Shown piece after piece: positions 1 through 64,000 of a stretch of DNA of 64,000 nt (its first letter is position 1; the number at the start of each line of letters is the position of its first letter). A program made the translations under genes and the position numbers. The notes beneath the pieces were generated by a model. It ran no database searches. It was not told the DNA's origin and worked only from the letters and a program-made list of their open reading frames with translations. Source of the DNA: an uncultured Thermococci archaeon (GTDB lineage: Archaea > CAYQAE01 > CAYVLA01); assembly GCA_964549615.1 (NCBI GenBank), contig CAZJVP010000081.1, positions 1-64,000 of the forward strand, in the 5' to 3' direction.

Positions 1-2
1 TT

Positions 3-1256
3 GTGCGGCAGTTTGCCATCCTTGCTCTTTCAGCAAGCATCGCGGGAACGGCCTGCGCCTCGGCCCTAGAAGACGGACGGATCGGAATACTGTACGTGGG
101 TTGTATTGCCCGTTCGCGTCCTTTCTGGGACATGAGGTATGACCCACTGTTTTCCATCACCTTCGTGCAGGCCACGCTTCGAGACTGGGCGGCCTGGGGC
201 CCAATACAGCAGGCAACGGCGGAGCCGCAGGTGTACAGAATGGTCAGGCTATACATGCCGCGTTCCTACTCCCAAATGATCTCGCGGTTCGACCTGATAG
301 TTCTGTCAAACGCAAATCGCGAAGCGGTGGGGCCCGGAAACATCGAGATGCTGGCCAAGGGCGTGCGGGAGGGCGGAATGGCTCTCCTGATGTCGGGGGG
401 GTGGGAGAGCTTCGGCGGTGCCTTCGCGCGCCCGGATTGGGGAACGACCTCTATTGGGCAGCTCCTCCCGACCATCGATGGCGGCAACATCTGGGTGGAG
501 TACCCCCGCGGCGGACTTTACCTTATCATCGACAAGAACAACCATGAGTTCATCAGGAGCATCCCCTGGGAAAGGGAGAAAGCCCCGTTCATGTCCAACT
601 TCCACCACAACCTGGTCAGATCCAAGGAGGGGGCCGAGGTCCTTGCCCACGTCCGGGGCCCGGGCTTTGATGACCACCCGGCGATGGTCACCTGGGAGCT
701 TGAGGGCAAGAACCGGGTCTTCGCCCTGACTGGCGAGATCCACACCATGGCATACGGGCCCTGGCCGTACTATCTGGATTTCGGGGCCAACCTCATGATA
801 TACCTTGAGCGCCGCCCGGTCCCCCAGGACATCGACATGGTACATTCGCTGAGGACCAAGATGTACGCGGTCGCCATAAGGAGGTCGCTGCTGATGAGCC
901 TTTTGGAGTTCTGCGACTCGTTTGGGGCGAACACGGGGAAGATCATACTCCGAATAGACGAGCTTGACAACATGGTGGCACGGGCAAAACCGCTATACCT
1001 GGATCTCCGCTTTGAAGAGACCTTGGATGCCTACAGGAAGGTTGAGGAGGGCCTCGAGATTGTCGAGCAGGACGCAATCCGGCTCAAGGATACGACGCTC
1101 CTTTGGGTCTACCTCATCGAGTGGCTTGCCGTCACAGGAACCTCGATCATCTGTGGGTTCGTCTTGTGGTCGTTCATGGTCCGCCGGAGGCTATACAGGG
1201 AGGTTGGAACCACAATCCTGCGAAGCCGCGAGATGGCTCGGATGGGCTCCTCTTAG
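3..1256 (+). CDS. Membrane-anchored surface protein, paralogue 1 of 6 (class I GATase-like/DUF1355-like domain, helical stalk, C-terminal TM)
   Basis: N-terminal signal-like MRQFAILALSASIAGTACA; DUF1355-like LLMSGGWESFGG..W..T.I..LLP; family C-terminus LLWVYLIEWLAVTGT..GFVLWSFMVRRRLYREVGTT. The start is at the window edge. Confidence 0.8.
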   Translation: MRQFAILALSASIAGTACASALEDGRIGILYVGCIARSRPFWDMRYDPLFSITFVQATLRDWAAWGPIQQATAEPQVYRMVRLYMPRSYSQMISRFDLIVLSNANREAVGPGNIEMLAKGVREGGMALLMSGGWESFGGAFARPDWGTTSIGQLLPTIDGGNIWVEYPRGGLYLIIDKNNHEFIRSIPWEREKAPFMSNFHHNLVRSKEGAEVLAHVRGPGFDDHPAMVTWELEGKNRVFALTGEIHTMAYGPWPYYLDFGANLMIYLERRPVPQDIDMVHSLRTKMYAVAIRRSLLMSLLEFCDSFGANTGKIILRIDELDNMVARAKPLYLDLRFEETLDAYRKVEEGLEIVEQDAIRLKDTTLLWVYLIEWLAVTGTSIICGFVLWSFMVRRRLYREVGTTILRSREMARMGSS

Positions 1257-1807
1257 CCAGCTTGGACCAAGGACGGACAATGGCCCTTTGGCGTGAAAAG
1301 GCAGCGAACACGGAGACCAAGAGTTCAGCAAAGCCAAGAGAGCCGAGCAAGGCCATCCTGAGACGAACCAGGCCCATCCGAGACGCTCTACAGTTCCTTC
1401 AAGATCGGATGAAGCGTGAACAGGTCCACATTCACCAATATCACCCTGCAGAACGTGGCCAGGAGCCGAAGAAGTATCCTGGAAGCCCGCCCTTGCCCTG
1501 CGTATCGGCCCGGGGTATGCCTAGCGGGGCGTCGTGCCCTCCGTCAGCGGGCTCGGTGCGCCGTTTGGCCTCAACATGGCCGCGATCCACTTCGCCCTTC
1601 CGCGCCGAACCCTCCTGACCCGGTAAGGATATCCTCCACCGCGTCTAGGCTAATCTGTGACCTCCGCAGCTGCATTGCGCGCGCCCTCGGGTGGCCATAA
1701 TCCCGGGAGACGCCCTCCGGCGCGAGCGAAAGGCAGCTTGACCATCTCCGGATTACGCCTCCATGCCGCGTTGCATGATCAAAGAAGAGCCGCGCTCTGG
1801 GCTCACC

Positions 1808-3109
1808 TTACTCCTCATCCTCGTTCAATACCAAGGTGACTTTCTCCTGTTTCTTGCCCAGATCCGCCTTGACCCCGCATGGATTCCTCACCAAGATGGA
1901 TCCGGTGACGTCGAACAGCCCGTGATCTCCCTCGGCATCCTCCACCGTGATGACGGGCCTAGCCCTGTCATCCTCCACAAGGCATCGGACGAAGTCGATC
2001 CCGCCGAGTCTGCTCGTTATGTCGGTTTTGAACAGGTGAATCCAGATGGGCGCCCATGCTCCCCGGTAGGCTCGATTCCTGGCAACGTTTCTCAGCCTGC
2101 AATTGACGAACCGAACCCTGGCTCCGCCCGCCGACTTGTCCTGAACCTTGATGCCGTAGCCCTCGGTGTTCTCGATCGTGCAGTCGCGGAACTCGATGAG
2201 CCCGCCGGGACCATCGTCCCTGACCTTAGCAACCCGCACCCCAGACCCCCTCCTGCTGGCCACCCGGCAGTTGTCAAACAGAACCTGCACATCTCCCGAC
2301 TCGGCCCTCATATTGGCGAGGAAGACCTCGATGCCGTCTCCGTAGTTGTCGAGGAAAGAGCAGTTGCGGAAGACGACGTCCCTCACCCTCTCCTGGGGGG
2401 AATCCGGCTCGATGTCCACGCCGGAGGACGGAGGCGTGCCCCACGTGTTGCTGAAGACGCTGTTCTCCACAAGCAGGCCGTCGACGCTGATGATGCTGAT
2501 GCCCTGGCGATAGTTGTTATCACACACGACATCCCGTATGTGGATGTCCTTGCAGTATCTCTGCCTGCTCCCTCCGCCGATGTAGATCCCGTCCCCTCCG
2601 CTGTCGCGAAGGGTCACGCCGAAGACCTTGACGTTCGTGCAGCCCACGACGGAGAGGGCCATGCGCCATTCCGCCTTCGGGTACTGCCCAAACCACCGAT
2701 CCCAGTTGAAGTCGACCAGCACCTTTCCGACGATGTAGTCCTCCTTCTGCATCCGGATCGTCGCCTCGTAGCCGCGGATGGTCAAGTTCGAGAGATCTTT
2801 CGCTGTGAACACGCTGTCCCCGCTGCCGTGGTACTCCCCCCTCTTGGCGGTAACAACCGTGCCGGGCTCAAGCACAAGCTCCTGGTTACCGGCGAGGCGG
2901 ATCGGCCTGACGACCCAGTCCCTTGTCATGTTTGGAATCAGGAGCCTTCTTGCCCCGGAGTCGATCGCCCTCTGAAGTGCGTCCGTCGAGTCCTCCTCGT
3001 CGAATCCCCACCAGGCCGCGTTTGCCACCTTCCTCTGCCCCGATGCAACCTCCCTCACCGCCCGAGGGCTCCGAACGTTGCCTGGAATTCTCATGTTACC
3101 TCGTCCCAT
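1808..3109 (-). CDS. Right-handed parallel beta-helix protein (pectate lyase-like fold)
   Basis: DSTDALQRAIDSG N-terminal motif; repeated beta-helix rungs DGIYIGG, NNYRQGISII, GVDIEP, NYGDGIEV; no signal peptide. Confidence 0.8.
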   Translation of the reverse strand: MGRGNMRIPGNVRSPRAVREVASGQRKVANAAWWGFDEEDSTDALQRAIDSGARRLLIPNMTRDWVVRPIRLAGNQELVLEPGTVVTAKRGEYHGSGDSVFTAKDLSNLTIRGYEATIRMQKEDYIVGKVLVDFNWDRWFGQYPKAEWRMALSVVGCTNVKVFGVTLRDSGGDGIYIGGGSRQRYCKDIHIRDVVCDNNYRQGISIISVDGLLVENSVFSNTWGTPPSSGVDIEPDSPQERVRDVVFRNCSFLDNYGDGIEVFLANMRAESGDVQVLFDNCRVASRRGSGVRVAKVRDDGPGGLIEFRDCTIENTEGYGIKVQDKSAGGARVRFVNCRLRNVARNRAYRGAWAPIWIHLFKTDITSRLGGIDFVRCLVEDDRARPVITVEDAEGDHGLFDVTGSILVRNPCGVKADLGKKQEKVTLVLNEDEE

Positions 3110-3252
3110 GATCAGACCTCGCCCAAAGGAACATGTACCTCCGCGCAGCCTTCGCCCGCGGTTCGCCTGAACGAATCAGTTCCCATTTTGGCCTTGGGCC
3201 GATCGGAGTCACGCCCCAGTTCATGGTCCATGTCCTCGCCCTCCCATTCCTC

Positions 3253-5343
3253 TCAGCAAAGGTTATCCTCCGACTCGCACTCGAACATCATTCCCACCAG
3301 CTTCTTGAGATGCCTGTCCAGATCGATTCCCGCGCTTAGGTCCCACAGACACGTCTTCATCTGCCGCATGGCCAGCACGGACACGATCCAGCTCTGCGTC
3401 CAGCCGCTCTCCACGGACCAGACGCCCCACCCGGCATCCGCGTTGCTGCCCCAGTAGTCCCATTTCTGGAAGTCGGAGGCCCTGCACCATGCGCCGTCAA
3501 GTTCGGGATGTCTCTCAGAAGTCATCTGTATCCGGCAGAGGAACCGAGCAAGCCTGTCCTCCGCCCGGACAAAGAGCGCCTCGCCGGTAGCGACTGCGGC
3601 CTCGTGCAGGCCCAGGAACGCGAAGTTGCTCGTGTACAGCATGTCGCAGATGGGATCGCCGTTTTGCTGCAGCACGGTCGCCTCGTGCCTGCCATAGTCC
3701 TCGTTTGACTTGGGAGGACCATAAGACCCCTTGCCCGGGCCGCCGAGCTCCTCGCGGATGGCCCCGCAGCGGTCCTGTTGGGCGGACACCTCCCTGCCCA
3801 TGAGCCTGAGCCATTCACGGTTCTCGCGCGTATCCTCAACTCGCACGAGCCAGGCAAGGGGAAGGATCATTCGCGCACGTTCCTGAGCGATGCCATTGGT
3901 CCACCTCCACTCGCCCGGATAGGCCTCCATCATCATCCGGATACCCGTCCTCGCTTTGGACAGGAACGGCTCGTACCGTGTCTGTCGAAAAGCCCACAGA
4001 TAGCAGGCCCACAGGTACGCCTCGTAATGAGGGGCATAGAAGATCTCGGGACGGTTGTAGAAGTGACGCCAGCCCCTCTCCTGAAGCTCCGGCTCCTCGA
4101 GCCTCCATCCCCGAAAGCCCTTCGAGCCTGTGGTGCGCAGGTTGGCGAGCAGGCAGCGTAGCAGAGGCTCGTTCCATCTCTCGCACCGCAGCATGGATAT
4201 GGCGGCGACCATCCCTAGCATGGCCCGCGCGTTGTCGTCCCCATAGTAGATCGAGTCGGCCGGCGGCGAAACACCCCAGCTCAGCAAGCCAAACGAAGGA
4301 CTCTTGGGATCAGCCCGGGGTCCCTTCGCGAAAACCGATCTGAAGAAGATGTAATCCAACAGATTGCGGGCGATCCTCGGACCGGGATGGCCTTTCCGGA
4401 TCAGCCCGCCGAAGGAGAGGGCCCCCGCGCCCTCGCCGATGCAGTCAGCTCTCAGGCTCCGATGCATGAGCTGGGTTCCATCGGGATTGATCAGCGACGC
4501 AAAGCCCTCCATCAGTCCGCCTCTGCCATCTTTGGCGGGTCCTTCCCAGGAGGTGGGGGATCGGCCCCCTTGGGCAACTGCCCCGGTCGTGCCGAGCTCT
4601 TCGCCCAAGAGTAGGCCCGAGTTGATGAACCACTCAAGACCGCGGCGGAAGGCAAGCCTCTCAGCGTTCCGGGGCAACATCCCTTCTTTCCCATATGACG
4701 GTCTCACTGTTGGGACCCACGTGAACTCGGGAATTCCTCTTCCGGGAGCCAACAGTCCCAAGATGGTCTGCCAGATGAACTTCCAAGCCTGCGTCGGGCT
4801 GTACCGTGCCGTGACGAAGTGGCTCAGCTTCGTCGAGGCGATCAGCGCGTCGTAGCGGGGGTGTCTGAACAGGAGCGGATAAGCCTCCTTGGGCAGGCCA
4901 TAGACCGCCCGGTCCAGGCCCGCGACCCTCCCGATGGCAAGAAGCGGATCTTCGGCCCGCATCGGCAAGAACCGACAAGCATGCAGGTCCAAGATCGTCA
5001 AGCGACCAAGGAGGGGATCAAACGCATCGGACGTAACGATCCCTCTTTCCCACTCGGCAGCCCGGGGCGGGCCGATCTCAACCCCTGGCAACGACGCTGG
5101 GAACTCGATGTATGTGCGAACTCCGCGTTCTGCCGCCTTCGTGAGGATGGTCTCATCGACCTCGGTCGTGGTGACGGGATAGCCATCGGCCATGATCAGA
5201 AGTCCGCCGCCGCTGGGGACACCGTCGACGGCCTCATCGGGTGCGTCAAAGCGAGGAAATCGATACCCGCTGGACGCGAGCACGGCGTATAGGTCGTTGT
5301 CCGGACTGCAGCTGAAGCCGAGGGGCAACTCGGAGCGCACCAT
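3253..5343 (-). CDS. Conserved hypothetical protein, possible (alpha/alpha)6-barrel glycosidase-like
   Basis: 696-aa ORF with natural composition; aromatic/acidic motifs YYGDDNARA, APHYEAYLWA, WTNGIAQERARM, ESGWTQSWI. The fold is inferred. Confidence 0.55.
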   Translation of the reverse strand: MVRSELPLGFSCSPDNDLYAVLASSGYRFPRFDAPDEAVDGVPSGGGLLIMADGYPVTTTEVDETILTKAAERGVRTYIEFPASLPGVEIGPPRAAEWERGIVTSDAFDPLLGRLTILDLHACRFLPMRAEDPLLAIGRVAGLDRAVYGLPKEAYPLLFRHPRYDALIASTKLSHFVTARYSPTQAWKFIWQTILGLLAPGRGIPEFTWVPTVRPSYGKEGMLPRNAERLAFRRGLEWFINSGLLLGEELGTTGAVAQGGRSPTSWEGPAKDGRGGLMEGFASLINPDGTQLMHRSLRADCIGEGAGALSFGGLIRKGHPGPRIARNLLDYIFFRSVFAKGPRADPKSPSFGLLSWGVSPPADSIYYGDDNARAMLGMVAAISMLRCERWNEPLLRCLLANLRTTGSKGFRGWRLEEPELQERGWRHFYNRPEIFYAPHYEAYLWACYLWAFRQTRYEPFLSKARTGIRMMMEAYPGEWRWTNGIAQERARMILPLAWLVRVEDTRENREWLRLMGREVSAQQDRCGAIREELGGPGKGSYGPPKSNEDYGRHEATVLQQNGDPICDMLYTSNFAFLGLHEAAVATGEALFVRAEDRLARFLCRIQMTSERHPELDGAWCRASDFQKWDYWGSNADAGWGVWSVESGWTQSWIVSVLAMRQMKTCLWDLSAGIDLDRHLKKLVGMMFECESEDNLC

Positions 5344-5752
5344 AATGATTCAAACCCGCCGGGAAACCCGACAGAAAAATTCGTCCCTGCTCGCGGCAGA
5401 CCGAAATGGTCTCACGGGAACGACCCTTCGATGTGGCTCGATCGAGAGCAAGAATGGAAGGACGGAATGGGCACGCCCGTAACCCTGTAGATGTTAATGC
5501 TACCCGTCGTGGGGGTGAGCCAAATCCTTCGGGTGGCCGAAGGAGCCGGTCGTACTGCAGGCATGATCCCGTGCGTCCTGCCAGCCCAGAATCCCGGACG
5601 CGACCCATGCGAGGGGAGAGGCCAACGGCAACCCAGGAAATCCTTTCAACGAGCGGGGCCAACCGCCGGCGAAGGAAGGCGGACGCCGATCGATCCCGAG
5701 AAGCTTAATAAGGTGCTGGGGACAGGCTGCGGAAATAATCCGAGGCGAGAAG

Positions 5753-6991
5753 ATGATATCGGCTGCTGATCGTGAGATCCTGCGCGACCTTGCCAATCGC
5801 GTGGCCGAGATAGCGGCGCTGCCAATCCAGGAGGAGCGTCGAGAGCTCTGGAAGGCTCATAACAGCCTTCAGCCAACACGGCCAATGATGCTCATCTTCC
5901 CTGAGGGATCGTGGGAGGAGCTCTTGCCCAACGAGAGCCTCAAGTGCGAAGGGGAGGAGGCGCGCCGCATCGAGTTCGATCTGCGGCACCGCATATACAA
6001 GCACGAGCACTTCCAAGATGATGCGGTCACGGAGGGGGAGTGGATTGTCCAGAAGGTGATCCACAATTCGGGCTGGGGCCTGGAGGGCAAACGGATCCCC
6101 AGCCCTGAGGCGCGCGGGGCATGGAAATTCGACCCAGTCATCCAAGCGCCGTCGGACCTGAAGAAACTGCGCTTTCCCCAGATCACCTATGACAAGGAGG
6201 CCACGGAGCGAAAGCTGGGGGAGTTCCAGGATCTTTTCGGCGGCATCCTCGAAGTCAAGCTCAAGGGGGTCGCACACATCTCCTATCACTTGATGAGCCA
6301 GTACACCAGCTGGCGGGGGCTCAGGCAGATGATGACCGACATGTACCGGCAGCCCAAGATGCTTCACGAGGCCATGGCCTTCCTGGTGGAGGGCCACCGA
6401 CGCATCCTGCAACAGTACATCGACCAGAACCTGCTCTCGCTGAACAACGACGGCACTTATCACAGCTCCGGCGGGAACGGCTACACGGACGAGCTGCCCA
6501 AGCCTGGTTTTGATCCCAACCGCGTCCGGCCATGCGACATGTGGGCCAGCGCCGAGTCGCAGGAGTTGGCACAGGTGGGCCCCAAGCAACATGCGGAGTT
6601 TGCCCTCCGGTACGAGAAACAACTGCTGAAGCCCTTCGGGCTGAACGGCTACGGCTGCTGCGAGGACCTGACCCTCAAACTGGACGATGTCTTCACCATC
6701 CCTAACATCCGCAGAATCTCCATCTCACCTTTTGCAGATGTCGACAAGTGCGCGCCCAAACTCGGCGGAGACTACATCTTCTCGTGGAAACCGCACCCCA
6801 CCCACCTTGTTGGGAAATTCGATGCGGACATGATCCGAACCTACATACGGCACACGATCGATGTCGCCCAGGAGAACGGCTGCGTGCTCGAGATCATCCT
6901 AAAGGACACCCACACGTGCGAACATCAGCCCGAACGCTTCGACCGATGGAGCCAGATAGCGAGGGAAGAGATCGAGCGCGCAAGCCGGTAG
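5753..6991 (+). CDS. Uroporphyrinogen decarboxylase/methyltransferase-like TIM-barrel hypothetical protein
   Basis: Motifs WASAESQELAQVGP..HAEF, YGCCEDL, RRISISPFAD, FSWKPHP, EIILKDTHT, typical of this anaerobe family; AT-rich TATA-like element at ~5704-5712. Confidence 0.6.
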   Translation: MISAADREILRDLANRVAEIAALPIQEERRELWKAHNSLQPTRPMMLIFPEGSWEELLPNESLKCEGEEARRIEFDLRHRIYKHEHFQDDAVTEGEWIVQKVIHNSGWGLEGKRIPSPEARGAWKFDPVIQAPSDLKKLRFPQITYDKEATERKLGEFQDLFGGILEVKLKGVAHISYHLMSQYTSWRGLRQMMTDMYRQPKMLHEAMAFLVEGHRRILQQYIDQNLLSLNNDGTYHSSGGNGYTDELPKPGFDPNRVRPCDMWASAESQELAQVGPKQHAEFALRYEKQLLKPFGLNGYGCCEDLTLKLDDVFTIPNIRRISISPFADVDKCAPKLGGDYIFSWKPHPTHLVGKFDADMIRTYIRHTIDVAQENGCVLEIILKDTHTCEHQPERFDRWSQIAREEIERASR

Positions 6992-7066
6992 CCGTCCACG
7001 GCGATCTCGATCTCTGAATCGGGGTGGGAGAAGGTCGGGGCAAGGACCGGCGCGCAACCGTCAAAC

Positions 7067-7858
7067 TCATTCTTCGTATGCCTTCATCGTCGCGAGCTCG
7101 CGCGGGAGGTGGATCTCCCAAGGCTCCCAGCCGATCCACTCCCCGCTAAGATAGCCATCGTATCCCGCATCCTTCAGTAGACGAACGGCCGTCCGATGGT
7201 CGATTGTCCCCCGACCGACGGGCACCAACTCTAGCTTTCCATCCCTTTCGATGCCGTCGTGGAAATGGACATGTCTTATCCAGCAACGGAGCGCCTCGAA
7301 TGCTTCCGTGATGGTGGCATGCCGCGCGCGCACCGGATGCATGATGTCCCAATTGACGCCAATGCTCGGATGATTCACCCGCCGCATGACCTCGGCCACG
7401 TGCTCCGGATCGCACCATGCATCGTGGGTTTCCATGCACACGATCACCCGTCTTTCCCGGGCGCGCTCCGCGAGCGAATCCAGCGCCCTTACGACGACCC
7501 CGATCGCTTCCTCTCGAGACATATCGTCCGGGAACTTGCCTCCAAAGACGCGCAGCCGAGATACGCCTATGTCCCCCGCGAGGTCGATTCGTCGCAGCGC
7601 ATCGCGGATGTTTCCTTGAACGTTCTCGGGATCAGCGAAACGGCACGATGTGGCAAGGCAGCAGATGGGAACCCTCCCGCCGGCCACCGTCTCCCGGATC
7701 TCCCGGCGAGCACTCCGAGTTGCATCGGCTTCCACGCCATGCTTGTGCCCAGCATCCAACCGTAACTCGACCCCGTCGTAGCCGAACTTTCGCGCAACCG
7801 TCAGCATCTCGGCAAGGGATAGCTCCGGACATGAAAAGCTCATGAATGAGTACTTCAT
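7067..7858 (-). CDS. Sugar phosphate isomerase/epimerase (xylose isomerase-like TIM barrel)
   Basis: GYDGVELR, LRVFGG, METHD, NWDIMH, HVHFHD, GYDGYLSGEW. Start reset to the ATG at 7858 (MKYSFMSF). Confidence 0.88.
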   Translation of the reverse strand: MKYSFMSFSCPELSLAEMLTVARKFGYDGVELRLDAGHKHGVEADATRSARREIRETVAGGRVPICCLATSCRFADPENVQGNIRDALRRIDLAGDIGVSRLRVFGGKFPDDMSREEAIGVVVRALDSLAERARERRVIVCMETHDAWCDPEHVAEVMRRVNHPSIGVNWDIMHPVRARHATITEAFEALRCWIRHVHFHDGIERDGKLELVPVGRGTIDHRTAVRLLKDAGYDGYLSGEWIGWEPWEIHLPRELATMKAYEE

Positions 7859-8102
7859 GGATTTCCATCCTTCGTGTTTTTCCGTGCCGCTAGCCAGCCG
7901 CTCAAGGGCGAGAGGATAGGCCGCAGGGGACAAGCGGTGGCCCATGAAAGTATACAGCCATTCCGCGCGCGGCATTGCGTAGCCGAAAGGCGGGCCTCTT
8001 AAGTATTGCCTGAACGAGCTGAACACTTCTCGCCAAAACAGGCCGGCAAGGCCCTCAGGGTACTCGCTGAGCTTTATATGGAGGAATGCCCCGGAATAGG
8101 GG

Positions 8103-9332
8103 ATGGAAACGAGGCCACGGGAAAAGCATACCGCCGGGCGTCCCGGTGGCTCGTCCATCTGTCTTCTCATAGCTCTCACCGCCCTATTCCGTCCCCCGGC
8201 CCTCGCAAACGGAGAGACCGAAAGAATATCCGTCTTCCTGATCGGCGAGACCCACCCATCTCTCAACCCCCTCACCGGCTATTTCGCCGAGGACCCTCTC
8301 TTTAGATACAGCCTGGAGCGAATCCCAAGTGGGCTGACCGACCCCGAGAGACAGAGGCTCGATCGCCTCTACTATCCCCGCACGCGGGAGGTTCTCCTTG
8401 AGTCTTACGATATGCTATTCTTCTCTGATGCCCGCATCCAGCACTTCACCCCCAGGCAGTTCCACGATCTTGACTACGCCTTCAGGGAGGCCGGCATGCC
8501 ATCGTTCTGGAGCTTCGGCCCTGCATATGGCAAGGCGATCCAGAACAACATCCTTTCCGAGGCTCTGCCCATCTCCGCCTATGACGGATACTACCACCGC
8601 CCTTGGCGCGTGGTCTTCCGCAGGGAAAGAGATCCCGTGTTTCTGCCCTTCATCTCCTTGGGCATGGAGAGCATTCCGGGTGAGGCATATGCCAAGATGA
8701 GCACGCGGCAAGGTTCGACCATCTGGGCAGATATGCAGCCCCTGAATTTGCCCTGGATGGTGTCTTGGAGGCCGGGCCAAGACGGCGGGCTGACATGGGT
8801 TAATGCGGACGAGCTCAACCTGTATTGGTGGGGACTTGAGGCAAGCGTAAGGGGATGCAATCCGTACGCCATCGACATGGTCACGAACCTCGTTCTCTAC
8901 TCGGTGGGGGGGCAACTTGTGACCGACGTCCTCGCTAGGCGCGACGCAAGGCAAAGGATCTCGGCGTTCATGGCCCAAAAGTCGAGCGTAATCTCGCTGC
9001 TGGAATGGGCCGACCTATTCGGGACCAACACCCTGCCACTTTCCACCGCGCTGATGCAGCTTGACTCTTCCCTCGAGAGGGCAACGGACCGCTACCTGGC
9101 CCAGGACTACGCTGCGTCGATCTCCCTAATGGAAGAGACGGACCAGCAACTGGCCGAGCTAGGCACGCGCGCGATCCGGCTCAAGGATGAAGCGCTCTTT
9201 TGGGTCTACCTGTCGGAGTGGTCGGCGGTGACGTCAACCGGGATCGTCACGGGGCTGGTGCTCTGGACGCTGATGGTGCGAAGGAGAATGTACAGGGCAG
9301 TCGGGGTGACCAAGCCCAAGTCCTTGACATAG
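8103..9332 (+). CDS. Membrane-anchored surface protein, paralogue 2 of 6
   Basis: Signal-like ICLLIALTALF; EDPLFRY..RLDRLYYPRTRE..YD; NPYAIDMVTN; FGTN; KDEALFWVYLSEWSAVTSTG..LWTLMVRRRMYRAVGVT. Confidence 0.8.
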   Translation: METRPREKHTAGRPGGSSICLLIALTALFRPPALANGETERISVFLIGETHPSLNPLTGYFAEDPLFRYSLERIPSGLTDPERQRLDRLYYPRTREVLLESYDMLFFSDARIQHFTPRQFHDLDYAFREAGMPSFWSFGPAYGKAIQNNILSEALPISAYDGYYHRPWRVVFRRERDPVFLPFISLGMESIPGEAYAKMSTRQGSTIWADMQPLNLPWMVSWRPGQDGGLTWVNADELNLYWWGLEASVRGCNPYAIDMVTNLVLYSVGGQLVTDVLARRDARQRISAFMAQKSSVISLLEWADLFGTNTLPLSTALMQLDSSLERATDRYLAQDYAASISLMEETDQQLAELGTRAIRLKDEALFWVYLSEWSAVTSTGIVTGLVLWTLMVRRRMYRAVGVTKPKSLT

Positions 9333-9391
9333 CGTTGGGCCTGCGCGAACCCGGCCAACCCTCTCGCGCACCGGAGGCAGTTGCGCCGTAA

Positions 9392-11638
9392 TCAGCGACG
9401 CCGCGTCACGGCCTCAAACAGCAGCAGTTCGGAGCATTGATCGGGTTTGGCACGGATCTTCAGGCCCTCGCTCCTCAACCTCCCACCTGCGAGTACGCGT
9501 TGAGCCCCACTTCTGTCAAAGCTCACCGTATACCGACGCTTCCCGTCAAGGCCTTTAGGCCTGAATATGTACTCACCTTCCTCCTTGCGCAAGTGAACGA
9601 CGGTGGCCCATCCCCGGGTCCCGTCCCGAGATACAAATTCCATGGCCAGCCAATCCCCCGACTCGACTCCGCCCGCCTCGCTGACTGGTGCATGATGGTA
9701 TACCCGGCAGGTGCAGAGCATGGGCCTGATGAAGCTCTTGTAGATGCGCGCGAAATGGGCGAACCTAGACTTGGCCTCAGGCCCAAATTCATCAACGCTC
9801 TGGGGCAGGATTGTGGTGAAGAACATCGGGGTCAGTCCCAGGGCGTACGCGCCGCGCAGCGACGTATCCAGATCCGGCATATCCGTAGGGCGGGAAAGGC
9901 CGAACGCGTTCACCAAGATCTCGGGCGGCAAGAAGACGCTCAAGCCTGCGAGCCTTCGGAAGGAGTTGAGCTGTCCGCCCGCATCGCTTGTGAAGTGCTC
10001 GTGGAACGTTCCCACCGTCGCCAAGTCCAGCCGGTATCCTCCCGCAGAGGCCTGTTGCAGGATGAGATGCGGGTACTTCGTCCGAAGGCGATCGAAGATT
10101 CCGTAGAATGCCTCATAGTACCGCATATAGTCGCTCTCGACCATCCTGGCCCTGCCGCGAGGCTTCTGTCCGCCGCCGGCTCCAGGAGGACAGTGAACGA
10201 TGCCATTCGAATCATGTCTGTACAGGTCCAGCCCATAGTGTTCGATGATGCGGACCAGCTCCGACTCCATGTACATCGCAGCCTCGGGCACGGTGAGATC
10301 CAAGTTGAATCGGATGAACCACTCCGGGTGATCCCTGAACACCTGGCTCTCCTTCCAGAAGCCTACCGGTGTCCCAGCGTCCCAAACCGCACAGGTGTCG
10401 CCGTCACGGCCCCCCTCCGTCTCAAAGTAAAGGCCGAAGAGCAGTCCCTTGCTATGGGCGTACTCGATTAGCGGGCCCAAGCCGCGTGGAAAACGGACTC
10501 TGTGGGGAACCAACCAATTGCCGTACCCGGAGACCCACGTGGGACCGTCGAGGATGAACACCTCCAGCCCCGCGGATGCGGCAACGTCGATGCACTTCAT
10601 GATGTTGGCCTCATTGAACGCCTCCCCGGGATAGTGACAGATCGCCCAATCCCCGGGCACGAGGTACTGGCTTAGAAATGCACGGTTCGGGTCGCGGGGA
10701 GGGATAACGCTGCGCCGGATGTGGTCATGCATGGCGTGGACCGCCGCATCGAAATCACCCTTGACGCACCCCAGATGCACGGTGGGGGTCTGCACGGTCT
10801 CCCCGGGCCCCAACACGCGCAGCGCTTTCGGCGCAATCGGCTCGATCTTGAACGAAACCCCCTTTCCGCGGTGAAACTCCATCTTGTAGTTGGCCGGCCA
10901 GGCGAGCTGCCCGAAGAAGTACTCACCTTTCGAGGGATTCCGGAGAACGAAGTAGGGATCGTCCCACAAACGGTCCGTGTCGTTGCGAAAGACATTGGCT
11001 CCTTTGTTCAGGGGTTCCCAGCCGAACCATCCCTCCCAGCCAACCTCCCTGCGAAGCGAGTGGCCCAGATTGAGCGGGGCATCCCTTCGCCAGAGACGGC
11101 CGGCCCAGGGAGCCAGTCCCGTCAGCGCCACGGGGCCGTCGTGGCGATTCGTGATGTCCAGCCAACGCGTCATCACCGGCGTCCCATCCACGACGGTGTG
11201 CACCCTTACGTCGATAGGGCGGACCTTGTTGGCAAGATCAACCACGAAGTGGTGATGGCCTTTGGGGGCCTCTTCCAACTCGGAGCCAGATAGGAAATGC
11301 CAGCCCGTGGCGAGCACCTCCTCAGGCTCATCGACCGAACCAGCGTACTTGAACCTAACCTCGAAAGCCTCGGAGTCCCAGAGGCGCTTGGCACGCGTGC
11401 CGACGACGACCGACCAAAGCCTCCCGCACCAACGGCCACCAACCATGGATTCCACGTAGACCGCTCCGCCGCTCGTGAAAACCACTTGATGCTCGGGCCC
11501 GCTGCACGGTGCAATCCCACATTCCCCAGCCGGTTCAGGGCGCAGGCCCCCGGTCATCCTGTCGCGCCTGCGGCTTCTGGCCTTGCTTGATTCCACCGAC
11601 CTCACGCTCTTTTTGCTCCCGGCGGTTGCACCACCCAT
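9392..11638 (-). CDS. Alpha-galactosidase, GH36-like
   Basis: EVFILDG..W, RFPRGL..L..YAHSKGLLFGLYFETE, LDLTVPEA, nucleophile region YRHDSN, ASAGGYRLD, FTSD; GH36 C-terminal domain. The true start may be 11554. Confidence 0.85.
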   Translation of the reverse strand: MGGATAGSKKSVRSVESSKARSRRRDRMTGGLRPEPAGECGIAPCSGPEHQVVFTSGGAVYVESMVGGRWCGRLWSVVVGTRAKRLWDSEAFEVRFKYAGSVDEPEEVLATGWHFLSGSELEEAPKGHHHFVVDLANKVRPIDVRVHTVVDGTPVMTRWLDITNRHDGPVALTGLAPWAGRLWRRDAPLNLGHSLRREVGWEGWFGWEPLNKGANVFRNDTDRLWDDPYFVLRNPSKGEYFFGQLAWPANYKMEFHRGKGVSFKIEPIAPKALRVLGPGETVQTPTVHLGCVKGDFDAAVHAMHDHIRRSVIPPRDPNRAFLSQYLVPGDWAICHYPGEAFNEANIMKCIDVAASAGLEVFILDGPTWVSGYGNWLVPHRVRFPRGLGPLIEYAHSKGLLFGLYFETEGGRDGDTCAVWDAGTPVGFWKESQVFRDHPEWFIRFNLDLTVPEAAMYMESELVRIIEHYGLDLYRHDSNGIVHCPPGAGGGQKPRGRARMVESDYMRYYEAFYGIFDRLRTKYPHLILQQASAGGYRLDLATVGTFHEHFTSDAGGQLNSFRRLAGLSVFLPPEILVNAFGLSRPTDMPDLDTSLRGAYALGLTPMFFTTILPQSVDEFGPEAKSRFAHFARIYKSFIRPMLCTCRVYHHAPVSEAGGVESGDWLAMEFVSRDGTRGWATVVHLRKEEGEYIFRPKGLDGKRRYTVSFDRSGAQRVLAGGRLRSEGLKIRAKPDQCSELLLFEAVTRRR

Positions 11639-11935
11639 TGATAACTGGCAGTGGCATCAAAGCAGCCCTTATCGCCTGCCCGTGCGATCTGGTGCGGTCG
11701 ACCGGGGCAGAGGCCATCGTCAACGTCATGTTCACGTTATGGCTGGCCGCGGAAGGTATCTGGAAGAGAACCGTCCCGACTGCGTCTCTGATCGCAGACC
11801 CACGACCCCGACGATCCTCGTCGCCCAGAAGTCCAACCAAGTCCAACGGGATTCTTTCGGCCAAGTCGGCGAGCACCGTGCTGCGGGAGCGGGAGATGCC
11901 ATAAAGTTAAGAGCCGCCAAGCTTGCGTCGGTGGC

Positions 11936-13504
11936 GTGTCTGTTCCGAAGACTTGGCTTGCGCGCAGCGAGGTGTACGGCGAAGCCATCCGGGATTGGGT
12001 GCAGCTCAGCCGCTACCGCTTCGATTTCGTGACCCACGTGCCCCCGCTGAAGGAGTGGATGACCCGGCTTCGATCCATCGGCAGCAGGCCGATTCCGTAT
12101 GTCACGATGTATCAACAGCCCATGTCTTGCACCTACCAGGGCATCGATCTGAGGAAGCATACGGACTGGATCGAGGTCGACCGAGCCGGAAACTGGAAGA
12201 GAACCAGCTTCTGGGATAGCGAGGACCAGAAGAACTGGTACATCACATGCCCCAACACCGCTGGCTACGTTGATGCCATCCTCAAACACGTCTCGTCCCT
12301 CATGGAGGCCGGGGCGGCAGGCATATTTGTCGATAACGTAGGGATCAGGCAGAAGTGTTTCGGCCCCGAGTACGGCGTCCACGAGCATGCCTTCCCGGAC
12401 CAGACGGAGGCCTTCGCGGCGTTGCTGGGGAAGGCAAGGGAGGTGGTGCGGAAGCATGATCCGGAGGGGGTTCTGTTGCTGAATTCCGCCAGCCCCGATA
12501 CCCTGCCGGACGAGTTTTGGGCGAACGCAGACGCCGACATGGCGGAGTCCTACATATGCACTTGGGTTTCGGACAAGCGCTGGCTCGACTGGCACGGACA
12601 ATGGAACTCCATGGGCCGAAAGGTATCCAGATGGATCGACAAGGGCAAGGCCGTTCTAGCCCTGAGCTACCTTGGGCACACGAAAAACCCCATCAAGGAC
12701 GATGCCTACTTCTGCTACTGTTCGGCCCGTCTTTCGGGCTTCCTCTGGTCGGCCGGCGGAGACATCCTCAAAGGCGACCTGGCAGAGGTTCTCTACAGCG
12801 TGCGTCTCGGCCCGGCCGTCGGACCGGAGATGGAGAAGGACGGGATACATTACAGAGAGTTCGAGCAAGGTGTGATCGCCGTGAACCCTGAGAAAGAACC
12901 TAGGAACATCTCCCTCTCCGGTCGCCCCGGCCACAGGATTCTGGACCTTTATGATCAGTCGGTCGTGTCAAACTGGGGTCGGAATGCCACGGTGGTTATC
13001 CCGCCGGAGTCCGGCCGTGTGTACCTGTACGAGCCAGGAGAACCGTGCCCTGACCCTGAGCCCCACATGCTCAAAATATCAACCTTACCAGCACTTGGCA
13101 ACGTCAAGTTCCTCGTCGACGGGGTTGAGACCTTCACGCATAGCGGGCGCTGGACCACGGCCTATGAGAAGGGCCCCGCGTTCGGAACAGTGACCTTGAA
13201 GTACGGAAGGCCGGGGAAGCACGTGGTCGAAGCTGCGGACGTGAGGGCCAAGGGCCTTGAGATCTCAAAAGGCTATGGCTCGATCGAGAAGCTTGGGCAG
13301 CTCATGGACCCTGCCGAGCCCACGAAGCCGATGAAAGGAACCGCTTACCGCTTCGCAGGGTGGAGGCTTGAGAAACGGACCATTGCGTCCAGAACGATCA
13401 CGGCCCACGTTGAGGATGAGACCCACCTCGTTGCTTTGTACGCCAGATGCCCCAGGCGCATGCGCAAGAGAAAGCCGCAAGCCCGCCATGAACGGCCGTC
13501 ATGA
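11936..13504 (+). CDS. Putative glycoside hydrolase (TIM-barrel) with C-terminal beta domains
   Basis: HTDWI..D..G, CPNTAGY, GAAGIFVDN, LLLNS, MAESY, and the YREFEQGVIAVNP segment seen in GH-like hypotheticals; TATA-like AAAGTTAA at ~11903. Confidence 0.6.
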   Translation: MSVPKTWLARSEVYGEAIRDWVQLSRYRFDFVTHVPPLKEWMTRLRSIGSRPIPYVTMYQQPMSCTYQGIDLRKHTDWIEVDRAGNWKRTSFWDSEDQKNWYITCPNTAGYVDAILKHVSSLMEAGAAGIFVDNVGIRQKCFGPEYGVHEHAFPDQTEAFAALLGKAREVVRKHDPEGVLLLNSASPDTLPDEFWANADADMAESYICTWVSDKRWLDWHGQWNSMGRKVSRWIDKGKAVLALSYLGHTKNPIKDDAYFCYCSARLSGFLWSAGGDILKGDLAEVLYSVRLGPAVGPEMEKDGIHYREFEQGVIAVNPEKEPRNISLSGRPGHRILDLYDQSVVSNWGRNATVVIPPESGRVYLYEPGEPCPDPEPHMLKISTLPALGNVKFLVDGVETFTHSGRWTTAYEKGPAFGTVTLKYGRPGKHVVEAADVRAKGLEISKGYGSIEKLGQLMDPAEPTKPMKGTAYRFAGWRLEKRTIASRTITAHVEDETHLVALYARCPRRMRKRKPQARHERPS

Positions 13505-13607
13505 CCCAGCTCGACGGAAACGGGCCCGCATGATCCAACAGACATACACATCGATGGACGCACACACTTGTATTCCCACGCCCGGCCGCACCTTTTTTCA
13601 AGGCCGC

Positions 13608-14867
13608 GTGATACGCGCCAACGCCTTGAGATTTCCGGCGGTCCGGCGTGCGGTGTGGCTGGCCTTTTCGGTGGCCCTCCTCGCTTTTGCGCACGCAAAG
13701 GTTGATCCGTCCTCTGGCGTGATCAGGGTCATTTCCATCGGCGAATCGTATTATCCTGAGACGAGGTTGCCCTTCATGCTCAGAGCGGATCCCAGGATAT
13801 CGTACCAGCCCGTCCCGACCAACTGGTACGAGGGAACATTTCAGGCCGTCGGACGAGACCGAAAGGACGCCGAGAAATTCCTGCGTCTGTACATCCCCCG
13901 CACCTACGAGAGGTTCGTCGAGGGCTACGACGTGATCCTGCTGTCCGACTTTGAGGTGGACATCATACCGCCTGAGCAGTTCGTCTGGATGGAGGTGTCC
14001 GTGCGCCAAGACGGCATGGGCATAGGCAAATATGAGATGAACTATGATCCAGCGCACTGGCGCACCTTCGACCTCTTCAGGACACTGGCCGTCTACGACG
14101 CTTTTCCGACGGATCTAATCTGGGGAAAGGAGTTCAGCGGGGTTGGGCTCTATGCCGTTCGGATGGAGGCGACGGGCAGGCCGCATCCTATCCTGGATCT
14201 ACCCAACATGATCAACGACAGGATTCCTGTCGACATAGGCAGCGGCAAGGCTGGCTACGAGCAGCCACGGCCCGGAGCGCTCGTGATCGCGAGGTATGCG
14301 CCCAACGACGAGCCCGGCATCATCCTTCGAAGATACGGGGAGGGCAACGCCATGACCTGCGTGCCGGGCCACGACACCATCGACTGGAGCCTTTCCGAGT
14401 ACTGGCCCTACACGGTCGATTTCTGGATCAACCAAGTCTGGTACCTTGCGGGCATAGAAATCCCCAGCGACATCGGATCGATCCACAACCTCCGGCAAGA
14501 ATTCCTTTCATATTCCGCGCAGAGAACCCTCGCCCTTTCCACGATCGATTTCATCGAGAGATTCGGCGCCCGAACCGGAGCGCTGTATGAAAGGCTTGCT
14601 GAGACGGACCGCAAGAAGATGCAGGCTGACGAACTCTACAGGAAAGACAGGCTGGAAGACAGCGTGGACATGATGGAGCAGGCCCTGGAAGGCCTGCGGC
14701 AGGTCGCGGCTGAGTCGGTCAAGGTCAAGGCGGCCACGCTCATCTGGATCTACTCGGTGGAGTGGGCGGCGGTGAGCGGTACCGGGGTCCTGACTGGCCT
14801 GATCCTTTGGACCCTCATGATCAGAAGGCGTTTTTACCGCGAGGCGGGCCTAACCAGGTCCGGTTGA
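13608..14867 (+). CDS. Membrane-anchored surface protein, paralogue 3 of 6
   Basis: Signal-like RRAVWLAFSVALLAFAHA; DPRISY; RLYIPRTYE..YDVILLSD; WPYTVDF; FGA; KAATLIWIYSVEWAAVSGTG..LWTLMIRRRFYREAG. The GTG start at 13608 is inferred. Confidence 0.8.
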   Translation: MIRANALRFPAVRRAVWLAFSVALLAFAHAKVDPSSGVIRVISIGESYYPETRLPFMLRADPRISYQPVPTNWYEGTFQAVGRDRKDAEKFLRLYIPRTYERFVEGYDVILLSDFEVDIIPPEQFVWMEVSVRQDGMGIGKYEMNYDPAHWRTFDLFRTLAVYDAFPTDLIWGKEFSGVGLYAVRMEATGRPHPILDLPNMINDRIPVDIGSGKAGYEQPRPGALVIARYAPNDEPGIILRRYGEGNAMTCVPGHDTIDWSLSEYWPYTVDFWINQVWYLAGIEIPSDIGSIHNLRQEFLSYSAQRTLALSTIDFIERFGARTGALYERLAETDRKKMQADELYRKDRLEDSVDMMEQALEGLRQVAAESVKVKAATLIWIYSVEWAAVSGTGVLTGLILWTLMIRRRFYREAGLTRSG

Positions 14868-15416
14868 GACTGGAGGCTTCTGCCGCGCAGTCCAGTCAAG
14901 CCCGCCGCGCGAGGTGTCGGGGGAAGCCATGGGACCCGGTCGCGGGCCGAAACCAAGCCTCCCGCCGCAAGGCTGCGGCTGATCGCTGAACCGCCATCGG
15001 CGTTGAAGGCACGCGCAAGCCCCTGGCAACCCGATGACTCTGATTTCGATCGCGAGAACGAGAACATGTACGTCTCAGCATGGAGAAGAAATCCATGGCG
15101 AATGTGCTTGAAGGGACTGCCCTTGCGGAGGCTCGGACAAACCCCAGCAGGGAACCCCAGCCGCTCGGCCAGCCGGGGCCGCCCACGTCAATGCTGCTGG
15201 GTTGCGAGAAGACTTATAAGATTCGATTCCGGGTTCCGGGGAGGCGAACGAAGCTTCACGGGAATGGTGCTCCGCAAAGGGCGGGGAAGGGGCGGCTTGG
15301 TCGCCAAGACATGAAACTTCTCACAGCGACAACCAACCCGGCGGAGGCCACTGGGCACGAAACTCGACAACTCATACAGTCACGACGCATCGCATTGAGC
15401 ACGCAGGCGAAATGAC

Positions 15417-16448
15417 ATGAAAGACCTTGCGATCAGGACGGATGGCCTGACGAAGACATTCGGGGATTTCGTGGCGGTCGACCACGTGACCTTCGAGGTG
15501 AAGAAGGGCGAGATCTTCGGTTTTCTGGGGCCGAACGGAGCCGGGAAATCAACGACCATAAGGATGCTATGCACCCTGAGCAGGCCCACCGAGGGCACTG
15601 CAACCGTGGCTGGCTACGACATCGTGAAAGAGGACGCAAAGGTTAGGGAGCACATAGGCCTGGTCTCCGAGAAGATGATAATGTACAACGAGCTCACCGC
15701 CAAGGAAAACCTGAGCCTCTTCGGGAGGATGTACGACATACCGAAGGATGTCTTGGAGACGAGGATACGTGAACTGCTGCAGTTCGTGCACTTGGAGAAG
15801 TGGGCAGACAACAGGATAGGGACGTTTTCAACCGGCATGAAACAGAGGATAAACGTCATCCGCGCCATGCTGAACCAGCCGGAGATCCTTTTCCTCGACG
15901 AGCCCACGCTCGGGCTGGACCCGGCCTCGACCGCTGAGATCCGGGAATTGATTCGAGAGATCAACGCGGAGAGCGGGACCACGATGATCCTCACGACCCA
16001 CATGATGGTCGAGGCAGACATGCTGTGCGGCAGGATAGGCATAATCGATCGCGGGAAGATCGTTGCGCTCGACACGCCTGCGAACCTGAAGAAGATCGTT
16101 TCCGGTACCGACACCACCATACTGGAGTTTGAGATCCCCCATATCGGCCCCTCCCTCATTGCAGCGATCAGGTCGCTTGAATGCGTCGGCTCGATCGTGC
16201 AGGCCGATGAAACCCACGTGAAGGTCCATGCCAAGGGAGACGATTCATTCGACGTCCTGGTGGACACCATACGGAGGGAGGGAGGCAGGATCAAGACTGT
16301 AAGGAACCTCGAGCCGTCACTGGAGGACGTCTTCCTCCACATAACTGGCCGAGAGGTGAGGGACAAGGTTTCCGACGAGGCCAAGGCACCGCACATGAGG
16401 GGGCCACGGCACGGATGGGATCGTGTCAACGAGAGGGTGAGGCGGTAG
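15417..16448 (+). CDS. ABC transporter ATP-binding protein (DrrA-like exporter)
   Basis: Walker A GPNGAGKST, signature FSTGMKQR, Walker B ILFLDEPT, H-loop TTH, C-terminal EPSLEDVFL. Confidence 0.95.
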   Translation: MKDLAIRTDGLTKTFGDFVAVDHVTFEVKKGEIFGFLGPNGAGKSTTIRMLCTLSRPTEGTATVAGYDIVKEDAKVREHIGLVSEKMIMYNELTAKENLSLFGRMYDIPKDVLETRIRELLQFVHLEKWADNRIGTFSTGMKQRINVIRAMLNQPEILFLDEPTLGLDPASTAEIRELIREINAESGTTMILTTHMMVEADMLCGRIGIIDRGKIVALDTPANLKKIVSGTDTTILEFEIPHIGPSLIAAIRSLECVGSIVQADETHVKVHAKGDDSFDVLVDTIRREGGRIKTVRNLEPSLEDVFLHITGREVRDKVSDEAKAPHMRGPRHGWDRVNERVRR

Positions 16449-16449
16449 C

Positions 16450-17667
16450 ATGGGCGCGAGGAGGGTGTTGCGACACAGCGTATGGATTTGCTGGAAGGAT
16501 CTGCTCGAGTTCTCAAGGAGCAGACTAAGGCTGACGATGCTCGTCCTGATGCCGCTGTTCATGATGGGCATGGTGGGATTCATATTCCCGTCGAGCAGCA
16601 CCATGAAGCACCAGCCGGTGGCGATTGCGAACCAGGATGAGGGAGCAACTGCCGCAACGCCCAGCGGTGGCCCCGCTTACATCTCGTACGGCAGCATCTT
16701 CTTGGGCCAACTTGAGATGATGAACAACCAGACGGGAATGATGGACCTCAGCACCGCCAAGGACTTCGACGAGATAAGGCGCAAGATCCAAGATGGGAAG
16801 ATCAGCGGCGGGATCATCATACCCTCCAACTTCACATCGGAGATGTTGTCAGGAAAACAGGGCCAGATATCGGTCATAACCGACCAGTCCAACCCCCAGA
16901 TATCGTTGATGATCCAAACCACGCTCTCTAAGACGATCGAGTCCATGGGCACCCAGCTGGCAATCCAGAACCTCAACAGCACATACCACGTCCCCCTCGC
17001 CCGAGCGATCGCGATCATCAAGCCCTATGACGTCCAATTCAAGGGCGTCGTCCCCGGAGAGCCGAACTACTTCGAGTTCGTCGCGCCGGGGATCATCTCG
17101 ATGGTGGTGATGATGTCGCTGATGACTGGGCTCCCGCACGCGATCTCGTACGAGAAGGACATGGGAACCCTAGACGGGATGTTGGTCGCCCCCATAAACC
17201 GGCTCTCGATCATCCTCGGCAAGGTCATTGCCCAGACCGTCAGGGGCATGGTGCAGGGCTTCATAATCTTCGTGCTCGCCGTCTTCCTCTTCGGGGTCGT
17301 CATCTACGGCAGCATACCGCTGGTGATAGGACTCATCCTCCTGACCGTATTCAGCTTCGTTGGACTCGGGATACTGATCACGTCCTTTGCTGACAAGGAG
17401 GAGACGGCCACGATGGTCATGATGACGCTGATGTTCCCGATGATGTTCATGAGCGGCGTTTTCTTCCCGATTCAGCAGATGCCGTGGTATATGCAGGATG
17501 TGTCGCGGCTTCTGCCCCTGACGTATGCAGCCAGGGCGCTCAGGAAGGTCGTGGTTCTCGGCGCGGGAGTGTCGGCAGTATCAACCGAGATCGCCGTGCT
17601 CTTCGGATTCGGGCTGGTGCTACTGCTCATAGCCCTGCCCATGTTCAAAGCCGCAATGAGCAGGTAG
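16450..17667 (+). CDS. ABC-2 type transporter permease
   Basis: N-terminal TM, extracellular loop, EKDMGTLDGMLVAP..R..IILGK, FMSGVFFP..MP..LPLTY; lies 1 nt after the ATPase gene. Confidence 0.93.
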   Translation: MGARRVLRHSVWICWKDLLEFSRSRLRLTMLVLMPLFMMGMVGFIFPSSSTMKHQPVAIANQDEGATAATPSGGPAYISYGSIFLGQLEMMNNQTGMMDLSTAKDFDEIRRKIQDGKISGGIIIPSNFTSEMLSGKQGQISVITDQSNPQISLMIQTTLSKTIESMGTQLAIQNLNSTYHVPLARAIAIIKPYDVQFKGVVPGEPNYFEFVAPGIISMVVMMSLMTGLPHAISYEKDMGTLDGMLVAPINRLSIILGKVIAQTVRGMVQGFIIFVLAVFLFGVVIYGSIPLVIGLILLTVFSFVGLGILITSFADKEETATMVMMTLMFPMMFMSGVFFPIQQMPWYMQDVSRLLPLTYAARALRKVVVLGAGVSAVSTEIAVLFGFGLVLLLIALPMFKAAMSR

Positions 17668-18063
17668 TGGCAAGGGTCATCTGCCCGATGCAAGCAGCAT
17701 ATACCTCAGAGTGAGGCGGACCGACTTCCTGCGACTCGGGACATATCCTGATGCAAAGCACTAAGCCGCTGCACCCGCTAGGTCCCACTCGCCCGGAAAG
17801 AGGGAGCACACAAAATCCTCACAACCGATACGGACTTCAGAGGATTATGCGAAGCAGGGAGTTCGGGTACCTGAACCCAGTGCTCAGGAGGGTACTGGCA
17901 CCCTCGGACAGGGGACCGTCCAACAACACGGAGTACGTGGCGGATCGCCTCAAGCCCGCCCTTGCCTAGCCAGGGGCTGACTGCCCGAGAAAGATATCAG
18001 GACGCGGTGGCATGGAGGATGGGGCTGGAAAGGATAGGAAGGCTTGCCTAGGGGCGATTCGAG

Positions 18064-19353
18064 GTGCTTCATGCTAACGCTGACGAGCGACGGGCCCCAA
18101 GGTACGTGTGCAAGCGTACGTCAGCAACCGGTCGATGGCTGAGGGCATATCATGCACGCCGTTCACCCGTCGCAGTAGCGGTCTGGATTGTCCTAGCCTC
18201 CGCCGTGCTCGGGTTAATCGCCCCGGGCCGCTGCGCCTCGACCCAGAGCGAAAACGCCCAGATATCAGGCTTCCTGATGGGGCACTCCCAGTGGATCTGG
18301 GCCAACCCATTCCGCATCCTTTTCATCCGCGACCCCTTGTTTCGCCACGCGATCTATCCGCTTCCTCCCTTCATCTCGGAACAGGACAAGACAAAGCTCG
18401 ACAGGGTCTACTACCCGCGGACGAGGGATCTGCTCATCAACAACTACGATCTCATGGTCTTCCACGACATAAGGACGCCCTTCACTGCGAGGCAGGTGTA
18501 TGACCTCGACTACGCCTTCAGGGAAGCCGGGATGACAGCGATGTGCGGCCTATGCCTAGGCTGGGACTATGCATGGCAACCGACCATACTGGCGGACGTG
18601 CTGCCGATATCCGAACACGGTAGCGTGAGCCCCTTCTTCAGACCGTACTACGTCAAGTTCCGCAAGGAAAGGGATCCCGTGTTCCTCCCGTTCATCGAAC
18701 TTGGGATCGAAAGGGTCGTCGGGGACCAGTACTGCCAGATGCGCGCCAAAGAAGGAGCAACCGTATGGGGAGATGTCAAGCCCTACGACATCCCTTGGAT
18801 GGTGTCGTGGAGGCCCGGCGGCACGGATTCCGGGATGCAGTGGGTCGTCTCACACACGTTCGAAAGTTGGTGGGCGGAGGAGAATAACCCCTACGCGCTT
18901 GACGTGGCGACGAACATGATCTTCTACTCGCTTGGACGGCCCCTCGTGAGCGACATACACCTGAGGAGGGAGGCTCGACGCCTCTTCACGAACTTCCAGA
19001 CACAGAAATCGATCGTGCTCTCCATGATGGAGTGGGCGGAGAACTTCGGTGCCAACGTCGCCTCCATCTCCGAGAGGCTGAACGACCTGGAACGGGACAT
19101 GGATGAAGCCCGAGCGCACTACATACAGCAGGACTATCCGGCAGCGATCTTCTTCCTCGAATCCCTATCGGCCATCGTTGAGGGGATCACCCGGGATGCT
19201 TTGCATCTGAAGGACCAAGCCATGTTCTGGGTGTACACATCCGAATGGCTCATTGTGACCGCCACCGGAATCCTCGCTGGGGCCGCGGTCTGGAGCCTCA
19301 TGCTTAGAAGGATGATGTACTTGCAGGTTGGCACCACGAAGCTGCAGCGTTGA
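18064..19353 (+). CDS. Membrane-anchored surface protein, paralogue 4 of 6
   Basis: Signal-like VAVAVWIVLASAVLGLIA; DPLFR..KLDRVYYPRTRD..YD; NPYALDVATN; FGAN; KDQAMFWVYTSEWLIVTATG..WSLMLRRMMY. Start uncertain. Confidence 0.8.
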   Translation: MLHANADERRAPRYVCKRTSATGRWLRAYHARRSPVAVAVWIVLASAVLGLIAPGRCASTQSENAQISGFLMGHSQWIWANPFRILFIRDPLFRHAIYPLPPFISEQDKTKLDRVYYPRTRDLLINNYDLMVFHDIRTPFTARQVYDLDYAFREAGMTAMCGLCLGWDYAWQPTILADVLPISEHGSVSPFFRPYYVKFRKERDPVFLPFIELGIERVVGDQYCQMRAKEGATVWGDVKPYDIPWMVSWRPGGTDSGMQWVVSHTFESWWAEENNPYALDVATNMIFYSLGRPLVSDIHLRREARRLFTNFQTQKSIVLSMMEWAENFGANVASISERLNDLERDMDEARAHYIQQDYPAAIFFLESLSAIVEGITRDALHLKDQAMFWVYTSEWLIVTATGILAGAAVWSLMLRRMMYLQVGTTKLQR

Positions 19354-19494
19354 TTCTACCGCCGCATCCTGCGCCCGCCGTCCGAGGACCATGACACTTA
19401 ACAGGCATGTGCCAGACGAACGGTCGCGCCGAAGGACAGGAGGATGAAGGTAGCAGGACCTGCCCTTGACGCAAACCCCTCGGAGTGTGAAAAA

Positions 19495-21327
19495 ATGGCA
19501 AAGCTTCTCAAGCTACCGAATAGGCCTCCGTTCAGAGAGCTGGCCGCCGAATACCCGCGGGCTTTCAGCACCACGAAGGGCCTCAGGCTAAGAATATTGA
19601 AGCGGCCCAAGCCCGGTTACTCGATCAACGCCCAGGGCAATCGATGCGCCATCGAGTGTGGAAGCACATCGGACCTGATGCGGGCCCTTGGCCAGTGGCT
19701 GTCGCGCGGCCCGGTCGAAGCCGCCGAAGAGCCTTGCATGACCTTCAGGGGACTGATGATAGACAGCTCACGAAACGCCGTGATGAAGCCCTCGATCCTC
19801 AAGGCAGCGATGCTGAGGCTAGCACTCTTCGGCTACAACGCCCTGTGTCTCTACACGGAGGACACGTACGAGGTAGCCGGCCACCCCGAATTCGGATACC
19901 TTCGGGGAAGGTACACGCAAGCCGAGCTGCGGGACCTTGACCGGTACGCGGCAAAGCTGGGGATCGAGATGTTTCCGTGCATCCAGACGCTGGGCCACAT
20001 GGAGCAGATACTCAGCCACTCCAGCTACTCACACCTTCGGGACGACAACCACATCCTGAACCTGAAGCTGAAGGAGACGTACGAGTTCATAGAGTGCCTG
20101 GTTGAGAGTGCTTCGAAGCCCTATGCAAGCAGGAGAATCCACCTTGGGCTGGATGAAACTTGGGGCCTTAGCCGCGGAAGGGCGTTCGTCCCCAACACGC
20201 CCATCGATCCCAGAAACGACTATCTGAACCACGTCAGCTGGTTAGCCGAACTGTGCAGGAAGAAGGGCCTTAACCCCATGATGTGGGGGGACATCGTGAT
20301 AGGCATGAGCGGGACGGAGGCCTTCTCGGAAGAGCAGGCGGCCAGGCTGCCGAGGGACATGAAGATGGTCTTCTGGAACTACTACAGCTCGGATCCCGAG
20401 TACTACCGCACGACGATCAGGAAGTACAGGCAGATGGGGTTCGAGCCGATGGTGGCGCCCGGCCTCTGGAGCTGGGGACGTCTCTGGTCGTCCCAATACG
20501 TGACGGACATCTCTGCCTCCCACTTTATGTGCGTCGCACGTGAGGAGGGCATCAAGGAAGCCCTCATGACTATGTGGGGCGATTCGGGCCACGAAACTCC
20601 CTTCGCCTCCAACTACCCCGCAATTGCCCAGTTCGCCGATGATTGCTGGCGACAAAATCCCGATAGGCACGATACCGAGGCACTGGTGAAAGCTGTCTGC
20701 GGCACGCCCTTCGACGTGTACACGTTCCCGGGCAGACTCGACCACTTCCCGGGCCGGGAGGAGGAGAGCATCAAGTCCCGTGCCAACTTAAGCGAGTGCA
20801 TTCTCTGGGACGATCCCCTGCTAGGCATCTTCGCCAGACATTACGCAGGCGCCGAGCTCGGCCCCCACTTCGAGAAACTCGCATCCCAGATAGCGCAGGC
20901 GACGAGAAAGGCATCACCCGACGATGCGAGGCTCTTTGCTTACGCACGAAGTCTGGCATCGGTCGTAGCGGCCAAATGCGACCTGCACAACGCTGCCCGA
21001 GAAGCCTACTTAGCCAATGACCGCCAGCGGGTGGCCAGAGTTTCGAGACAAATCCCCGACGTTATCGCGAGGACAAGGAAGTTGTTGAGGGCGCACACCG
21101 CGGTCTGGTTGGAGGAGCGCAAGCCCTTCGGCTTGGAGGTTCTGCAGATCCGCTACGGGGGGCAGTTGGTCCGGCTGGCTGAGATGAAGTCCCGGCTGGA
21201 TGCATACCTAGCAGGCAAGATCGAAAGAATAGAGGAGTTCGATGAACCGACCGTCAAGCTCTGGCCCGACCCCGCGCGCTTCCATGGCACGCACGGAAGG
21301 GTAGCAACAATCTCCACCGTGAGGTGA
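19495..21327 (+). CDS. Beta-N-acetylhexosaminidase, GH20 (GcnA-like)
   Basis: FRGLMIDSSRN, LYTEDTY, PCIQTLGH, catalytic IHLGLDE, MMWGD, TMWGDSG; C-terminal KPFGLEVLQIRYGG. Confidence 0.9.
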   Translation: MAKLLKLPNRPPFRELAAEYPRAFSTTKGLRLRILKRPKPGYSINAQGNRCAIECGSTSDLMRALGQWLSRGPVEAAEEPCMTFRGLMIDSSRNAVMKPSILKAAMLRLALFGYNALCLYTEDTYEVAGHPEFGYLRGRYTQAELRDLDRYAAKLGIEMFPCIQTLGHMEQILSHSSYSHLRDDNHILNLKLKETYEFIECLVESASKPYASRRIHLGLDETWGLSRGRAFVPNTPIDPRNDYLNHVSWLAELCRKKGLNPMMWGDIVIGMSGTEAFSEEQAARLPRDMKMVFWNYYSSDPEYYRTTIRKYRQMGFEPMVAPGLWSWGRLWSSQYVTDISASHFMCVAREEGIKEALMTMWGDSGHETPFASNYPAIAQFADDCWRQNPDRHDTEALVKAVCGTPFDVYTFPGRLDHFPGREEESIKSRANLSECILWDDPLLGIFARHYAGAELGPHFEKLASQIAQATRKASPDDARLFAYARSLASVVAAKCDLHNAAREAYLANDRQRVARVSRQIPDVIARTRKLLRAHTAVWLEERKPFGLEVLQIRYGGQLVRLAEMKSRLDAYLAGKIERIEEFDEPTVKLWPDPARFHGTHGRVATISTVR

Positions 21328-21445
21328 GCCCGCCATAACGCGACGCGAGGTGCTCTATCGCCTTCAACCACAAGGCACCCCGGATGGACCGCAAAGCCGA
21401 TTCCGCATCTCAACCCCGATGAGGGAGCAAGAGCCGCGCCTGGAC

Positions 21446-22834
21446 CTAGTCCTTGCGCGGGCCCCTCACTCTCTTTTCGTAGTATTCGGGCAGGTACCTC
21501 TTGACCAGTTCCTCCATTTCCTCAGGCGATATCGCGGTGGTCCGCCCGTGCACATCGTACTGGTCCTTGACCCACCTCATTATCTTCACGAGCTTCGTCT
21601 TCTTTAGCCGCTCCTCCCCCTCCAGGCCGAGGAACTCGTTGACCCAGTACTGCACACCGTCAGCCCCGCTCTTATCCGTGATCGAGACCGTCGGAGGCCT
21701 CTTCAGAAGAGCGGTCGTGTCGAAAATGTTGTACACCCGCTCATCCGCGTAGAGGCCCATCGCGTGTATGCCTGCGTGGGTCATGTTGAAGTCCCTTCCG
21801 ACGAACGGGTAGTTCCTCGCCGGCGGCGTCCCGATGACCTTCTCGTAGTACTCCGCGATGTCCGTAATGGCCGTCGTGTCGATGCCGCAGGTGTCGCCCA
21901 TGAGGCTGATGTACTCGATTATGGCTCCCTCTAGGGGCGGGTTTCCCGTCCTTTCCCCGAACCCCAGCAGCGTGGCATTCACGCAGTTGCAACCGTAAAG
22001 CCAGCTGCTGACGGCGTTGATGTGGACCTTGTGGAAATCGTTGTGGCCATGCCACTCCAGCCTTTCCGGCGGAATCCCTCCCTCGTGTACGATCTTGTAG
22101 ACGAGCTTCGGGATGCTGCGCGGTAGCGCCACGCCGGGGTAGGTCAAACCAAATCCCATCGTGTCGCAGAGCCTCACCTTGACCTTCATCTCTTCGGGAA
22201 GATCCTGCGATATCTCGGCCAGTCTCTGAACCAACGGAATGACGAAACCATCAATGTCGGCCCTCGTCACATCCTCGAGGTGGCACCGGGGACGTATCCC
22301 AGCGTCGACGGCGGCCTTGACCACGGAAAGATAGTTTTCCAACACGGTCCTGCGGTCTTTCCGCAGCTTGTAGAAGATGTGGTAGTCCGAACACGAAGTG
22401 AGTATCCCGGTCTCAGGCAGCTCAAGTTTTCTCACCCAGGACAAGTCACCTTCATCCGCCCTGATCCAGCCCGTGATGCGGGGAAACTCGTATCCCAAGT
22501 CCTTCACGGCCGAGACCGCTTCCCTGTCCTTCTGGCTGTAGACGAAGAACTCCGACATTCGGACGATCCCCCGCGGCCCGCTCAGGCGCGACAACAGCTC
22601 GAAAAGGTCGACGATCTGCTTCACCGTGTACGGTGGCCTGGCCTGCTGTCCGTCGCGGAAGGTCGTGTCGCTGATGTGCAGGTCCCTCCTCAGCGCCTCA
22701 TTCGGGTCGAACTCCACAAGCCTGCCGTCGATCTCCTCATGGATCTTCCCCGTGAACACGATTCGCGGGGGCAGCCTGTGGGGGAAAAGGTCCTCGAGCA
22801 GGTTTGGGGCCTCCACGTCCTTGAGCTCGCGCAT
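21446..22834 (-). CDS. Re-citrate synthase-like DRE-TIM metallolyase
   Basis: DTTFRDGQQAR, SCSDYHIFYKL, RCHLEDVTRAD, CDTMG, EWHGHNDF, GERTGN, YNIFDT. These match the Re-citrate synthase subfamily rather than LeuA. Confidence 0.82.
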   Translation of the reverse strand: MRELKDVEAPNLLEDLFPHRLPPRIVFTGKIHEEIDGRLVEFDPNEALRRDLHISDTTFRDGQQARPPYTVKQIVDLFELLSRLSGPRGIVRMSEFFVYSQKDREAVSAVKDLGYEFPRITGWIRADEGDLSWVRKLELPETGILTSCSDYHIFYKLRKDRRTVLENYLSVVKAAVDAGIRPRCHLEDVTRADIDGFVIPLVQRLAEISQDLPEEMKVKVRLCDTMGFGLTYPGVALPRSIPKLVYKIVHEGGIPPERLEWHGHNDFHKVHINAVSSWLYGCNCVNATLLGFGERTGNPPLEGAIIEYISLMGDTCGIDTTAITDIAEYYEKVIGTPPARNYPFVGRDFNMTHAGIHAMGLYADERVYNIFDTTALLKRPPTVSITDKSGADGVQYWVNEFLGLEGEERLKKTKLVKIMRWVKDQYDVHGRTTAISPEEMEELVKRYLPEYYEKRVRGPRKD

Positions 22835-23021
22835 CTGTTCCCCTCTCCGAATCAGCCCAGTTGGGACCCCTTGTAGATAATGTTTTCCAACATGCAGAGA
22901 CGCCCGATTCGACGCGCTCGAAGGTCTTGGGCTTGAGGTTGATCCCATAACTAGACAACTCAGAAAGGTCGAAGCGTTCCTAGCCCTCTGAGAACCTGCT
23001 TTGTGGCGCGCTTGGATCCCG

Positions 23022-24209
23022 TTAGCACTCCTGCAATCTCGTCGTCCCGACTGGCCTGTAGATCTTCCTTCGGATCATGAGGCTCCAGACCACGAGACCG
23101 GCGATCATTGCTGTCGACGTCACGACCAACCATTCCAGCACGAAGACCCAGAATAGCGCCTCGTCCTTGACGCGAACAGCCTGGTCAGCGATGGAGTCAA
23201 GCGCCGAGGAGGCATCATCCATCAGGGAGATCGATGCGCCATATTCCTGATCCAAGAAATGATCAAGCGCGACGGCAACGTGGGCGTCGAGACCAACGAG
23301 GGCCTCGGAAAGGGAAAGGGTGTTGGCGCCAAACGAATCCGCCCATTCCAGCATGGAGATGACCGCGAGCTTCTTGGACCTGAAGGATGAGATCCGACCC
23401 CTTGCGTCCCGTCTGACGAGGATATCTTGGACCGGATGCCTTTCCAGCGAGTGAAGGACGAGGTTTGTGACAAGGTCGATTGCGTAGGGATTGCTGCCCC
23501 TTGACTGGGGAGCCACCCCCCACCAGTAGGGATCGAACTCGTCGGCAGTTGCCCAAGACACTCCGGCGTGCGCATCCACCTTCCAGGAGGCCAACCAAGG
23601 AGTCCCAGCGGGCTGGATATCCGCCCAGACCACCGCGCCCTGCTTCACCTCCATCCGGGCGTGGGCTCCTCCGACGACGTTCTCCATGCCCAACGCGACA
23701 AACGGGAGGAAGACGGGCTCCCGCTCCTTGCGGAACACAACGTGCCATGGTCTGTGGATGTAGCTCTGCAGGGGGATCGTCGATATCGGCAGCACATCGA
23801 AGACCGTGGCGGTGTACCAGTTCTCCGACCCGTGCGAAATGGCCCAATAGGATGGCATGCCAGCCTCTCTGCACACATATTCCAGGTCGGCAAACTGCTT
23901 GGTCGTGAAATGATCGAGGCGCGGATCGACGAAGAAGACGATGTCGTACTTCTCGGAGAACACCTCCTTCGAGCGGGGGTAGTAGAGCCGATCCATCTTC
24001 CTCCTCTCCTCAATCGTGAGGCCCGACGGCTGCAAGTCGGCCACGTAGGTGAAAAGCGGGTCTTCGCTGAAGAAGCTGGACAGGGGACATCTGCCCGGCG
24101 TAACGGAGCCGAGCAAGAAGCAGGAGATCCTCTTCTGGCCACCCAATGCAAGTCCGTTGCAGAGAAGGACCGAGCAAAGCATGCACGTAACACAAATCCG
24201 GCTTCTCAT
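23022..24209 (-). CDS. Membrane-anchored surface protein, paralogue 5 of 6
   Basis: Signal-like MRSRICVTCMLCSVLLCNGLALG; EDPLFTY..KMDRLYYPRSKE..YD; NPYAIDLVTN; FGAN; KDEALFWVFVLEWLVVTST..WSLMIRRKIYRPVGTT. Confidence 0.8.
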   Translation of the reverse strand: MRSRICVTCMLCSVLLCNGLALGGQKRISCFLLGSVTPGRCPLSSFFSEDPLFTYVADLQPSGLTIEERRKMDRLYYPRSKEVFSEKYDIVFFVDPRLDHFTTKQFADLEYVCREAGMPSYWAISHGSENWYTATVFDVLPISTIPLQSYIHRPWHVVFRKEREPVFLPFVALGMENVVGGAHARMEVKQGAVVWADIQPAGTPWLASWKVDAHAGVSWATADEFDPYWWGVAPQSRGSNPYAIDLVTNLVLHSLERHPVQDILVRRDARGRISSFRSKKLAVISMLEWADSFGANTLSLSEALVGLDAHVAVALDHFLDQEYGASISLMDDASSALDSIADQAVRVKDEALFWVFVLEWLVVTSTAMIAGLVVWSLMIRRKIYRPVGTTRLQEC

Positions 24210-24322
24210 ACGGATCTTGATCCGGCCGTTCCACGACCCCATCCGACCTGCAGCCGAATGCTGCCGATCAATTAGCATAGTTTGATCCGCCCAAAGAGCT
24301 TCATCCGACGCATAGCTCCCGC

Positions 24323-25405
24323 CTAGGGCTCCCAAAGGGTCGCGGCTATGTACCTCTCGCCTTCGGGGTGATCGTTGAAGTAGTAGACGGTGACGATCCT
24401 ACCATCGGTGCGCTGAACGGTGCGCGGGTATCCCAGATCGTGATTCCCGCCGCCGTTGCGGACGATCACGTCTGGCCCCCAGCTTTCACCGTCGTCGTTG
24501 CTCAGCTTGGCGCGGATCTGAAATGGTGGATCGCGATACCCGTAGGTCAGACAGAGGCGTCCATCCACGAGCCTCGTCAGAGTCGGAGGATTTCCGCCCA
24601 CGCCGGTGTTGGGGACGGGCCTGTTCAGGTATGCCCATGTCCGACCGTCGTCATCGGAGCAGTACAGATCGATCCAGTTCCGCCCGGACTCCCGGCACCG
24701 CACGGCCACGAGGATGCGTCCGCCGGGAAGGCGTACGCTCGCCGGCATTATGGAGAAGCCCCTCGGCTCCGGGCCGATCCATGAGACAAACCTGAAGCTC
24801 CTCCCGCCGTCCTTCGTCCTCGCACAGAACACGCGGCCCTCATCCCCATTGCTCTTCGCGGCTGTAAGGAACAGCAAGCATTCGGACGGACCCAAGACCA
24901 GGTAGTCGGTCCGGGCCGCAATGCCTGTCAGCCCAAAGTCTGGAATGGCGAACGGGCCCCTCCAAGTGGCACAACGATCGTACGAGAAGTAGAACCAGGA
25001 CCGTGCGCCAGCTGCCAAACCCGACCTAGCACACATCAACGCGAAGCCGGGATGCGAGAAGTCGATCGCATCGGGGTTTGGTTGAATGGCCTCATGCCGG
25101 AGAGCTTCGCCTACCCCAATCTCGGGGCGCATGTGTTCGTCCGCCGAAAGGCCTCTCCCTCCGGGCGTCCTGCACGGCGTTGGTGCCACCTGCCATGTCA
25201 AGCCCCCGTCCAGGCTACGCGCCTGCATGGAAACGAAAGGCTTGCCCTTGTCTCGAGCGTGGAACCCTGCATCCGCCTTGTGGTAGCCCAGAGCAAAGCC
25301 CACCACGATCTCGTCGCCCCAGGACCAGATGCCGTAGTTGGCCGGCCAGCCGGCAAAGCGACCGATCTCGCGGTACACCGTGACGTGCTGCATGACGTGC
25401 TGCAT
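24323..25405 (-). CDS. BNR/Asp-box sialidase-family beta-propeller protein
   Basis: Asp-boxes SLDGGLTW, SYDRCATW, TKDGGRSF, SDDDGRTW, SNDDGESW; DLGYP..YYF C-terminus. Confidence 0.85.
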   Translation of the reverse strand: MQHVMQHVTVYREIGRFAGWPANYGIWSWGDEIVVGFALGYHKADAGFHARDKGKPFVSMQARSLDGGLTWQVAPTPCRTPGGRGLSADEHMRPEIGVGEALRHEAIQPNPDAIDFSHPGFALMCARSGLAAGARSWFYFSYDRCATWRGPFAIPDFGLTGIAARTDYLVLGPSECLLFLTAAKSNGDEGRVFCARTKDGGRSFRFVSWIGPEPRGFSIMPASVRLPGGRILVAVRCRESGRNWIDLYCSDDDGRTWAYLNRPVPNTGVGGNPPTLTRLVDGRLCLTYGYRDPPFQIRAKLSNDDGESWGPDVIVRNGGGNHDLGYPRTVQRTDGRIVTVYYFNDHPEGERYIAATLWEP

Positions 25406-25517
25406 GCTGGCCTGCGTGTTCGCAGGCACTAAAAATGCGTTCGGCGCTCGGTCGATGGGCCAGAGCCGTCGGCAGTCCAAAAAGGTCAGTTCACCTGCCA
25501 TGCTGCAGCCGGCTGAA

Positions 25518-26792
25518 CTACGGAGCTTCGGGGAAGAAGGCCAGTTCCTTGACGGGCCGACCCTGCATGTCGGTGAAACGCAGGGAGAAGCCCCACTGGC
25601 CCTCTCTGTTGTATACTTTCACAAGGATTGCGGTTTCCCCTTTCTCCAAAGTCACAGGAACTATGTCGGAATCCAGATGGACGCCGCGGCTTCCTTCGTG
25701 CCTCCAGACCTCACGGCCGTTGAAACGCACCGACGCATCATCGTCGCTGCCGAACCGCAACTCCGCCTTCATCCTCCGCGGACTGTTGACCCTGCAGAAG
25801 GCATAGGCCATGGATTGTTTGACGTATTCCGCGCTGCCGAATATCTCCACCAAGCCGACCGCGCCCGCGTAGGATCTGTAGCGCCTCCACACGGCCTCGA
25901 TGCCCTTTCCGGGATAGCGCGCGCGCAAGTCCACCTCGGTGTCCGGTGGGAACGAGGAGTCCAGAGAACCATTCGCTGCGTCGAAAGGGCCGATCACGTA
26001 CCAAGCCGGCACAATCCCCGGGACTGGTCGCGGATCTCTGTAGAAACCCCGGGGCTGTATGCGGGCCCTTGACATGCTTCTCGGTTCACGGGTCACGCGA
26101 AGCGCACCGCTTCGAAGGATCTCTCGGTTGATCTTTCGAAGCTCTCGCACTACCGATTCATCGCTGTTCCAGCCGCGTAGATCGCCAGCTTCGTCAAGCA
26201 TCGCAAATGCGATTAGGCCGGACGCGCCCTCCCTGACGAAGTCCTCGATCTGCTCCCGGATGTCTTTCGGCCTCAGCGGGCGCTGCTGGTTCACCCCTCT
26301 CTTGCTGTCCTGCGCTTCCCAGAATGCCTGGTAGATGCCGAGGAAGGGTATGCCGGGAACCCTTCTCCGCGCGTCGGTCAGAATCCACTGCGTGTCGAAG
26401 CTGTTCATGGTCCGTTCGTAGCGGTCCTTGAGGAATGGGTAGAAGTAGAAGGACATGATGTCACAGGCCCCCGGCCCGAAGTTGCGAAGCGTCGTCGCCC
26501 CCGAGTATCCGCCGCAGACCGGATGATGCCTATCATCGATCTTCCTGACGGTGCGACATAGGCCCCTCATGGCAGACAGTGCATAACCGGGGCTATCGTC
26601 CAATGCCCAGTATCCCCAAAGGTTGGGCGAATCCTTCACGCCCGCGATCTCCCGGGCAAGCGGCTCCGGCCAGAACAGGATGGTCGACAGTTCGTGATCG
26701 GCGGGCTTCGTACCTTTGGCCCCGCGGCGACAGCCCAGAAGAGCATCACGGGTCGCTTCATCGTAGCTGATCAGCTCCTCATCTAGTAGCAC
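25518..26792 (-). CDS. Hypothetical GH-like TIM barrel with C-terminal PA14/jelly-roll-like domain
   Basis: LWGYWALDD, IDDRHHPV, YQAF, GASGLIAF; C-terminal WYVIGPF..LRFGSDDDASVRFNG..LVKV..WGFSLR. Confidence 0.55.
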   Translation of the reverse strand: MLLDEELISYDEATRDALLGCRRGAKGTKPADHELSTILFWPEPLAREIAGVKDSPNLWGYWALDDSPGYALSAMRGLCRTVRKIDDRHHPVCGGYSGATTLRNFGPGACDIMSFYFYPFLKDRYERTMNSFDTQWILTDARRRVPGIPFLGIYQAFWEAQDSKRGVNQQRPLRPKDIREQIEDFVREGASGLIAFAMLDEAGDLRGWNSDESVVRELRKINREILRSGALRVTREPRSMSRARIQPRGFYRDPRPVPGIVPAWYVIGPFDAANGSLDSSFPPDTEVDLRARYPGKGIEAVWRRYRSYAGAVGLVEIFGSAEYVKQSMAYAFCRVNSPRRMKAELRFGSDDDASVRFNGREVWRHEGSRGVHLDSDIVPVTLEKGETAILVKVYNREGQWGFSLRFTDMQGRPVKELAFFPEAP

Positions 26793-26934
26793 GGTTGCCG
26801 GGCCTGGAGCGAGATCGCCGTCCGCAATCGGGATCTCGGTTTCCTCCGCATCGATCGCGCGTCGCAGCCGTGGCCTTCCATGGATGTGACCCGCAGCCCC
26901 TCAACCGGTTCTGGACTCTGAAGAGGAAGGACCC

Positions 26935-27363
26935 CTAGGTCAGACCCCAGTCGATGACCTTCGTGGGACGAATCACCAAGACATCGCTTTCGTTCTCCTC
27001 GATCGGCCAGGTCTCTTTCCACTTGGGGTACTTGGCGTAGATCAGATCCCTGCCCTTCCTGAACAGGAGGCCCTTCCTCTTGAACTCAGCCCTGCCCAGT
27101 ATGATGACTCCGCGGTTCTTCTCCCAGCTCAGGTACTCATCCACGATGAAGGCCACCCTATTGTTCTTGGTGATGTTTCGCCCTTTCTTGCTTTCCATAT
27201 CCGTGTTGATGTAGAGAAGATCATGGTCATTCGCATAACACAAGGGCGCGACATGCGGCACTCCCTGGGGGGTAGCCGTAGCAAGCCGTCCCACCGGCTG
27301 CCCCGCGAGATATCTTTCCACAATCGCAGAGAAACTTGGCACGATCATCCCCGTCCCTGACAT
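26935..27363 (-). CDS. Pyridoxamine 5'-phosphate oxidase-like (PPOX-class flavin/F420-binding) protein
   Basis: GRLATATPQGVPHVAP, SKKGRNI..NNRVAFIVD, GVIILGRA, ..IRPTKVIDWG. Confidence 0.85.
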   Translation of the reverse strand: MSGTGMIVPSFSAIVERYLAGQPVGRLATATPQGVPHVAPLCYANDHDLLYINTDMESKKGRNITKNNRVAFIVDEYLSWEKNRGVIILGRAEFKRKGLLFRKGRDLIYAKYPKWKETWPIEENESDVLVIRPTKVIDWGLT

Positions 27364-27828
27364 CGGGCTATGTTTCCCGACAACGGCTTCTCCCTCTTAA
27401 GTTTACTCGCCGCCTAAAGCCTGAAGCTTACCCTCGTGCGCCTCTGACGGGGTTCACATCCATGGAGAACGGCAGCGGATGCCATCCTTTCCGGGGACGT
27501 GCCTCGGTTGATGCTGCAGATACGACATATTGTAGGCACGAGATATTCAAGGGAGTAGACGTCGGAACCAAAGGAATCGTCCAGATTGCTGAGCTGAGGA
27601 GAGAAAGGATGCACGATCTATTGCAACACGTGCCATGCCCAGCGGCCTTGAGGGCCATTCCGCGGAGGGCATCTGCTCCCGATGCAGGATCCACAGCGTG
27701 TCCCAAGCACGCAGCAAGCCCGAGAGAGTGGAACCATTCGGGAAGTCCCGGCAGCTACAAGCCCAAGGTGTAGCACGGAAGCGGATCTGCTTCAGGGCGT
27801 CTTCGAAACCGAGAAGGCGATCTTCGCA

Positions 27829-28440
27829 CTATGCTCTCTCGACGGGCTGGCGAATAATGGTCTTGAGCTTGGAGGGTGCACTGGTGCGGGGATCGCCAAG
27901 GTAGATCTCATGGTGGCGTCCCCTCACCTTGTACCCGCTACCGCGGATGAAATCGTGGAGCACCTTCACCGTCGGACCCTCCTCGCTGTACGGGCCGATG
28001 TGCATGACTTGTGCGCTCAGCCCTTCGTGGAAGGTTTCGAGGATGACCTCGTCAACGATGGATCCCTTCTTGTCCCTGACCCCGGGCCTGACGTCGTCCA
28101 CCATCTTCTGCGTCACGAAGTCCGGCTGCCTTATCATGGATTTGAAGTTCCACTCGCTTCTTGGCGGGGCTTGTTGAAGGTCGAACGCGGTCAAATCATC
28201 CCACCACCAAAGCCCCTCTAGGGTCATGACCGTGAAGTCCTTCCCTTGCTTCTTGCAGCTGAACTTGAGTGCGTAGCTCATCGAGTAGAGGGCTTCAAGG
28301 CCAGAGCAGTAGATGTCCCCTGCGGGTTCGCCTCGGCCGAAGATGGACAAAAACTTGCCGGGCGGGACGTCTATGACCTCAGGCTTCTTGCCGGCGGTGT
28401 AGTATCTCTTCAACTCCTTCCGTAAATCGATCTTCTCCAC
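27829..28440 (-). CDS. GyrI-like small-molecule-binding domain protein
   Basis: KIDLRKELK..Y, LEGLWW, MIRQPDFV, EGLSAQVMHIGPYSEE, HHEIYLGDPR..KTIIRQP; TATA-like TATTTAT ~25 nt upstream of the GTG at 28440. Confidence 0.88.
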   Translation of the reverse strand: MEKIDLRKELKRYYTAGKKPEVIDVPPGKFLSIFGRGEPAGDIYCSGLEALYSMSYALKFSCKKQGKDFTVMTLEGLWWWDDLTAFDLQQAPPRSEWNFKSMIRQPDFVTQKMVDDVRPGVRDKKGSIVDEVILETFHEGLSAQVMHIGPYSEEGPTVKVLHDFIRGSGYKVRGRHHEIYLGDPRTSAPSKLKTIIRQPVERA

Positions 28441-28586
28441 GCCTTCGCCCCGGCTTGGAGTTCTCATAAATACTTCGACCGATCATTCTTCGAACCCGGA
28501 ACCACGTCGGTGCCCGGCCTGGACCGAGACGATCGCAGGCTGAACGAGCCGAGCCGACTCAACCCGATTCGGTTGCTTGAGCCATA

Positions 28587-28592
28587 TTTATA
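28587..28592 (+). promoter_or_regulatory. TATA box of the secreted propeller glycosidase gene
   Basis: TTTATA about 23 nt upstream of the ATG at 28615, typical spacing for a leaderless archaeal transcript. Confidence 0.55.
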
Positions 28593-28614
28593 CTACGGAT
28601 TGCCCCTGTCCACC

Positions 28615-29640
28615 ATGCAGCCGCGCTGGTTTCTGATCGGAGCCGCCCTGGTGGCGCTCTCGCTTCCCGGTGTGCAGTGCAGGATTGAGTGGCTCAAGTT
28701 CGACCAGAACCCTGTGCTGGCCGAGGGGCCAGAAGGAAGCTGGGACGGCGGGGAGGTCATCTCGGTCTCACCGCTCAGAGAGGGCGAGATCTACAGAATG
28801 TGGTACAGCGCGGACAACGGTTCCGAGCTGTCGGGCATCGGGCTGGCCACATCCGTCGATCGCATCCATTGGACCAAGAGCCCCTTCAACCCGGTGCTCT
28901 CCAATGGCCCCGACGCCTATGACTCAGGCTACGTCTTCGCCCCATGCGTGCTCCGCGATTCTGAGGGCTACAAGATGTGGTACGTGGGATCAGACCCTGA
29001 GGGCGTTTGGACGGTATGCCTAGCCACTTCCGTCGATGGCACGAGTTGGACCAAACACCCGCAGAATCCGGTTCTGACCCCTGGGCCGGGCTGGTGCGAT
29101 GCCAGGAACGCTGGAGATCCGTGGGTCATCTTCGACGATGGTCTGTACAAGATGTGGTACACCGCCCTCAACAGGACCTACCTCATCGCATATGCCACAT
29201 CCAGAGATGGCGTACACTGGACCAAGGTCGGGCCCGTGCTGGAGCCGTCCATGGAAGGTCCGGATTCCAGTAGCGTGAGGGGGCCGTGCGTCCTGAGAAC
29301 CGCTGAAGGGTACGAGATGTGGTACAGGGGGATAGGCATCACATCACGATCCTGGACCGTGTGTTATGCGATCTCGCCCGATGGCGTCAACTGGGAAAGG
29401 TATGCGCAGAATCCGGTCTTGGAGGGACAGAGCGGCGGCTGGGATGCGAAGCTATGGTTCCCCAGGGTCATCCGTGAGGAGGACAGATACTCGATGTGGT
29501 ATACGTCCACAGACAGCGGCGTGGGACAAGTTGGGTACGCATACCTCAAGATACCTGAGCAGCTGTGCGCGGCCACCGTCGCCGGTCTTGTCTTGTGCTC
29601 ATGCGCTCAAGGGAGCACGCAGCACCGCAGGAATGGCTAG
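28615..29640 (+). CDS. Secreted five-bladed beta-propeller glycosidase-like protein (GH32/43/117/130 fold)
   Basis: Signal peptide MQPRWFLIGAALVALSLPGVQC; five repeats of NPVL...D...P.V....Y.MWY....AtS.DG..W; C-terminal IPE + hydrophobic + RR tail. Confidence 0.8.
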   Translation: MQPRWFLIGAALVALSLPGVQCRIEWLKFDQNPVLAEGPEGSWDGGEVISVSPLREGEIYRMWYSADNGSELSGIGLATSVDRIHWTKSPFNPVLSNGPDAYDSGYVFAPCVLRDSEGYKMWYVGSDPEGVWTVCLATSVDGTSWTKHPQNPVLTPGPGWCDARNAGDPWVIFDDGLYKMWYTALNRTYLIAYATSRDGVHWTKVGPVLEPSMEGPDSSSVRGPCVLRTAEGYEMWYRGIGITSRSWTVCYAISPDGVNWERYAQNPVLEGQSGGWDAKLWFPRVIREEDRYSMWYTSTDSGVGQVGYAYLKIPEQLCAATVAGLVLCSCAQGSTQHRRNG

Positions 29641-31499
29641 CCCTCGAAGTGCACGGTGACGTGGTAGACGTCGCCCTCCACCGTGTACTCGAGCCTGTGC
29701 CCCAGCTTCTTGAAGACGCGCATCATCGGCGCGTTCTCCGTCAGGACCCACGCAGTGAAACCCTTCAGGCCTTTGGCAATTGCCACCTCGATCAAACGTT
29801 CCAGGAGCTTGGTCCCCAGGCCCCTGTTCTGCCAGTCATCCCTGACGACGATGGCCACCTCCGCCATCTCGGTATTGGGTATCCGTACGTAGCTGCCCAT
29901 TGCCACGATGTTCTCCATTCCGTCCTGGACCACGGTCGCGACTATGTTCATCTCGTTCTCGTAGTCGATTGCCACATAGGGCCAAACGCGCCTCAGCGGC
30001 ATGGCCTTCAGATTGCCGAGGTAGCGCCTCGTCACAGCTTCCTTGGAGAGGGCATAGAAGAGATGTTGCTTCATGGTGGCATCCGAGGGGCGAATGGGGC
30101 GCAAAAGAACCTTGCTCCCGTCGCCCAGGACGACCCACTTCTCAAGTTCCGCGGGGTACTCGATCGGCGGAAAAGGAAGGACCTCTTCAGGGAGATACTT
30201 GTGATCCTTGGCCCACTGTAGCAGCTCGTTTCTGAATTTGGGGTGGGCAATGTTGATCAGCGCCAGCGCCCTCTCCCGTATCGTCTTTCCTCTCAAGCAT
30301 GTCGAGCCGTACTCCGTCACGACATAGTCCGAGTCCCCCCTTGTGAGCACGACGCCAGCCCCCTCGCTGAGAAGCGCGCGTATCCTCGAGATCGTGCCCT
30401 CCTTCGCCGTGGAGGGCATAACGGTCAATGCCTTCCCCCCCTTCGCCAAACGTGCGCCCCGCATGAAGTCAGCCTGCCCGCCCAACCCGCTGTAGAAACG
30501 ATATCCCAGCGAGTCCGAACATACCTGGCCCGTAAGGTCGACCTCGAGTGCCTGGTTTATCGCGACCATCTTCTCGTGCTGCGATATCACGAATGGGTCA
30601 TTAACGTAGCTTGATTCATAGAACTCCACCATCGGGTTGTTGTCGATGAAATCGTAAAGCCGCCTAGTACCCATGGCGAAGGAGGCGATGATCTTACCCT
30701 TGTTCAGGGTCTTCTTGGCGCAGGTCACCGCCCCACACTCCACAAGATCCACAACGCCCTCCGTCAGAAGCTCCGTGTGAATGCCAAGGTCCTTCTTCTC
30801 CTTCAATGAATCCAGAACTGCATCCGGGACGCTACCGATCCCGATCTGCAGCGTGGACTCATCATCGACGAGTTCCGAGACATACCTCGCTATCCTCTCA
30901 GACACGATGTCCTGTTCGGGCCTCGGCGACTCGAGGATCGGCTCATCGTACTCGACGACGACATCTATGTCGTTGACGTGGATGAAACTATCGCCCAGCA
31001 CCCGGGGCATGTACTTGTTCACCTGCGCAATCACCAGCTTCGCCCGCTCGGAGGCCGTCTTGGTCATTTCCACGGACACGCCGAGGCTGCAGAAACCGTG
31101 TTCGTCCGGAGGCGTCACCTGTATCAGGGCCACATCGACCGGCACCAAACCCCTTTCAACTAACCCCGGAAGATCGGACAGGAAAACCGGAGTGTAGTCG
31201 GCTCTGCCCTCCGAGACCGCTTCGCGTGTGTTCACCCCCACGAAGAAGGCGTTGAGCCTGAACCTGCCCGCGTACCTGGGATTCGCATAAGGTGCCACGC
31301 CCAGCGTGTGCACGTGCAGTATCTCGTTGTCGGATAGGTGGCTACCCAGCTCGACCAACCCATTGACGAGATATTGCGGCTCCCCGCACGCCGAGCCGAT
31401 GAAGATGTGATTGCCGGTCTTGATCAGGGAGAGCGCTTCCTGGAGGCTTGACTTCTTGTCCTCATAGGACCTGCTACGAAGGTTTCTCTCAGGGGTCAA
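29637..31499 (-). CDS. Acetyl-CoA hydrolase/transferase fused to a C-terminal GNAT acetyltransferase
   Basis: TLQIGIGSVPDA, catalytic HTE, AINQALEVDLTGQ, GLGGQADF, YVVTEYG, IAHPKFR; then VLLRPIRPSD..AEVAIVVRDDWQNRGLGT..N..M. Confidence 0.9.
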   Translation of the reverse strand: MTPERNLRSRSYEDKKSSLQEALSLIKTGNHIFIGSACGEPQYLVNGLVELGSHLSDNEILHVHTLGVAPYANPRYAGRFRLNAFFVGVNTREAVSEGRADYTPVFLSDLPGLVERGLVPVDVALIQVTPPDEHGFCSLGVSVEMTKTASERAKLVIAQVNKYMPRVLGDSFIHVNDIDVVVEYDEPILESPRPEQDIVSERIARYVSELVDDESTLQIGIGSVPDAVLDSLKEKKDLGIHTELLTEGVVDLVECGAVTCAKKTLNKGKIIASFAMGTRRLYDFIDNNPMVEFYESSYVNDPFVISQHEKMVAINQALEVDLTGQVCSDSLGYRFYSGLGGQADFMRGARLAKGGKALTVMPSTAKEGTISRIRALLSEGAGVVLTRGDSDYVVTEYGSTCLRGKTIRERALALINIAHPKFRNELLQWAKDHKYLPEEVLPFPPIEYPAELEKWVVLGDGSKVLLRPIRPSDATMKQHLFYALSKEAVTRRYLGNLKAMPLRRVWPYVAIDYENEMNIVATVVQDGMENIVAMGSYVRIPNTEMAEVAIVVRDDWQNRGLGTKLLERLIEVAIAKGLKGFTAWVLTENAPMMRVFKKLGHRLEYTVEGDVYHVTVHFEG

Positions 31500-31703
31500 C
31501 TTCGCACCCGCCCGTCACTGAGTCGAGCTTGCAGCATATTACTTTGTTTCCTTTTTTCTTTTCCAAAACGGCCGCGCGCTCTTCACGCTCTGCCTTCTCA
31601 GGGCAGGATCTGCGCCGGAAAGAATTTTATCCGTTAGGCTTGTCACCGAGTGGGATGTTCAACCCGGGGCGACTCGGATGGGTGTCCCGCGAGAGGGGAC
31701 AGG

Positions 31704-33830
31704 ATGAAACTTGAGAGCCTGTTCGCGCCGAAATCCGTCGCCCTGATCGGCGCGAGCCGGGATCCAAACAAGGTTGGCCACAGGATCCTAAAGAACATCA
31801 TTGACGGCGGGTTCGAGGGTGAGATCTACCCCATCAACCCTGAGGCGCAGGAGCTACTTGGTCGAAAGTGCTACGCGAACATAGGTGATGTTCCTGGTAC
31901 TGTGGACCTAGCGATCATTTGCGTCCCAGCCCGGGTCGTTCCCTCGGTGGTTGAGGGATGCGGCAGGAAAGGCGTGAAATCGCTCATCGTCATATCCGCC
32001 GGCTTCAGCGAGACGGGCAGGGATGGCACAACCCTCGAGAGGCAACTCGTCCAACTCTGCCGTAATTACGGCATGCGAATGCAAGGGCCCAACTGCCTAG
32101 GTTTGGTTAGCGTCCGCGGCAAGCTGAATGCCTCCTTCGCCTCCACGAATCCGCCGGCGGGGAACGTGGCCTTCATATCGCAAAGCGGGGCGCTGGGAAG
32201 CACGATCCTGAACTGGGCCGCGCAGCACGATGCGGGATTCACCGCGTTCGTGAGTCTGGGAAACGAGGCCGACCTCGACGCTGCGGACTTCATCGAGGCC
32301 ATGGCAGAGGACGAGAAGACCAATGTCATCGCCCTCTACATAGAGGGCGTCAAGGACGGCGAGCGCTTCGTGAAGATCGCCAGCGGGATGACGCAGAGGA
32401 AGCCGGTCGTAGCTCTCAAGGCCGGCACGACCGACGTTGGCATAAGGGCAGTCTCGTCCCATACGGGCTCGCTTGCCGGATCCGATGCAGCGTTTACCGC
32501 AGCATTTAGGAAGGCGGGCATCCTGCGCGTCAATACCCTGGACGAGCTGTTCAACCTGATACTCGCCTTCGAGGCCCAACCGCTGCCTGCGGGCAGGAAC
32601 GTCGTGATAGTCACCAACGGGGGAGGACCTGGAATCCTCGCGGCAGATGCGTGCGAGAAGATGGGTCTGGAGCTACCGCTCCTGGAGCGCCCATTGCTCG
32701 AGAATATGGAAGCACAACTACCTCCACAGGCAAGCATACATAACCCCATCGACGTCCTGGGGGACGCCGACGAGAAACGGTACGGGCTTGCGTTGGAGGC
32801 TGCCCTAGCAAGCAAGAACGCGGATGCCATAATCGTGGTCCTGACACCCCAAGCGATGACTCCGCAAGAGAAGATCGCGGAGGCCGTCGTCCAAGCGTCC
32901 AAGAGGTCGCGGGGCAAGCCCATCCTGGCGGTTTTCATGGGGCTGGATGACCGCTCCGCTGCGATCCAGGGCTTGAGGAAGAACAACGTGCCCAACTACA
33001 ACTACCCGGAGCAGGCCGCAGCCGTGTTGGGGTCGATGTGCGCATATGCAGAGATGCGCGCAAGGATTCGGGAAGAGCCTCCGCGATTTTTGGATGTCGA
33101 TGACAGACTTGCCAGACAACTGATCGCGAGCGTGAGGAAGGAGGGCAGGGTAAACCTCACCACGGAGGAATCCATGAAGCTTGTGAGCATGTATCGAATT
33201 CCAGTCCCCATGGCCGCACTGGCCCGAAGCCGCGAAGAGGCCGCACGAATCGCCGACAGTATAGGATATCCGATCGTGCTGAAGATCGTCTCGCCCGAGA
33301 TAGTTCACAAGACCGACCTAGGCGGCGTTGTGCTCGACATAAGGAACCGCGAGGAACTCGAGAGGAACTACGACCTGGTCCTCCAGAGGATGAGCGTCGC
33401 GATGCCCGAGGCTACCATACGCGGAGTCCTCGTACAGAGGATGTACCCGTCGGCAAGGGAGGTTATAATCGGGGGGATTCGGGATCCCCAGTTCGGTCCC
33501 TTGTTCATGTTCGGCCTGGGGGGGATCTACGTGAATTTCCTTCGTGACGTGTCCTACGGCCTCTCGCCCCTGACCAGGACGGAAGCTATCAGAATGATTC
33601 AGGAGACCAAGGCGTATGCGCTCCTGAGGGGAGTCAGGGGGCAGCCTCCATCCGACATCGAGTCGGTGGTCGACGTCATGCTCAGGCTTTCGAACCTGAT
33701 GACAAGCATCGAGGACGTAGTGGAAATGGAGATAAACCCGCTCTTCGCATACGAGAAGGGATGCTTGGCGGTTGATGTCAGGGTGACGATTTCACGCAAG
33801 GACGCGAAGGGAGGAGAGGAAGGAGGATGA
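31704..33830 (+). CDS. acd: Acetate--CoA ligase (ADP-forming), fused alpha/beta
   Basis: PKSVALIGAS, GPNCLG, SQSGA, SLGNEAD, phospho-His SHTGSLAG, TNGGGPG, NPIDVLGDA, beta-His HKTDLGGV, EINPL. Confidence 0.9.
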   Translation: MKLESLFAPKSVALIGASRDPNKVGHRILKNIIDGGFEGEIYPINPEAQELLGRKCYANIGDVPGTVDLAIICVPARVVPSVVEGCGRKGVKSLIVISAGFSETGRDGTTLERQLVQLCRNYGMRMQGPNCLGLVSVRGKLNASFASTNPPAGNVAFISQSGALGSTILNWAAQHDAGFTAFVSLGNEADLDAADFIEAMAEDEKTNVIALYIEGVKDGERFVKIASGMTQRKPVVALKAGTTDVGIRAVSSHTGSLAGSDAAFTAAFRKAGILRVNTLDELFNLILAFEAQPLPAGRNVVIVTNGGGPGILAADACEKMGLELPLLERPLLENMEAQLPPQASIHNPIDVLGDADEKRYGLALEAALASKNADAIIVVLTPQAMTPQEKIAEAVVQASKRSRGKPILAVFMGLDDRSAAIQGLRKNNVPNYNYPEQAAAVLGSMCAYAEMRARIREEPPRFLDVDDRLARQLIASVRKEGRVNLTTEESMKLVSMYRIPVPMAALARSREEAARIADSIGYPIVLKIVSPEIVHKTDLGGVVLDIRNREELERNYDLVLQRMSVAMPEATIRGVLVQRMYPSAREVIIGGIRDPQFGPLFMFGLGGIYVNFLRDVSYGLSPLTRTEAIRMIQETKAYALLRGVRGQPPSDIESVVDVMLRLSNLMTSIEDVVEMEINPLFAYEKGCLAVDVRVTISRKDAKGGEEGG

Positions 33831-34888
33831 AGAGCATCTACGTGATCTCCACTGGAACGCTGGCCGGGAAGAGCCTTACGGTGCTTTTCCTTGCCTTGAA
33901 AGCAAGGTCCAACGGTAAGAAGGTCGGCTACTTCAAACCCATAGGCATAGGGTCATCGCTGGACGCACGAGGCAACCTGGTTGACGAGGACGCCGAAACG
34001 ATGAGGAAGATCCTGGATTTGGAGGAGAGACCCGAACTTATCTGCCCCGTCACGATACCGAGAGGGGAGTTTCTGGAGAAATACCCCGCCACGGCTGCCC
34101 GCGACTTGGCGGAGAGAATCATGGCCTCTTACAAGGCGCTGTGTGAAGGGAAGGATCTCGTATTCATCGAGGGGCCCGACCGGCTGTGGACCGGATCCTT
34201 CGCCGGCCTGCCAGCCCCTAGGGTTGCAGCCATGCTTGGTGCCGGCATGCTCTTGGTCTCGCCCTGCCAAGACGACCCCGCCGTGGACGACTTGATTCAC
34301 GCGCACGACTACTGCGAGCAGAACGGAGCCATCGTCACCGGGGCTTTGCTGACGCGCATGTCTCCCGAGAGGATGGAAACGACGAAGAGGGTCATCGTTC
34401 CGTTCCTAGAAGCCCGAGGCGTAAGGGTGCTCGGCACGGTCCCGGAGGAACGAAAGCTTGCCGCGCTGACGGTGAGGGACATCCACGAGGCCATCGACGG
34501 AAAGGTCCTCGCTGGCAAGGACGGAATGGATAAGATGATTCAGAACTACCTCGTGGGCGCGATGACGATGGAAAGTGCGATGAAGTACTTCAGAAGGGCA
34601 GAGGACGAACTGGTGATAACCGGCGGCGACCGGACCGACATAATACTTGCCGCTATGGAGGCCGGGGCAGCCGCGATCGTTCTAACCGGCAATCTCCATC
34701 CCAGCATCAAGATCCTGCCCCGGGCGGACGACATGGCGATACCGATCATACTCGTTCCGCACGACACCTTCACCACGCTTGCACTGGTTCAGAAGACCAT
34801 CGGAAAGATCAAGCCGGGAGATGAGAGGCGGATCGCGTTAGCGACGGACCTTTTCGAGCGCAACGTGAGATGGAACGAGATACTTTGA
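33827..34888 (+). CDS. Phosphotransacetylase-family N-terminal protein (BioD-like P-loop + DRTGG)
   Basis: AGKS, GYFKPIG, VFIEG, LVGAM, LVITGGDRTD; 4-nt overlap with acd. Confidence 0.85.
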   Translation: MKSIYVISTGTLAGKSLTVLFLALKARSNGKKVGYFKPIGIGSSLDARGNLVDEDAETMRKILDLEERPELICPVTIPRGEFLEKYPATAARDLAERIMASYKALCEGKDLVFIEGPDRLWTGSFAGLPAPRVAAMLGAGMLLVSPCQDDPAVDDLIHAHDYCEQNGAIVTGALLTRMSPERMETTKRVIVPFLEARGVRVLGTVPEERKLAALTVRDIHEAIDGKVLAGKDGMDKMIQNYLVGAMTMESAMKYFRRAEDELVITGGDRTDIILAAMEAGAAAIVLTGNLHPSIKILPRADDMAIPIILVPHDTFTTLALVQKTIGKIKPGDERRIALATDLFERNVRWNEIL

Positions 34889-35028
34889 AGCAGGTCCCAC
34901 GCGGGTCCACCGGCTGCTGGCACCCTTGGCCCCATGGTCCGGACAATCGAAGTGAGTCCAAGCAGAAGGGTCGGCGGCCAGTAAGGTGTGGCAATATTTA
35001 TCATACGGGGAGGGACGCGACGAGACCC

Positions 35029-35994
35029 ATGGAGATCAAGGAGATCACCCTAAAGGAGCTGAGGCCCAAGCAGTTCATCTCCGAGAAAGTCGAGGAAATC
35101 AGATCGATCGTCGGCAACGCCTCGGCGATCAACGCGCTGTCCGGCGGCGTCGATTCGTCTGTCGTGACCATGCTTGGGCACAAGGCACTGGGAGACAGGC
35201 TCCACACATACTTCATCGACTCCGGCCTCATGCGTCAGGATGAACCTGAAAGGGTCGTGCGACTCTTCTCCCGTCTTGGCGTGAAGGTCCAGCTGGTGGA
35301 TGCGAGCAGTGACTTCTTCGAAGCGCTCAAAGGGCTGACCGACCCGGAGCAGAAGAGGGAAGCCATAACGCAGACGTTCTACAGAAAAGTCTTCGGGCGG
35401 ATCGTCAGGGAGAGCGGATCGCGCTTTCTGCTTCAGGGAACGAACTACACGGATGTGGAGGAAACCGTTGCCGGCATCAAACGCCAGCACAACATTCTCG
35501 CTCAACTCGGGATCGACACGGAGAGGGAATACGGATACACCGTCGTCGAACCGCTGATCCAGCTCAGGAAGACCGCGGTCAGAAGGATTGCTAGATCGCT
35601 TGGACTGCCAGCGGAGATCTACAAGAGGCCGCCTTTTCCCGGGCCAGCGTTGGCTGCGCGAGTGATAGGCGAGGTCACGCCCGAAAGGATCGCGATCGTC
35701 AGGAAAGCCACGAGCATCGTCGAACGCGAGCTCGCACGGACCAAAGCATTCCAGTACCTTGCCATCTTGCACGAAGACAAGGTCACGGGCGTGCGCGGGG
35801 GAAAGAGAGACTTCGGGCTGCAGATCGAGGTGAGATGCTGGAACAGCAGGGATGCCAAGGTCGCATCCCCGACGAATCTGCCCTTCAGGGTTCTTGAGAG
35901 GCTTGCTCACAGGATAACCTCGGAGGTTCCAGGCGTCGTCAGCGTCACGTACAACGTAACCAGGAAGCCGCCCTCGACCATAGAAGCGGTGTAA
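35029..35994 (+). CDS. guaAB: GMP synthase ATP pyrophosphatase subunit B-like
   Basis: PP-loop ALSGGVDSSV, DSGLMR, DPEQKR, LLQGT..D, PFPGPALA.R, C-terminal SVTYNVTRKPPSTIE; TATA TATTTAT at 34995-35001. Confidence 0.82.
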   Translation: MEIKEITLKELRPKQFISEKVEEIRSIVGNASAINALSGGVDSSVVTMLGHKALGDRLHTYFIDSGLMRQDEPERVVRLFSRLGVKVQLVDASSDFFEALKGLTDPEQKREAITQTFYRKVFGRIVRESGSRFLLQGTNYTDVEETVAGIKRQHNILAQLGIDTEREYGYTVVEPLIQLRKTAVRRIARSLGLPAEIYKRPPFPGPALAARVIGEVTPERIAIVRKATSIVERELARTKAFQYLAILHEDKVTGVRGGKRDFGLQIEVRCWNSRDAKVASPTNLPFRVLERLAHRITSEVPGVVSVTYNVTRKPPSTIEAV

Positions 35995-36202
35995 CGGCGG
36001 TCCTGGTTCTTGACACGGTCGATGCTCCAGGCCGGCGGATGGGAATGGATGACGCGAAGAACGACGCTCCCTTTTGCTCAGGTCCCGGACGGTGGAGTGC
36101 GATGTGCGCCGCCCACGGATGATCCGGCGTAAAGCCGAGTTGCAGGCAACCCGACAAGTCAGTGGTAAGAACATCTTTCAGCCACATCGGGACGCCGCGT
36201 CC

Positions 36203-38152
36203 GTGCCACGCAAGAAGCCGCTACCGAGGAAGTACGCGTTCTTCGGACTGCACTTCGACCTTCACCCCAGGAAGGACGATACGCAGCTCGGGGAGCACCT
36301 GACCGAGGACATGGTCACCAACCTGCTAGAGAAAGTAAAGCCGGACTATGTTCAGTACGACTGCAAGGGCCACGCCGGGTACGCAGGGTATCCGACCAAG
36401 GTCGGTTTCCCGTCCCCCGGAATAGTCAAGGACTCGTTGGCGATATGGCGGAAAGCGACCAGAAAGTTTGGCGTCGGTCTTTATGTCCACTACTCCGGGG
36501 TCTGGGATTCGGCAGCGATCGAAAACCATCCAGACTGGGCACGGATCGATGCGGATGGGAACCCAGATAAGGACTCGACCAGCACCTTTGGGCCCTACTG
36601 CGAAAGGTTGCTCATACCGCAGCTGAAGGAAGCCATCGACGCCTACGATCTCGACGGCGTATGGGTCGATGGAGATTGCTGGGCTGTCAAGCCAGACTTC
36701 AGTCCGACCGCGGTGGAGGCTTTCACCCAAGCGACCGGCATCGAGGCGATCCCGCGAAAGGCTGGGGACCCGCACTGGAAGGAGTTCCTAGAGTTCCAGA
36801 GAGAGGCCTTTAGGCAGTACGTGAGAAGGTACGTCCAAGCCCTTCACCAACACAAGCCGGGTTTCCAAGTCGCAAGCAACTGGATGTTCTCCAGCTTTGC
36901 CCCCGAGCCGATCACCATCCCAGTGGACTACATCTCCGGTGATTACTCGGCCGGGGACTCTGTGAATACCGCGCGCCTCGAGGCACGGTACATGGCCTCG
37001 ACGGGAATGCCGTGGGACCTAATGGCATGGGGATTCAACAGGGGCAGGGATTCCGGCTGGTCGCTGAAGACGGCGATCCAGCTCAAACAGGAGGCCTCCG
37101 TTGTCCTATCCCAGGGCGGAGGCTTCCAGATCTATTACAACCCCACCCGGGCCGGCTGGATCGATGGCTGGATGATCAAGATCATGGCCGAGGTCGCACG
37201 ATTCTGCAGAGAGCGCCAAGCGTTTTCGCACAGGACGCGGACGGTGCCTCAGGTCGCGTTGCTCCTTTCCGAGACGAGCATCCACGACAAGACGGATCGG
37301 CTCTTCGGTGGCTGGGGCGATCTTACGAGGCCGGTTGAGGGAATGCTGCACGCTCTCCTCGAGCTGCACTATTCCGTCGACATACAGGCGGAACACCAGC
37401 TTGCAGCTGCCCTTGGGAGGTATCCGCTCATCGTGATCCCGGAGTGCCACCTCATTCCTGACGATCTTCGTGAGGCCCTGATCCGGCGCGCGCAGCGTGG
37501 CGGGTCGCTCTTGCTCGTCGGAGCCGAGGCGGCACGCGCATTCGGGGACGTTCTGGGCGTGAAGATGGCCGGAGAGCCCGCGAATGCACAGGCGATGTAT
37601 CTGCAAGGCGGAGACGATCTCGCCTGGCTGGGCGGGACGTGGCAGGAGGTCGAGCCGACGACAGCCCAATGGGTCGGGAGGGCCTACAGGTCCTCCGATA
37701 CGAGACAGGACCCGTCGTGTGCTGCAACCGTCGGGCGACTTGGAAAGGGAATGGTGGGAGCGATATATGGGCCGTTCGGGACCGTCTTCCGTGGCTTCCA
37801 TAATCCCGTGGCCAGACGATTCCTCGGAGACATAATGAAACGGCTCTTTCCCAGACCTGCGTTGACTGTGGAGGCACCGCCATGCGTGGATGTGGCCTTG
37901 AGGAAGAAACGCGGCGATTTGCTCGTCCAGATGGTCAATGCCTCGGGAATGCAGGTCGCCTCGGACTACCCGATAATAGACTACATACCGCCCGTGTCGA
38001 ACCTAGTCATTGAGCTTGCGATTGGCAAAAGGCCTTCACGCGTGTGTCTTGAGCCAGGGCATGAAAGCGTCCGGGCGAACTGGTCGCGCGGGCGACTTCG
38101 CGTCAGAGTCCGGTCGCTGGATATACACTCGATCCTAGTTGTCTCTACGTAG
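36203..38152 (+). CDS. GHL6/alpha-L-fucosidase-like glycoside hydrolase with GH42-type trimerisation domain
   Basis: LHFDLH, QYDCKGHAGY..YPT, HPDW, YDLDGVWVDG; second domain VALLLSE..ALLELHY..D..LIVIPE..GGSLLL.G. Start inferred. Confidence 0.7.
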   Translation: MPRKKPLPRKYAFFGLHFDLHPRKDDTQLGEHLTEDMVTNLLEKVKPDYVQYDCKGHAGYAGYPTKVGFPSPGIVKDSLAIWRKATRKFGVGLYVHYSGVWDSAAIENHPDWARIDADGNPDKDSTSTFGPYCERLLIPQLKEAIDAYDLDGVWVDGDCWAVKPDFSPTAVEAFTQATGIEAIPRKAGDPHWKEFLEFQREAFRQYVRRYVQALHQHKPGFQVASNWMFSSFAPEPITIPVDYISGDYSAGDSVNTARLEARYMASTGMPWDLMAWGFNRGRDSGWSLKTAIQLKQEASVVLSQGGGFQIYYNPTRAGWIDGWMIKIMAEVARFCRERQAFSHRTRTVPQVALLLSETSIHDKTDRLFGGWGDLTRPVEGMLHALLELHYSVDIQAEHQLAAALGRYPLIVIPECHLIPDDLREALIRRAQRGGSLLLVGAEAARAFGDVLGVKMAGEPANAQAMYLQGGDDLAWLGGTWQEVEPTTAQWVGRAYRSSDTRQDPSCAATVGRLGKGMVGAIYGPFGTVFRGFHNPVARRFLGDIMKRLFPRPALTVEAPPCVDVALRKKRGDLLVQMVNASGMQVASDYPIIDYIPPVSNLVIELAIGKRPSRVCLEPGHESVRANWSRGRLRVRVRSLDIHSILVVST

Positions 38153-38293
38153 GCATCAAGAGCCGTCCATGCGCCGGGATTCGCGAACGAAGAAGACTCC
38201 GGCGCGACTACGACAAGGATGCCTCCCAGCCAAGGCCGCCGCCATGGGGAAAAACGGTTAAGATGTCACCGGTTCCGAAGGGCGGCGGTGCAG

Positions 38294-39550
38294 ATGAGGT
38301 CGTGGCTCGTTCGACTAGCTGTGGCAGTGGTCCTGTCGATGAGCGCCGAAGCCAGCGTGGGTGCCGATCCAGTGAGGATCCTGGGCATGGGCACCCTACT
38401 TCCGGCGGACACCCCCGTCTACCACTGGTGCAGCGATGATCCGCTCATGGCCCTGACCATCATTCCCACCAGGCTAGGGGCGATAAGCTACGAGCCCGAG
38501 GATGCGAAGAGGCTGATAAGGCTGTACTTCCCCAGGAAGCTAGACAGATCGACGGTCGATCTCCTCCTCTTCTCAGCTGGAGACGTCGTGCATTTCACGA
38601 GTTCCCAGATCGCCGCCATGACCTCGAGCGTCAAACAAGGTGTTGCCGCGATGGCAGACTGCGGGGGCACGAGCGCGATCCTTCAGTACATAGAGTCGTG
38701 GGTTGCCTCTGGGATCGACGAGATCTTCCCCAACGACGTTTCTGCGGTGCTTTCCGCGCGCTACGGGTTCTTCACGGGCACCTACCCCGGGTATTTCCTC
38801 AGGGGCATCCCGTACACCCTGAGAATACGAGAGGACGTTCCAAACAATCCTTTTTCCCCGTTCCTCGCAGTCGGGATCGAGCGCGTCCACGGGTTCGCAC
38901 CCAGGAACGTTATCCCCAAGCCCGGCTCCGCGATCCTGGCCGACATGATTGGAGAGCAGGGCTTCCTGAAGGACGGGCCGCCATTTTCAGTTGCGTGGAT
39001 GTACGAAGATGGTCGAACCCTCGTCGTCTCTGAGTGGTTGGGTCACCCCTTCTGGGGAGACTACGCCTCCGACATACACCAGTCGGAGAACCGCTACGGC
39101 CATGAGATGTTCCTCAACCTCGTACTCTACCTCGTCGGAAGGCCCATCTCGCAGGACATCGTCGAGATGCATCGCGCAAACCGGGATAGGGAGGAGATGC
39201 GGTTCTTGAGGGACAACGTCCTCTCCGCAATCGATTTCGCGGCCAACTTCGGGGCCAACGTCCGGATGGCCGAGAACGAACTCGCCGACGTGGACGGGCT
39301 GATGAAGGAGGCAGATGCTTTGTATCTGGAGGGCGAGTTCGGCCGAAGCTCGGAGACCGTCAGTTCGTGCATCGACAGACTGCGAGGTCTTTTCGAAAAG
39401 TCGCTTTCGCTGAAGGATAGGGCCCTCGCATCTCTCTACATGTCCGAATGGCTCGCGATCACGGGCACGCTTGTGATCTGCGGTCTGGTGTTGTACGAGA
39501 TGATGGTGAGAAGAAGGATCTACAAAGTGGTCCAGACGACGAGGACCTAG
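38294..39550 (+). CDS. Membrane-anchored surface protein, paralogue 6 of 6
   Basis: Signal MRSWLVRLAVAVVLSMSAEA; DDPLM..RLIRLYFPR; FGAN; KDRALASLYMSEWLAITGT..GLVLYEMMVRRRIYKVVQTT. Confidence 0.8.
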   Translation: MRSWLVRLAVAVVLSMSAEASVGADPVRILGMGTLLPADTPVYHWCSDDPLMALTIIPTRLGAISYEPEDAKRLIRLYFPRKLDRSTVDLLLFSAGDVVHFTSSQIAAMTSSVKQGVAAMADCGGTSAILQYIESWVASGIDEIFPNDVSAVLSARYGFFTGTYPGYFLRGIPYTLRIREDVPNNPFSPFLAVGIERVHGFAPRNVIPKPGSAILADMIGEQGFLKDGPPFSVAWMYEDGRTLVVSEWLGHPFWGDYASDIHQSENRYGHEMFLNLVLYLVGRPISQDIVEMHRANRDREEMRFLRDNVLSAIDFAANFGANVRMAENELADVDGLMKEADALYLEGEFGRSSETVSSCIDRLRGLFEKSLSLKDRALASLYMSEWLAITGTLVICGLVLYEMMVRRRIYKVVQTTRT

Positions 39551-39731
39551 CTCGTGTAGGCTGGGCCCAACGCCCCGGTGGGCCTTGGACCGTCCAGCAG
39601 GGAGCTCCCATGGCCCGGCCCAAAAAAGCAACCGCGGGGACCCAAGGCTTGATCGGCAGCGTGGCAATAGCGCGCAATGAAGGACCGGTACTGGACACAC
39701 TTTTCTTCTCGCTTGGCGAGACTGGGCCGGT

Positions 39732-40091
39732 GTGAATTTGGACAAGAAGGATGTCCTCAAAGCGCTCCAGAAGGTCTATGATCCGGAACACCCGATCTCC
39801 GTGCTCGATCTGAAGATCGTCAGCGAAGATGATATCAGGATGCTGCCGGGCCGAATAGAGCTTGAGTTCTCGCCCACCACGCCCTTCTGCCCGATGGGCG
39901 GCGCGATCGGGGTCGTGATCAAGTACGCTCTTGAGAAGCAGCTTGGGGTCCCCGTGGACGTCAAGGTCAAGCCCGGCACGCACGTCCAAGAGAAAACCCT
40001 CAACGAGACGCTGAGCGATCCTGCCAAGTACGAGGCAGCACGAAAGAGGTTCGAAGAGCTGGGCATCATGGACCAGTGTATCCAGAGCTAG
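39732..40091 (+). CDS. DUF59/MIP18-family Fe-S cluster assembly protein
   Basis: VLKALQKVYDPEHPISVLDL.IV and PTTPFCPMG motifs. Confidence 0.88.
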   Translation: MNLDKKDVLKALQKVYDPEHPISVLDLKIVSEDDIRMLPGRIELEFSPTTPFCPMGGAIGVVIKYALEKQLGVPVDVKVKPGTHVQEKTLNETLSDPAKYEAARKRFEELGIMDQCIQS

Positions 40092-40173
40092 GATCGGCTG
40101 GGTGCGCAACCTGCGAGTACGAAACCTAGGCGCTCGACATGTTTCCACCTGCTGCCGCGCAGTTGGTGTAAGA

Positions 40174-41433
40174 TCAATTGACGGATATTGCACGCGTGAT
40201 GCGGTAGTTGCTGGGCTTGAAGCCCACCCCGTATGTTGTGGAGGTCGTCTCGCAAACGTAGTACTTCGTCCCGTTAACTTCGTAGAAGTCGCCTGACGCA
40301 CCTGCTACCGAGACTCCAACCATCATGTGGTCCTCCTCTCCATCGCCGTTTGTGTCGACCAGTAGGAGCACGACGGGATATCCTTCGCTTCCAGCAGAAC
40401 GCATTAGTCGTGCGGCAAGAACCGACGTGTCCTCGCAGTCGCCTCCTCCCTCCACCAGCGTCTCAAGCGGGTGCCTGACGTAGCCCTGGTCGGGTGCGTC
40501 GTAGATGTAGGGCAGGTACTGAACGAACTTGAGGATGTTGTTGACCCTTTGCAGATCGGTCGCAGCCTGACCATATAGATAATCCGCAAGCAGTTCGACA
40601 TCATTGCACGGCGTCTGCAGGACCTTGATGAAGGATTCTTCCTCGGCGTCACTGTAATGCGGTCCGACCGCTAGTGCGATATACTCGCTTCTGTTGAACC
40701 CGGTTCCGCGCAACCCGCTCGCGCCTTTCGACCAGTGCCTCTGACCCAAGTAGAACCAATCATAGTCTCGGTATATCTCACCCGCGAGGGAAATGGCATC
40801 TTCAAACTGGCGGAGCCGCGCACTGGAATCGTTGTAGAGCCCAAGCAGCCGCTCGTTTGAGGCCGTCAGGCTTTCGAGCTCTTGCATGATCGAGCTGATG
40901 TTCCGGTTCAGACCCTCAATGTCCGCATATGCCCCGGCAAGCATCTCCTCCAACACGGCACACGTTGCCCGCGACTCAGCGAGCTGGGCAGCCGATTCCT
41001 CGAGGAGTATCTTAAGATCATCTGCTTGGCGCTGCAACAGCGCAAGCGACTCGCTTGAGTTGCAGTATTGGTACGTGAGCTCCGATAGCGTCTGATTGAG
41101 TTGGGAATTGCGGGCCAGAAGGCTCTCTTTCTCCGCGGAAAGAGAGCTCAGGTAATCCTTCAACCCATCCATCTCAACCTGCATATCGCGCAGGTTCTCC
41201 TTCTCGGTCCTCAGCTCGACGAGCGTTCTCGCCAGCTCCATTGAAATGGCGTCCCTCTCGGCCGCTACGTCTCGATACATCCCTTTCCACAAACGATGCC
41301 TTCCCGTAGCAAGGTTCTGGTACCCAGCCTGCACGGCAAAGATCAGGCATAGCCCCGAGATAACGATCAACAAGGTGCAGATCGCTCTGGATGGTGGCGA
41401 CAAGGAAGACGACCTCCCGCGCTCCAGCGGCAC
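40174..41433 (-). CDS. Membrane-anchored coiled-coil protein with C-terminal transglutaminase-like (papain-fold) domain
   Basis: N-terminal TM, ~170-aa heptad coiled coil, then FVQYLPY..D, P.ETL..GGGDCEDTS (Cys), HMMVGV (His), YYVCETT. Confidence 0.8.
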   Translation of the reverse strand: MPLERGRSSSLSPPSRAICTLLIVISGLCLIFAVQAGYQNLATGRHRLWKGMYRDVAAERDAISMELARTLVELRTEKENLRDMQVEMDGLKDYLSSLSAEKESLLARNSQLNQTLSELTYQYCNSSESLALLQRQADDLKILLEESAAQLAESRATCAVLEEMLAGAYADIEGLNRNISSIMQELESLTASNERLLGLYNDSSARLRQFEDAISLAGEIYRDYDWFYLGQRHWSKGASGLRGTGFNRSEYIALAVGPHYSDAEEESFIKVLQTPCNDVELLADYLYGQAATDLQRVNNILKFVQYLPYIYDAPDQGYVRHPLETLVEGGGDCEDTSVLAARLMRSAGSEGYPVVLLLVDTNGDGEEDHMMVGVSVAGASGDFYEVNGTKYYVCETTSTTYGVGFKPSNYRITRAISVN

Positions 41434-41657
41434 CAGCCTCGCATCTATTAATCTCTCTCGGCTGGCCTTTTCACGCGAATGCTGGGTCCGATTCCTCGTC
41501 TCAACGCTTCCTCCAGACGTTCCTCAACTCCTCGGCGTGCCGGCGACACACCCACACTCCCCATCCACTTGCTGCATGACTCAGAAGCATCAGGTCATGC
41601 AAACGGACCATGGCGCCTGAACCCATCTTTGGAGTCGCATGGTTCACTGCAGCGCCG

Positions 41658-41671
41658 CGATACATGTATCG
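41658..41671. promoter_or_regulatory. Palindromic site 1 (CGATACATGTATCG)
   Basis: Perfect palindrome that extends to 16 bp (41657-41672), in the divergent intergenic region. Confidence 0.6.
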
Positions 41672-41840
41672 CAAGAGGATACCCCGAAACCGAAGGCTGC
41701 AAGACGACCCACCTCTACGGCCATCCATGGCCGGATCTCTCGTCGAACATTTGCGATTCAAGTAAATACCATTCCCCTGAGTTGCAAAGTCTTTTTATTG
41801 GCCGAAAGGGATCCTGATCGTCCAACGAGGAGGAGAACGA

Positions 41841-42236
41841 ATGAGGACGGCGCTGCTCAAGGGAAAAACGCTCTACACGCCCTATGGCAGGCTTAGATGT
41901 CCTACCGGCCTGGCCGGCTCGGATGGGGACGGGCAGGCGCCGCTGTTCTCTGGCTCCACTCCTCGCGGATGCATAAGGCGACAGGGGGGCCAGATCCTCG
42001 CCGACATCTGGGACAACAAGGGCACCTGGCTCCTTGAGACCTTCATAGTCGAGATGCCGCAGACGACCGTGAAGCTCCAGGAAAAAGCCCATCCCCTTCC
42101 GAAACGCGGCACCACGACGCAGTATACTCTGACGATCCCGAAGAACATCGTGGAGTCGCTGTCGTGGAAAAAGGGGGATCGGATTAGGGTCGCCATGGTA
42201 TCCGACGACACCGTCGAGATGTTCAAGAAGGCATAG
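41841..42236 (+). CDS. AbrB/MazE/SpoVT-family DNA-binding protein
   Basis: C-terminal 60 aa VKLQ..QYTLTIPKNIVESLSWKKGDRI; GAGGAGGAG RBS before the ATG at 41841; TTTTTA TATA-like element at ~41792. An alternative start is at 42054. Confidence 0.78.
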   Translation: MRTALLKGKTLYTPYGRLRCPTGLAGSDGDGQAPLFSGSTPRGCIRRQGGQILADIWDNKGTWLLETFIVEMPQTTVKLQEKAHPLPKRGTTTQYTLTIPKNIVESLSWKKGDRIRVAMVSDDTVEMFKKA

Positions 42237-42778
42237 CGCGGTCGAACCACCGACGCGAGGCCTTCTTTACCTATCCCCGCGGCGCTCCGAACAATCCTGC
42301 GCGAAGCTTTCGCCATCCTTCGTCCCGAACAGACCATTCCGTCTCGCTAGCCGGCCATTCCAGCCGACGGCGAGAACCGATGCAAAACGTCCCGGAAGAC
42401 CACTCGTTCCCTTCGGTTCCCCGCGACTCCCTCCGATCATCCCAGGACTGGAGGCGAACGGAATCCAAAAGGTGAGCGGCCCTATGCCCATCTCACTGGG
42501 CCCAGTCAGCACACGATGGTCGCCACGTATCCACACCGACCTAAGTCTCCGTCCGAATGCTGCGGCACGAATGTCGTGAGCTCGCCGGCCGCGGCCAGGC
42601 AATGCCCGTGAAGGATCGGGGTTGGCGATGATACAGGATTGAGCGGCGGTGGCCAACGCATCAACGGGGCAATAGGTCCCTCCTACTTGGGGATCGACGG
42701 ACCTGCGATCAATACGAAACAAGTGGTCAGCGACAAAGTTCACGGCAAAGCTCATTGCAGCGGCGCGGAATACCCGAC

Positions 42779-42792
42779 TGACACATGTGTCA
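42779..42792. promoter_or_regulatory. Palindromic site 2 (TGACACATGTGTCA)
   Basis: Perfect 14-bp palindrome matching YGAYAC-WT-GTRTCR. Confidence 0.6.
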
Positions 42793-43044
42793 ACCTACCG
42801 CGCCGCCGCAACAGGCGCTTCTTGCTTGAACTGGAAGACCCTGATGGTCCTCATTGATCGACACTCGAATCAGTCGAGTCCGTCGAATGCGCTGATGCAT
42901 CGTGAAGCCACATCGACGGGACCGTCCTCCTTCGTAGCTTCCCAGCAGACTTGCCCACAGACCAGCCTGCAGGGGAGAGGTTTTCTGAGGTAGCCAAAGG
43001 TGCGCAGATCGATTCCGTCGCTTTGTGGTCAACGCCGTCGTGAA

Positions 43045-43058
43045 TGCCACATGTATCA
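43045..43058. promoter_or_regulatory. Palindromic site 3 (TGCCACATGTATCA)
   Basis: One mismatch to YGAYAC-WT-GTRTCR. Confidence 0.4.
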
Positions 43059-43883
43059 ACGTCACGAAACTCGGCGAGCTAGGAAGCAAGCCGCCCAGAG
43101 CCACGGGGGCGTTTCTCCCGACGCAATTCGGAAGGTGAGCGGATTCCCGAACCTCCTTGCAAGGGATCCATTCGATGCAGCGCCGAACGCCACGCAGCCT
43201 GCGCGTGCCGGGTTGTTCCCTTGAAAGAGCAACCGACAACCTGGGCGGAACTGCAGGAAGGCGAGCAGACGCTTAAAGGAAGACCCGAATGTTCGGGTGA
43301 CGTTGCCTCCCGAAAAGAAGGAAATGGCGGAAAGCTCGACTGGGCTTCGTCGGCGAGGAAATATTCTCCGCAACCTTGAACCCTCGATGCGCTTGCTATC
43401 TAGCCCTCCAAGAAGGTTGCACACGTAGGTTCATGGGCGGGGAATGATCCCGACCGGCCGAACACTGCTACCGCCCGATCCTAGGAATGCTACTCTTTCA
43501 CGAGGAGAAGGGAACATTCCCTACAGGGAATGATATTTCGCGGCCTCGGCACGGCCAACCTCAGAGACTGAAGTGCTGACGCGCCCGTGCGCCGAAGGTC
43601 GCGGAAGGGCTCTTGACAGGGATGACCCGCCTCGGTGCAGTGCCACCTTCCTATCAAGGACAGGCCGCGGCGCGGAAAGCACCGACATCCGTGCCGGGAA
43701 GCCAGATGAACAATTCCCTTGATCGGCCGCAAGTTCACCGTTGAGAATCCTCTTGGGCCTTCAGCCGACCTTGAGCATGAGTGCAATACGAGACAGACGT
43801 GCACCTGGAACCGGCACCGCCAGCGCCCTGACCAGGAGGGGCGGGATTCGCGAAACGGGCAACGCACCGGATGAGACGCCGCC

Positions 43884-43918
43884 AAAGATATTTAATGCGC
43901 GCATTGATACTTGTATCA
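43884..43918 (+). promoter_or_regulatory. BRE/TATA box followed by palindromic site 4 (TGATACTTGTATCA, 43905-43918)
   Basis: AAAGA-TATTTAAT (43884-43896), then the palindrome close to the expected start site, then a GGAGG RBS and TTG at 43931. This is the usual layout of a repressor site. Confidence 0.65.
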
Positions 43919-43930
43919 GGAGGCAGCTGG

Positions 43931-44596
43931 TTGCCGGTCACCCTCACGGGAGAGGAATACGTCGATATCATGGGCGTCCTCTTCGCCTCGCAGTACCTTT
44001 CAGGTCGAGAGTCGTACCTGCGTCTTACGCAATGGAAGGACGAGATAACGAACGTGCTGGGCCAGAACGGCTTCTCCCAAGACAAGATCGAGCAACTTTC
44101 CAAGAGATTCACGCAGAAGGTCGAGCAGATCCGCGAGCAGACGGCGGACTGGCGCGAGAAACTGTTTGAAACTACGGGGATTACCCCCGCGCCGGGCACC
44201 GAAACCACGTCCGTGAGGATGCTGGCCCAAGATAACCAGATCATCGACATGCTGGTTGACCTAGGCTTCCAGAACTCACGAAGCGATGCGATCGCGTACT
44301 TTGCCCACAAGGGGATAGAGTACCATAGGTACTGGCTCTGGCTCCATAAGGATGACATTGCAAAGGCGATAATCTCGCACAGGAAGATCGCCGATGAAAT
44401 CAGGGGCAGGAGCGAGATTCCCGTCCACTGCCCAAGGTGCAAGCAGGTCCTCGCCATGCACAGCGACTATGTGATCTGGCGGTCGGGAGGCGTAAGTCCG
44501 ACCACCGTCACCTGTCCGACCTGCAAGACGAGATGGACCTACGAGATCGATGTGCGGGGCAAGGTTGCCACGAGGCCCGCAACGGGTACTCGGTAG
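43931..44596 (+). CDS. Ribbon-helix-helix plus Zn-ribbon putative transcription regulator
   Basis: RHH-like TTSVRM...QIIDMLVDLGFQNSRSDAI; C-terminal CPRC...CPTC; TTG start after GGAGG. Confidence 0.7.
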   Translation: MPVTLTGEEYVDIMGVLFASQYLSGRESYLRLTQWKDEITNVLGQNGFSQDKIEQLSKRFTQKVEQIREQTADWREKLFETTGITPAPGTETTSVRMLAQDNQIIDMLVDLGFQNSRSDAIAYFAHKGIEYHRYWLWLHKDDIAKAIISHRKIADEIRGRSEIPVHCPRCKQVLAMHSDYVIWRSGGVSPTTVTCPTCKTRWTYEIDVRGKVATRPATGTR

Positions 44597-44602
44597 CAGC
44601 CC

Positions 44603-44616
44603 TGATACTTGTATCG
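44603..44616. promoter_or_regulatory. Palindromic site 5 (TGATACTTGTATCG)
   Basis: 13 bp identical to site 4; lies 6 nt after the RHH gene stop and ~150 nt upstream of polX. Confidence 0.6.
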
Positions 44617-44768
44617 AACGCGCGCATCGAAGGTCCCCGTTCCCCAGTTCCTCTAACCAAGCCGAGCCTCTTGCCCGGGGCTCCCATTCCTGCACAAGCA
44701 CATCGGCCTAAAGAGGCGTTGCGCAAGATTAATGGGCCAAGCCGGAGACCCTAGATCAGTGTAGCGCC

Positions 44769-46496
44769 TTGCTGAACGCAGACGTTGCCGAGGCGTTGGA
44801 CGAGATCGCGGACATCCTGGAGATCCAAGGGGATAGGTTTAGGCCGAGGGCGTACAGGAGGGCCGCACGCTCGATCGAGAGCTCATCGGCCGACCTGGTC
44901 CAGCTGATGGCCTCCAACCAGCTCACCCGTATCCCCGGGGTAGGCGAGAGCATTGCCTCAAAGATTAGCGAGTTCGTACAGACCGGCCGGATCACCTATC
45001 TGGAAGAACTGCGCAAGAAGGTCCCGAGCGGGGTGGCCCAACTTCTCAAGATCCCGGACGTTGGGCCGAAGACGGTCAAGCTCTTCTATGAGAAGCTGGG
45101 CATAGCCTCGATCGACGATCTAGAGCGGGCGATAGAGAGCAAGAAGCTTAGGACACTCAAGGGCATCGGGCCGAAGACCGAGGAGAACCTGATCCGGGGA
45201 ATCAACCTCGTGCGGAGGGGAGGCAGCAGGATGTTGTTGGGACGTGCCCTTCCCGTCGGCCTTGAGATCCAAAGACACCTCTCATCCACGCCGGGCGTGC
45301 AGAGGATCAGCCTAGCCGGATCGCTCAGAAGGATGAAGGAAACGGTGGGAGATCTTGACGTTCTTGTAACGTCGTCCTCACCGCCCGTGGTCACGGAAGC
45401 GTTCACGTCGATGCCGATGGTCAAGCACATCCTGGCCAAAGGTGAAACGAAGTCGAGCGTTCTGCTCACCAACGGCCTTCAGGTTGACCTGAGGATCGTT
45501 CCCGACGACTGCTTCGGCAGCGCGCTCCAGTACTTCACCGGCTCGAAGGAACATAACATCAAGCTCAGGGAGATCGCCCAACGGCGCAGCATGAAGCTCA
45601 GCGAATACGGGTTGTTCGACGCGAGCGGCAGGAGGATCGCGGGCAGGAACGAGGAAGAGATATACCGTTCGCTGGGGATGAGTTACATCGAGCCAGAGCT
45701 CCGCGAAAACACAGGGGAGATCGAGGCCGCCGCCGAGGGCAAGCTTCCCAAGATCATCACGACCGGCGACATAAGGGGCGACTTCCACGTGCACAGCTCA
45801 TGGAGCGATGGCAACCAAGACATACTGAGCATCGCGCTCAAAGCGCGCGCCCTGGGCTACGAGTACATATGCATCACGGACCACTCCCATACCCTCAGGA
45901 TCGCCAGGGGTTTGCACGAAGACCAGGTCCTGAAGCAGGTCGACGAGATACGAGAAGTGAACGCGCAGCTTGGCGATCGGCCGAAGGTGCTGGCCGGACT
46001 GGAAGTGGACATCAAGGCCGACGGTTCCCTCGACACCAAGGATGAGGTTTTGGAGCAGCTCGACCTGGTGATCGCGAGTGTTCACTCCCGCCTCAAGTCG
46101 ACCCGCGCGTCGATGACGGAGAGGATGGTCCAAGCGCTCTCGACGGGACTGGTCTCCATACTTGGGCATCCAACCGGCCGGATTCTGGGGCAGAGGGAAG
46201 CATGCGCGCTTGATGAAGACGTGTTATTCGATGCGGCGTTGCAGCACCGGACATGGATGGAGATCAACGCCTTTCCGGATCGCCTCGACCTAGACGAAGG
46301 AATGGCGAGGAGAGCCGCAGGCATGGGCATCAAGCTTGCGATCGGCACCGACAGCCACGACGTTGAACAGCTTAACTACATGATGTTCGGCGTGGCAGTG
46401 GCACGAAGATCCTGGCTCGAGCGAAAGGATGTGGCCAACTGCATGGGCAAGGCCGAAGTCGTCCGGGCGCTTGCGGAGATGAGAGCTAGACGGTAG
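44769..46496 (+). CDS. polX: DNA polymerase X / PHP 3'-5' exonuclease
   Basis: RAYRRAA, HhH IPGVG/IPDVGPK/LKGIGPK, AGSLRR, GDLD, VDLR, YFTGS; PHP motifs DFHVHS, TDHSH, GHPTGR, GTDSH. Confidence 0.95.
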   Translation: MLNADVAEALDEIADILEIQGDRFRPRAYRRAARSIESSSADLVQLMASNQLTRIPGVGESIASKISEFVQTGRITYLEELRKKVPSGVAQLLKIPDVGPKTVKLFYEKLGIASIDDLERAIESKKLRTLKGIGPKTEENLIRGINLVRRGGSRMLLGRALPVGLEIQRHLSSTPGVQRISLAGSLRRMKETVGDLDVLVTSSSPPVVTEAFTSMPMVKHILAKGETKSSVLLTNGLQVDLRIVPDDCFGSALQYFTGSKEHNIKLREIAQRRSMKLSEYGLFDASGRRIAGRNEEEIYRSLGMSYIEPELRENTGEIEAAAEGKLPKIITTGDIRGDFHVHSSWSDGNQDILSIALKARALGYEYICITDHSHTLRIARGLHEDQVLKQVDEIREVNAQLGDRPKVLAGLEVDIKADGSLDTKDEVLEQLDLVIASVHSRLKSTRASMTERMVQALSTGLVSILGHPTGRILGQREACALDEDVLFDAALQHRTWMEINAFPDRLDLDEGMARRAAGMGIKLAIGTDSHDVEQLNYMMFGVAVARRSWLERKDVANCMGKAEVVRALAEMRARR

Positions 46497-46719
46497 TTCC
46501 GTCCCATGAGTGCTCGAGAAGTGTGTTTTGCATGGGCTAGCGACCTAGCATCGACTCCATGCATCGATCGAACCGCTCCGGAGGGCTCTACAAAGACATT
46601 TTTATGGATTTGGGAGGGCCGGACGGGAAGCCTGTGCGAAAGTGTTTTAGGCGGCCGTACTATCCCATTTTGAGGGGCGCTCCTTGGATAAGCTAGAATC
46701 CACAATTGTGCTGGCCGGC

Positions 46720-49167
46720 ATGAGGCTTTCCCCTTTGGAGATCGCCGCACTTGTATCCTCGTCGCTAGCCTTGGCAGTCCTCGTGGCGAGGATGGCACCG
46801 GTTGGAGCATACAAGCTCCCGGCCGCGATCGTTGTGTTTCTACTTGCCGCGATGGCCCAGCTCGCCCAGATCCAAAGATCCGGACCGCGGGACGCCGTGA
46901 GGATCATCGGGCCCCTGAGCCTAATCTGGATCGGGGCAGTTTCCCCCGTCATCTCGATCCAACTCATCGCGATACTTGCGGCACTGGTGATGTCCGCCGT
47001 CCTGGCGCTGCGCGCAAGGATCTATTCGATGAAGATGACTGACGTCGCGTTGATCGTCGTATCATCGCTGGCGGTCGGGGCTTTCGTATCCGCCCCCAAG
47101 GTCATGGGATACCTGACCATAATGGGACCGGGCACGGCCTTTGCGCTGTCCGCACTGATCTGCTTCATGGGCGAAACGTGGGCGCTCTCCAAGCCTGGGA
47201 CTGAAAACCTGCCAAGGACGGCATTCGCTCCGCTCGCCGTCCTAGGGGTCTACCGTCTCGGCCTCTCCAGCATCGACAACGCAGGGGCGATCATCCTCGC
47301 CGGGCTCTTCTACTACCTTGCGTTCCTGCGGTTGCTGAGGAGCAGGGCGAAGATAATGCATATCCTCGTCCTGGTGGTCGGATCCCTCGCGCTGTCCGGA
47401 TTCCTCTGGGGCGAGATCCCCCCGTTGCTGGGAACCGTGGGCTCGGACGCGGAGTGGTTCCTTTTGACGAACTCAGCATTCATGCTTGTGGTTTCCCTTT
47501 GCTACTATCTGTTCACCCCGGGGATAGTGGTCGTGATGACCATTCCGATCTGGTTCCTTGGTCTCTACTGGGTGTTGGACAGGTTCCTAGGCGATTATAG
47601 GCTGGCGGGCGTGTTCAGGGGCGCCGAGCTTGTGGTGGCGGTCGTCGCGTTGGCCGCGGCGTTGGGAGCCATGCAGTACGCGTCCAGAAGGGCTGCGGCC
47701 ACGGCTTACGGTGCCCCGGGAAGGTTTCAGATGAAACACATAGTCGTCTTGCTGATCGCGGCCATCGCCACGGGATCGTTCCTGACTGAGCCCACGCAGA
47801 TGGGATACTCTCCGATTCAGGATCAATCGACGTGGTTCTTCGTCTCATCCGGGACGTTTCTTCTCTTAATGATCGCGCTGTCGGCAGCATTCAGCTCAAG
47901 GGCAGTGGCTGCGGTCTTCGGCCCATTCATAATCCTGTTCGGGTCAAGGGTGGTAGGAGGACAGCTTCAGTACGGACCCCAGATCTTCCTTGGTGTGGCG
48001 GTGCTTCTCTCGATCCTCTCGTGGCTTGTTCTACTTGGAACGGATTTCGTGTCCCGGACCGTCGACTCGTTCATCGGGAGGTACACGGAACGCATGGCCG
48101 CCGTGTGGCGCTCCGAGGGCAAGGAAGAGGAGGCTGCAAAGGAGGAGTCAGCGGCTCTGAAGGGAAGGGAGGGACAGGCCCTCCAGATGCCCCCCGACCT
48201 GGACGAGCGGATACGCCGCATAAAGGCGCGCCTTGCCATCGACGAGGGCATCATCCGAGAGGTGGTGACTAACCTCTTGATGGGAAAGGATGTAATCCTG
48301 ATCGGTTCGCCGGGGACGGGCAAGACGGAGCTTGCAAAGATGATCCCCTCGATCATATTCGACAAGCCCTACAGGGTGGAGACGGCCACCTCGGACTGGA
48401 CGACGTACGACGTCATCGGCGGCCTGATGTACGATGGAAAGAAGATGACCATCAAGCATGGCTGCGTCACCCAGACCGCGCTCCAAGGCGAATGGCTGAT
48501 CATAGACGAGTTCAACAGGGCTGACATAGACAAGGCCTTCGGTGGAATGTTCACCGCGATCGAGTCGCACCGCCTGAACGTCCCGACCCTAGACAATACT
48601 ACGAGGACCATCCGAATACCCGACGACTATAGGATCATCGGCACCCTGAACACGTACGACAGGCACTTTTTGTTCAACATATCATACGCCCTGATGCGCC
48701 GGTTCGCCTTCATCGGGATGCCCATACCTCCGCGAGACGAGGAGCGAGCGATCCTCACCGGAGAGAGGGGAGTGGCGTTCGAGGACCTCAAGCAGGCACT
48801 GGGGCGCGGGAGGGTCGAGAGGGTGCTTTCCAGCACGCCCTACCGGAGCATAGTCGACAAGCTTCTCGACGCCATGAACCCCACCACTGGCATCAGGAAG
48901 ATAAGGGGGATCGGGACGGCCCAGATGATCGACACCATGAGGTTCGTGCTGATGGGAATGCTCACCCAAGGGGACGCTCAGCACTTGGACCTTCTGGACC
49001 GAGCGATCGAGTCCAATGTCCTTCCGCAGTTGGACGGCATGAACAGGGAAATAGACGAGGAGCTTGTGCAGACCATCGAGAGGGTCCTCGGCAAGGACTC
49101 CAGGGTTGCCTCGGAACTCAGGGCAATGACCATGGGACTTGACATACTTGACCAGCTCGCAGCATGA
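46720..49167 (+). CDS. McrB-family AAA+ GTPase with N-terminal polytopic membrane domain
   Basis: About 440 aa of hydrophobic segments (14-16 by eye); Walker A GSPGTGKT, WTTYDVIGG, Walker B WLIIDEFNRA, McrB signature GTLNTYD (NxxD), ALMRRFAF, ..LPQLDG. Confidence 0.85.
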   Translation: MRLSPLEIAALVSSSLALAVLVARMAPVGAYKLPAAIVVFLLAAMAQLAQIQRSGPRDAVRIIGPLSLIWIGAVSPVISIQLIAILAALVMSAVLALRARIYSMKMTDVALIVVSSLAVGAFVSAPKVMGYLTIMGPGTAFALSALICFMGETWALSKPGTENLPRTAFAPLAVLGVYRLGLSSIDNAGAIILAGLFYYLAFLRLLRSRAKIMHILVLVVGSLALSGFLWGEIPPLLGTVGSDAEWFLLTNSAFMLVVSLCYYLFTPGIVVVMTIPIWFLGLYWVLDRFLGDYRLAGVFRGAELVVAVVALAAALGAMQYASRRAAATAYGAPGRFQMKHIVVLLIAAIATGSFLTEPTQMGYSPIQDQSTWFFVSSGTFLLLMIALSAAFSSRAVAAVFGPFIILFGSRVVGGQLQYGPQIFLGVAVLLSILSWLVLLGTDFVSRTVDSFIGRYTERMAAVWRSEGKEEEAAKEESAALKGREGQALQMPPDLDERIRRIKARLAIDEGIIREVVTNLLMGKDVILIGSPGTGKTELAKMIPSIIFDKPYRVETATSDWTTYDVIGGLMYDGKKMTIKHGCVTQTALQGEWLIIDEFNRADIDKAFGGMFTAIESHRLNVPTLDNTTRTIRIPDDYRIIGTLNTYDRHFLFNISYALMRRFAFIGMPIPPRDEERAILTGERGVAFEDLKQALGRGRVERVLSSTPYRSIVDKLLDAMNPTTGIRKIRGIGTAQMIDTMRFVLMGMLTQGDAQHLDLLDRAIESNVLPQLDGMNREIDEELVQTIERVLGKDSRVASELRAMTMGLDILDQLAA

Positions 49168-49177
49168 GGTGCGGCCG

Positions 49178-52100
49178 TTGAGGACGGAATGGATCCTTGC
49201 GCTGGCGTTCGGTCTCTTCGCGTCAACGGTGATGGCGGGAACGGACAGGCAGCTCATGGCTTTCGAGGACAGCTCCTATAGCTTGGAGAACCGCTTCTTC
49301 AGGACCGGCTCGACCATATACTTCCAGGCGCTCGGGACCGCCCAAGCGTCAAGCCCCGTTCTTTACGTCAGATTGATGGGCGTCGAGATCCAGGTAGCCC
49401 TGACGGAGGTCGCACCCAGGTCAGGCATTTATCGGGGCGTCTTCCGGACCGGTAGCGTCACCGACGATTCCCGGGACATGATAGCGACCTACAACGGCGC
49501 TGTGCTCCAACTTCGGTCGGATATCGATCGGGACGGGATCACGGGAACCACGGACGTCCTCAACATCACCATCGACGACCAACCCCCCATTCCCCCGAGG
49601 TGGTGCGACGCCAACGCAACGCCCTATGGATCAGTCAGAGTGAACTGGACCGAGTACGGTGAAGCCGACTTCAGACGCTACACCGTTGTTCGCGCCCTGC
49701 GGCAGGATTTTGCCGATGCGGTCGACGTCGCGAACATAACGAACCCCAAGATCTTGCAGTGGACGGATCCTGAGTACAACCTGATCAGCGGTACCTCCTA
49801 TTGGTACGGCGTCTACGTCGTTGACCTCGCGGGCAACCCTTCCGTGATCAGGGCGGCCGAGAGGCCCGTCGTGCCCTTCAACGACACCAAGCCCCCGGGG
49901 AAGGTCACCGGGCTGAAGGCCACGGCGCCCGAAGGCGGCAACTCGATTAACCTGACATGGAAGGCAAGCCCTGAGAAGGACGTCGTGGGCTATAGCATCT
50001 ACCATTCCGTCGTCCCGCCGGTGGAGATCGCGAACAGAAACCTGATAGGCTTCGTCACCACCACCAGCTTCCTGCACGAGGGCATCTCGGCCAACTATCT
50101 TCACTTCTACGTCGTCGTCGCGTTCGACGAGGAGGAGAACCCGAGCCCTGCCTCAGCGCCCGTGAATGCAACGCCCGACGATACCCTCCCGCCGGGACCG
50201 CCGACCAACCTCGCCATCTCTACGGACGCGACCGGCTATCTGAATCTGACATGGTCTGCCCCGGTGGGCGAGGAGGTCTACAGATACCGGATCTATCGAT
50301 CCGAGGAGAGCGGCGCCCAGCAGTTCTGGAACCCCCTCGCCTCCACGAGCCAGACCAGTTACCTCGATCAGGCCGTCGTTCACGGGAAGACCTACTACTA
50401 CGTCGTCCGGGCATGCGACAGAGCGGGAAACGAGGAGAAGAACACCATACAGGTCGCCGCAACCTCCGTGGACACAACCCCGCCGAGACCCCCCAGGGGG
50501 CTTAGGGCCGAGGAGACGAACATAGGGGGTAGAATAAAGCTCGTGTGGCTTGCTCCCGGCGGCGAGGTCCCGGCGGAATACTGGATCTTCAGATCAACCA
50601 CCCCTGGCGGCCAGAACTTCTCCAACCCCTTGGCCGTCGTTTCAAAGACGCAGTTCACCGATCGGACCGTCCAAGACGGGGTCATCTACTACTACGTCGT
50701 GAGGGCCGTCGACATCGCCGGCAACGTCGAGACGAACACCAACGAGATAGCCGTTATGTCCCGGGACCTCACCCCACCGCCGCCCGTCCTTGACGTGATC
50801 GCACTCCCGCAGCAAGGCGGCGTGATAGGCGTAGGCTGGATGCCGCCCGGGTCCAATGTCGAGGATCCTGACCTTGCCAAGCAGATACGCGACGACGTCC
50901 ACCACTACAACGTCTACTGGAACACCTACCAAGGATTCAAGCCGGATCCCTCCAAGATGTTTTCGACAACCGAGACCAGCATACGCCACACCAACCTGAT
51001 CGATGGTCAGACCTACTACTACATAGTTCGCAGCGTGGACGCGGCGGGCAATGAGAACAAGGACGATGACAAGACCTCGGCGAGCGCGGTGGCTGATACC
51101 TCGCCGCCGGGCGCACCGACGAACCTCAAGACTTTTCGCCTCGAGGACGGCCGAATCAAGCTCGACTGGGACGCCCCCTCGGGCGAGCAACCCTACAGGT
51201 ACAACATCTACAGGTCGACGGCGCCGGGGACGCAGAGCTACAGATTCCCGTTCGCCATGGCGTTCGCGGAGACCGAGTGGATAGACGACAACGTGACGAA
51301 CGGACAACGCTATTACTACGTCGTCCGCTCGGCCGACTTCCTCCTCAACGAGGACGCGAACACGAATGAGGTCTGGAATTTCTCCGAGGACCTCATGCCG
51401 CCGCCGGCGCCCAGAGGACTGAAGGTCACTCAGCTGGCGAAGGGCGACCTAATGTTGAACTGGACCGAGCCGGAGTACCAGGTAGCCTCCCCAAGGGGGA
51501 CCGTTAGGGACGCTGACAGGGTCGCCTTCTACAGGGTCTACGTCTCGGAATTGCCCGGGCAACAGGACTTCAGCAGGCCCGTTGCAGAGACCAAAGAGAC
51601 CTACTTCATCGACAGGGGATTGAGGGATATGGTCAACTACTATTACGTCGTCAGGTCGGTTGACTCCGCCGGCAACGAGGATGAGAATCGGAACGAGGTG
51701 CGGGGGACCGCCGATGCCAGCCCGCCAAGCCCACCGGTGGATGCGTTCGCGCAGAGAAGCCCGAGGGGCGAGGTCGTGCTCTCGTGGTCGGACCCGGACG
51801 GGGAACCAGTCTTCGAGTACAGGATATACAAGTTTACTGGAAACGAGACGCAGACCTTCACATCCCCTCTGGCGGTGACAAGGAAGAACCTCTTCGTTGA
51901 CAACGACGTTTCACAGGCCGTTCAGTACCGATACGTTATCAGGTCCGTAGACAAGGCCGGGAACGAAGGCCGCAACACCAACGAGATATTGGCGCCCGTG
52001 CTGCTGGGCCCGCCGCTGAAGGTTGAGGCTCGAGCTTCCAAGGGCGGCGCGATCGACCTCACCTGGGAACCGCCGGCCGGAGCAAAGGACTCGGTCAGGG

Positions 52101-54160
52101 AATACAACATCTACAGGAGCGTTGTCCCCGGCGTGGAGCAGATCGGCGACCCGTGGGCCACCACCGTTCTGACGATGTACAAGGACACAAGCAGGGTGGT
52201 CGGCGGGACCATCCACTATATGGTCGATGGCACGCGCTACTACTACACGATCAGGGCGGTGGATATGTACGGCAACGAGGGCATGAGATCCGCAGAGGTC
52301 AGCGCGGTCTCCGACAGCCAACCGCCGGGCAAACCTCGCGACCTAACGGCGAGGGCCGAGCCGAACGGCGAGATCACGCTCATGTGGCTCGCTCCCGTCG
52401 GGGAAAGGGCGGCAAGCTACAGGATCTACCGATCCACAAAGTCCGGAACCTTCAACTTCTTGGTACCCCTCGACGAGACAACGAGGATCATCTACTATGA
52501 CAAGAGCGTCAAGAGCATGACGACCTATTACTACGTGGTCAGGGCGGTCGATGAAGCGGGCAACGAGGAACAGAACACCGATGAGGTGTCCGTCATGGCC
52601 TTCGATGCTCCGCCGCAAGCGCCCAGAAACCTCAGGGCCCAGGTGAGGCCCAACGGCTCAATAACCCTCATCTGGGACCAGCCGCTTGGCGAGATGGTTG
52701 CCCACTACAACATCTACCGTTCCCTTGAGTCCGGAAAGTACAACTACGCGGAACCATATGCAAGGACGACCCTGACGACTTTCACCGATGGCTTCGTGGA
52801 GCACGGCATCACCTACTACTACGTCGTCCGGGCAGTGGACAGCACCGGAAACGAGGAAGACAACAAGAACGAGATCTCAAGAATGTCCCAGGATACGGAG
52901 CCCCCGGCGCCTCCCGCCGGACTTGAAGCCATCCCTGCCGGGACAGGAAGCATTTTGTTGCAATGGCGGGACCCCGAGGGGGAGAGACCAGCAGGCTACA
53001 TCGTGTATCGGTCGCAATCTCCCTTCTTCAAGCCGGGAATCCAGAACCTCTTGGCCCGGACGCAAGGGAACTCCTACCTCGACGCTGGGCTGGGGGATGC
53101 CCAGACCTACTACTACGTGGTCCACTCCGTAGATTCGATAGGCAATGAGGATGAGAACGAGAACCGGGTGCAGGCAACGACCCCGCCGCCACCGCCTTCC
53201 AACCTTTCGGCATCGAACAACGAGAGAGGCGAGATCGTCCTCGTCTGGAAGATCCCCAGTACCCCCGCCGCGAAGTTCAGGATCTACAGATCCACGAGAA
53301 GCAGGAACTACGACCTCTCGAGCCCCTTGGCCGAAGTCCCCTATCCCACGAGCACCTACATCGATTCTGGACTTAACCAGAGCCAGACCTACTACTACGT
53401 CGTAAGGTCCGTGGATGCCCGCGGCGCCGAGGAGTCCAACCTGAACGAGGTGCACGCCGTCTCGATTGAGACGATCCCGCCGGCTTCTCCAACCGCCCTT
53501 CGGGCGACCCAGGAAATCAGCGGAGCGATCGGCCTGTCGTGGAACCACCCTGATCCGCGGGACGTATCGCTGTACAATATCTATCGCTGCGATGGGGCGC
53601 CCAACATCGCCAAGGCCACCCTGCTGGCATCGACGAACCAGACATCGTTTGTGGACGTCAACGTCACGAGCGGCAAGACATATTCCTATCTGGTGAGGGC
53701 GGTCGACATCCACGGCAATCAGGAGGGAAACGTCAACTGGACATCCATCATGTCGCTTGACACGCTTCCGCCGGCGCCCCCAAGCAACCTCACGGCGCGG
53801 GCTCGGTCTGGAGGATCGATCGAGCTGAGCTGGCAGCCGTCGGGCGAGAGAGGCGTCACCTACAGCATCTACAGGGCCATGTCTAAGGATCCAGCCAATG
53901 CCTCCCTCATAGCGTCCACCAACCTCACGACGTATGTGGATAGCAAGTTGATCAACGGCAGGGAGTACTTCTACCTGGTGCGAGCAAGGGATTCTGCAGG
54001 CAACGAGGAACGCAATGAGGTGATGGTGAGCGCGGTCGCCAGCAAGGCCGGGCCCAGGGTTCTGCTAGCATTGCTGCTGATCGCCGTCTTTGTCTCGGGA
54101 GCCTATGCTGTGGACAGACGCATACGGACCTCGCAGACGCGCACGAGCGCTCGTGGGTGA
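49178..54160 (+). CDS. Giant membrane-anchored fibronectin type III repeat surface protein
   Basis: Signal peptide WILALAFGLFASTVMA; ~130-aa N-terminal domain; 15 FN3 repeats; C-terminal TM VLLALLLIAVFVSGAYAV followed by RR. The GAGGTG RBS overlaps the upstream stop codon. Confidence 0.9.
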   Translation: MRTEWILALAFGLFASTVMAGTDRQLMAFEDSSYSLENRFFRTGSTIYFQALGTAQASSPVLYVRLMGVEIQVALTEVAPRSGIYRGVFRTGSVTDDSRDMIATYNGAVLQLRSDIDRDGITGTTDVLNITIDDQPPIPPRWCDANATPYGSVRVNWTEYGEADFRRYTVVRALRQDFADAVDVANITNPKILQWTDPEYNLISGTSYWYGVYVVDLAGNPSVIRAAERPVVPFNDTKPPGKVTGLKATAPEGGNSINLTWKASPEKDVVGYSIYHSVVPPVEIANRNLIGFVTTTSFLHEGISANYLHFYVVVAFDEEENPSPASAPVNATPDDTLPPGPPTNLAISTDATGYLNLTWSAPVGEEVYRYRIYRSEESGAQQFWNPLASTSQTSYLDQAVVHGKTYYYVVRACDRAGNEEKNTIQVAATSVDTTPPRPPRGLRAEETNIGGRIKLVWLAPGGEVPAEYWIFRSTTPGGQNFSNPLAVVSKTQFTDRTVQDGVIYYYVVRAVDIAGNVETNTNEIAVMSRDLTPPPPVLDVIALPQQGGVIGVGWMPPGSNVEDPDLAKQIRDDVHHYNVYWNTYQGFKPDPSKMFSTTETSIRHTNLIDGQTYYYIVRSVDAAGNENKDDDKTSASAVADTSPPGAPTNLKTFRLEDGRIKLDWDAPSGEQPYRYNIYRSTAPGTQSYRFPFAMAFAETEWIDDNVTNGQRYYYVVRSADFLLNEDANTNEVWNFSEDLMPPPAPRGLKVTQLAKGDLMLNWTEPEYQVASPRGTVRDADRVAFYRVYVSELPGQQDFSRPVAETKETYFIDRGLRDMVNYYYVVRSVDSAGNEDENRNEVRGTADASPPSPPVDAFAQRSPRGEVVLSWSDPDGEPVFEYRIYKFTGNETQTFTSPLAVTRKNLFVDNDVSQAVQYRYVIRSVDKAGNEGRNTNEILAPVLLGPPLKVEARASKGGAIDLTWEPPAGAKDSVREYNIYRSVVPGVEQIGDPWATTVLTMYKDTSRVVGGTIHYMVDGTRYYYTIRAVDMYGNEGMRSAEVSAVSDSQPPGKPRDLTARAEPNGEITLMWLAPVGERAASYRIYRSTKSGTFNFLVPLDETTRIIYYDKSVKSMTTYYYVVRAVDEAGNEEQNTDEVSVMAFDAPPQAPRNLRAQVRPNGSITLIWDQPLGEMVAHYNIYRSLESGKYNYAEPYARTTLTTFTDGFVEHGITYYYVVRAVDSTGNEEDNKNEISRMSQDTEPPAPPAGLEAIPAGTGSILLQWRDPEGERPAGYIVYRSQSPFFKPGIQNLLARTQGNSYLDAGLGDAQTYYYVVHSVDSIGNEDENENRVQATTPPPPPSNLSASNNERGEIVLVWKIPSTPAAKFRIYRSTRSRNYDLSSPLAEVPYPTSTYIDSGLNQSQTYYYVVRSVDARGAEESNLNEVHAVSIETIPPASPTALRATQEISGAIGLSWNHPDPRDVSLYNIYRCDGAPNIAKATLLASTNQTSFVDVNVTSGKTYSYLVRAVDIHGNQEGNVNWTSIMSLDTLPPAPPSNLTARARSGGSIELSWQPSGERGVTYSIYRAMSKDPANASLIASTNLTTYVDSKLINGREYFYLVRARDSAGNEERNEVMVSAVASKAGPRVLLALLLIAVFVSGAYAVDRRIRTSQTRTSARG
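49574..54045 (+). repeat. 15 tandem protein-level FN3 repeats (~95-110 aa each)
   Basis: Counted 15 copies of PP..P..L.......i.L.W...Y.IYRS...D....YYYVVRAVD..GNE. Confidence 0.85.
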
Positions 54161-54167
54161 GACGCGA

Positions 54168-55538
54168 ATGGAGGAAGCGCTCGAAGAATCGATGAAGTCC
54201 TTCATGAGGAAGAGGGTCTTCGCGCTCCTGCTCACCAACTTCCTTGGGAACCTGGAGCTAAAGAGGATAGAAGTCCAGATCGGCCGTGAGACCAAACTCG
54301 ACCTATCGCGGAAGAAGTTCGAGGACGCCTTCAAGCTGAACTCGCTGGAATCGATCTCCCACATCCTGCTCAACGAGATAATGCCCATGATAGAGAAGAA
54401 GCCCAGCTTCTTCTCGACCAGGCAGAGGAGCATCTGCGAGAAGGAGATAAGGGGCGTGATCGACTGGCCCCGAACCTTCAAGCGCAACCTCTGCCAGGGA
54501 CAGCTGATCGGCAAGGAGTTCGTCGTGGTGAACCCTCGACAGGAGTGGGACACCCCCGAGAACCTGCTCTCCATGCTTTGCCTCCTTGACATAGTGAAGA
54601 ACACGTCGTACTTCAAGAGAACGTTCAGGGAATCGGTGGAGAGCTCAAAGTGGTCCGAGAGGATCGTGGAGTCGCGGGTCCTCGACGCGATTGCCCAAGA
54701 AGGGCTGAGAAGAACCAAGATGCCCTACTTCAGGGACATGGAGGAAGAAGTCGAGGAACTCTTGGACGACTCGTCAAAGATCGAGGAGCTGGAACGGGAG
54801 TTCGAAAGGCGGGTTCAGCTCAATCTTATTCGGAACCCCGGATACGAGCGAGTCTATCAGTGGCGAAGGGAGTTCTTGGGGCAGGCCGACGTGCAGAGGG
54901 AGTCGACCAGGATCCTCAGGGACATACCGGGCGAGGGCATCGAGTACATGTCCAAGCTCTACGAGATCTGGACGCTCTTCGAGGTCGCCGACGTCATGGA
55001 GGAGCAGGTCCAGCTTTTCAAGTACTACTCCGAGGTCGGCGAGGGCCCCCTCTTCACCGGGACCCTGCCCAACCCCAGCCGCGAGGGAATCTCATCCGAG
55101 AACATCGAGATCGAGCTCTACTACCTTCCGGCACAACGCGTGGCGGAGGGCGTATGGCGGAGGAGCGCTCAAGCAAAAAGCTTTCTCCGAGCCTTCTACC
55201 CAGACGGGACGAAGGAGGACAGAGCCATCTACCTGCGAGGCTCCTGCCCCATGGAGTTCTCACCCGGCCAGAAGAGGAGGGTCGAGGTGTCGGTTGGGAT
55301 CTTCCCAAGGTTCAGGGAAATCCAGACCCAGATCGAGCCCGAGGTTGACCTGATCGCTCTCCCGCTTCACCCGTCCGACGACAGGGAAGCTCTGAACCGC
55401 AAGCTCCTGTACAATCTCACCAAGTACATCCGCGGCATTCCGTTCTCGTCCGAATCCAAAGGAATCGTGCTTCATCCCGCGACCTGGTCACCCCTGACAG
55501 GCAGCCCCGGCCAAGCCCTGGGCAGCGTTGAGGCCTGA
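54168..55538 (+). CDS. McrC/DUF2357-like protein, nuclease motif not recognisable
   Basis: IRGVIDWPRT, WDTPENLL, NPGY..VY and KLYEIWTL are hallmark McrC/DUF2357 segments; no PD...(D/E)xK motif is seen downstream; starts 7 nt after the FN3 gene. Confidence 0.72.
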   Translation: MEEALEESMKSFMRKRVFALLLTNFLGNLELKRIEVQIGRETKLDLSRKKFEDAFKLNSLESISHILLNEIMPMIEKKPSFFSTRQRSICEKEIRGVIDWPRTFKRNLCQGQLIGKEFVVVNPRQEWDTPENLLSMLCLLDIVKNTSYFKRTFRESVESSKWSERIVESRVLDAIAQEGLRRTKMPYFRDMEEEVEELLDDSSKIEELEREFERRVQLNLIRNPGYERVYQWRREFLGQADVQRESTRILRDIPGEGIEYMSKLYEIWTLFEVADVMEEQVQLFKYYSEVGEGPLFTGTLPNPSREGISSENIEIELYYLPAQRVAEGVWRRSAQAKSFLRAFYPDGTKEDRAIYLRGSCPMEFSPGQKRRVEVSVGIFPRFREIQTQIEPEVDLIALPLHPSDDREALNRKLLYNLTKYIRGIPFSSESKGIVLHPATWSPLTGSPGQALGSVEA

Positions 55539-55575
55539 GCGGGGAGCCGAGACGAAAGGCGTGCGGGGTGATGAG

Positions 55576-55695
55576 CGCCGGGGAAGGGAGTTGAACCCTT
55601 GAGCCCCACGAGGGGGCACCAGCTTCCGGTGGCAACTCCGCTCCAGGCTGGCGCATCTGGACGGCCTCAGCCCTAGTCCACTCTGCCACCCCGGC
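55576..55695 (-). tRNA. tRNA-Ser(GGA) with two introns (D-loop 55657-55673; anticodon loop ~55625-55640)
   Basis: Acceptor GCCGGGG/CCCCGGC with G73, T-arm AAGGG-TTCAACT-CCCTT, long variable arm, anticodon stem CCAGC/GCTGG with CT-GGA. Removing 17 + 16 nt gives an 87-nt Ser-type tRNA. Confidence 0.88.
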
Positions 55696-56320
55696 GCCGG
55701 CTGAGAAGAACCCTGTAGCCTGACCTCCTCCCTGTCTCCTCCAGATTCCCGAAGGTCTCCTGCATCAGGGATGAGAGGGGCCTGGCACCCATCCTTGTCC
55801 TTGCGACGATCTGCAGGCTCCCCCCTTCTCTTAAATATTTGCGGGCCAGGCGCACGATATTCGCCAAGAGGCTTCTTCCAGCCCTTATCGGAGGATTGCA
55901 CAACACCACATCGAATTTGGCAGCGAAGGGTGAGTACAAGTCCCCGACCACGACGAGCCATGGCCCGGCCGCATGCTTCCGGAGGTTGGCCGCGGCCAAC
56001 CAGGCCGCTCGCTCATTGATCTCAACGCCAATCACGCTAGCTCCCATCTGCGATGCGCAGACCGCCAGCGCTCCGTATCCGCATCCAAGGTCCAGGACAA
56101 GGCTGCCGACGGGCACTTGCATCTTATCGATCAAAAGAAGGGTTCCTTTGTCGACGGCCCGATAGGAGAATACGCCGGGAGATGTCAGGAGGTCGAACTT
56201 GCGACCCCGGAAGTAGAGGGTGACCGTTCCAGGCTTGTACCGTCCGCGCGGCTTTCGGGAGAAGTAGTGCTCAAACGGAGACGCCATCGGCATCCTCTTG
56301 AAGGTCCATTCCCAAGACAA
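55673..56320 (-). CDS. RsmC/MTS-family class I SAM-dependent methyltransferase
   Basis: EHYFS, GVFSYRAVDKGTLLL, VLDLGCGYG, EINERA, NPPIRAG, GYRVL. The start may be 56293. Confidence 0.9.
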   Translation of the reverse strand: MSWEWTFKRMPMASPFEHYFSRKPRGRYKPGTVTLYFRGRKFDLLTSPGVFSYRAVDKGTLLLIDKMQVPVGSLVLDLGCGYGALAVCASQMGASVIGVEINERAAWLAAANLRKHAAGPWLVVVGDLYSPFAAKFDVVLCNPPIRAGRSLLANIVRLARKYLREGGSLQIVARTRMGARPLSSLMQETFGNLEETGRRSGYRVLLSRRRGGRVD

Positions 56321-56413
56321 AAAGGAGCAGGCCGATATTAAAAGCCATCATGGGAAAAAGGCCGAATTCAATCTCAATAGCCGGGCTATCTGGACCAAAT
56401 TTGGCAGAAATGC

Positions 56414-57376
56414 CTACCTCCAGTACCTAGGGTAGACGCCTCTCGGCATCACTACCCTGGCAAGATCGACCGCCATTCCCGAGTCCCGCTCGAATATCTC
56501 CTTTGCCGACAAGCGGCTTTGCCCCACGCCGATAAGTTCCCCCTTCAACGTCAGCACCGCAACGGTGCCCATGGCTGTAACGGTGCTCTCGCACTTGACG
56601 ATCCCAGGCAGGGCAAGGCCTGCCCCGTTGCAAAGCGCTTCCACGGCCGTGTCTCGGACCCAGATCTTGGGCATGTCTTTGATGAACTCCTCGACCGGCA
56701 GCACTAGTCTCCTGAGCTCGGTCTCGTCACCGTGTTCTCTGAGATAGTGCATCGCGTCGACCAGATCTTGGAGCGTGCAGCAGTCGCTCTCCGAGAAACG
56801 GCCCGAGCGAATCCTTCTCAACTCGGACATGTTCGCCCCGACGAGCAGCGCTTCGCCCATATCCCGACACAGCTTCCTGATGTAGGTTCCTGCCTCGCAC
56901 GAGACCTCGAATAGGATGTCGCGCCCCTTGCGCTCGATGAGGTTTAGGGAGTAGATCATCCTTTCCCTGGACTCCCTTTTGACAGCCGCCTTGACGGGCG
57001 GTGTCTGGAGAATCTTGCCGGTGAAGGCCGAGAAGACCTCCCGGACCTTTCCGTCATCGACTTCGCCGTGAAGCGTCATCACACAGACGTAGGCCTTGTC
57101 CGACTTGAGCAGGTACCTTACGAGACGGGTTGACCGCCCCAGAGCTATCGGCAAAACTCCCGACACCTTAGGATCCAGGGTGCCGCCGTGTCCGGCCCTC
57201 TCCACCTTGAGAACGTCCCTGACCCAAGCAACTACTTGGTGGGACGTGGGGCCGCGGGGCTTGTCCAAGTTGACTATGCCAAAGTCCAACAGCTGACTGA
57301 CGGGACGCTTGTAGGGATCCACGCCAAACTGAGGGTCGGTGGTGTCCTTGGATCTCAGGTATATCTCAACATCCAC
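56414..57376 (-). CDS. cbf5: H/ACA pseudouridine synthase Cbf5 (TruB family) with PUA domain
   Basis: NLDKPRGPTSHQV, GHGGTLDPKVSGVL, QTPPVKAAVKR, CEAGTYIRKL, C-terminal PUA domain. Confidence 0.95.
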   Translation of the reverse strand: MDVEIYLRSKDTTDPQFGVDPYKRPVSQLLDFGIVNLDKPRGPTSHQVVAWVRDVLKVERAGHGGTLDPKVSGVLPIALGRSTRLVRYLLKSDKAYVCVMTLHGEVDDGKVREVFSAFTGKILQTPPVKAAVKRESRERMIYSLNLIERKGRDILFEVSCEAGTYIRKLCRDMGEALLVGANMSELRRIRSGRFSESDCCTLQDLVDAMHYLREHGDETELRRLVLPVEEFIKDMPKIWVRDTAVEALCNGAGLALPGIVKCESTVTAMGTVAVLTLKGELIGVGQSRLSAKEIFERDSGMAVDLARVVMPRGVYPRYWR

Positions 57377-57405
57377 CGCCGACCACCAAGAACGCGGGGA
57401 TCTTC

Positions 57406-57663
57406 TCAGGAGATGAATGCTTCGAGGAGGCCCGACTTCTCGAGAACCTTTATGATCTCCTCGTCCTCCGCCCTCCTGCGAATCTCGATCTTCTTGTCCA
57501 ACGGCTCCAGGTGGGCCACGTTGCATCGTCGCCTCTTCACGCCCGATATCTTCTCGGGCCCCGTGACGAGGACGAAGTTCTTGTCGATGTGGTCGACAAC
57601 GATGCACTTCCTTCCGCTCTCATTTCCCTGAATCTTTATGCATACCCTTCCTATTTCGATCAT
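57406..57663 (-). CDS. rpl14e: 50S ribosomal protein L14e
   Basis: IEIGRVCIK..G.E.GRKC.VVD.IDKNFVLVTGP...GVKRRRCN..HLEP. Confidence 0.96.
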   Translation of the reverse strand: MIEIGRVCIKIQGNESGRKCIVVDHIDKNFVLVTGPEKISGVKRRRCNVAHLEPLDKKIEIRRRAEDEEIIKVLEKSGLLEAFIS

Positions 57664-58211
57664 GTCTGTCTCCTCCTTATCCCTCTCGCCCCGAGCACAT
57701 CCAGGGCCTTGCGGACGATTTCGACGATCTCACCCGGCAGATACGTTCCGCTGTTGACCACGATGTCGTAAACCTCCATATCGCGCACGTCGATGTTGTA
57801 TATCTGCTTGTACCTGCGCCTCTCGCTCTCCTCCCTCTCCTTGACGCGCCTAATAGCTTCTTCCGTGGAGAGTCCGTCCCTCTCGGCGATCCTCCTTGCC
57901 CTCTCCTCAAATCGTGCGACGAGGCACACCTTGAGGTCCGGATCCTCGATCATCCATGCGCTCAGCCTCGAATCCACCACCACGTCCTTTCCTCGGGAAA
58001 GCCGCACCTGCATCTCGTCGACCGCGCGGTCTACTCCGTGATCCTCCTCCGCGAGCTTCGAGTATGCCTCAAGATCCATCCCCCTTTCGGCTGCCATTTG
58101 CCTGAAAACTTGGCCAGCGCTTAGGTATTCCAGCCCTAGCTCGCATGCCAGCAACTTGGCAAACGTCGTCTTGCCGCTCCCGGGCAACCCGCCCACCGTG
58201 ATCGTGGCCAA
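57660..58211 (-). CDS. cmk: Cytidylate kinase (archaeal type)
   Basis: GLPGSGKTT, SAGQVFR, DSRLSAW, RE.SE..RY..IY.ID. Confidence 0.93.
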   Translation of the reverse strand: MATITVGGLPGSGKTTFAKLLACELGLEYLSAGQVFRQMAAERGMDLEAYSKLAEEDHGVDRAVDEMQVRLSRGKDVVVDSRLSAWMIEDPDLKVCLVARFEERARRIAERDGLSTEEAIRRVKEREESERRRYKQIYNIDVRDMEVYDIVVNSGTYLPGEIVEIVRKALDVLGARGIRRRQT

Positions 58212-58219
58212 CTAAAGCC

Positions 58220-58480
58220 TCAGCCCCCCATTTCTTTCCTGGCGAGTTCGACCATCTTTCGCCTTGCGCACACGGGGCAAAGCGATCCGCCGAATGGCCG
58301 ATTTGGCTTCCGGCTTGACTTGGATCGCCCGGCCTTCCGGTGAGGGACCGAGCTCAGGATCCTGCCACATTCGCATCTTGCCTTCCCGTGTTTCTTTCTC
58401 TTCAAACGGACCTGAACCCCTGTAAGGGTCCTCCTCACCCTCATTCTCATCGAACGCGACCTTAGGCTCCTGCGCGGCAT
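58220..58480 (-). CDS. rpl34e: 50S ribosomal protein L34e
   Basis: MPR..RSRS..RT, C.CG..L, PNRPFGG.LC..C; operon position. Confidence 0.92.
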   Translation of the reverse strand: MPRRSLRSRSMRMRVRRTLTGVQVRLKRKKHGKARCECGRILSSVPHRKAGRSKSSRKPNRPFGGSLCPVCARRKMVELARKEMGG

Positions 58481-59323
58481 CTAGACCACTCCGAACATCT
58501 TCCTGAATATTGAGCTGAACCAGGTGGCGGATGCAAAGTACCATGCTATGAAGCCGAACTGGTCAGCACTGATAGCATTGTTCTGGTGGAAGAACTGCAT
58601 GAAGCTCAACCTGAATGGCAGCTCGACCACGGGCACTAGGTTGTAATGGGCCTGGAGGAAGTAGAATACAGCGAACAGCGGAATCATGTAAATTATCATG
58701 GGCTTGAACTGGCTTCTCATCAGTTCCGACTGAAGGCTTAACATCTCCGCCTGCTTCTTCTTCATCTTGGCAATCTTCTTCTGGTCGCCGCTGCGCTGTG
58801 CGGCCATCAATTCCTTCTGGAACTCGCTCACCTTCTCCCGTACGACCTTGAGCCTCTTCTGATCAACCATGTAGTAGCTCAGCAACGTGGTGAAAAGTGA
58901 GGTGAGCGCGGAGAGGACGAAGATGACGAACTTGGCATTGCCCTGGCTCATCATCTTGGTGACCTCGAACTCGGCGACAAGCATCTCGCTCACGATCCTT
59001 TGCTGCTCGAAATCCACCCCGCTTACGTTGAGGTCAAGTCTCCACCTGCCCTCTCGGTTGAAAGGCGTCCTCCAGCTGAAGTTGCTCCCCGCCCCCACGT
59101 CGGCAAGCTTTTCAAGCCGGATCACGGTTCCGTCCGGACCGACGAAGTTGCCTTCCATGCTTATGCCCGTCAAAGAGGGATTGCCGATGGTGAGCCTGAA
59201 GAACACAGTGCTTCCTTCCATCACGCTTGCGTTCAGAACCTGGAGGGTGGAGCCTTGGCAGGACGCTTCCTGCAGAACCGCAATGAACAGCAGCGCGGCC
59301 CATGCTTTGACCCGTATTCGCAC
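58481..59323 (-). CDS. EMC3/TMCO1 (DUF106, Oxa1 superfamily) membrane protein with an extra N-terminal exported domain
   Basis: C-terminal TM-coiled-coil-TM core (VDQKRLK..QKEL..A, FKPMIIYMIP, VELPF, WYF..S..RK.FG); ~130-aa N-terminal extension with a signal peptide. Confidence 0.88.
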   Translation of the reverse strand: MRIRVKAWAALLFIAVLQEASCQGSTLQVLNASVMEGSTVFFRLTIGNPSLTGISMEGNFVGPDGTVIRLEKLADVGAGSNFSWRTPFNREGRWRLDLNVSGVDFEQQRIVSEMLVAEFEVTKMMSQGNAKFVIFVLSALTSLFTTLLSYYMVDQKRLKVVREKVSEFQKELMAAQRSGDQKKIAKMKKKQAEMLSLQSELMRSQFKPMIIYMIPLFAVFYFLQAHYNLVPVVELPFRLSFMQFFHQNNAISADQFGFIAWYFASATWFSSIFRKMFGVV

Positions 59324-59324
59324 C

Positions 59325-60689
59325 TCATCTCCTCCCCAGGAACTCACGGACGATCGGGAACATCTCCGCGGCCTGCTCCCTCTGGATCTCCTGGTACAAC
59401 TGGTATACTATGCCCACGGTCAGCAACACGCCCGTTCCGGAACCTAGCGCATTGGTGAGGTCCGCGAAGCTGGCAAGAAGGCCCACGAATATCCCTCCAA
59501 GGACCGTCACCGCAGGGATGTAACGATCCAGGATCTTCTCGATGATCCTCCTGTCCTTGCGAAAGCCCGGGATGTGCATGCCGGACTCGTGTATCTGCCT
59601 TGCAACCTCCCGTGGCCCGACGTTCGTCAGCTCGGACCAGAGCAAAGCGAAGACCACGCAGCAGGCGATGACGACGAGAACGTAAACCAAGGCATGGACA
59701 GCATACCCGGGGGTTGACCCGAAAGTGAAAAGATCGCCCGGGTGTCGCATGTAGTAGACGAGGCCGGATCTTGGCACGTTGTCGACCACCTTGCCGAGGA
59801 TGTATATGCCCCTCGAGCTCAGAACGCTAGCCCAAAGCTGGATGTTGGCGAAGAGCGCCATCGTGAGTATGACTGGGATGTTCGAGGTGTAGACGAACCT
59901 GATCGGGTACTTTCCCTTCATGCCTACCCTGCTGTATGAGAGGGGAATCTCCACCCTCATGCCCTCCGCGTACACGACAATTAGAAAGACGACGATCGTG
60001 AAGAAAACGGAGACCATGCTCGGCATCGGATATGGCCTCCAGATCTGTGGGGTTCCCTTCAGAAGCGAGCCGAGGAAGGCCGGGATCGCTCCAACGACCT
60101 GTCCGTAGCTTGGGTCACGAAGGGGATTGATCGACCCTGAGACGATCTCCTGCGATACGCCTGCGGCTATGAATAGGCTCACGCCGCTCCCGATCCCCCA
60201 CTTCGAAACCACCTCGTCGAGGAACATGACGAGGATGCCCCCGATCGCGAGCTGCACCATGATGATCCAGAGCGGGACCACGGGCCTGTACGAATAGCTG
60301 TAGACGAATCCCTCGAAGAAGCAGAGGATGATCGTTAGGAGTTTCTGGGTTCCTTGAAAAAGTGCCCTGTGATCGGGTTGGCTCAGATCAAGGTCAATGA
60401 TCTTCCCGCCGACCAAGAGCTGCAGCACTATGCTGGCCGTGACGATCGGGCCGATCCCGAGCGCCAGAATGGATCCTCGGCTTCCGGCCAAGACGGCCCG
60501 AAGGGGCCCGAAGAGATCAGCTAGGGATTCCTCCGCGATCCCATACACGGGTATCTGGAGAAGGGCGTAGTAGAGGACCAGGACCCCGCCCGTCCAGATG
60601 AACTTCTCCTTGAACGAAACGTGGCGCTTGGGCTTGTCCACTTCCGGCAGAAACCTGAGAACCGGATCCAGTATCTCCAACCTAGACAA
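59325..60689 (-). CDS. secY: Preprotein translocase subunit SecY
   Basis: LPEV..P, LGIGPIVTASI..QLL, DEVVSKWGIGSGVSLFIAA, YTSNIPVIL, IPGFR, GSGTGVLL. Confidence 0.97.
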   Translation of the reverse strand: MSRLEILDPVLRFLPEVDKPKRHVSFKEKFIWTGGVLVLYYALLQIPVYGIAEESLADLFGPLRAVLAGSRGSILALGIGPIVTASIVLQLLVGGKIIDLDLSQPDHRALFQGTQKLLTIILCFFEGFVYSYSYRPVVPLWIIMVQLAIGGILVMFLDEVVSKWGIGSGVSLFIAAGVSQEIVSGSINPLRDPSYGQVVGAIPAFLGSLLKGTPQIWRPYPMPSMVSVFFTIVVFLIVVYAEGMRVEIPLSYSRVGMKGKYPIRFVYTSNIPVILTMALFANIQLWASVLSSRGIYILGKVVDNVPRSGLVYYMRHPGDLFTFGSTPGYAVHALVYVLVVIACCVVFALLWSELTNVGPREVARQIHESGMHIPGFRKDRRIIEKILDRYIPAVTVLGGIFVGLLASFADLTNALGSGTGVLLTVGIVYQLYQEIQREQAAEMFPIVREFLGRR

Positions 60690-60711
60690 GCCAACAACCG
60701 TCCTATGAACC

Positions 60712-61167
60712 TCAATCGCCCGGACGAGCCGCCTCGATGCGAAGTTCCCCTCCCGCCTCCGAGATCTTCCTCGACGCAATCGAGGTTGAGCTCTTGGCGG
60801 TGATGACCCATGCGTTCTTAGCCAGGCCGCCGCCGAGGAGTTTGTCAAAGCCGATCTTGGAAAGGTCCATATAGACCTTGCCGTCCTTCATCTCCGCGAG
60901 ACCGGACGAGAGGTATGAATCCAGTCTTTCTTCGAGGGAGCCAATGTTGATTGCGCGGGGAGCTCCACGCAGCACGGGCGGCCTGCCCGGTCCCTTGTGG
61001 ACGAAGTACGAGGGGTCGTACCTCAGATACCAGCTCTTGCGGTGTTTGAACGCGCCAGCGTTGCCCCTGCCTCCGCGGTGTCCGGCGCCCCTGCGCATCT
61101 TGGCGTTTCCGCCTCCGCAGGTCCTGCTGCCGCGATACTTCCTCGTCTTCCTGTTCTTCAGAGCCAT
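60712..61167 (-). CDS. rpl15: 50S ribosomal protein L15
   Basis: KTRKYRGSRTCG.G..RGAG.RGGRGNAG, K.LG.G, A..KI..AGG. Confidence 0.95.
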   Translation of the reverse strand: MALKNRKTRKYRGSRTCGGGNAKMRRGAGHRGGRGNAGAFKHRKSWYLRYDPSYFVHKGPGRPPVLRGAPRAINIGSLEERLDSYLSSGLAEMKDGKVYMDLSKIGFDKLLGGGLAKNAWVITAKSSTSIASRKISEAGGELRIEAARPGD

Positions 61168-61176
61168 ACGATCATC

Positions 61177-61641
61177 CTATATCATCTGCTTCAGCAATGA
61201 GTCTATTGCGTCCCCCCTGTTGCCGAAGGCCCCACCTTCCTCCACGGATTTCTTCACGCTCCTGTATCCCTTGGACGGCGGGCTGCATCTGAATGTTCGT
61301 TTGAGACCCGGAACATCGTCCAGGCTGGCCTTTCCCTTGTGGAGGGCCTCCGCGAAAGCCGCAATCGAGGCGAATGCTGTCCTGCCTGACAGGTACTCAT
61401 CCGTCAACCTGCCAAATCCGCGAACCTCGCCACGCTTTCGTAGCAACATCTCTAGGACGGCTTGTGAAGGCGGGCCGTACGTTACCAAGTGCCTCACGCT
61501 CTGAAGCATCCCCAGGTATGTCTCGTTGTCATCGACCAACACCACGTTGTTCGGCCTCTTCAGTCCCAGCTGATCAAGGACTCTTCTGGTCTCTCTGGGG
61601 ACGTTCACCGAGCCTCTGATCCTGACAACAGCGAGCTTCAT
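61177..61641 (-). CDS. rpl30: 50S ribosomal protein L30 (archaeal long form)
   Basis: AVVRIRG, GMLQ.V..VTYG, FR.SPPSKG, GG.FG.RG..I..LL..MI. Confidence 0.95.
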   Translation of the reverse strand: MKLAVVRIRGSVNVPRETRRVLDQLGLKRPNNVVLVDDNETYLGMLQSVRHLVTYGPPSQAVLEMLLRKRGEVRGFGRLTDEYLSGRTAFASIAAFAEALHKGKASLDDVPGLKRTFRCSPPSKGYRSVKKSVEEGGAFGNRGDAIDSLLKQMI

Positions 61642-61675
61642 CACAAACACCAAGTCTGGTCCTCGAATGGACGCT

Positions 61676-62524
61676 CTACTCTTCTTCCCCAGCGTCCTCC
61701 TCGCCCTCAGGCTCTTCCTCCCCTTCGACCTCCTCCAAACCCTCCTCGCCCTCGACCTCTTCTTCTGCCTCCAGGAGTGGCACCTCAACCTCGGCCTCCA
61801 GGCCCTCTTTCTTGAGCTCCTTCACCACCTCTTCGACTTCGAGCTTTGGCCCTACTGGTGCCGCGGCGATCTGGATCGGCTTGGTCTCCGCCAAAACGAT
61901 TCCCAACTTCTCGATGTGCTCGGGCCGCACCTGAACCGCGGTGGTCATCCTGAGGGCATTGAACGTCGCTGTCGCAAAGTTCAAGGTCGTCCTGCTATCG
62001 CCCTCAACTTTCGACCAGACATCCTCCACCCCAGCTAGCTCAAGCACGGTTTTCGCTACGTCACCTGCTGCCAGGCGAACGCCTCGCGGCGCCGGCATCA
62101 AGGTGACCTCAACGCTTCCCGACTTGCCCACGACCCTGAATGGGATCGAGTGAGGCTTCCCGCAGCCGCACTCCCAGCTTCCACATCCCCGTCGCACGCA
62201 GATGAGGTTCTTCTTGCCTTCCTCGATTGCCTTCTGTATCGAGTTGTATACCTCTTTCGCCTTGCCCTGTCCGATGCCGACGTACCCGTCTCTATTTCCG
62301 ACTGCGACGGTCACGCGGTATCTCAGCTTGCGTCCTGAGCGATCCCTCCGTTGAACCCTGCTGATCTCCAGTATCTCGCTGTCCAAGTTAGGGACGAGGC
62401 GATCGATTATCTCGGTTTCGAGCACGGGTAGGCCCTTCTCCATGATCTCCCTTAGGGAGGTTATGGAGCCCTCGAGGACCTTTTTCCCAAGCTCAGTTCG
62501 TGGAGTCCAAACCTTCTCCTCCAT
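61676..62524 (-). CDS. rps5: 30S ribosomal protein S5 with acidic C-terminal tail
   Basis: WTPRTELG, VGNRDGYVGIG, RRGCGSWEC.C..PHS.PF, PAPRG, GVEDVWS. Confidence 0.96.
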   Translation of the reverse strand: MEEKVWTPRTELGKKVLEGSITSLREIMEKGLPVLETEIIDRLVPNLDSEILEISRVQRRDRSGRKLRYRVTVAVGNRDGYVGIGQGKAKEVYNSIQKAIEEGKKNLICVRRGCGSWECGCGKPHSIPFRVVGKSGSVEVTLMPAPRGVRLAAGDVAKTVLELAGVEDVWSKVEGDSRTTLNFATATFNALRMTTAVQVRPEHIEKLGIVLAETKPIQIAAAPVGPKLEVEEVVKELKKEGLEAEVEVPLLEAEEEVEGEEGLEEVEGEEEPEGEEDAGEEE

Positions 62525-62525
62525 G

Positions 62526-63098
62526 CTAGGCCTCCGTAAAGCTGCTGTTGATCCTGGCTAGGACCTCGTCCACGAGCCGGGGAAAAGATGCAAGATCCAG
62601 AGCCTTCTTCCTGTACTTGGCTATGGACGGGTCCTCGGCGAATGCCTTCGCCACTTCCTCCCCTCTGATCCTTTCCATCTTGGGATAGCACCCCTCGTCG
62701 CAGGGCACCTTCAACCCGGCGTCAACCGCCCCCTTCACCACGGCGAAGATGTTGGAACGCGCACCGGGGATCAGCAGCCCGGCATCGAGTATCGCCCTTT
62801 CCACTCCGGCCCTGACGGCACGCTTCCCGATCAAGAAGCCCGTGAGGTACCCTGTGGAGCCGCAGGCACCGTGGCCGTGCCAGTTGAAGTCCCTTGCCAA
62901 CTCCTTGGAGTGAGCCGAAACGACGGTGATATCTCCCTTATCCGAGGGGACCACGACGTGGGCGAAGTAGTGCGCGTTGGACCTCCTCACGACCAACCGA
63001 GGAATCCCGGATGCCAGATACCGTGCTCTCCTCCTGTAGTCGGTCTTGCCCTCGCGCCTCCTCTTCAAAGCGAGCCTGTAGGTAGGTCCCTTCGCCAT
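62526..63098 (-). CDS. rpl18: 50S ribosomal protein L18
   Basis: MA.GP.Y...RRREGKTDY..R, RLVVR.SN, YLTG, KGAVDAGL. Confidence 0.96.
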   Translation of the reverse strand: MAKGPTYRLALKRRREGKTDYRRRARYLASGIPRLVVRRSNAHYFAHVVVPSDKGDITVVSAHSKELARDFNWHGHGACGSTGYLTGFLIGKRAVRAGVERAILDAGLLIPGARSNIFAVVKGAVDAGLKVPCDEGCYPKMERIRGEEVAKAFAEDPSIAKYRKKALDLASFPRLVDEVLARINSSFTEA

Positions 63099-63100
63099 GG

Positions 63101-63550
63101 CTAGCCCCTCAGCATACCTTTCTCAGCAACATAGGTCTCCAGATGGGATATGCTTCTGAAGTATCCGGACTTCGCCATCCTGTAGAGGGTCCGGTAATCC
63201 GCACGCTCTATCTTGCGCTGATCCCGCATCTCGCAGAGCTTTGCTCTGATGGCCCTTATCGACCGAATCCACGTCGCCTTTTTCGGCGCTCTCGCCCGAT
63301 GGGCACCCTTTCTCGTCCCGTGGCCTCTCCTCCTGCCCCGCGAGATCTGGATTCGCCTGGCCCGAAGCCTGCCCTTGGATATCGTTTTCGGGGGTCGCGC
63401 TGCGATCTTGCCCTCCCGTATCAGCCTTCGCACGTCATCTCTCGTGATCGCAGCAGAGATCTCGCCCGACTTGTCCGGATCGAACCACACGCTACGCTGC
63501 CCGACGCCCAAGATCTCTGCTGCCACTCTTCTAACCAATCTTGTGGTCAA
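63101..63550 (-). CDS. rpl19e: 50S ribosomal protein L19e
   Basis: RVAAEIL.VG..VW.DP, AITRDDVR.LI, GRRRG.G.RKG..AR, YR.LY..AK.G.F. Confidence 0.96.
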   Translation of the reverse strand: MTTRLVRRVAAEILGVGQRSVWFDPDKSGEISAAITRDDVRRLIREGKIAARPPKTISKGRLRARRIQISRGRRRGHGTRKGAHRARAPKKATWIRSIRAIRAKLCEMRDQRKIERADYRTLYRMAKSGYFRSISHLETYVAEKGMLRG

Positions 63551-63559
63551 CTCAGACCC

Positions 63560-63925
63560 CTACCTATTCAGCACTTTGATCTTAAGCTCGTCTGCCCTGG
63601 CTAGGATCTTCTCTCGCTTCATGAGGCCGACCTTGCCTGATATCCGCACGGCATGGATGGAAGGATCGAGGGACTCAAGTTCACCGGTATTGGAAACGAG
63701 AACCTCTCTGTACCCTGACGGGTGAATCGACCTCACGCGCCTGTCGCCCGCGTAGCCGGCCTTGGGCCTTCTCGGCTTGCCGCCAATCAACAGCCTCATC
63801 TTGCTTCCTATTCCTCTGGGCCTCCGCCAGGTGACTCCGAGTCTACGCATGTGGATGCCCCTGTTGCGGACGAACCGAGGCTTTCTCGTGGATCTTGGGC
63901 GCGTCGCCGTCTTCATGACCGTCAA
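63560..63925 (-). CDS. rpl32e: 50S ribosomal protein L32e
   Basis: KPRF.R, WRRPRGI.SKMR, HPSGY.EVLV.N..EL, KVLN. Confidence 0.95.
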   Translation of the reverse strand: MTVMKTATRPRSTRKPRFVRNRGIHMRRLGVTWRRPRGIGSKMRLLIGGKPRRPKAGYAGDRRVRSIHPSGYREVLVSNTGELESLDPSIHAVRISGKVGLMKREKILARADELKIKVLNR

Positions 63926-64000
63926 TCCTCCGCTGGCGCAGCCTTCGCGACCAGGTAGACCCCGTCTTGGAATATCCGTCGGTCCTTGTGTCTTACGACC
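63922..64000 (-). CDS. rpl6: 50S ribosomal protein L6, 3' end (partial)
   Basis: The reverse strand reads VVRHKDRRIFQDGVYLVAK..., the archaeal L6 C-terminal D.R.FQDG.Y motif, directly upstream of L32e. Confidence 0.9.
   Translation of the reverse strand, partial: VVRHKDRRIFQDGVYLVAKAAPAED

Follow-up and report, generated by a model that had tools for sequence, protein, structure and literature searches.

A membrane-tethered McrBC derivative encoded with an FN3 surface protein in an uncultured hot-spring archaeal family: a probable cell-envelope complex

Three co-oriented, closely packed genes lie at 46684-55538 of the forward strand in the window, which here means the whole stretch of 64,000 nucleotides that was analysed. 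Their features are collected in Table 1. The gaps of 10 and 7 nt claimed in an earlier note on this DNA were both seen on reading the ORFs and junctions: the stop codon of gene 1 (TGA, 49165-49167) precedes a TTG start at 49178, and that of gene 2 (54158-54160) precedes the ATG of gene 3 at 54168. The overlap of the ribosome-binding site of gene 2 with the stop codon of gene 1, described in the same note, was confirmed as the sequence GAGGTG. Gene 2, placed between genes 1 and 3, is translationally coupled. Upstream of gene 1, the A/T-rich boxes TTTTATGG (46600-46607) and TTTTAGG (46645-46651) are candidate promoter elements.

Table 1. Features of the three-gene locus (positions within the window)
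Feature	Position	Strand	Basis
Candidate archaeal TATA-like promoter boxes, A/T-rich, 5' of gene 1	46600-46651	+	read from sequence
Gene 1, membrane domain and McrB-clade AAA+ NTPase, 827 aa	46684-49167	+	ORF, conserved N-terminus
Polytopic membrane domain, ~16 helices, very short loops	46720-48042 (aa ~13-453)	+	hydropathy, AF2
Juxtamembrane segment SRT.DSFIGRYTERMA, then acidic E-rich linker	48043-48195	+	orthologue alignment
McrB-type AAA+ domain	48196-49164 (aa ~505-827)	+	Pfam AAA_5, PDB match, ML tree
Ribosome-binding-like site GAGGTG	49166-49171	+	overlaps gene 1 stop codon
Gene 2, 1660-aa surface protein	49178-54160	+	ORF, Pfam fn3, hydropathy
Ribosome-binding-like site GGTG, 8 nt upstream of gene 3 ATG	54156-54159	+	overlaps gene 2 stop codon
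Gene 3, 456-aa soluble McrC-derived protein	54168-55538	+	ORF, profile comparison
McrC N-terminal-type domain, ending in the YE(I/L)W..FE helix	54186-55004 (aa 7-279)	+	hhalign
Divergent C-terminal alpha/beta domain at the McrC nuclease position	55005-55535 (aa 280-456)	+	MAFFT columns, AF2

The ORF of gene 1 is real, but the start assigned to it earlier, ATG 46720, is doubtful. The 36 nt 5' of this codon are conserved as protein in 11 orthologues (M-D/E-K/R-L-E-S-T-I-V), and because of this coding conservation TTG 46684 is the likelier start, which gives 827 aa instead of 815. The orthologues are 818-836 aa in length, and every one of them carries the membrane-AAA+ fusion. The polytopic N-terminal domain of ~440 aa that had been noticed in gene 1 is also real: a Kyte-Doolittle scan gave ~14-16 hydrophobic segments within aa 1-440 of the ATG form, and 16 helices are present in the AF2 model, although its confidence is low (pLDDT 51.2). 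Counts of Lys and Arg in this domain (8 inside and 3 outside) correspond to an N-in, C-in topology. The domain appears to be made of repeat units of ~110 aa; in hhalign comparisons between the repeats, 2 versus 4 gave 96% (E 7e-10) and 3 versus 4 gave 50%. It matched no Pfam family, no Atlas entry and no known fold, and the weak top rows of a Foldseek search with the low-confidence model were transporters (POT, MurJ) with TM-scores of only 0.11-0.19. An N-terminal nucleic-acid recognition domain is missing, since the 450 aa in question are membrane helices in which no Pfam domain was found. The juxtamembrane segment that follows is invariant in the orthologue alignment. Such a fusion of a membrane domain with McrB was not found in any other genome searched.

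All the McrB-type motifs claimed for the AAA+ domain of gene 1 were found, namely Walker A (GSPGTGKT), Walker B (DEFNRA), the NxxD signature NTYD (within GTLNTYDRH) and RRF (within ALMRRF). These four do not vary among the 11 orthologues, and within the family the identity of the domain is 85-95%. In the Pfam search, AAA_5 (E 3e-18, 66.6 bits) scored above AAA_3 (36.6 bits). The best single-stretch PDB matches were E. coli McrB (6hz4; E 2e-13, 51.8 bits in one stretch, within which the motifs align) and T. gammatolerans McrB (E 2.6e-10). GSPGTGKT and LIIDEFNRA align with their equivalents in E. coli McrB, and LNTYDRH aligns with its MNTADRS. CbbQ and NorQ gave E-values of only 2.4e-4 to 6e-3 (best CbbQ 2.4e-4, NorQ 1.9e-3), and midasin reached the top PDB rank only through summed stretches of 17 bits or less. 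Likewise, NCBIfam McrB (E 5.6e-12) scored above GvpN (E 5.9e-8), and the gene 1 family HMM gave 51-133 bits for McrB-labelled archaeal proteins versus 14-38 bits for MoxR/GvpN-like proteins. In a small maximum-likelihood tree of AAA+ domains (16 hand-chosen rows), gene 1 and McrB were split from MoxR and GvpN/CbbQ with a support of 99/96; the grouping with MoxR that would have spoken against the earlier assignment was not obtained. Judged by motifs, profile scores and this tree, the AAA+ domain is a member of the McrB clade and not of MoxR. However, gene 1 and E. coli McrB are not orthologues, because the NCBIfam McrB score of gene 1, 45 bits, compares with an equivalog cut-off of 637. GTP hydrolysis, stimulation by an McrC-type partner and hexamer formation are predicted from the motifs.

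The TTG start of gene 2 lines up with the start Met of its orthologues. The product consists of a hydrophobic, signal-peptide-like N-terminus (aa 1-21), a 115-aa head (aa 22-135), 15 FN3 repeats (aa 136-1612) and a single membrane anchor (aa ~1624-1646), followed by a short basic tail. This bears out the secreted, TM-anchored protein of ~1,660 aa with 15 FN3 repeats described earlier. The Pfam fn3 match has an E-value of 2e-52; linker-based cuts gave 15 units of 82-110 aa, and a strict motif search gave 13 hits. There are 22 N-x-S/T sequons. The best NCBIfam row, exoglucanase CbhB, was obtained via the FN3 repeats only. Orthologues of gene 2 are 60-82% identical, versus 21-51% between the repeats of the protein. 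The FN3 array is positionally stable, conservation is even along the length, and the orthologue comparison revealed no hypervariable tip or region.

The relationship of gene 3 to McrC is more distant. Neither the protein nor its family profile has a direct match in Pfam, NCBIfam or PDB, PADLOC likewise gave none for the protein, and comparison of the family with 15 DUF2357 (PF09823) proteins by hhalign gave only 7.8%. The family profile picks up 58 distant proteins over aa ~56-283 (E 1.7e-12 to 9.5e-4), and against 37 of these McrC-like proteins hhalign gave 99.8% (E 2.6e-30, 256 columns). The profile of this distant family in turn matches solved McrC (6hz4_M, E 1.2e-6, with a further match at E 6.2e-4) and aligns with proteins carrying DUF2357 and PDDEXK_7 (98.7%, E 1.7e-16). 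As a lead only, the Atlas look-alikes of gene 3 include DUF2357/PDDEXK_7 clusters. Thus, the McrC/DUF2357 motifs reported for gene 3 hold transitively, through intermediates, but not as a direct match of the protein itself. According to these profile comparisons, gene 3 descends from McrC, and its N-terminal domain, which is the most conserved part of the protein (aa 7-279), is homologous via the intermediate sequences.

The alignment of the gene 3 family with the McrC-like family does not extend past the helix that precedes the nuclease core. In the MAFFT columns beyond it, the PD...DAK residues of the relatives are replaced by variable, non-catalytic residues in the gene 3 family, of which 6 members were aligned. 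As far as these columns indicate, the C-terminal part is without the PD-(D/E)xK catalytic residues, and the nuclease is lost. The missing motif had not been noticed in the earlier note. The AF2 model of gene 3 has an overall pLDDT of 49.5, with values mostly of 66-88 over aa ~310-440; a fold search with the C-terminal part returned McrC (6hz4_M; Z 4.2, rmsd 4.2, 93 residues) among many unrelated rows.

The three genes are conserved together. The complete trio is present in all seven loci that are long enough, each with the FN3 gene between genes 1 and 3, and three more loci are cut by contig ends; the FN3 gene is thus no one-off insertion. All of these loci belong to one uncultured hot-spring archaeal family, whose kin are labelled Hadarchaeota. 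The operon occurs in four of four genomes of this family, a small lineage with about 12 protein clusters, so that calling it core is based on a handful of related genomes. The flanks are syntenic and of housekeeping type (PolX, Cbf5, cmk, SecY), and the GC content of the trio equals that of the flanks.

It should be mentioned that one gene 1 orthologue is matched as two separate pieces, aa 6-92 and aa 196-826, in a fragmented MAG (G003, 500 contigs, 91% complete), as would be seen if the locus were an assembly artefact or a decaying pseudogene cluster. This reading, to which we give next to no weight, is contradicted by the open frames, by the identity of the AAA+ domain across the family and by recurrence of the 818-836 aa fusion in independent assemblies (it is found in 12 protein clusters drawn from several sources, and the contigs that carry it come from different metagenomes).

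The closest known system is McrBC, as characterised in E. coli K-12 and T. gammatolerans (PDB 6hz4, 6ut6, 6ut3-8). Walker A, DE(I/F)NRA, NxxD and RRF are common to both, and here, too, a partner derived from McrC, with its N-terminal domain kept, is encoded in the same operon. In contrast to McrBC, the DNA-reader domain is replaced by the ~16-helix membrane domain, the catalytic residues of the McrC nuclease are gone, the 1660-aa FN3 gene sits between the two genes, and the locus is chromosomal and core, not mobile. The nearest outgroup is formed by soluble archaeal McrB-McrC pairs in three genomes (G107, G191 and G251). With the gene 1 family HMM, their AAA+ domains reach 75-133 bits, and their McrC-like partners are the closest relatives of gene 3 from outside the family (G107, E 3e-24). 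The gene order, with AAA+ first and the McrC-like gene later, is the same as in the trio. However, their McrB-like (AAA_5) proteins have soluble N-termini without membrane segments (two with MrcB_N, one of which also has EVE), the consensus of their McrC-like family has an intact PD..DAK, and the two genes have no FN3 gene between them: they adjoin in two genomes, and in the third a single short ORF separates them.

The MoxR-class AAA+ proteins with their adaptors (RavA-ViaA, NorQ-NorD and CbbQ-CbbO) share the broad AAA_5/AAA_3 group with gene 1. They are small rings that remodel membrane or large protein complexes together with a dedicated partner protein, and may serve as a functional analogy for a role in the envelope. 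MoxR is without the NxxD signature; gene 1 scores lower against this class and is split from it in the tree, and no VWA-domain partner was found by Pfam in genes 2 and 3. A MoxR-VWA remodelling system was rejected on these grounds.

Bell et al. 2024 (eLife, PMC11090510) describe CoCoNuT/CoCoPALM systems, McrBC derivatives in which McrB has lost its small DNA reader and the nuclease of McrC is in many cases inactive. The McrB GTPase of CoCoPALM is fused to an FtsB-like membrane-helix/coiled-coil segment and is linked to pilus assembly genes. Compared with these systems as set out there, the trio has an NxxD motif, a polytopic 16-helix membrane domain, an FN3 protein partner and an archaeal host, and lacks both a coiled coil and a nuclease. 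The terms fn3, fibronectin, transmembrane and Hadarchaeota do not occur in the four supplementary text files of that paper. The earlier statement that no such system had been described therefore stands for this architecture in the literature searched, but it has to be qualified: because CoCoPALM is named in that source, membrane-linked McrBC derivatives have some precedent.

Neither a modified-DNA reader nor an active nuclease was found in any of the three operon proteins by Pfam, NCBIfam or motif alignment. Lacking both, the system does not qualify as a restriction enzyme. The chance insertion of an unrelated gene for a surface protein into an ordinary type IV restriction system (McrBC) would account for the McrB-type AAA+ and McrC-derived genes in one operon, and yet it is very improbable: 16 membrane helices stand in place of the DNA-recognition domain, catalytic residues are absent in all 6 aligned family members, and the FN3 gene, with its coupled start, is constant in the 7 complete loci. 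Envelope-localised antiviral defence, which the earlier note had offered as one of two possibilities, is unlikely, but deserves to be kept in mind. The FN3 stalk would sense or decoy virions at the surface, and the membrane domain of the GTPase would be the effector, its 16-helix units acting, for example, by membrane permeabilisation, by abortive infection or by a block to genome entry; the nuclease-dead McrC would be a GTPase switch only. Membrane effectors are common among defence systems, genes 1 and 3 are most closely related to soluble McrB-McrC pairs that carry modified-DNA readers, and a core chromosomal position is compatible with defence. On the other hand, the conserved, repeat-built domain of 16 helices is far larger than typical pore-forming effectors. 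The locus has a syntenic housekeeping neighbourhood and occurs in 4 of 4 family genomes, without a patchy or island-like spread, and the evenly conserved FN3 protein is without a hypervariable region. A search of PADLOC-DB 2.0 (2023) for catalogued defence components gave a single match at chance level (IetA, E 0.005, 25 residues at the P-loop). Bell et al. 2024 (PMC11090510) describe McrBC derivatives with inactivated McrC nucleases that do stay in defence contexts, but in every case described there HEPN or some other nuclease goes with the inactive one, and this operon has none. Together with the loss of the nuclease residues and the missing DNA-binding domain, these points weaken the defence proposal.

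Another possibility, which we regard as improbable, is a transporter or channel gated or energised by the GTPase. In such a system, the 16-helix domain would move a solute, lipid or glycan, powered or gated by the AAA+ ring together with the McrC-like regulator, and the FN3 stalk would capture substrate or dock to a surface or partner cell. The compact membrane domain with very short loops and internal repeats is in keeping with this, as internal repeats are typical of many transporters, and POT and MurJ headed the Foldseek rows, though weakly. FN3 arrays often accompany carbohydrate-active surface proteins, and CbhB was the best NCBIfam row of gene 2, though through its FN3 repeats only. Against it, no transporter family was matched significantly in sequence or fold with the low-confidence model, and we know of no McrB-clade AAA+ that energises transport.

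The earlier proposal of a membrane-tethered McrBC derivative holds, in that the AAA+ domain groups with McrB and gene 3 is derived from McrC. Of its two suggested roles, surface-structure assembly or signalling fits better than antiviral defence. The McrBC motor has probably been re-used for a cell-envelope job, although we know of no McrB that acts on proteins or membranes. On the model of solved McrBC, the AAA+ domains would form a ring beneath the membrane, in which the acidic linker would tie each subunit to a separate 16-helix bundle. The gene 3 protein would enter this ring with its N-terminal domain and stimulate GTP hydrolysis, and the ring movements would be handed on to the membrane domains, not to DNA. 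The FN3 protein has its anchor in the same membrane and may be the partner or client, as its operon position and co-conservation suggest. The complex would then anchor, cluster, position or turn over the FN3 stalk, long and glycosylated, at the surface of the cell; alternatively, it might relay a signal from the stalk. The explanation that we favour, at about an even probability, is that in this archaeal family an exapted McrBC has become a lineage-specific envelope complex, inherited vertically and driven by GTP, with the FN3 stalk as the protein it works with.

The segment 46684–55538 is occupied by three same-strand ORFs, whose GC content (0.57–0.62) is the same as that of the flanks, in a genome of 3.2 Mb (104 contigs, 99.5% complete). 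Gene 1 has two candidate starts. The residues between them (MDKLESTIVLAG) are conserved in 11 of 11 orthologous clusters; therefore, the upstream TTG was taken as the start, which gives a protein of 827 residues. The start of gene 2 follows the stop of gene 1 by 10 nt, and a GAGGTG sequence overlaps that stop. The three-gene layout described in the earlier note was right in its ORFs and junctions, but the first start is probably 36 nt further upstream. A bacterial-type promoter/terminator scan, a type ill-suited to archaea, gave counts at the shuffle level.

Positions of the three genes, of the parts of the gene 2 protein, and of the AAA_5 proteins paired with gene 3 relatives in three outgroup genomes (G107, G191, G251)
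Feature	Position	Strand	Remark or basis
Gene 1	46684 (TTG) or 46720 (ATG) to TGA 49165–49167	+	ORF reading
Gene 2	TTG 49178 to 54160	+	start aligns with the start Met of orthologues
Gene 3	ATG 54168 to 55538	+	7-nt gap after gene 2; GGTG overlaps gene 2 stop
Signal-like hydrophobic N-terminus	gene 2 start		hydropathy
Conserved beta-rich head, ~115 aa	gene 2 aa 22–135		
15 FN3 units, 82–110 aa by our cuts, proline-rich linkers between	gene 2 aa 136–1612		
Conserved juxtamembrane motif SKxGPR(I/V)LLA, one membrane helix, short basic tail	gene 2 C-terminus		
G107, 720-aa AAA_5 protein	directly upstream of gene 3 relative		
G191, 832-aa MrcB_N + AAA_5 protein	directly upstream of gene 3 relative		
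G251, 661-aa MrcB_N + EVE + AAA_5 protein	upstream of gene 3 relative, one 159-aa ORF between		

The AAA+ domain of gene 1 (residues ~505–827) matches AAA_5 at E 3e-18 and AAA_3 at E 5e-9. Among solved structures, the best single stretch is that of E. coli McrB (51.8 bits), with which the Walker A, DE(F/I)NRA, NT(Y/A)DR and RRF motifs are aligned. T. gammatolerans McrB (E 2.6e-10), CbbQ (2.4e-4) and NorQ (1.9e-3) also matched; the top rank of Midasin arose because up to eight weak stretches, each of ≤17 bits, were summed. NCBIfam gave McrB (5.6e-12) and GvpN (5.9e-8), both far below the equivalog cut-offs. The NTYD sequence (NxxD motif) is invariant in the gene 1 family. With the family AAA+ HMM, archaeal McrB-labelled proteins scored 51–133 bits and MoxR/GvpN-like proteins 14–38 bits. 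An ML tree was built from 16 rows (5 of the 12 family clusters, 4 McrB-labelled, 5 MoxR-like, 1 GvpN/CbbQ-like and 1 unlabelled), the weak AAA matches from loci L047–L053 and the protein from locus L035 being omitted. In this tree, which is small and has some long branches, the family plus McrB was split from MoxR plus GvpN/CbbQ with a support of 99/96, and the family itself was supported at 95/98. The scores and the tree thus bear out the proposal of the earlier note that the domain is McrB rather than MoxR. These comparisons show an intact, strongly constrained NTPase of the McrB type. A further uncommon N-terminal fusion to a non-DNA domain is seen in the same AAA+ neighbourhood: P0190 and P0194 (Nitrosopumilus-type McrB-like AAA_5 proteins, ~940 aa) have a cupredoxin domain (PF00127) in their precomputed annotation.

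In the hydropathy scan, hydrophobic segments are densely packed in the first ~440 residues of gene 1, and none lies beyond. The AF2 model of residues 1–468 has 16 helices with very short loops, at low confidence (pLDDT 51.2; 8 sequences). On the basis of simple hydropathy and this low-confidence model, the N-terminus would be inside, because there are 16 helices and the AAA+ domain is in the cytoplasm. The loop Lys+Arg counts (8 inside and 3 outside) agree weakly with this topology. The domain seems to be built from putative units of ~110 residues: in hhalign, unit 2 against unit 4 gave 96% (E 7e-10), 3 against 4 gave 50%, and the remaining pairs were weak, values that are possibly inflated by hydrophobic composition. 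No Pfam or NCBIfam family and no usable match in the ESM Atlas were found for this domain, and Foldseek against the PDB with the low-confidence model gave nothing at E ≤ 0.001 (TM-scores 0.11–0.19). The orthologue alignment shows an invariant SRT.DSFIGRYTERMA segment downstream of the last helix, followed by an acidic linker; no invariant Cys or His was found in the membrane-domain alignment. Across the family, identity is 85–95% in the AAA+ domain, whereas it is 50–77% in the membrane domain.

The gene 3 protein by itself had no match in Pfam, NCBIfam, PADLOC or the PDB, and a PDB search with a family-only profile returned nothing relevant. Its close family comprises only 14 clusters at ≥62% identity. 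When the profile of this family was run against 1.84 billion representatives, 59 proteins were found at E ≤ 0.001: the family itself, counted once, and 58 others, which have E values of 1.7e-12 to 9.5e-4 and mostly align over residues ~56–283 of gene 3. Among 25 of these 58 distant relatives run against Pfam, none reached DUF2357 or McrC, and two sub-threshold PDDEXK_7 matches were seen. A combined alignment was made from 6 family members and 35 of the 58 relatives; the other 23, which were fragments, much longer forms or weaker ones, were omitted. Its profile matched the solved McrC of E. coli (E 1.2e-6) and T. gammatolerans (E 6.2e-4) via the PD...DAK nuclease block, and a weak second stretch placed IRGxIdWpkT against the N-terminal region of McrC.

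Comparison of the close family with the distant McrC-like family alone (37 sequences) by hhalign gave 99.8% (E 2.6e-30) over residues 7–279 of gene 3. This alignment stops at the YE(I/L)W..FE helix, immediately ahead of the nuclease core. Against 15 archaeal DUF2357+PDDEXK_7 proteins, the distant family gave 98.7% (E 1.7e-16), and the close family alone 7.8%. At the columns of the relatives' PD and DAK, the six aligned family members have F(Y/F)P-x and variable residues (MAFFT), and no D...(D/E)xK set is found among the C-terminal invariant residues of all 14 close members. The N-terminal two-thirds is the best-conserved part of gene 3. Because of the N-terminal homology and the absence of catalytic residues, gene 3 was assigned an N-terminal domain of the McrC type and, after it, a C-terminal alpha/beta domain that has diverged and, as judged from its sequence, is without the catalytic residues. 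This means that the McrC/DUF2357 motifs claimed earlier for gene 3 hold for the N-terminal domain, via intermediates, but not as a direct database match and not for the nuclease catalytic residues. The AF2 model of gene 3 (14 sequences) had a pLDDT of 49.5, with the C-terminal third alone usable. A fold search (VIA wide) with this poor model placed a signal peptidase complex subunit at the top (Z 5.5), McrC (6hz4_M) at rank 20 (Z 4.2), and several restriction enzymes at Z 3.8–4.4, a ranking without discriminating power. The Atlas language-model look-alikes, a lead only, include DUF2357/PDDEXK_7 clusters (0.90–0.92). A complex prediction limited to fragments of gene 1 (AAA+, residues 495–827) and gene 3 (residues 1–300) scored 0.10, where the mark is 0.32.

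Eight of the distant gene 3 relatives (P0037, P0050, P0062, P0065, P0069, P0072, P0073 and P0083) are 750–820 aa in length. They align only in the N-terminal ~280 residues and have long C-terminal extensions, one with a weak HEPN_Swt1 match. These might be McrC-like proteins with alternative effector domains.

The gene 2 protein contains 22 N-x-S/T sequons and 3 Cys only. Its FN3 repeats are 21–51% identical to one another (mean 34%), whereas the orthologues share 60–82% identity from end to end, with few gaps. The array is therefore old, with its 15 units in fixed positions. Conservation by column is even along the protein (0.60–0.82 per 100 columns), and no hypervariable tip was seen in the orthologue alignment. 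The C-terminal motif, with its helix and basic tail, was considered as a sortase/archaeosortase-type signal. Among the 6196 open frames of ≥150 aa in the genome, the motif stands at a C-terminus in no real protein but this one; there is also one chance match (a 195-aa frame). The idea was dropped because the motif is confined to one real protein and the membrane domain is without invariant Cys/His. In genome G000 of the same family, an expanded paralogue family (~420–520 aa; contigs e.g. C11, C16, C20, C48, C74, C88, C90 and C91) has a conserved C-terminus in common, ..LKDRAL.W.Y..EW, a membrane helix and MV.RR.LYRE, in at least 10 copies by a C-terminal-anchor scan.

A search of 41 archaeal genomes found full-length gene 1 in G000, G001 and G002 alone; in G003 it matches as two pieces. 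The taxonomic family to which they belong is represented by these four genomes. All remaining matches begin at query residue ≥465, that is, in the AAA+ part only. In G003 (locus L013, contig C22), the most fragmented relative, the pieces cover residues 6–92 and 196–826 in different frames, explained either by a frameshift/deletion in the membrane domain or by faulty assembly. With the combined gene 3 profile, 13 of 301 genomes matched: the four family genomes at E ≤ 1e-87 and nine distant ones. In three of the nine, the gene 3 relative lies downstream of a soluble AAA_5 protein, and no membrane segments were found in these three AAA_5 proteins. These are McrBC-type pairs of the ordinary kind and, by sequence comparison, the nearest outgroup. 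Among the best 120 of 2073 AAA+ relatives, identity falls from ≥84% in the 12 family clusters to ≤40%; EVE, Mrr_N-type or other reader domains are common among the 108 non-family proteins, none of which is polytopic.

Synteny was compared across the window, 3 genome loci and 6 metagenome contigs, 10 loci in all. The trio, whose conservation was in question, is complete in all 7 loci that are long enough, and contig ends interrupt the remaining 3. A locus search with the close gene 3 family gave 3 loci, all from the same family. These counts are not independent, because they come from related members of a small lineage. The identities of genes 1–3 co-vary with those of the flanking genes across loci. 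The closest pair is only 81–84% identical in protein, so that synonymous sites are probably saturated. Upstream of the operon is a PolX-PHP polymerase; downstream, on the opposite strand, are genes for an MTS methyltransferase, Cbf5/TruB, cytidylate kinase, an EMC3/YidC-like insertase and SecY. These flanks are housekeeping genes whose order is preserved in relatives, and the operon is shown to be inherited vertically in a core neighbourhood. Kin are titled 'Candidatus Hadarchaeota archaeon' at NCBI, and the four runs found to contain the DNA are hot-spring and mat metagenomes, none of them RNA.

Several other features were observed around the operon. The conserved minus-strand block 56414–60848 (Cbf5/TruB-PUA pseudouridine synthase, cytidylate kinase, EMC3/TMCO1 (YidC-like) insertase and SecY) means that membrane-protein insertion machinery is encoded <5 kb from the operon, a nearness that may be coincidence. 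A 419-aa protein at 40174–41433 (minus) has a weak transglutaminase-core match (E 5.7e-5); among the relatives, it is conserved in the closest one, L040, alone. The earlier note drew an analogy to clusters with a transglutaminase, but this gene lies 5 kb off the operon on the opposite strand. In loci L038 and L039, PolX and gene 1 are set apart by ~3.2 kb of additional DNA; the spacer in the window is 187 nt. Just downstream of gene 3, at 55566–55695 (minus), is a tRNA-like sequence of ~125 nt with a 7-bp acceptor stem and a GGGTTCAACTCCC T-arm, features that point to an intron-containing tRNA of class II (Ser/Leu-type). With ARAGORN, and with Rfam at the gathering score, nothing was found in the window; at a permissive threshold, Rfam gave only tRNA-like families for the T-arm region (E 0.15–0.31).

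The operon is made of McrBC parts, yet it fails the functional definition of type IV restriction. As far as CoCoNuT and CoCoPALM are described in the available text on these McrBC derivatives, they resemble it in the loss of reader domain and nuclease, and CoCoPALM also in a connection to membrane and surface structures. Their motif class is NxD, whereas that of the operon is NxxD; in addition, the operon has no coiled coils, a polytopic membrane domain, an FN3 protein as partner, and an archaeal host. The accessible literature on membrane or FN3 links of McrB/McrC gave no account of such an operon. The supplementary text of Bell et al. 2024 (PMC11090510), as far as available, makes no mention of it, and the full figure-supplement trees could contain the branch unnamed.

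The FN3 gene is shown to be fixed between genes 1 and 3, with coupled starts. The alignments show that the DNA reader and the nuclease residues have both been lost and that the McrC N-terminal domain has been retained. We favour, at about even odds, an envelope role in which the FN3 stalk would be anchored, positioned, clustered or turned over, or would send a signal. By analogy with solved McrBC, the AAA+ domain of gene 1 would form a hexameric ring, plugged and switched by the McrC-like gene 3 protein and hydrolysing GTP. The architecture suggests that this ring might hang beneath the membrane on six acidic linkers and drive or read the membrane domains, and operon logic would make the FN3 protein the partner of the ring complex. 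It is possible, though we propose it only tentatively, that a restriction-enzyme motor has been turned into an archaeal envelope machine, in which an McrB-type GTPase ring with ~96 membrane helices (6 × 16) and a nuclease-dead McrC switch would operate or signal mechanically through a ~50-nm glycosylated FN3 stalk. For example, the stalk might be retracted, tensioned, clustered or shed.

The same parts might instead serve a membrane-acting antiviral defence, which we consider rather unlikely. In the available text of Bell et al. 2024 (PMC11090510), inactive McrC nucleases are always accompanied by HEPN or another nuclease, whereas the operon has none. Furthermore, PADLOC gave no match, the operon lies in a core, syntenic context, and the FN3 protein is evenly conserved. 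None of these points against defence is decisive. A GTPase-gated transporter seems improbable, and other roles share the remaining probability.

McrBC is the textbook GTP-dependent restriction enzyme, and its relatives have, to our knowledge, been interpreted until now as defence systems directed at nucleic acids. In the operon, the GTPase and the protein that activates it are retained and very strongly constrained, both nucleic-acid functions are gone, and the pair is connected to a membrane domain and a giant protein of the cell surface. It offers a clean test of the McrB–McrC GTPase switch uncoupled from DNA. If the more specific reading as an envelope machine is true, this McrB-clade AAA+ would be the first to act on a membrane/protein substrate rather than on nucleic acid. 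If an envelope role is true, a motor of defence would have been taken over for work at the cell surface, and a membrane domain matching nothing in the searched libraries would gain a function. It would also give a handle on the surface architecture of an almost unstudied, uncultured hot-spring archaeal lineage, whose genomes are unusually large (2.4–4.0 Mb).
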